DNA of 32,000 bases, taken from contig JBAZRV010000004.1 of assembly GCA_041662745.1 (NCBI GenBank), positions 90,001 through 122,000 of the forward strand. Direction: 5' to 3'. Of the stretch, positions 1 to 32,000 are shown one piece after another. Positions within the stretch are counted from its first letter, which is position 1; the number at the start of each line of letters is the position of its first letter. Source of the stretch: Patescibacteria group bacterium. GTDB taxonomy: Bacteria; Patescibacteriota; Patescibacteriia; 2-01-FULL-39-33. The translations under genes were made by a program, and so were the position numbers. The notes beneath the pieces are model-generated. The model was not told where the DNA came from, searched no databases, and saw only the letters and a program-made list of their open reading frames with translations.

Positions 1-75
1 TTGTTTGCATATATTTGATTAAATTGCTTACTTATATATTATAGCATAAAAAAACACTAAGACAAGAAGCAAATA

Positions 76-106
76 TAAAAACCGCCGCAATCAGCGACGG
101 TTTTTT
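76..106 (-). terminator. Stem-loop terminator downstream of ftsH
   Basis: Hairpin ccgccgc-aatca-gcgacgg (82-100, one C.A mismatch) is flanked by A/T runs on both sides, 15 nt beyond the ftsH stop. Confidence 0.5.
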
Positions 107-120
107 AAAAAATGTCTTCA

Positions 121-1932
121 TTAAACGAATAACTTTTCAAATTCTTCCGACTCTATGGTTTCCTTTTCTATCAGCGTATTGGCGATCTTATCCAGATACT
201 CCCGTTTCTCGGTAACGACTTTTAAGGCCAGCTTGGCGGCCTCGTCCAGCAAACGGCTAATCTCTTTATCAATTTCTTCAGCGGTTCGGTCGGAATAATC
301 GCGCTCCTCGTGCAGCTCCCGGCCCAAAAAAATCAATTCTTCGCGTTCGCCGAAAGTCCGCAGTCCCAGTTTTTCGCTCATGCCGAAGTCCGAGATTAAA
401 CGGCGCGCCAGCTTGGTGGCCTGGCGCAGATCATTCTGATCGCCGGTAGTCACTTCGTTGAATACTTCTTCTTCAGCGATACGGCCGGCCAGCATTACCG
501 CCAAATCCTCTAGGAACTCACTCTTCGTATGAAGTTTTTTATCTTCTAATGGTAACTTTAAGGTATAACCGGCGGCGGAACCGCGGGCGATGATAGAAAC
601 TTTTCTGACCGGATCGGTGTTAGGCAACTCATGAGCGACCAAGGCATGACCGGCTTCATGATAAGCCGTAATCTTTTTCTCCTTATCATTCAAAATATGG
701 CTCTTGCGTTCCGGACCAAGCAAAACCTTGTCAATGCAGGATAAAATATCATTTTGGATTACCGATTTCTGATTGGTTAGGGCGGCTTTAATGGCTGCTT
801 CGTTCAAGAGATTCATTAAGTCGGCGCCGGAAAATCCCGGCGTGCGTTCCGCCACTTGGCGCAAATCCACATCCTTGGCCAAGGGTTTCTTCTTGGCGTG
901 GACTTTCATGATGGCTTCGCGATCATTGATGTCGGGCAAATCCAGAGTGACTCGGCGATCAAACCGGCCGGGCCGCAACAAGGCGGCGTCAAGGACATCG
1001 GGACGGTTGGTGGCGGCCATGACAATTACGTTGTCTGACGGTTCAAAACCGTCCATCTCGGTTAAAATCTGATTCAGGGTCTGTTCGCGTTCATCGTGCG
1101 ATCCGCCCAAACCGGCTCCGCGTTGGCGGCCGACAGCGTCAATCTCATCAATGAAGATAATGCATGGCGAATGTTTTTTGGCTTTCTTAAACAGGTCGCG
1201 GACGCGGGATGCGCCCACGCCGACAAACATCTCCACGAACTCCGAACCGGAGATGGAAAAAAACGGCACGTTGGCTTCGCCGGCTACAGCCTTGGCCAGC
1301 AAGGTCTTGCCGGTGCCGGGAGAGCCCAACAGCAGAACGCCCTTGGGAATAGTGGCGCCCATGGCCAAAAACTTTTTCGGGCTTTTCAGAAAATCCACAA
1401 CTTCCAATAATTCCTGCTTGGCCTCTTTAACGCCGGCCACGTCCTTGAAGGTAATCTTATTGTCTTTGTCCGGATTAAATTGCCGCGCGCCGCTTTGGCC
1501 GAAAGACATGGCTTTATTATTGGCGCCCGAAGCGGATTTTAGCATAAACCAGAAAAAGGCCAAAATTATAATGGCCGGAATAACGATAGGCAAAAGCGTG
1601 GCCAGCCAAAATTTCCAACCGGCTTCGTTCTTAATATTAATGGCGACTTGGCGAATCTTTTCCGGCGCCACATTATAGTTTTTCAGCATGGCGCTTAGGG
1701 ACTCCTCGGTCTCTTTCTGCACCATTAACTTGCTGCCGTCAGTCAGGATAACGGTTAAAGTATTGGACTCCACATCAATTGATTTGACGGTGTCACTTTC
1801 AATCGCGCTGACCAAAGTGGTAAAATCCGCTTCCTTGGGTTGACTTTGCTGGACTTGCAAGAAAGAAAAAACCACTAAGATGACGATAAAAATTCCGATA
1901 TAAATCAGGGTGTTTTTGGAAATATTTTTCAT
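121..1932 (-). CDS. ftsH: ATP-dependent zinc metalloprotease FtsH (603 aa)
   Basis: N-terminal TM segment. Walker A GSPGTGKT, Walker B IIFIDEID, second region of homology, and zinc motif HEAGHAL. Start trimmed from the 675-aa ORF to the ATG at 1932 (MKNISKNT...), just before the first TM helix. The upstream 72 codons are low-quality and run into the divergent gene. Confidence 0.95.
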
Positions 1933-1984
1933 AGGTTGTGAATAATTTGCTATAATTAACTTAGACGAATCATAACACATAACT

Positions 1985-2593
1985 ATGGCTAAGTCAAACA
2001 TTGCCGATGGAAAGATTGCCCGGCCGCTGGACGGCTTCTGGCGCGCCACTTTAATAAAGATTTTACCTGACTGGATCACTCCCGATGGATTGTCCTTGCT
2101 AAGATTGATTCTGATACCGGCCGTGCTCTTAGCTTTTGCTTTTGGCAATTTCTTGCTGGCGGTTATTCTATTTGCCTTAGCCGCTCTTTTGGACTCTGTT
2201 GACGGAGCGCTGGCCAGACAAAGAAATATTCATACCTCTTGGGGATTAATTATTGATCCTTTGGCTGATAAACTGCTGATTATGATGACAATCCTGTATT
2301 TGGCTTTAATTTTTCCCGCGCCCTGGCTGATCTTGGCGGTCTTCGGCTTAGAGACATTGCAACTTCTGGGCGCGGCCCTGGTCTTGAGCATCAGTAGCAG
2401 ACCGACGCTTAAAGCCAGCATCTTCGGCAAAACCAAAATGCTTCTGGTTTCCGTAACCGTAGTGCTGATTTTCCTTTGGTTGATTATTAACTGGTCCTGG
2501 CTTCTGGCTTTAACGATTATTTGCCTCTGGCTGACGATAATTTTGCAAGCTATGACTTGTTTGCATTATCTTTATCGGCTGGCCAAAAAATAA
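1985..2593 (+). CDS. CDP-alcohol phosphatidyltransferase family protein (202 aa)
   Basis: Signature D-G-x2-A-R-x8-G-x3-D-x3-D is present as DSVDGALARQRNIHTSWGLIIDPLADK. Polytopic membrane protein. Confidence 0.85.
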   Translation: MAKSNIADGKIARPLDGFWRATLIKILPDWITPDGLSLLRLILIPAVLLAFAFGNFLLAVILFALAALLDSVDGALARQRNIHTSWGLIIDPLADKLLIMMTILYLALIFPAPWLILAVFGLETLQLLGAALVLSISSRPTLKASIFGKTKMLLVSVTVVLIFLWLIINWSWLLALTIICLWLTIILQAMTCLHYLYRLAKK

Positions 2594-2602
2594 CTAAAAG
2601 AT

Positions 2603-2640
2603 AAAAAATATCTCCATTGAAACGGAGATATTTTTTGTTT
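2603..2640. terminator. Bidirectional stem-loop terminator between convergent genes
   Basis: aaaaatatctcc / ggagatattttt stem with an 8-nt loop, A-run on the 5' side and T-run on the 3' side. Lies between the 2593 stop (+) and the 2641 stop (-). Confidence 0.7.
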
Positions 2641-4752
2641 TTAGACCTCTATAATCACCGGCAAGATCATCGGGCGCTTCTCTGTTTTTTGAAACAGGAA
2701 TTTGCCGATTTCATTGCGCAGCTTTTCTTTCAGGTATTGATCGTCGGGGGCGGTTACCGGATTATTATCCTTAAGAATCTTCTTAATCTTAATCCGAGTC
2801 ATTTCAATCAGGCGCTTGTTCTCTTTCAAATAAACAAAACCGCGGGAAATAATATCGGGACTTTGGATCAATTCTCCGGTCTTGGCGTCCACAGTGGCGA
2901 TAATAACCAACATGCCGTCTTCCGCCAATTGCTGACGGTCGCGCAACACGATATTATTCATATCGGTAATGCCCAGGCCATCAACAAACACATAGGAAGC
3001 CGGGACTTTTTTGCTTAAGATGCCGGCGTTATTGCCGTCAAACTCAATGATACTGCCGTTATCCGGCACAAAAATCCTATTCGGACTGAAACCGATGTCT
3101 TGCGCCAGCTTGGCCGCCTCCTTCAGCATGTAATGATTGGCATAAGAAGGAATAAAATAATCCGGCTTAATGGATTTAAGCATGTAGGCGATATCCTCGC
3201 GATTGCCATGGCCGGACACGTGGATATCCATGATATTGCCATGGATAACATTGTCGCATTGGCGATACAGATTGTCTTTCAAACGCTGGATAGTCCGTTC
3301 ATTGCCCGGAATAACCGAAGAGGAAAGGATAACGGTATCGTTTTTACGCAATTTAACCGACTTGTCATTGCCGTCAATAATACGAGACAGGGCGGCGTTT
3401 CCTTCGCCTTGCGAACCGGTGCATAAAATAACGATTTTCTTTTCCGGATATTGATCAATATCCTCCACTCTGATAACCGAGTTTTTTTGGTATTTGATAT
3501 AACCTAACTTCTTGGCAATCTCCACGTTATTCTTCATGCTGTAGCCCATCAAGGCCACTTTCTTGTTGAGTTTTTCACAGGTAGCGATAATCCAACTGAT
3601 TCTTTCTATTTGGGAAGAAAAAGTGCCGATAATCATGCGGCCGGGAGCTTCCGTAATCAGCCGGGTAATATTTTTTTGCATTTCTTCAGTCGTGGCCGAT
3701 TCTCTGATATCAATAGCGCCTAATGACTCCAACATCAGAATGGTCGGGCGCGGCAGCTTGGCCAGATAATCATAGCCCAGCAGAGGCTTGCCGTTCTTAT
3801 CTTTCTCTAACGTCCAATCGCCGGGATGTATAACCGTGGCAACGGGCGTTTTGATGATTACGCCGACCGCATCCATAATGGAATGATCAATGGGGAAGAA
3901 AGAGATGTCAAAGGCGCCCAATTTCAAGCGGTCGCTGATTTTCTGCACCATAATGACTTTCAATTTTTTAGAACCGTCCTTTTTATAATCCTCAACGCGA
4001 TGTTTCACCAAAGCGATGGTTAGCGGCCGGCCGACAATAGTCGGATTACCCAGCTTCTCCAGCAATATCGGCGCCGCACCGATATGATCCAAGTGGCCAT
4101 GGGAAAAAATCACGCCCTTGACGTTTTTTTCTTTGCCTCTCAGATACTCAATATTGGGGATGATATAATCAATGCCCGGCATATCCTCTTCCGGAAACTG
4201 TATGCCCATATCCAAAATCACGATATCGTTTTTGTATTCAAATATCGTCATATTGCGGCCAACCTCTTCATAACCGCCGATCGGGATAATACGCAGCTTA
4301 TCGCTACCCTTGACTCCGGTCGCGGTTGCCGCAGCTGTTTGGCCGGTGCGTAAAGCGCCGGAACGCAAATCACGCACCAGGGGTTGGCGGAATTGTTCGC
4401 GCGCGGTTTTAATGGCAGTCTGCTGTTTCTGACGCGAGTCTCCTGCCTGATAATTGCCGGCCCTATCGCGTTTCGGCCAAAAACCCCCGGGCTTCTGTTG
4501 TTTCAAAGCGGCTTGTTTGGCTTGAACCGAACGATTGGCCGGCACATCCATGCCGCTCAACCATTGATCCAGGCTTAAGTTTTTTTTGTCCGCTTTTTCT
4601 TCAACCGGCTTGCCGGAAGATGTCGCTGCGGGACCGCGAAAAGCGCCGGAGGGCTTTCGTTGCGGTTTGTGCGATTTTTTCATGGCAGAAAATGCCGGCC
4701 CCTTGAATTCCTTCTTGGGCGCATTCCGCCTGTAGTTTGTACTACTATTCAT
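2641..4752 (-). CDS. rnj: Ribonuclease J (metallo-beta-lactamase/beta-CASP) with ~150-aa basic N-terminal extension (703 aa)
   Basis: LRIIPIGGYEEVGRNMT start of the RNase J core and HGHLDHIGA zinc motif, followed by a beta-CASP region and C-terminal domain. No in-frame Met lies between codon 1 and the core. Confidence 0.9.
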   Translation of the reverse strand: MNSSTNYRRNAPKKEFKGPAFSAMKKSHKPQRKPSGAFRGPAATSSGKPVEEKADKKNLSLDQWLSGMDVPANRSVQAKQAALKQQKPGGFWPKRDRAGNYQAGDSRQKQQTAIKTAREQFRQPLVRDLRSGALRTGQTAAATATGVKGSDKLRIIPIGGYEEVGRNMTIFEYKNDIVILDMGIQFPEEDMPGIDYIIPNIEYLRGKEKNVKGVIFSHGHLDHIGAAPILLEKLGNPTIVGRPLTIALVKHRVEDYKKDGSKKLKVIMVQKISDRLKLGAFDISFFPIDHSIMDAVGVIIKTPVATVIHPGDWTLEKDKNGKPLLGYDYLAKLPRPTILMLESLGAIDIRESATTEEMQKNITRLITEAPGRMIIGTFSSQIERISWIIATCEKLNKKVALMGYSMKNNVEIAKKLGYIKYQKNSVIRVEDIDQYPEKKIVILCTGSQGEGNAALSRIIDGNDKSVKLRKNDTVILSSSVIPGNERTIQRLKDNLYRQCDNVIHGNIMDIHVSGHGNREDIAYMLKSIKPDYFIPSYANHYMLKEAAKLAQDIGFSPNRIFVPDNGSIIEFDGNNAGILSKKVPASYVFVDGLGITDMNNIVLRDRQQLAEDGMLVIIATVDAKTGELIQSPDIISRGFVYLKENKRLIEMTRIKIKKILKDNNPVTAPDDQYLKEKLRNEIGKFLFQKTEKRPMILPVIIEV

Positions 4753-4908
4753 AAAATTCTAATTACACTCCTTAATATTTAATGTGCCAAAAAACAAAAA
4801 TGTCTTTTTAGCGAGCGACCGTGCGGTCGCTGAGAGTTAACCGCGTTAAATCCAGCTAAGCTGAAATTTTTCTGAAAGAAAAATAATTTAACGAAGCAAA
4901 TGTAATTG

Positions 4909-4992
4909 TGCCGACGGAGAGACTTGAACTCTCACGGCCTTGCGGCCACACGGCTCTGAACCGTGCGTGTCTACCAATTTCACCACATCGGC
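4909..4992 (-). tRNA. tRNA-Leu (anticodon CAG), class II with long variable arm, 84 nt, no encoded CCA
   Basis: Reverse complement is GCCGATGTGGTGAAATTGGTAGACACGCACGGTTCAGAGCCGTG...GAGAGTTCAAGTCTCTCCGTCGGCA. Acceptor stem, anticodon stem CACGG/CCGTG with loop TTCAGAG, and T-arm GTTCAAGTC are all present. Confidence 0.9.
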
Positions 4993-5055
4993 AAGAACAG
5001 AAACCTCAGTTTAATGAGGTAATTAATTAAGTGAGGTATAAAGCATTAATACTGT

Positions 5056-5084
5056 ATTATACAGCAAAAAAGGAAAAAAGTCAA
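5056..5084 (-). promoter_or_regulatory. Sigma70-type promoter for tRNA-Leu(CAG)
   Basis: The minus strand reads TTGACT (5084-5079), a 17-nt spacer, then TATAAT (5061-5056). This places it about 60 nt upstream of the tRNA 5' end. Confidence 0.6.
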
Positions 5085-5088
5085 GGGG

Positions 5089-6927
5089 TTAATGGCGCCA
5101 AGCGTATTTTACCCTAACATACCACTCGCTGACGTTAGCCAAGCGATCGCTGTAGCTGGCGATGGAAGTAACGTCAAAACCCTTTAGATTGCTGGACTGG
5201 GGATAGGTATAGGAGGGGCTATAAAGAAAAATCGCCGGCAATTGCTGGGAAATTATTTTTTGGAATTCCCAGTATTTTTCCTGCCTTTGGCCGTGATCCA
5301 AAATACGCCGCGCCGCCTCCAATAAAGCGTCAACCTTGCTATCGGAAAAAACCGCTAAATTAGATCCGGGATATTCATTCTGCGAAGAGTGCCAAAAGGC
5401 AAACGGATCGGGATCGGAAGACATGTTCTCCGAAAACAGCAGGATTTCGTAACGGCGATTGTTGATATTCTCTTGGATAATCTTATTCTTATCCACCGCC
5501 TCAATCGTGGTAATAATGCCTAACTGATCCCAAGATTCCTTGATAATCTTGGCGATAGCCAAATACTGCGGCTGGTCGGGAACGGTCAAAGTAAGACGCA
5601 ATTCATAATCTTTTTTCTGCAATACCTGCTCAATCATGCTATCGCCGGTGGAAGTAGCCACCAGCTTCCAGCCATTGGTTTGCAATAAAGCGGCGGCGGC
5701 TTCCAAATCGTAAGAATATTTCTTGATATCCGGGCTATTGTCAATGCCGGGAAGAATCGGCGCATCAATTATCTTGGCTTGGCCGCCGAACGCTTCCTTA
5801 ACCATTCGTTCCTTGTCCACAGCCAAAGCCAACGCTTGGCGGATATAATCCGCCTGAAGCAAGGCATTCTTCTTTTGATTGAAAAATATTGCGGCATATT
5901 GCGGCTGTTCCAACTCATGCATAACGATATTCTTATGGCGTTTCAAATCAGTCTGATTCTCCCGCGGCAAATAAGCCAAACCGTCCACGCTTTTGTTCTT
6001 TAGGGCGTCCAAAGCCGAATTAACATCGCCGTAGAATTTGAATACTAATTGTTTCAAGTAGGGTTTAGCGCCATAATAATCGGCATTGGCCGATAGCGTA
6101 TAAGATTTAATTACGCCGCTTTTGTCTTTTTTAAAACTCTCCACCTCCCAGGGACCGGTGCCAACGGGCTTCTTGTTCAACTCATTCAAATCGGCATTGG
6201 CTGGCGGAATATTATACCATAAATGTTCGGGCAGAATGCCGAAGGTCAGCATACTGGCAAACGGCGCAAACGGCTCTTTGAGCGTAAACTTCAGGGTATA
6301 ATCGTCAATCTTTTCCGCCACCACTCCGCGGAAACTTTTGGCTAAAGGGCTTTTAAATTCCGTATCCTGCAAAGAGGAAACGGTAAAAATAACATCATCG
6401 GCTTTGAAAGATTCACCGTCATGCCATTTAATATCTTGACGCAGATAAAAAGTATAAACCAAACCATCATTGGAAACCTCATAACGCTCGGCCAGATCCG
6501 GGGTCAACTGATGATTCTTGTCATAGGCCAGCAAAGAGGAAAAAATCAGCCGGCTCAAATCGCCGTCCACGCTATTGGTTTGAGATAGGATCGGATTAAT
6601 AAAACGCGGCGAACCGATCAATCCCTCCGAATACTCCCCGCCAACCTGCGGCAAGGGCACAGAAAAAATGACAAAAACCTTAAACGCCAAAAAAATAAAG
6701 CAAACAACGGCAACAGCGCTAAAAAAACGCAACTGCCTGTTTTCCGACGCTGATAAGAATTTGGGCAAATATTTGAAATGCTTCAAGCGCAAACGCCTGT
6801 TTACATTCAAGCCGAACAGAATCTTTCGGTCATAATGGTGCTGGCGCTTAAAGCGACGCAATTCCAAGTTTTGCCGATCAAAAAATCTCTCAACTTTCCT
6901 TCTGAGATTTTTAAATAAAAAATCCAC
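5089..6927 (-). CDS. ABC transporter substrate-binding protein, family 5 (peptide/nickel type), membrane-anchored (612 aa)
   Basis: YTFYLRQDIKWHDGESFKADDVIFT family-5 SBP signature region. N-terminal basic segment plus one TM helix. Length is typical of OppA/DppA-like proteins. Confidence 0.8.
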   Translation of the reverse strand: MDFLFKNLRRKVERFFDRQNLELRRFKRQHHYDRKILFGLNVNRRLRLKHFKYLPKFLSASENRQLRFFSAVAVVCFIFLAFKVFVIFSVPLPQVGGEYSEGLIGSPRFINPILSQTNSVDGDLSRLIFSSLLAYDKNHQLTPDLAERYEVSNDGLVYTFYLRQDIKWHDGESFKADDVIFTVSSLQDTEFKSPLAKSFRGVVAEKIDDYTLKFTLKEPFAPFASMLTFGILPEHLWYNIPPANADLNELNKKPVGTGPWEVESFKKDKSGVIKSYTLSANADYYGAKPYLKQLVFKFYGDVNSALDALKNKSVDGLAYLPRENQTDLKRHKNIVMHELEQPQYAAIFFNQKKNALLQADYIRQALALAVDKERMVKEAFGGQAKIIDAPILPGIDNSPDIKKYSYDLEAAAALLQTNGWKLVATSTGDSMIEQVLQKKDYELRLTLTVPDQPQYLAIAKIIKESWDQLGIITTIEAVDKNKIIQENINNRRYEILLFSENMSSDPDPFAFWHSSQNEYPGSNLAVFSDSKVDALLEAARRILDHGQRQEKYWEFQKIISQQLPAIFLYSPSYTYPQSSNLKGFDVTSIASYSDRLANVSEWYVRVKYAWRH

Positions 6928-7009
6928 GGTTAAAATTACAAATTATAACTAGCCTAACTATGACTGCCCGCAAGCTCGCGACCGTCAATCAATCGCCAGC
7001 TAAGCGCCG

Positions 7010-7219
7010 CTAATAAAGCGCGTTGAGCAGAGAAACCCCTAAAAAGATTATCGCAATAACGATAGTGGCGTTAAACAGCACTTGTTCCAAACCGCGCTTG
7101 GTCCTGTACACGTTGCCTTCGCCGCCAAAAGCCGCGCCCAAGCCGGTACCGCGATTCTGCAACAGGATTACTGCCACCAAAGCAACGGCGGAAATAAGCT
7201 GAATGACATCTAAAATCAT
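7010..7219 (-). CDS. secG: Preprotein translocase subunit SecG (69 aa)
   Basis: Two TM helices flank the LLQNRGTGLGAAFGG glycine-rich loop typical of SecG. Confidence 0.85.
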   Translation of the reverse strand: MILDVIQLISAVALVAVILLQNRGTGLGAAFGGEGNVYRTKRGLEQVLFNATIVIAIIFLGVSLLNALY

Positions 7220-7417
7220 ATTTAATACGTTTTAATATCTGGTTTTAAGCTGATTTAATACTATCATAAGCGGGACCAAAAGTCAAACCGAAAAAGCAAC
7301 GCCCAACGAACGATTTTCCTTAATCAGCTGGATTTATTACTGATTATTATGCTATAATAAAAAAGATAAAAAGAAGCATTTCCTAATTTATATTTGCCTT
7401 TTAATCTAACTTTTTCT

Positions 7418-9007
7418 ATGCCCCAAACCACAGGCGAAGCCGAATGGCTTTTACAGGCGCTAAAAAAGAATTACAGTCGCTCCGCGCCCAAGGATTCATC
7501 CAAAATAAAACTCAATCAGCTGATATCCAAATTGGGATTTTTTTACGAAAAAGTCAGAAACGCCATTGATTATAATGACGAACATTTGATCCGACGCAAT
7601 TCCCTGCGCCGGCTGATCACCAGGCAAATGAAATTCCTGGCCGAGCGAGATCCGGTTAAGATCGCCGAAACCGTAATTTTTGAATTCATTCGCGCCAAAT
7701 ACCTGCCCAACGATGCCCTGCCGGAAAGCGACATCGAGCAAACCGCGGCCGTTATCGCCAAATACCTGACGCTATTCAATCACCTGCAGAACCATCCGGT
7801 GGCGGAAACCAAAAAAATCAACGATTGGCTTTTGGATCTCCTGACTTGCGAAGTTGACGAATACCTTTTCCCCAACGGCCGGGATATGGCGATGGTTAAT
7901 TTCATGTACGGCGAAATGATCAAAAGCATTTCTTTCGTCAAAAGCTCCCTGGACGAAAAAGAACGCAATCTGCAAATCTACATTGCCGTCCTGAAAAACT
8001 TAATCAAGGCCGATCTGCCGCTGATCCGCTATTGGCTCGTCAAATTATACAATCCGCGCTGGAATTCCTTCACCCCCGACGATATTAAAAAATTCGCTCC
8101 CAATTTGGCCGCTGCCAGAAACAGCATTGAGTTGCATCTTAACCATTATTCCGGCTATCAGATAACGCAGATGATCAAGAAACAGGCCGTCTTCTTCCAA
8201 ATTCTCAGAGAAATCATTGAGCAGAGCGACGACGACATCCGAGAAACAATCAATGATGAGAATAAATTAGAAGAAAAAATCAGCGAGGTCTGCAACAAGA
8301 ACTACAAACGCATCCGCGGCAAACTGATCGGTTCAATCGTCCGCGTCATCATTTATATCCTGTTCACCAAGACTATTCTGGCTGTCATTTTGGAACTGCC
8401 CTACGACCAATTCATCGTCGGCCAGGTCAATTGGTATGCGCTCTTGATCAATATTGTTTTCCATCCCTGCCTGATGTTTGTCATCGCCATGTCCATCAAG
8501 GTGCCGGGACAAAAAAACACCCGGGTCATTATTGAGGAGATCAAAAAAATCATTTACGGCAGCGAACGCAAACTGGTTTATAAGCCGCGCAAACTGTTGC
8601 GTCGCGGCTCCTTCACCTTTATTTTCTTCAACGCCATCTACTTAGTCATGTTCGGCATCTCCTTTGGCGCCGTAGTCGCGGTTTTGCATCGTTTGGACTT
8701 TAACCTGCTTTCCGGCGCGCTGTTCATCTTCTTCTTGACTCTTGTTTCCTTTTTCGGCTTCCGCCTGCGCAATTTTGCCAATCAATTCCTGGTCGTGCCC
8801 CGCAAAGAAAACCTGTGGAATTTCCTGTTAGACTTTTTCTCCTTGCCGATCATCCGCGCCGGCAAATTCTTTTCCACTAATTTTTCCAAAATCAACGTTT
8901 TTTTATACATCCTGGATTTCATCATTGAAACGCCGTTCAAAATGTTAGTGGAATTGCTGGAGAAAGCGCTGTCATTCATCGGTGAAAAACGAGAAGAAAT
9001 ATCTTAA
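7418..9007 (+). CDS. Hypothetical polytopic membrane protein (529 aa)
   Basis: Long ORF with a ~300-aa soluble N-terminal part followed by several TM helices. Start moved to the first ATG (7418), because the track start at 7394 is TTG. No family recognised with confidence. Confidence 0.7.
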   Translation: MPQTTGEAEWLLQALKKNYSRSAPKDSSKIKLNQLISKLGFFYEKVRNAIDYNDEHLIRRNSLRRLITRQMKFLAERDPVKIAETVIFEFIRAKYLPNDALPESDIEQTAAVIAKYLTLFNHLQNHPVAETKKINDWLLDLLTCEVDEYLFPNGRDMAMVNFMYGEMIKSISFVKSSLDEKERNLQIYIAVLKNLIKADLPLIRYWLVKLYNPRWNSFTPDDIKKFAPNLAAARNSIELHLNHYSGYQITQMIKKQAVFFQILREIIEQSDDDIRETINDENKLEEKISEVCNKNYKRIRGKLIGSIVRVIIYILFTKTILAVILELPYDQFIVGQVNWYALLINIVFHPCLMFVIAMSIKVPGQKNTRVIIEEIKKIIYGSERKLVYKPRKLLRRGSFTFIFFNAIYLVMFGISFGAVVAVLHRLDFNLLSGALFIFFLTLVSFFGFRLRNFANQFLVVPRKENLWNFLLDFFSLPIIRAGKFFSTNFSKINVFLYILDFIIETPFKMLVELLEKALSFIGEKREEIS

Positions 9008-9013
9008 AAACAT

Positions 9014-9664
9014 ATGAAATTCAATCTTAAATCGGAAATAATTCCCTGGCTGCTAATCATAGCCAGCAGCATCGCCGCCATTTATTTTTATTTCAATTTC
9101 CCCACCGTCGTGGCCACGCATTGGAATTTTTCCGGCCAAGCCGACGGATTTTCCGGGCGCGGCTTCGGCGCTTTTTTCCTGCCGGTACTGGTCATTATCT
9201 TTTATTTGTTTATGACCCTGTTGCCCTACTTGGATCCCAAAAAGGAACGCTACCAGGAATTCTTCGGCCCCTACCTGGGGTTTAGAACGGTTTTAATCCT
9301 TCTTTTCGTGTTCTTGCAATTCATTACCGGTTTTTACAATCTCGGCTACAAGCTTAATATCGGCCTTGCCGTAGCTTGGCTGATCGGACTCTTAATGCTG
9401 TATATCGGCTGGCTGATGCCAAAAATAAAAAGCAACTGGTTTGTCGGCATTCGCACCCCCTGGACCTTAAGCTCGGAAAACGTCTGGAACAAAACCCACG
9501 CCCTCGGCCGCTGGCTGTTTGTGATTTTCGGCCTGGATCTTATTTTGATGCCTTATCTGCCGGAGACCTGGGCGATTACGGCCTTCATCTTGGGACTCGC
9601 AATTCTGCTGCTGGGCAGTTTCGGCTACTCCTATTGGTTATATCGGCAAGAGAAAAAATCCTAA
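9014..9664 (+). CDS. SdpI/YhfL-like membrane protein (DUF1648 plus SdpI-type, 216 aa)
   Basis: N-terminal TM followed by HWNFSGQADGF (DUF1648-like), then several further TM helices. Starts 6 nt after the preceding gene. Confidence 0.6.
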   Translation: MKFNLKSEIIPWLLIIASSIAAIYFYFNFPTVVATHWNFSGQADGFSGRGFGAFFLPVLVIIFYLFMTLLPYLDPKKERYQEFFGPYLGFRTVLILLFVFLQFITGFYNLGYKLNIGLAVAWLIGLLMLYIGWLMPKIKSNWFVGIRTPWTLSSENVWNKTHALGRWLFVIFGLDLILMPYLPETWAITAFILGLAILLLGSFGYSYWLYRQEKKS

Positions 9665-9724
9665 TTTTTCGTCATTGCGAGCGTAGCGCGGCAATCTCTT
9701 TTACCGTCCTACTCGCTTTTTTCT

Positions 9725-10810
9725 ATGAACCGCTACATTGCTATTAGCGCCATCACAATTTTTTGCTTGCTTGCCATCGGTATCGGCGTCGCTTGGGCGC
9801 CGATTTTTCCTCTGGCCAAACAATTGACGGGAGCGCCGCTGACGGCTCTGCCGCCGAAATCCGACTCCCTGCCGGCCGAGCCGAAACAGGCAACTGCCAC
9901 ACTGATTTTCGGCGGCGATGTCATGCTCTCGCGCAATGTCGGACAAAAAATGGCCAAATACCAAGATTGGTCCTGGCCGTTTGCAAATATCGCCGGACTG
10001 CTGGCGGACGCCGATTTAACGGTCATCAATCTGGAGTCGCCCTTTACCATCGGCGGTTCGCATTTGGTTAAAACCGGATCATTTTCTTTTAACGCCGATC
10101 CGCAAGCGCTGGCCGGACTGGCTCAAGCGGGCATTGATGTGGTCGCTCTGGCCAATAATCATATTTTAAACCAGGGCAAAAAGGGCGTAATTGATACGCA
10201 AAAACTTTTAACCGCTAACGGCATTGCTTTTGCCGGCGCCGGACTCAATGAAAGCGAAGCCGGCAGGCCGGCAATCAAAGAAATAAACGGAATCAAATTC
10301 GGTTTTTTATCTTATGCTTATCCGAATGATTATTCCGTGGCCGGCGCTTCTACGCCCGGACTGGCCGGCATGGACATAAGTAAAATGACAACGGCTGTTG
10401 CCAATTTAAAAACAGAAGCTGACTTGGTGGCGGTCTTAATGCACGCCGGAATTGAATACGTTAACACGCCCAATAAACAACAGGTCGCTTTTGCCCATGC
10501 CGCCATTGATGCCGGGGCCGACCTGGTAATCGGCCATCATCCGCACTGGGCGCAGACCGTTGAGATTTATAACGGCAAACCGATTGTGTATTCTTTGGGC
10601 AACCTGATCTTTGATCAGATGTGGTCGCTGGAAACGCAACAAGGCGCCTTAGCCGAAATAAAAGTGGCTGACAAGCAGATAAGTTCAATCAAGATTATTC
10701 CGATCAAAATCATTGATTACGGCCAAGCGATTCTGGCTACCGGTACGGACAAAGAGTTGACCTTAAAAAGGATGGGATTAAATAATGAGGTAATTAACAT
10801 TAATAATTAA
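9725..10810 (+). CDS. CapA/PGA_cap family metallophosphoesterase-like protein (361 aa)
   Basis: Signal anchor, then FGGDVMLSRNV, NLESP, ANNH and GHHPH motifs characteristic of CapA-type proteins. Confidence 0.8.
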   Translation: MNRYIAISAITIFCLLAIGIGVAWAPIFPLAKQLTGAPLTALPPKSDSLPAEPKQATATLIFGGDVMLSRNVGQKMAKYQDWSWPFANIAGLLADADLTVINLESPFTIGGSHLVKTGSFSFNADPQALAGLAQAGIDVVALANNHILNQGKKGVIDTQKLLTANGIAFAGAGLNESEAGRPAIKEINGIKFGFLSYAYPNDYSVAGASTPGLAGMDISKMTTAVANLKTEADLVAVLMHAGIEYVNTPNKQQVAFAHAAIDAGADLVIGHHPHWAQTVEIYNGKPIVYSLGNLIFDQMWSLETQQGALAEIKVADKQISSIKIIPIKIIDYGQAILATGTDKELTLKRMGLNNEVININN

Positions 10811-10874
10811 TAGTTAAACCGATTAAGAACCGAATTGATTCATTCCCCGGATCAAACTTATATTAAGCAATTTT

Positions 10875-10914
10875 AAAAGCGGAGCATGTCATCACGACAT
10901 TCTCCGCTTTTTTG
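10875..10914. terminator. Bidirectional terminator between convergent genes
   Basis: aaaagcggag ... ctccgctttt stem (10875-10884 / 10902-10911) with flanking A and T runs. Confidence 0.6.
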
Positions 10915-10932
10915 TGCTATTTGGTGGCGCCC

Positions 10933-11994
10933 CTACTTTCGGGTCGCCAACTGGGCCGCTTTGCGCGCCGCCGCCAACATCGGATTGTCTTCCAGACTGG
11001 ATCCGAATTGGCGATCGCGATGAGGCTTCTTGAAACCGGCTCGGCCCGCTTCGGTGAAGGACGCGTCAATAATCTGGCCGAGGCGGTAGATAAGGCCCCG
11101 GAGTCGGCGCTGAAGACGGCTTTTATTGATGGCATCCGGCGAATCATCGCTGATTTCGTCGGGGTCTTTGCCACCCAGCAGAGCCACAGCCGCCTGTCGT
11201 TTGAGGTTCTGGCCCTCGACGAAGATGGGCTCGCCGTCCGGCTTCTCCCAATAGTAGGGACCAACCAGAACTTGCCGTCCGGTCGGCTCACCGGTTTCGG
11301 GATTTACTTCCTCCTCCCGCCGGTAACCCACGCCACACTTCCACTGCTCGAGATTGATCCCGAGCCGGCCATCAGCGAAATGGATCACCGTGACCTTGAC
11401 GAAGCGCTGACCGAAACCCGACTCCAGCACGGTCGTGTGGGAGAATTCCCCACACTCTTTGTCCATCAAATTTTTGTTGATGGACGGCGTAAGCGGCATA
11501 AACCGCTTACCCAACGAACCGCGACTCATGCCACGGATCTTAGCGGTACCGATCAGGATCGGTTCCACCATTCCGGGCATATCCGCCGGCGCCACGATCT
11601 GCGTGGTGCTTCGTCCTCGACGAACCACAACCTCGCCATCGTTGATGCCATTGGCGATGGCGACTTTTCCGATGTCCAGAAACACCTTGTCCATCAAGGC
11701 GTTGCTGATCTCGACGGCGATAGGGACGATCGTCGTCGCTTCCTGGTTGACGGTACCGTCGTCATTGACGGTACTGCAAACCACTGGCAGTCCGCCCGCC
11801 TGGAACATCTCCAGACTGACATTGTCTTCACCATAGCCGGCTTCTTTCACCGTCAACGTCGCTTCCGACGTCTCCGGCGCTTCCGGCTCCTCGGCGACGG
11901 CAACGGCGCCACGTTCCTGCATGGCCGCCAACTCGGCCGCCATCGCTGCATCCGACGTACCATTGCCATTGCCACGACGACTCTTCTTGCTCAT
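10933..11994 (-). CDS. Hypothetical protein, GC-rich orphan (353 aa)
   Basis: ATG at 11994 is preceded by AAGGAG (cggcaaggagacaaacATG). The product has normal, non-repetitive composition, whereas the overlapping + strand ORF is Arg-rich junk. Own consensus promoter and terminator. No family recognised. Confidence 0.7.
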   Translation of the reverse strand: MSKKSRRGNGNGTSDAAMAAELAAMQERGAVAVAEEPEAPETSEATLTVKEAGYGEDNVSLEMFQAGGLPVVCSTVNDDGTVNQEATTIVPIAVEISNALMDKVFLDIGKVAIANGINDGEVVVRRGRSTTQIVAPADMPGMVEPILIGTAKIRGMSRGSLGKRFMPLTPSINKNLMDKECGEFSHTTVLESGFGQRFVKVTVIHFADGRLGINLEQWKCGVGYRREEEVNPETGEPTGRQVLVGPYYWEKPDGEPIFVEGQNLKRQAAVALLGGKDPDEISDDSPDAINKSRLQRRLRGLIYRLGQIIDASFTEAGRAGFKKPHRDRQFGSSLEDNPMLAAARKAAQLATRK

Positions 11995-12072
11995 GTTTGT
12001 CTCCTTGCCGCTAATCGCGGCTTTTATGGGGATTGTTAGGTGCTTGCCACGCCCACCAGGACGTAACAAATA

Positions 12073-12101
12073 ATTATAGCACACTGATATTTTTTTGTCA
12101 A
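12073..12101 (-). promoter_or_regulatory. Perfect consensus sigma70-type promoter for the GC-rich orphan gene
   Basis: The minus strand reads TTGACA (12101-12096), a 17-nt spacer, then TATAAT (12078-12073). This places it about 80 nt upstream of the ATG at 11994. Confidence 0.65.
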
Positions 12102-12231
12102 TAGACTTATCCACAGTAAAAGCGAAATATTTATGTTTTATAAACAAAAATATCTAAATTTAAACAAAAAAATAAATAGCTAAATGCTATTTATTCCTGA
12201 TTATTCAAGCTAAATTATCGCTCTGCGGCCA

Positions 12232-12366
12232 TTATCTGATGGAAACGGAAAACAATCCGGTTAAATACGATAAAATCGGGGTCAAAATGATAATGCCCAA
12301 ATTCCACAAAGGTTTAATAAAATTTTCCCATACGCCGATAACGGCCAGGGTATACAAAACCACCAT
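12232..12366 (-). CDS. Possible small hydrophobic protein (44 aa, two predicted TM segments)
   Basis: Read by hand, as it is below the ORF-track cut-off: MVVLYTLAVIGVWENFIKPLWNLGIIILTPILSYLTGLFSVSIR. Lies downstream of the promoter at 12453-12481. The Shine-Dalgarno sequence is weak. Confidence 0.3.
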   Translation of the reverse strand: MVVLYTLAVIGVWENFIKPLWNLGIIILTPILSYLTGLFSVSIR

Positions 12367-12452
12367 TACCCAAAAAATTGTCTTTAAATAAGTATCGTCC
12401 ACAGAATTAGCTTATGGCTTATAGAAAATGGCTTATAGTAAACCAATTTCAG

Positions 12453-12481
12453 ATTCTACACCAAAAAACAGCAAATGTCAA
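12453..12481 (-). promoter_or_regulatory. Sigma70-type promoter
   Basis: The minus strand reads TTGACA (12481-12476), a 17-nt spacer, then TAGAAT (12458-12453). The -35 box sits inside three overlapping tgacat repeats. Confidence 0.5.
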
Positions 12482-12497
12482 TGTCAAATGTCAATAT

Positions 12498-13547
12498 TTA
12501 GTTGCTGAACCGGAAATGACAGACATCGCCGTCCGCCATGACGTAATCCTTGCCTTCCAATCGGATCAAACCTTTTTCGCGCGCTCGCGCTTCTCCGCCT
12601 GCCGCCGCCAAATCCTGCCACTTGATCACTTCGGCGCGAATAAATCCTTTTTCAAAATCCGTATGGATGACTCCGGCCGCTTGCGGCGCTTTAGTGCCGC
12701 GCTTGATGGTCCAGGCCTTGGTTTCCATTTCACCGGAGGTAAAATAAGTAATCAAGTCCAAAGCGTTGTAAGCCTTGACGATCAGCCGATCAAGCCCGGA
12801 CGCCTCCAACTGCAATTCCTTTAAATACGCTTCGGCTTCTTCCGCCGGCAATTCAGCCAGCTCCGCTTCAATCTTGGCGGAGATGGTCAGGTAGTCGGTT
12901 TCCTGATAAACTTTATCCTCGTCAACATTCAAAACATAAATCATCGGCTTCATGGTCAGCAAACATAAGTCCTTAACTAATAATTTTTCTTCCTCGGCGC
13001 TGACAATCTCGCTGGCTAATTTTCCCGCTTCCAAGCCCGTCTTTAATTTCTCCAAAATCGGCTGGAGTTCCAGGGCTTCCTTTTTGCCGGCGCGCGCTTC
13101 TTTGTTGTTAGCGTCATATCTCTTTTCTATTGTCTGCATATCAGCCAAAACAAGTTCCAGATTAATCACCTCGCGATCCGACTGCGGATTGACTTGGCCG
13201 GCCACATGAATGACGTTCTCATCGGAAAACTGACGCACCACTTGGACGATGGCGTCCACTTCGCGGATATTGGCTAAAAATTTATTGCCCAGCCCTTCGC
13301 CCTTGCTGGCGCCCTTGACGATGCCGGCAATATCAATGAACTCAATCGCGGTCGGCACGATTTTCGCGGAATTGGAAACGCGCGCCAATTGTTCCAGACG
13401 CTCGTCCGGCACCGGCACTACACCGACATTAGGATCAATCGTGCAAAAAGGATAATTGGCTGCATCAACTTGTTTTTTGGTCAGGGCTTTAAATAACGTG
13501 GACTTGCCCACATTGGGCAGGCCGACGATGCCGATGGAGAAAGACAT
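12498..13547 (-). CDS. ychF: Ribosome-binding ATPase YchF (349 aa)
   Basis: [19 protein letters not shown]-loop, [10 protein letters not shown], the [11 protein letters not shown]3 region, and the C-terminal TGS-like segment GFIRAEV. Confidence 0.95.
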
Positions 13548-13641
13548 AATTTAAAAGGTTAAAAATCGTAAAAACAAGAATCTGTGAAATCATTAAGATT
13601 TAGTTGCTCGTGAATTTAAATAAACTGCATTTATTGCCTAA

Positions 13642-13670
13642 ACTATAGCAAAGTAACCTGAAAAAATCAA
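13642..13670 (-). promoter_or_regulatory. Sigma70-type promoter for ychF
   Basis: The minus strand reads TTGATT (13670-13665), a 17-nt spacer, then TATAGT (13647-13642). Confidence 0.45.
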
Positions 13671-13694
13671 GGATTGCCCTCGGCAAAACTATTA

Positions 13695-13727
13695 AATTAA
13701 AAGGGGGCAGTAATCGCTTACTGCCCC
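13695..13727 (-). terminator. Terminator of the PspA-like operon
   Basis: Perfect 10-bp stem ggggcagtaa / ttactgcccc (13704-13713 / 13718-13727) with loop tcgc. It is followed on the minus strand by a T-rich run and lies 37 nt after the stop at 13764. Confidence 0.7.
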
Positions 13728-13763
13728 GCAAATAAAGTGCTTTTTTAATTCAGCTTGTTCAGT

Positions 13764-14492
13764 TCAGTTTGCCTTGGCCGCCTGAAATTCGGCCATCAGA
13801 CCGGCGTCAATATCCTGAGCGTCCAGCTGAGCTAGCGCCGCATCCACGTTGAAGCCGGAGGAGGCATCCAAATCGCGGTCGATGTCGCCATCCGATCGGA
13901 ATTCTGCTTGAGCCGCAACCAACTCACCCTGGAGTTCACCCAGGAATGCGGTATCAACCTTAGCGCCGCCCTGAGCCCGCGCCCGATCGCGCATCGCTAC
14001 CGCTTGCTTATGAGCTTCAATCGCCTTGAGCATAGCGGGTCCGTTTTGGCGGATCGTGTTCAATCCGGATAGGGCTTCATTGTAATTGGCCCGAGCGAGC
14101 TTGTAACTCTCCTCGAGAGTACCATAGGTTACCTTCTGACTCGCGATCGCGTCGTCAAGGGATTTGACCTCCTGCGATACCTGGCCGAGTTGCGCTGTCT
14201 TGTCCGGTTGATCAACCAGGCTGCCGCCCAAGCCGACGAGCTTGATCCGACGAACCTGCAGAGCTTCCAACGGCTCCAATTCTTTGGTTTCCGGATCGGC
14301 GATCGCGCGCATTTGGGCGCCGATCTGCCGCGCCAATATTCGCTTTTCCTGGACTTGCTTTTCCAGTTCCGCGATGATTTGCGTCAATTTTTCTTCCGGC
14401 GATAAGGCCGAGGCCAAAAGCCCCTGCAATCGACTGCCCATCGCCTTGAAAAACATGCCAATATTAACTTTCTTGTCCATCGCTTGCGACAT
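13764..14492 (-). CDS. PspA/IM30 (ESCRT-III superfamily)-like protein (242 aa)
   Basis: ATG at 14492 is preceded by GAGGAG. The N-terminal region MFFKAMGSRLQGLLASALSPEEKLTQIIAELEKQVQEKR matches the PspA pattern (amphipathic helix, then P-E-x-x-L-x-Q-x-I-x-E-L-E). The remainder is long helical heptad-like sequence with an acidic C-terminus. Confidence 0.6.
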   Translation of the reverse strand: MSQAMDKKVNIGMFFKAMGSRLQGLLASALSPEEKLTQIIAELEKQVQEKRILARQIGAQMRAIADPETKELEPLEALQVRRIKLVGLGGSLVDQPDKTAQLGQVSQEVKSLDDAIASQKVTYGTLEESYKLARANYNEALSGLNTIRQNGPAMLKAIEAHKQAVAMRDRARAQGGAKVDTAFLGELQGELVAAQAEFRSDGDIDRDLDASSGFNVDAALAQLDAQDIDAGLMAEFQAAKAN

Positions 14493-14565
14493 TGATTTGT
14501 CTCCTCTTTTGTTGCGATTTCTGGTTTCTGATTTGAATAACGACTTACGGCTTACTAACAAAAAA

Positions 14566-15303
14566 TTAAAGCAAATCACTCACATCAACCGACGGTTCAA
14601 ACTTTTCTCCCAGAAACAGTCCGCCGGAACCTCTGGCCTCGCCCTTTCTGGCGTCCAAATAAATCAGCTGCCTGTCACCGCCCCGTTCGCGCGAAGTGAC
14701 AAAGTACAACCGATCGTCGTTTTCAATGGCATCGCATTCTCCGTCCACCTGAGCATCAAACGTACCGATATCAATGATTTCCCAAGTAACACCGGAAGTT
14801 AAACTCGACGGCAATTCGTATGGCACGGGTTCAGACTGGTCATTCTCCTTAAAGATCCGTGCCGGTCCCGGCTTACCCTCAACCCCTTTATAAAATTTCA
14901 TCAAGGACATTGATTCCAACTTCGTGGCCCTTAGCCAAATCGGTTTACCGCCTTCTTGGCTGGGTACCTTAAAAATCCAGATACCTCCCGCCAAAGCCAA
15001 TGCCTTGGAAACTGCCTCGGTTTTAGACCAAGGCGAATCCGGTGTCTTCTTAAACATCTCCCACAAAGTAACTGAGGCTTTGACTGCCCGTTCCGACTCT
15101 CCCAATAGAGTAATCGTTTGCTGGGCCAATGTCTGTTCCAACCGCTTATGCATAGGCGGTGGGGTATCAAGTGAAACCAGGTTACGAGGTTGTTTGGCCA
15201 CTTTATTTCCAACAACCAGCGCTTTTTTGTTTTTAATCAGACAACCAATACCTACGCCGGAAGCCAAGATAACAAAGAGCCCTAATAGTGACAAAAAATC
15301 CAT
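14566..15303 (-). CDS. Membrane-anchored hypothetical protein (245 aa); C-terminal half possibly DUF4178-like
   Basis: ATG at 15303 is preceded by AAGGAG. One N-terminal TM helix. The C-terminal stretch VTWEIIDIGTFDAQVDGE...LIYLDARKGEARGSGGLFLGEKF is reminiscent of DUF4178, but this is unverified. Confidence 0.7.
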   Translation of the reverse strand: MDFLSLLGLFVILASGVGIGCLIKNKKALVVGNKVAKQPRNLVSLDTPPPMHKRLEQTLAQQTITLLGESERAVKASVTLWEMFKKTPDSPWSKTEAVSKALALAGGIWIFKVPSQEGGKPIWLRATKLESMSLMKFYKGVEGKPGPARIFKENDQSEPVPYELPSSLTSGVTWEIIDIGTFDAQVDGECDAIENDDRLYFVTSRERGGDRQLIYLDARKGEARGSGGLFLGEKFEPSVDVSDLL

Positions 15304-15362
15304 GTCTTTTCTCCTTCTTCGTTTAGACTACCAATTGAATAAACAATGTTCATTCTTTTTGT

Positions 15363-15545
15363 TCACCAACCGCCACTGTCGCTGCTGGAACTGCTACTGC
15401 CCCAACCGCCACTGTCGCTGCTGGAACTGCTACTGCCCCAACCGCCACTGTCGCTGCTGGAACTGCTACCGCCCCAACCGCCACTGTCGCTGCTGGAACT
15501 GCTACTGCCCCAGTCGCTCCAACCGCTGCTGGAACTGCTACCGGA
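15363..15545. repeat. 36-bp tandem repeat, 4 near-identical copies plus a degenerate partial copy, inside the 3' end of the 607-aa gene
   Basis: The unit aaccgccactgtcgctgctggaactgctactgcccc occurs at 15368-15403, 15404-15439, 15440-15475 (one t>c change) and 15476-15511. A degenerate continuation runs to about 15545. Confidence 0.95.
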
Positions 15546-17186
15546 ACTGTCGGAGTCAAAAGAAAACGATGATGTGCTCTGACTATCTTGGTAATCGTCG
15601 TAGGCTTTTTTAGCCTTCCGACCAGTGTCATCAGCTAACTGATATGCTTGATCGGCATTAAACACAGCCGATTCGTAACGCCTGTCGGAAGCGTCACGGC
15701 GAGCTTGGGCCAAATGGCTTTTAGCGGAATCAAAATCCGACTGAGCCGACGAAGAATGGCTGCCATAACTTTCAACACTATCTTCGTTGTCATCAATCAT
15801 TCGTTCAGCTCGGCGTTCTTGATTGGGCCAATCTAAACGATACGATTCTAAATCATCAACTCTCTTCGTGAACTGTAGCAAAAAACGATTGACCTGAGAC
15901 AAATCACGATCGCCATTGGTTATTTCCGAATCAGCCAATTTGTAATCTTGATCCTCGGTCGCAATTCTTTGGGCTTTAGCCAAGCGCTCCCTGACCCATG
16001 AAAGATCGTCGCTGGCCAATGTTACATTGTCAGCCACTGGCGACCAAACGGTTTTCGCATGAAGATCAAGTTTGGCGCGGAGCTGCCGCGCCTGATTAAG
16101 GCCGTTTTGAGCAGTCGCAATGTTAGAAGCCAAAATTGCAATATTATTCCTAACCTTCTCCGCCATTATTAGTTGCTGATCGGCCCCCCTAATCGCTTCG
16201 TTAGCCAACTCAGCCGCCTTAAGCGCGTTGCTGTAAACCAAGGGCAGATCATATTTGCCCCCTTCAATAATTGCTTGCGAAGCCTCGGTGGCAACGGCAA
16301 ACAACTGTTCCGCTTGACGCAAATCGGCGTAAGGTTGCTTGAGCGCCTTAGCTGCCAATAGCGGGCCTTTGCCGACCAAATTGTCAAGATAACTGTTGGC
16401 CGACGAAATGCTGTTTTGAGCCGACACCAACCTGTCTTTCGCGTTGGCTTGCGCTTCTTGATAGAAGTCAAGATTGCTTGCCACTTTGGAAACAAAGGAG
16501 TCAATGGAGTCGACGAGCAAAGAGGTGGCGGTTAGCAAGTCGCGCGCTTGATTGGGATCACCCAACTGGTCGGAACTCTCAACCGGCAACAAATCGGAAA
16601 TCTTTTTCAAATTGCCGGAAGCCTTATCAAGACTGATTTTTGCTTCCGACAACTCTTCAAGATTTTGGGCTGCATACTTGGACAAGTACTGACTGCCCTC
16701 GCTGGACAACCTTTCCTTGGCCGAACCGTAAGCCCGATTCTTCTCCTCCCATCCCAGCTGAAGCTGGCTCAATTCCTGACGATCATCCTCGGTTACTTTT
16801 TCTATAGCCGCCAATTGTTCATTGGCGTTTTCCAACGCTCTCTGCGAAGCCTTGATAAATTTTTCGGCTTCAATAGCCTGCGCCTTCTTTTGCTTGGACT
16901 TGCCGGCCGCATCCGCCTGCTTGATGTCTTCCTCAGCCTGACTGAGATTGATTCGCCCCAACTCAATTAAGTCGGAAATCGGGACTGAATATTCCGGTTT
17001 ATACCAACTGGAAACAGTGCCGAATTCAGATTGGAATTGCTCAATAGCCAATGATTGCTCAATCGCCTCCTGCCTAACTCCGGCCAAACACTTGTCGGCC
17101 AGACGCTTAGGCGCGGACATGACCAGCCATAGGCCGGACATCATAGCGATAATCAACAGAATAATCAGGACTTTTGACTTGTTCAT
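15363..17186 (-). CDS. Membrane-anchored long coiled-coil protein with Ser/Gly/Trp-rich repeat tail (607 aa)
   Basis: ATG at 17186 is preceded by AAGGAG. N-terminal TM helix, about 500 aa of helical repeats (an EzrA-like architecture; homology not established), and a C-terminal (SSSSSSDSGGWG)n tail ending in W. Confidence 0.8.
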   Translation of the reverse strand: MNKSKVLIILLIIAMMSGLWLVMSAPKRLADKCLAGVRQEAIEQSLAIEQFQSEFGTVSSWYKPEYSVPISDLIELGRINLSQAEEDIKQADAAGKSKQKKAQAIEAEKFIKASQRALENANEQLAAIEKVTEDDRQELSQLQLGWEEKNRAYGSAKERLSSEGSQYLSKYAAQNLEELSEAKISLDKASGNLKKISDLLPVESSDQLGDPNQARDLLTATSLLVDSIDSFVSKVASNLDFYQEAQANAKDRLVSAQNSISSANSYLDNLVGKGPLLAAKALKQPYADLRQAEQLFAVATEASQAIIEGGKYDLPLVYSNALKAAELANEAIRGADQQLIMAEKVRNNIAILASNIATAQNGLNQARQLRAKLDLHAKTVWSPVADNVTLASDDLSWVRERLAKAQRIATEDQDYKLADSEITNGDRDLSQVNRFLLQFTKRVDDLESYRLDWPNQERRAERMIDDNEDSVESYGSHSSSAQSDFDSAKSHLAQARRDASDRRYESAVFNADQAYQLADDTGRKAKKAYDDYQDSQSTSSFSFDSDSSGSSSSSGWSDWGSSSSSSDSGGWGGSSSSSDSGGWGSSSSSSDSGGWGSSSSSSDSGGW

Positions 17187-17323
17187 GGTACTTGATTCTC
17201 CTTTTGTTGCCGGTTAATTAAGTTGCCTCAAATTGAGATACCCTGAAAGACATTATAAAAACTATTAAATTTTAAGGTTCCCAGCCTAAAGAAACCAAAA
17301 TTATAGCCACTTTAGAATTTTGC

Positions 17324-17352
17324 ATTCTATCATATCCTTAATAATTTGTCAA
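17324..17352 (-). promoter_or_regulatory. Sigma70-type promoter of the PspA-like operon
   Basis: The minus strand reads TTGACA (17352-17347), a 17-nt spacer, then TAGAAT (17329-17324). This places it about 135 nt upstream of the ATG at 17186. Confidence 0.55.
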
Positions 17353-17489
17353 ATAAAAATACAACAAAAAGATGCGAGGGATTGAATAATTCAACCGCCT
17401 GGGGCATTTTAAGTCGAGACCAATCCGGCCGAAAACAGAAACAGATTTATGGTATTGTCATGAAGAGAGGGTAATCCGCGCTTTTTTGA

Positions 17490-17518
17490 TTGAAAATATA
17501 ACTGCTTTTTGTTAAACT
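17490..17518 (+). promoter_or_regulatory. Sigma70-type promoter (extended -10) for the glycosyltransferase gene
   Basis: TTGAAA (17490-17495), a 17-nt spacer, then TGtTAAACT (-10 at 17513-17518). This places it 25 nt upstream of the ATG at 17543. Confidence 0.45.
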
Positions 17519-17542
17519 AAAGAAGTTAACCCAACACGGTTT

Positions 17543-24804: not shown

Positions 24805-24839
24805 ACGATTAAAGTGCTTAAAGGTGCTTTAAAATAAAA

Positions 24840-25052
24840 TTACTTTTTCTTTTTGGCTTTGGCGGCTTGCGATTTGATCTTAATCTTAATCGCCGTCCGG
24901 CCCTTATAATTACCACAAATACCACAAGCATGGTGAGGCATCACCGGTTTGCCGCATTGAGTGCACTTGGCTAAAGCTTTGGGCTTGAGCGCAAAATGAG
25001 ATGCTCGTTCCTTTTTTGATGTTTTGGTTCTTCGTTTGCTAGGTAAACCCAT
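24840..25052 (-). CDS. rpmF: 50S ribosomal protein L32 (70 aa)
   Basis: MGLPSKRRTKTSKKERASH followed by the zinc-ribbon cysteines CTQCGKP...CGICGNYKGR. Confidence 0.9.
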   Translation of the reverse strand: MGLPSKRRTKTSKKERASHFALKPKALAKCTQCGKPVMPHHACGICGNYKGRTAIKIKIKSQAAKAKKKK

Positions 25053-25213
25053 AAATTTGATTGAATGTTTTCCTGTCTCCGTCCGCCGATTATAACGGGC
25101 CGGATTAAGAATTCAGAAATTATTTGTTAGTTTTCTACACTTAGAGTAACATAATAACGAGAAAAAAGCAAATGTATAATAAAACCCGACACTGTGGCGC
25201 CGGGCTGAAAGAT

Positions 25214-25993
25214 CTAATGATTAAAAACAAAAACGGTTCCGAAATTGTGGCAATTATCGCCTAAACTTCCACCTTCACTGTTATCATCGGTGCGCAGATT
25301 GTTAACAGCCCAAACCAAAAAATTCGGTTCATGGCCGGGCGCCAGGCTAAACTTAATTCCCATTTCAGCAATTTGCCGGCCAACCGCCAATTTAACCTTG
25401 GCTCCGTCCTGACCCGCTCTGTGGGCATTGCCACCGGACACATATTCGTACAACTGATCGTAATTCTGCCGATTAATAACCCTGACATGGCCGTCATTAT
25501 CGCTAATGGCCGGCTGATCAATGCCCATAATCGCCATGCCGGGATAGAGCAGCTGACACAGTCGTAAAAAAAGATGGTCATTATCCGCAAGCTCCGATAA
25601 ATTCCTAATCTCTTCATTACTGACCACATCATTGGCATTAAAAATTGGCACCACCCCTTGGGTTAACGCCTCTTCAATCACTGTTTTAATAAAAGCGCTG
25701 TTTTTCTCAAAATCCCAATCAACCAAAAGCATTTGCGCCGCTTCCAAGCCATAGATTCCAAGATACTCAATATATTTGGCCATTAGCCGGGGCATGCCCA
25801 CAGCGGCGCGCAGATTGCCGGATCGAGTCGCATGCGGGTCGCTCTTGATTGCGCCGGAAGTCACCAAAAAAATCTCATGACCGATCGCTGTCAATTTGGC
25901 AATCTGTTGGCACAAATCAACCATGAACGGATAGTTTATGCCATTGCCCTTTTTAGTCAGAAGCGATGAGCCAACCTTAATGCCGATACGCAT
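25214..25993 (-). CDS. proB: Amino-acid kinase family protein, glutamate 5-kinase-like without PUA domain (259 aa)
   Basis: RIGIKVGSSLLT...FLVTSGAI matches the ProB N-terminal pattern. ATG at 25993 is preceded by AAGGAG. The C-terminal region is atypical and no proA is adjacent. Confidence 0.6.
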   Translation of the reverse strand: MRIGIKVGSSLLTKKGNGINYPFMVDLCQQIAKLTAIGHEIFLVTSGAIKSDPHATRSGNLRAAVGMPRLMAKYIEYLGIYGLEAAQMLLVDWDFEKNSAFIKTVIEEALTQGVVPIFNANDVVSNEEIRNLSELADNDHLFLRLCQLLYPGMAIMGIDQPAISDNDGHVRVINRQNYDQLYEYVSGGNAHRAGQDGAKVKLAVGRQIAEMGIKFSLAPGHEPNFLVWAVNNLRTDDNSEGGSLGDNCHNFGTVFVFNH

Positions 25994-26073
25994 GCATGTT
26001 CTCCTTATTGTCCTTGCCTCAATTTGAAAGTTCAATATGATTCATATCATTATAGTAAAATAAATAATATTTG

Positions 26074-26625
26074 TCAATAACCGAAAACCTGCGCCTCAAA
26101 AACGTACAGCTCGGTAGCCGGATCATCGTAAGCATCCGGCTCCAATCCGGCTTTATCCACACAGAGGTGTTGCAAAAACTCTTCCCGCGTCCAACCGGTT
26201 TCCTTGGCCACCTGCGGCAGAAAAACTCCGCTGCGGCCGTCGCGTTTGACTATTACGCCCTGCCGGCCCAATTCAATCTTACGCCAATCAGTTATCTTTT
26301 CCGGCCGGGATAAAACACTCACTTCATATTCCAATTCCGGCAACTCCTCCGCCTCAAGCGGCATAAAGCGCCAATCATGCGTCGCCGCCTCCACCGCCAT
26401 TTCTTTAACCGTCTGCCACAACGGCTTAGCCGCTTCAATCATACCGATACAGCCGCGCAATTCACCGCCCCGCCTTAGGGTGACAAACGCCCCTTCCGGT
26501 TCCGCCAAACGCCGATCAGTGTTGTTATATTCTTTAAATCCGACCCCGCCGATGCGTTCCTCCACCGCCGACCTGGCAATATCCAATAGATCTTTTTGCT
26601 GTTTTTTGCTGAGTAAGGCGATCAT
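26074..26625 (-). CDS. AMMECR1 domain protein (AmmeMemoRadiSam system protein A, 183 aa)
   Basis: GAFVTLRRGGELRGCIG is the AMMECR1 signature. There is a 4-nt ATGA overlap with the upstream radical SAM gene. Confidence 0.85.
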   Translation of the reverse strand: MIALLSKKQQKDLLDIARSAVEERIGGVGFKEYNNTDRRLAEPEGAFVTLRRGGELRGCIGMIEAAKPLWQTVKEMAVEAATHDWRFMPLEAEELPELEYEVSVLSRPEKITDWRKIELGRQGVIVKRDGRSGVFLPQVAKETGWTREEFLQHLCVDKAGLEPDAYDDPATELYVFEAQVFGY

Positions 26626-27500
26626 ATATAAATATTTTTCAAGCCGGCTTTAACGCCGATGCTTTTGGCTTTGGCAATGGCCTCCTGAGCCGTAGCGGGC
26701 AATTGTTTCAGTTTCCACGCCACCTCCGGAGAAAATCTAAGCAGATGCCAAGGCGTTTCCGCTCCCAATTCTCTAGCAATGAATTCAGCCAGATTTTTAA
26801 GCATGCTTTCTTCATCGGACAGGGTCGGCACGATAAGCGTAGTGATTTCCAGATGCACGCCGGCGGCTTTGACGGCCTGCAAATTTTCCAGCACCGGCTC
26901 CAATTTCGCCTGGCAAACCTTCAAATAAAATTCCGAATCATAAGACTTCAAATCAATATTGACAGCATCCAAGTGAGGCAAAACTTCCGCTAAGCATTCC
27001 GGCGACATATAACCGTTGGATACCCAGATGTTTTTTAATCCTCGTTCCCGCGCCAATTTCATAATGTCTAAGGCGTACTCGGCAAAGATCGTCGGTTCCG
27101 AATAAGTGTAAGAAATGGACGGACAGTCGTTTGCTATCGCCTGCGTCACGATTTGTTCCGGCGTAACCAGCGGCGGCGTTTCTAATAACTCCTTCCTGTC
27201 GCCAACCTGACTAATGTCGTAATTCTGGCAATTAGCGCAATGAAAATTACAACCGAAGGTCCCGAACGAATAAGTCATGGTGCCGGACATGAACCGCCTC
27301 AACGGCTTCTTTTCAATCGGATCAATGTTTATGGCTACGGGTCGACCGTAAGTGTAAGCGCGCAGTCGGCCGTCAATATTTTGCCGTACGCCGCAGCGGC
27401 CGAATCGGCTAGTGGCGATAATGCAATAATGGCAACACAGCCGGCAGATTAATCGTCCGTCTTCTTGTAGGGCATAAAATTTAGCTTCTTTGGGCGGCAT
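26622..27500 (-). CDS. AmmeMemoRadiSam system radical SAM enzyme (292 aa)
   Basis: CNFHCANCQN contains the CX3CX2C cluster motif. An N-terminal Cys-rich region is present, and the overall pattern resembles the pyruvate formate-lyase activase-like AmrS proteins. Confidence 0.85.
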   Translation of the reverse strand: MPPKEAKFYALQEDGRLICRLCCHYCIIATSRFGRCGVRQNIDGRLRAYTYGRPVAINIDPIEKKPLRRFMSGTMTYSFGTFGCNFHCANCQNYDISQVGDRKELLETPPLVTPEQIVTQAIANDCPSISYTYSEPTIFAEYALDIMKLARERGLKNIWVSNGYMSPECLAEVLPHLDAVNIDLKSYDSEFYLKVCQAKLEPVLENLQAVKAAGVHLEITTLIVPTLSDEESMLKNLAEFIARELGAETPWHLLRFSPEVAWKLKQLPATAQEAIAKAKSIGVKAGLKNIYI

Positions 27501-27710
27501 ACGGTTATGGCTTATGACTTCATTATATGATATTCCAACTATTTTTAGTAATTATCCTTGTGGTTTAAATTGTAAATATGACAATAACCAATCTTTTTGC
27601 CAAGCGACATTTTGCATTTTCGTCCAAAACGCAGACGCTAACTTTTAATACCAATAAAATACCTAAAATTAAACAAAAAAATATACAAAATAAATAAAAT
27701 AATACTAAAC

Positions 27711-27740
27711 TTGACATTTATGGCTAATATATGCTAAGGT
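27711..27740 (+). promoter_or_regulatory. Candidate promoter of the PP2C/kinase/hydrolase/vWA operon
   Basis: TTGACA (27711-27716), an 18-nt spacer, then TGcTAAGGT (extended -10, 27732-27740). It lies in a 260-bp AT-rich divergent intergenic region. Confidence 0.4.
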
Positions 27741-27797
27741 AGCAGGTTAGCTCATTACAATTTAATAATGAACAAACAATGGAAAGGAAGAACAAAC

Positions 27798-28682
27798 ATG
27801 CCTGATTTGGAAGTTGCAGCAGGATCAATTATTGGCCGGGATCATTTAGGTTCCGGCAATGTATTGCTGGGCAGGAATAATCAAGATGCTTATCATGTCT
27901 GCGCTGATCAACAAAGGGCAGTAGCGGTGATTTGCGATGGTTGCGGTTCCCAAAAACATTCGGAAGTGGGGGCCAATGAAGCCGCTCGATTTATTAGCGA
28001 GAGGATTTATCAATTATTGGCAACCCGTCAAGCTGTCAACACGTCGATCTCTTTACCTCTGACTCTGGGAGAACTGCGCCAAGAAATGTTGGCGGATATA
28101 AACCAACGAGTCAAACGCTTATCGCCTAACGGTGGCAAGACCAAAACGGTTAATGATTTTTATTTGTTTACGGTTATCGGCGCGGTGGTTGACGATGACG
28201 GCTGCAGCATCTTTGCTTTAGGTGATGGTTGCTATGCCATCAATGGCGAATTCCATCAACTGGGACCGTTTAACGATAATGAACCGCCTTATTTGGCTTA
28301 TGGTCTGACTGGCACAAAAAGCAAACCGCCAAACTCGCGAGATTGGATGTTTAGGGTGGAATCATACTGCCCATTGGATTTTTTCCAACATCTTTTAATC
28401 GGCAGTGATGGCGTAGTCAAATTGGAGGCCAGCGCCGAGAAAAAAGTTCCCGGCTTAAAACAACCGGTCGGACCGCTATCGCAATTCTGGGAAAACGACA
28501 AATACTTTGGTAATCCGGATGAAATCCGACGCTATTTAGCTCTGATCAATCGGCAATATGTTACACTGGGGTTGCCGGCCCGCGAGATTATTCGTGAACC
28601 GGGACTACTGCCCGATGACACGACTCTGGTGGTCATCCGCAAAAAACCGATCAAGGAGCAGAAATATGAATGTGACAATTGA
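27798..28682 (+). CDS. PP2C-family (PP2C_2 type) protein phosphatase (294 aa)
   Basis: GRDHLGSGNVLLGRNNQDAY, VAVICDGCGSQKHSEVGANEAA and LIGSDGV motifs. ATG at 27798 is preceded by GGAAAGGAAG, whereas the track start at 27768 has no Shine-Dalgarno sequence. Confidence 0.75.
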   Translation: MPDLEVAAGSIIGRDHLGSGNVLLGRNNQDAYHVCADQQRAVAVICDGCGSQKHSEVGANEAARFISERIYQLLATRQAVNTSISLPLTLGELRQEMLADINQRVKRLSPNGGKTKTVNDFYLFTVIGAVVDDDGCSIFALGDGCYAINGEFHQLGPFNDNEPPYLAYGLTGTKSKPPNSRDWMFRVESYCPLDFFQHLLIGSDGVVKLEASAEKKVPGLKQPVGPLSQFWENDKYFGNPDEIRRYLALINRQYVTLGLPAREIIREPGLLPDDTTLVVIRKKPIKEQKYECDN

Positions 28683-30534
28683 CGGCAAGAGATTTCGTTT
28701 GAATCCTCAAAATGCAATTGGCAAGGGCGGCGAAGCTGATGTTTACAGCATCGGCGGCGGCGAGGCCCTGAAAATTTTCAAGGGTCCGGATCATCCGGAT
28801 TTAAGCGGCTTTCCAGAATTGCAAAGACAAGCAAGGGATCGGATTGCCACCCATCAAGCCAAACTGCCCAACTTTCCTTCGGGACTGCCCGCGGCAGTGG
28901 TAAAACCACTCTCATTGGCTACTGATGCCAAGGATCAAATCATCGGCTATAAAATGCCGCTGATTTCCGGGGCTGAAGTTTTATTCAGATACGCGGACAC
29001 TGATTGGCGGCAAACCGGCGGCATTAAAGACAATGATGTCTTGAGCATATTTGCCGATCTGCATCCGACGGTCGACGGTATTCACCGAGTTGCGATAATT
29101 TCCGATTTCAACGACCTCAACGTGCTGATTCAAGGGAAGAAGGCTTTTATTATTGATGCCGACAGTATGAGTTTCGGCCGTTGGCTGTCGCCGATGTTCA
29201 CCGCTCGTTTTGTGGACCCGCTTTTGTGCGATCCGCAGAAAACTTCACCGCAACTTATTAAACCACACAACGAAAACAGCGATTGGTATGCTTTCTGTAT
29301 TATGTTGATGCAGGTACTGCTTTTTGCCGGACCGTATGACGGCGTCTACCGCCCCAAAGATTCGGCCAAGCGCCTGCCGCATGATCAAAGGCCGCTTAAG
29401 CGTATTACCGTTTTCAATCCGGAAGTCCGCTATCCCAAGAACGCCCGGCCATACAATACCTTGCCGGACGAATTGCTCCATCATTTTTCTATGGTATTTG
29501 AGAAAGACCAGCGCGGATCCTTCCCGCTTCGGTTAATCACCGACGCTCGTTTTACTACTTGCACTGCTTGCGGTTATACGCATATGCGTAATATCTGCCC
29601 TCATTGCCAACACACAGCCCCAGCCGCAGTCATTACCAAAATGACGGTCAAAGGCCAGGTTACGGCCACGCAGATTTTCCGCACTTCCGGCACAATCGTT
29701 TGTTCATCTGTGTTTAATAAAAGACTGTTTTATCTTTATCATGAAGCCGGAAAGTTTCGGCGGGAAGACGGTTCAAAAATCATTGAAGCTCCCTTGGATG
29801 CACAAACGCGCTATCGCCTCTCGCCGGAACTGACTTTGTTCGGCAAGGGCGGGATAATCAGAACGTTTAAAAACGGCTTAGAACAGGAAATTCTGGGCGT
29901 AGATTGCTTCAATGGCACCTTACCGGTTTTTGATGTAACGGAAAACGGCCGCTATTGGACTTACGGTGGAGAACTCTGGCGTGACGGCCAATACGCTCCG
30001 GAATTGATCGGCCAAACACTAAAAAATCAAACTTTGATTTGGGCCGGAAAAAAATTCGGTTTTGGCTTTTATCGAGCGGCGCAAGGCCTAGTGCATTTTA
30101 CCTTTGACGCCAAACAGCCCGCCATTAATGATAGTATCAGCCTGCCTAAACTGCCCGGACAACTACTGGATACGACTTGCGTTTTCGGCGATGACTTCTG
30201 TTGGTTTTTTACGGCCGTGCAAATGGCCGGAAAAATAATAAACACCGCATCACTGATAAATTCAAACGGCGACGTATTGGCGCATCAAGAGGAGGAAGCT
30301 AATGTCAGCAGTTGGTTAAGCTCTATTCGCGGTAAATTTCCTATCGGTCCGGTATTACTAGCGGCTACCGATGAAGGCATCGTACAAGTTAAGGAAAGCG
30401 GCGGCCGCATCCAAGCCACTAAAACCTTCCCGGACACAGAACCGTTTGTTAATAGTAAGATCAAGCTTTTCGGTTTGGCCGACGGCCTGTATGCCATCGG
30501 TAGAAACACTATCACTAAATTGGTAATCAAATAG
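28666..30534 (+). CDS. Atypical protein-kinase-like protein with zinc ribbon and beta-rich C-terminal domain (622 aa)
   Basis: ATG at 28666 is preceded by AAGGAG and overlaps the PP2C gene by 17 nt. IGKGGEADVY glycine loop, EALKIFK lysine, ISDFNDLNVL catalytic-loop-like segment, FIIDADS in the DFG position, the CTACGYTHMRNICPHCQH zinc ribbon, and a ~290-aa beta-strand-rich tail. Confidence 0.7.
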   Translation: MNVTIDGKRFRLNPQNAIGKGGEADVYSIGGGEALKIFKGPDHPDLSGFPELQRQARDRIATHQAKLPNFPSGLPAAVVKPLSLATDAKDQIIGYKMPLISGAEVLFRYADTDWRQTGGIKDNDVLSIFADLHPTVDGIHRVAIISDFNDLNVLIQGKKAFIIDADSMSFGRWLSPMFTARFVDPLLCDPQKTSPQLIKPHNENSDWYAFCIMLMQVLLFAGPYDGVYRPKDSAKRLPHDQRPLKRITVFNPEVRYPKNARPYNTLPDELLHHFSMVFEKDQRGSFPLRLITDARFTTCTACGYTHMRNICPHCQHTAPAAVITKMTVKGQVTATQIFRTSGTIVCSSVFNKRLFYLYHEAGKFRREDGSKIIEAPLDAQTRYRLSPELTLFGKGGIIRTFKNGLEQEILGVDCFNGTLPVFDVTENGRYWTYGGELWRDGQYAPELIGQTLKNQTLIWAGKKFGFGFYRAAQGLVHFTFDAKQPAINDSISLPKLPGQLLDTTCVFGDDFCWFFTAVQMAGKIINTASLINSNGDVLAHQEEEANVSSWLSSIRGKFPIGPVLLAATDEGIVQVKESGGRIQATKTFPDTEPFVNSKIKLFGLADGLYAIGRNTITKLVIK

Positions 30535-30554
30535 CAACCGCAAGGAGAATCATC

Positions 30555-31595
30555 ATGAGCTTCAAGCAACTGCCCCTGCCTTCGCACTATGCTCCCGACC
30601 AAAACTTTGACGAAAACTATTACCCTAACACCGCTCAGCTACTGCAACAGGCGGAAGAGTGGCGTAAAAAGCATGACGTCAAGCCGGCCGCCGGCGACAA
30701 ACGGCGCTTAACAGTTTTGAGTATCGACTGTCAAAACGATTTCACCTGGCTCAGCGGCGCTTTGCCGGTATTGGGCCGGTCGGGCAAGGGATCTATGGAA
30801 GCGCAACAACGCGGCGTGGAATGGGGCTACAGATATCTGCACATGATCACTAGCTGGAAAAACAGTATGGATTTCCATCCGCTCTTCCAGATGTCGTCGG
30901 TTACCGGCCACGTCCGTAAAGACGACGGCTCGCATCCTGTCGCCAATGTGCCGATTACCTTGGATGAGTACCGCCAGAATTATCGCCCCAATCCGGCCAT
31001 GTGCAAAATGCTGAGAGTTGATCCGCTTTGGTTGGAACGGCAATTCTTGTTCTACATTGAGGAGTTAGCCAAACACGGCAAACCACTGGAACCCTGGGGC
31101 TTGCACTGCCTGGCCGGCGACCGCGGCGCGGCGCTGACCGGAGGTGAAGAAGCATTCCGTCTCTTCCACGCTTTCGTGCGTGGCGCTCATAACACCGTAG
31201 AAGTCAAGGGTACCAGTCCTTTGACGGAACATTACTCCATCCTTCGTCCGCTGGTGATGCGTTTGTTTGATGGCCGGCCGATTCCCGGCGTACAAAAGAA
31301 CACGCTCCTGATCAATGACCTGGCTACCAGCGATGTTGTAGTAGCCAAGGGCTTGGCCTCCAGCCATTGCGTAGACGAGACCGTGAATGATTTCTTGACT
31401 GAAATTATGGCAATTGATCCGAAGTTGGTGGAAAAGGTATATATCATGCGCGACTGCACGGCGCCTGTGGTCATCCCAAATGTCGTTGATTTCACCGATA
31501 AAGCCGAGGCCGCTTTCGCCAAGTTTGAAGCGGCCGGAATGCATGTAGTGGAAAGCACCACGCCGATTGAGGATTGGCCCGGCATCAATTTGTAA
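30555..31595 (+). CDS. Isochorismatase/nicotinamidase-fold cysteine hydrolase-like protein (346 aa)
   Basis: LTVLSIDCQNDF supplies the catalytic Asp context, and VVVAKGLASSHCVDETVNDF supplies the nucleophile Cys context. ATG is preceded by AAGGAG, 20 nt after the kinase stop. The protein is longer than canonical family members. Confidence 0.6.
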   Translation: MSFKQLPLPSHYAPDQNFDENYYPNTAQLLQQAEEWRKKHDVKPAAGDKRRLTVLSIDCQNDFTWLSGALPVLGRSGKGSMEAQQRGVEWGYRYLHMITSWKNSMDFHPLFQMSSVTGHVRKDDGSHPVANVPITLDEYRQNYRPNPAMCKMLRVDPLWLERQFLFYIEELAKHGKPLEPWGLHCLAGDRGAALTGGEEAFRLFHAFVRGAHNTVEVKGTSPLTEHYSILRPLVMRLFDGRPIPGVQKNTLLINDLATSDVVVAKGLASSHCVDETVNDFLTEIMAIDPKLVEKVYIMRDCTAPVVIPNVVDFTDKAEAAFAKFEAAGMHVVESTTPIEDWPGINL

Positions 31596-31632
31596 AATTT
31601 TCTTGATTTTTTTGTGGAATATAAGTTACCAC

Positions 31633-31662
31633 GCGGAGGCGGCTAATTTTAGCCGCCTCCGC
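31633..31662 (+). promoter_or_regulatory. Perfect 30-nt palindrome (14-bp stem) between the hydrolase and vWA genes
   Basis: gcggaggcggctaa-tt-ttagccgcctccgc. No T-run follows it. It lies 34 nt upstream of the vWA start codon. Confidence 0.5.
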
Positions 31663-31695
31663 CCAACCCGTACAAACCACACAAGGAGAAAAATC

Positions 31696-32000
31696 ATGAG
31701 CCAATCAGCCAATGCCAAGGACCTTTTAACCAACGCTGCCAACGAAGGCGTAATCAGCGGTCTTTCCATACAAGCACTGAACTTGGTGGACATCGGTGGC
31801 GCCATTAATGCCGGCCTCGGCACCAAAGTGGACCTCAAAACTCCGGAAGTTCTTCTGAACGGGTTACTGATGGATGACTCCGGCTCAATCCGTTTTGTCG
31901 CCGGCAACACCGAGGCTGTGCGCCAAGGACACAACAGCGTCCTGGACGCCTTGGGAGATTCCAAGCAAAAGAACGGCATCGCCGTTACCTGCCGGTACCT
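31696..32000 (+). CDS. von Willebrand factor A (vWA) domain protein, 5' part only (runs off the window)
   Basis: Hand translation from ATG 31696 (preceded by AAGGAG): MSQSANAKDLLT...LLNGLLMDDSGSIRFVAGNTEAVRQGHNSVLDALG. DDSGS is the MIDAS DxSxS motif. The frame is open to the window end. Confidence 0.65.
   Translation, partial: MSQSANAKDLLTNAANEGVISGLSIQALNLVDIGGAINAGLGTKVDLKTPEVLLNGLLMDDSGSIRFVAGNTEAVRQGHNSVLDALGDSKQKNGIAVTCRY

Follow-up and report, generated by a model that had tools for sequence, protein, structure and literature searches.

A three-gene operon of a groundwater patescibacterium with a probable remote PspA-type protein and two partners predicted to be membrane-anchored

PspA, Vipp1 and ESCRT-III proteins are regarded as membrane remodellers of nearly universal occurrence, and a three-gene cassette found in a small groundwater bacterium raises the question of whether such a system can be recognized in an operon that is overlooked by standard annotation tools, as none of its three products (0/3) matches a Pfam or NCBIfam model. 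An earlier note on this DNA had described the locus as a laterally acquired module encoding an EzrA-like coiled-coil protein (g1), a possibly DUF4178-like membrane protein (g2) and a PspA/IM30 protein (g3). The analysis presented here, carried out on a 32-kb stretch of DNA (the window) and on related genomes, points to an accessory operon that probably serves to maintain or remodel the cell membrane from its inner face, with g3 as a remote PspA-type component.

The structure of the operon is as had been described: three minus-strand genes are preceded by a single strong promoter and followed by a single strong terminator (Table 1), with good ribosome-binding motifs upstream of the three starts (AAGGAG, AGGAG and GAGGAG) and intergenic spacers of 59 nt (g1-g2) and 73 nt (g2-g3). 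The promoter is the top-scoring promoter-like site within positions 13400-17700, and it is retained in an 84%-identical relative (L012). The 5' leader yields no match in Rfam, and it folds no better than shuffled sequences (z = -0.43). No regulator gene adjoins the operon. A search of sequencing runs revealed the cassette sequence only in DNA metagenome runs. The g1 and g2 proteins hold one N-terminal hydrophobic helix each, and g3 holds none.

Table 1. Features of the cassette and its borders (positions in the window).
Feature	Positions	Strand	Description
Promoter	17324..17352	-	Sigma-70-type, TTGACA-N17-TAGAAT, extended -10 TG; 11/12 matches
5' leader	17187..17323	-	About 130 nt; the 14-bp direct repeat has its right copy here
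g1	15363..17186	-	ORF, 607 aa; N-terminal membrane helix, long helical region, C-terminal module, Ser/Gly/Asp/Trp tail
36-bp tandem repeat	15366..15541	-	4.9 copies, 93% matches; encodes the (SSSSSSDSGGWG)n tail
g2	14566..15303	-	245 aa; N-terminal membrane helix and beta-rich domain of DUF4178 fold, predicted to be cytoplasmic
g3	13764..14492	-	242 aa counted from ATG; soluble, all-helical; probable remote PspA/IM30 (YjfJ-like) relative
Intrinsic terminator	13704..13727	-	10-bp stem (6 G-C), then T-run CTTTTAATTT
14-bp direct repeat, left copy	13685..13698		AAAACTATTAAATT; just past the terminator
14-bp direct repeat, right copy	17258..17271		Within the leader, downstream of the promoter

The identification of g3 as a PspA/IM30 protein had been tied in the earlier note to a profile match, and PF04012 gives none, either in g3 itself (searched together with NCBIfam at E up to 10) or in 15 distant g3 relatives. 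Scanning the full genome (98% complete) with E values up to 1 likewise produced no hit. The genome therefore holds no canonical PspA detectable with this model, which did match the positive controls from E. coli, B. subtilis and other organisms. A search of PDB sequences with the g3 family profile found neither PspA nor Vipp1.

As a remote relationship, however, the assignment is favoured by comparisons of other kinds. When the profile of the g3 family (64 sequences) was aligned with hhalign to eight bona fide PspAs, a probability of 69% was obtained (P 4e-5, 154 co-linear columns), and the alignment to the family of E. coli YjfJ reached 82% (P 1e-5, about 150 co-linear columns); both values fall short of the 95% usually considered comfortable, and the PspA profiles are shallow. 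Reversed profiles gave 0.5% or less, and the profile of g1, an unrelated coiled coil, scored 0.3% with the g3 family and 0.6-5% with PspA/YjfJ. Among the language-model neighbours of g3 in the ESM Atlas, all of the 100 nearest clusters are named PspA/IM30 or contain PF04012 (score 0.95, with 213 of 256 features in common). Foldseek searches with the g3 model also return Vipp1, PspA and YjfJ among the top matches: Vipp1 ranks first in the PDB, and in the AFDB clusters the third match is Q8ZKA0, which we take to be Salmonella YjfJ (the output carries no name), followed in fourth place by a cluster called "Phage-shock protein".

The AF2 model of g3 is of moderate quality (pLDDT 72.6, and below 50 at residues 1-17) and shows a helical hairpin with additional helices after it, at residues 11-26, 32-64 plus 74-92, 96-174, 182-203 and 230-241. 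This corresponds to the helix layout of ESCRT-III proteins (a0, a long a1/a2-3 hairpin, a4 and a5), in register with residues 20-157 of Vipp1 and 9-142 of PspA. Since hairpin arrangements are common, this layout is a necessary feature of the superfamily and not a specific one; indeed, the VIA-align Z of about 9 obtained against Vipp1 and PspA is also obtained against FliJ, YscO, colicin and PI3K iSH2. The N-terminal helix is weakly amphipathic, and a conserved kink (ADPET..LEPLE) in a1 is specific to the family. According to these data, g3 probably belongs, as a highly diverged relative nearest to YjfJ, in the PspA/IM30 (bacterial ESCRT-III) superfamily; our confidence in this assignment is moderate.

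The suspected likeness of g2 to DUF4178 proteins holds at the level of the fold, but not at that of the Pfam model: PF13785 does not match g2 at E up to 10, nor three distant homologues at E up to 0.1. The AF2 model (mean pLDDT 90.2) retrieves DUF4178 proteins from the AFDB clusters at E values from 4e-11 to 1e-2, these being 7 of the 14 top matches by name, and the best of them (E 4e-11, TM 0.63/0.64, residues 3-245) is a 243-aa protein of equal architecture. No solved structure matching g2 was found. On the basis of this model, the DUF4178 fold can be assigned with confidence, and the distribution of Lys and Arg around the membrane helix (none before, four after) predicts that the domain faces the cytoplasm. 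DUF4178 proteins have been reported as partners in YjfJ-type pspA operons (Ravi et al. 2024, PMC11237479).

The g1 protein matches nothing in Pfam, NCBIfam or PDB sequences. Its hydrophobic helix (residues 6-24) is followed by a long helical region and a conserved module near the C-terminus (about residues 445-545). An invariant WP...YGS...SDF...LA.GTG block is common to nine g1 homologues, whose combined profile finds in PDB sequences just coiled coils of keratin and Smc, with E values above 0.07. The helical repeats that the earlier note had perceived in this protein were not borne out, as self-BLAST finds no internal sequence repeat other than the tail. An identity with EzrA (PF06160) was rejected; the term EzrA-like is apt only as an analogy of architecture, since g1, like EzrA, is anchored in the membrane by its N-terminus and continues with about 500 helical residues. 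Neither Pfam nor the profile search of PDB sequences revealed any similarity of g1 to EzrA, and EzrA differs further in having no Gly/Ser/Trp tail and in not being an accessory gene.

All g1 homologues terminate in repeats of Gly, Ser and Asp that include W, Y or F, the repeat unit and the copy number varying between them; in g1 the C-terminus reads ...SSSSSSDSGGW. A tail of the same kind, Gly/Ser-rich with an aromatic end, is found in E. coli YgcG, a TPM protein, which it resembles as one low-complexity sequence does another, a likeness that is not proof of homology. The closest ESM Atlas structures to g1 include TPM_phosphatase proteins of Actinomycetota, although PF04536 (TPM_phosphatase) matches neither g1 nor the 1027-aa partner protein of another genome (G148). 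The topology of g1 is ambiguous, with two Lys/Arg residues before the helix and four after it.

The suggestion that the partners are not those of the classical PspBC or LiaIH sets proved correct, and yet they have precedents. The Psp (PspFABC) and Lia (LiaIH) systems would share with the cassette the superfamily of the presumed effector and the logic of membrane-anchored partners, but homologues of PspB, PspC, PspF, LiaI, LiaF and Toastrack were not seen in the operon with Pfam or NCBIfam. Closer counterparts are the YjfJ-type operons, of which E. coli yjfIJKLMC is the type (PMC11237479): they encode a PspA-family helical protein beside a beta-rich DUF4178-fold protein, a pairing that is also the probable one here, and YjfJ is the best profile match of g3 (82%). 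They differ in that the genes for CesT/Tir (YjfI), DUF350, spermine synthase and ATP-grasp proteins are all missing here, in that g2 is membrane-anchored and shows no similarity to YjfK/DUF2491, and in that g2 and g3 escape the DUF4178 and PF04012 models. The YdjGHI/TPM-type systems, in an arrangement comparable to the one proposed here, combine PspA with membrane proteins of the single-pass type. Among these is a protein with an extended coiled coil and a tail of low complexity, and such YdjH-type proteins are published PspA partners (PMC11237479); however, g1 has no TPM domain, and neither a band-7/flotillin (YdjI) nor a zinc-ribbon (YdjG) partner is present.

In the proposed mechanism, g3 would act as a soluble helical-hairpin protein that assembles into polymers where the membrane is stressed or curved. 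The g1 and g2 products would be single-pass membrane proteins with their bulk probably in the cytoplasm, g1 providing a helical scaffold of about 580 residues with a terminal Ser/Gly/Trp tail, as in the PspA partners of the TPM/YgcG/YdjH type. Both may bring the PspA-like polymer to the membrane or regulate it there, in a manner comparable to that of YdjGHI for Bacillus PspA.

The three genes are co-inherited: they co-occur elsewhere, and their order is constant in seven loci (L012, L014, L016, L021, L019, G429 and G432) whose flanks are unrelated. They also show presence/absence polymorphism, as four congeners lack the trio exactly between ychF and the glycosyltransferase gene, and their occurrence is patchy (2/401 genomes of a phylum sample and 6/61 relatives). 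The cassette is flanked by a 14-bp direct repeat, of which these are the only two copies in the window; a 14-mer match arose in 0/2000 shuffles of the two intergenic flanks. A 9-bp core of the repeat, ATTTAATAG, recurs on either side of the cassette in L012.

Lateral acquisition had been proposed earlier from the GC content of two single lines, whose values (58.3% in the cassette and 45.0% in the neighbouring glycosyltransferase gene) are right but unrepresentative. The whole cassette stretch, at 49.2% GC, lies above the genome mean (44.6%) by about 1.5 SD, at the 97th percentile among windows of its size, and the values by gene are 56% for g3, 50% for g1 and 48% for g2, with 50.5% in the neighbouring ychF. 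GC3 is extreme only in g3 (98th percentile), and the cassette departs mildly from typical codon usage. A lateral origin was not evident from GC alone. Nevertheless, the seven loci with unrelated flanks, the absence at the exact site, a GC content exceeding that of the flanks in 7/7 loci and the direct repeat make lateral mobility plausible, as do the patchiness and the codon usage.

Other functions have to be weighed against membrane remodelling. If g3 were an unrelated coiled coil that converged on a hairpin, the trio could be a lineage-specific membrane scaffold for division or shape, comparable to EzrA, DivIVA or GpsB. This would agree with the lack of a PspA match in Pfam, NCBIfam and PDB sequences, with Z-scores that fail to separate Vipp1 and PspA from other hairpins, and with the EzrA-like layout of g1. 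We nonetheless consider it unlikely, given a profile signal co-linear over about 150 columns and far above both the reversed and the coiled-coil controls, language-model neighbours of g3 that are uniformly PspA/IM30, a DUF4178 fold next door that is otherwise known from PspA operons, and the lack of an EzrA match in g1; moreover, most congeners lack the cassette, which would be surprising for a division scaffold. That the cassette is instead mobile-element cargo with a conflict function (anti-phage defence or exclusion via membrane perturbation), and not housekeeping repair, appears very improbable. Its presence/absence at a single site, its patchy distribution, the flanking repeat, the GC above that of the flanks in the seven loci and the atypical codon usage would suit such cargo, but PADLOC and PHROG searches of the cassette gave no match, no integrase or transposase adjoins it in the window, and an enzymatic effector domain is absent. 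A stress-protection module could equally well travel as mobile cargo.

Surface proteins often carry Ser-rich repeat tails that arise from perfect tandem repeats, and the tandem repeat encoding the Ser-rich tail of g1 could therefore suggest a surface or envelope module, in which g1 is secreted or anchored outside as a host-attachment fibril, and g2 and g3 aid its export or anchoring. The N-terminus of g1 can be read as a signal peptide (a hydrophobic stretch ending ...LVMSAP), and its C-terminal module also resembles DUF4398 bundles, which are found together with OmpA and LysM domains in proteins that we take to lie outside the cytoplasm. Against this, g3 has neither a signal peptide nor a hydrophobic segment, the charges of g2 place its domain in the cytoplasm, and the tail of YgcG can be read as cytoplasmic by the positive-inside rule, because it comes after the last hydrophobic stretch and a QKRASGR segment. 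In the related partner from G148, the long helical region follows the second membrane helix and then basic residues. An external location thus seems improbable, and a remodelling operon acting from the cytoplasmic side is preferred. A bolder form of this preferred reading, speculative and rather unlikely as it stands, would see in the trio a self-contained, horizontally mobile ESCRT-III-like cassette of ultra-small Patescibacteria, with a minimal PspA-like polymer, two dedicated membrane receptors and a fast-evolving Trp-tipped tail that tunes membrane or polymer binding, which might serve beyond stress repair in vesicle formation, division or contact with the host-cell membrane.

Being compact (three genes, one promoter, no regulator) and varying in presence among close relatives, the cassette offers a tractable unit for studying, in a heterologous host, the way in which DUF4178 proteins and coiled-coil anchors with tails cooperate with a PspA-like polymer. 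PF04012 exceeds its cut-off in just 5 of the 401 sampled Patescibacteria, this genome not being among them, and a family that is missed by the model and accompanied by PspA-type partners suggests that the superfamily is undercounted in surveys of reduced, host-dependent bacteria.

The three minus-strand genes of the cassette (g1, g2 and g3, in order of transcription) are classified here as a PspA-type system, all three components of which escape current family models. The operon anatomy described in the earlier note, consisting of a promoter, three ORFs with their ribosome-binding sites and spacers, and a terminator, was borne out by ORF calls and a consensus scan. The intergenic spacers measure 59 and 73 nt, and an AGGAG-type ribosome-binding site is present at every start of the trio. 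The operon leader, of ~130 nt, matched nothing in Rfam, and its predicted folding is no better than that of shuffled versions. A single N-terminal hydrophobic helix is found in g1 and in g2, and none in g3. A search of sequencing runs for this sequence returned DNA groundwater metagenomes only.

Coordinates of the cassette, its surroundings and the related loci
Location	Feature	Coordinates	Strand	Remarks
Window	g1 ORF	15363-17186	-	607 aa
Window	g2 ORF	14566-15303	-	245 aa
Window	g3 ORF	13764-14492	-	242 aa, counted from the ATG 3' of a GAGGAG motif
Window	Promoter TTGACA-N17-TAGAAT	17352-17324	-	Consensus scan, 11/12 matches, with TG
Window	Terminator	13727-13704	-	Consensus scan, 10-bp stem
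Window	g1 tail repeat	15366-15541	-	36-bp tandem repeat, 4.9 copies
Window	14-bp direct repeat AAAACTATTAAATT	13685-13698 and 17258-17271		Exact; one copy on either side of g1-g3 plus terminator
Window	353-aa ORF	10933-11994	-	Just past ychF
L040 (G148:C1)	g3 homologue	6912-7676		
L040 (G148:C1)	1027-aa gene	7842-10925		
L016	Trio, then genes of 538, 352 and 639 aa	6873-11552		Added genes on the same strand
L001	Canonical pspA (PF04012)	578-1372		
L002	Canonical pspA (PF04012)	548-1414		
L046	Canonical pspA (PF04012)	2262-3041		

Four lines of evidence (profile-profile comparison, language-model features, structure and genomic context) point to PspA for g3, which is probably a remote homologue of this protein. 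Pfam and NCBIfam models gave no match to g1, g2 or g3, only sub-threshold coiled-coil noise. No PF04012 (PspA_IM30) match was found in the whole genome, which is 98% complete, or in 15 distant relatives of g3, and neither PspA nor Vipp1 was retrieved from the PDB sequences with a 26-sequence g3 profile. Since all the direct family searches were empty, g3 has, formally, no PspA profile match, and the PspA/IM30 identity proposed in the earlier note probably holds, but only as remote homology.

An exhaustive HMMER search recovered 52 relatives of g3, and a family profile of 64 sequences was used for hhalign. Against a shallow profile of eight bona fide PspAs (E. coli PspA and YjfJ, five Patescibacteria PspAs identified via PF04012, and one actinobacterial protein), this family matched with a probability of 69% (P 4e-5) over 154 co-linear columns, which align g3 residues 26-203 to PspA residues 19-187. 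The match to the family of E. coli YjfJ, a branch of PspA/IM30 whose profile is also shallow, reached 82% (P 1e-5, 147 columns). Attempts to widen both profiles added little, because the searches yielded mainly close relatives or enterobacterial copies; a contig search of genomes with YjfJ gave close relatives only.

The language-model neighbours of g3 in the ESM-Atlas are named PspA/IM30 or hold PF04012 in 100 of the 100 nearest clusters, with a feature score of 0.95 and 213 of 256 features in common. The AF2 model of g3 (pLDDT 72.6) comprises a short N-terminal helix, a long helical hairpin and then more helices; the C-terminal helix LMAEFQAA is conserved. Foldseek placed Vipp1 at rank 1 in the PDB and, among AFDB clusters, Q8ZKA0 at rank 3 and a 'Phage-shock protein' cluster at rank 4; the former, unnamed in the search output, is presumably Salmonella YjfJ.

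The predicted fold of g2 is confident (pLDDT 90.2), and among the AFDB clusters it matches DUF4178 proteins with an E-value of 4e-11; the best match agrees with g2 in length and architecture. The DUF4178-like character suggested previously is thus upheld by the fold, but not by Pfam, which gave no match. No solved structure resembling g2 was found, including by a search of PDB sequences with a g2-family profile. Within the literature searched, DUF4178 is mentioned only by Ravi et al. (2024, PMC11237479), who list it among the proteins of YjfJ-type pspA operons and describe it as beta-rich and predicted to be intracellular; queries combining Patescibacteria with PspA or ESCRT-III found no paper on a PspA-like system in this phylum. 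Because its membrane helix is preceded by no K/R and followed by four, the g2 domain is predicted to lie on the cytoplasmic side. A YjfK/DUF2491-like identity for g2 was ruled out (hhalign 0.07%).

The description of g1 had to be revised. No similarity to EzrA, to which it had been likened, appeared in Pfam or in a search of PDB sequences with a g1-family profile, which gave no relevant match, and self-BLAST detected none of the repeats formerly assigned to its helical region. All g1 homologues terminate in Gly/Ser/Asp repeats with interspersed W, Y or F, and nine of them have in common a conserved C-terminal block (WP...YGS.SSSA.SDF.SA...LA.GTG...AY). Both the unit and the copy number of the tail repeats vary among close relatives, the unit being SSSSSSDSGGWG here and SSSSYSDGGGY in a 78%-identical homologue (proteins P0062-P0066 compared). 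In the DNA the repeat copies are almost perfect, which suggests that they turn over rapidly. These tails can be compared with the C-terminal end of YgcG, the TPM-domain protein of E. coli, and Actinomycetota TPM_phosphatase (PF04536) proteins are among the shapes nearest to the Atlas model of g1. YdjH is a conserved Firmicute partner of PspA (Ravi et al. 2024, PMC11237479), and g1 looks like a YdjH-type partner without the TPM domain.

In the most likely reading, g3 would form a PspA-like polymer at the cytoplasmic face of the membrane, and g1 and g2 would act as membrane-anchored recruiters or regulators of this polymer. That the trio might represent an unrelated coiled-coil scaffold is rather unlikely. 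The modelled hairpin of g3 is not discriminating for PspA, because VIA-align gives a Z of ~9 for Vipp1 and PspA and likewise for FliJ, YscO and others, and a shape search of the ESM-Atlas with the g3 model returned generic helical proteins only. On the profile side, reversed profiles reached 0.5% or less in hhalign (P 0.12-0.33), and the coiled-coil profile of g1 reached 0.3% against the g3 family and 0.2-5% against PspA/YjfJ (P 0.008-0.33).

A surface module is a reading of low probability. The membrane topology of g1, with two K/R before its helix and four after it, is ambiguous. The least credible proposal, a conflict system, is at odds with the PADLOC and PHROGs scans of g1, g2 and g3, in which only sub-threshold coiled-coil noise was seen.

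Regarding the genomic context, the expected co-occurrence of the trio elsewhere was confirmed, as g1-g2-g3 keep the same order in seven loci (L012, L014, L016, L021, L019, G429 and G432), where g3 identity descends from 84% to 25% and no two loci have related flanks. In G148, which belongs to another class, g1 and g2 are missing before the g3 homologue and no DUF4178 gene adjoins it. The gene that follows it encodes a protein of 1027 aa, which combines a signal sequence, a ~190-aa domain, a membrane helix, a helical region of great length and a tail rich in Ser. A TPM domain in this partner was rejected, as Pfam gave no match. In L016, the 639-aa product encoded after the trio contains an AAA domain (PF00004); for an ESCRT-III-like system, an ATPase of its own would be of interest.

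The distribution of g3 is patchy: it is present in 2/401 genomes of the phylum sample, 6/61 relatives and one of the eight other genomes of the genus. In four congeners the cassette is missing, and ychF and the glycosyltransferase gene, its two flanking genes in the window, are adjacent, with 91-160 bp between them. The cassette occupies this same site in G401 and L012, while in G402 g1 lies at a contig end. The 14-bp direct repeat, also written ATTTAATAG, leaves the promoter outside the pair, was reproduced in 0/2000 shuffles and has a 9-bp core that recurs on either side of the cassette in L012. An insertion scar, of the target-site or att-like kind, is one possible reading of the repeat, and a shared regulatory motif is another. 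Within the window, neither an integrase nor a transposase was seen next to the cassette.

The two 60-nt spot counts on which a lateral origin had been based were reproduced (58.3% and 45.0% GC), but they overstate the contrast. The whole stretch has 49.2% GC versus a genome mean of 44.6%, at about +1.5 SD and the 97th percentile of equal-size windows. Only g3 is extreme (56% GC, GC3 at the 98th percentile); GC3 is ordinary in g1 and g2, and the adjoining ychF has 50.5% GC. Judged on this genome alone, the difference falls within gene-to-gene variation. Across the seven loci checked, the GC of the cassette exceeds that of its flanks in all of them (45% versus 31-34% in G429), g3 being always its GC-richest gene. 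By synonymous codon choice, the trio falls at genome percentiles 8, 13 and 18, with ychF and the glycosyltransferase gene near the 80th. Taken together, distribution, empty sites, GC relative to flanks, codon choice and direct repeat indicate that the cassette is an accessory, probably laterally moving unit, so that lateral acquisition remains plausible on grounds other than the spot counts. Separately, the 353-aa ORF beyond ychF, with 59.4% GC, tops the ~700 long ORFs of the genome.

Canonical pspA genes were also observed in other Patescibacteria (L001, L002 and L046), each followed by a gene for a product of 259-288 aa. The two products read are coiled-coil membrane proteins, and the pairing suggests that PspA has a second, different partner conserved in Patescibacteria. 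Outside this phylum, a tblastn search of plasmids with PspA found 441 records whose pspA copy shows 90-95% identity to E. coli PspA; most of these plasmids come from Klebsiella, Enterobacter, Salmonella, Citrobacter and Escherichia.
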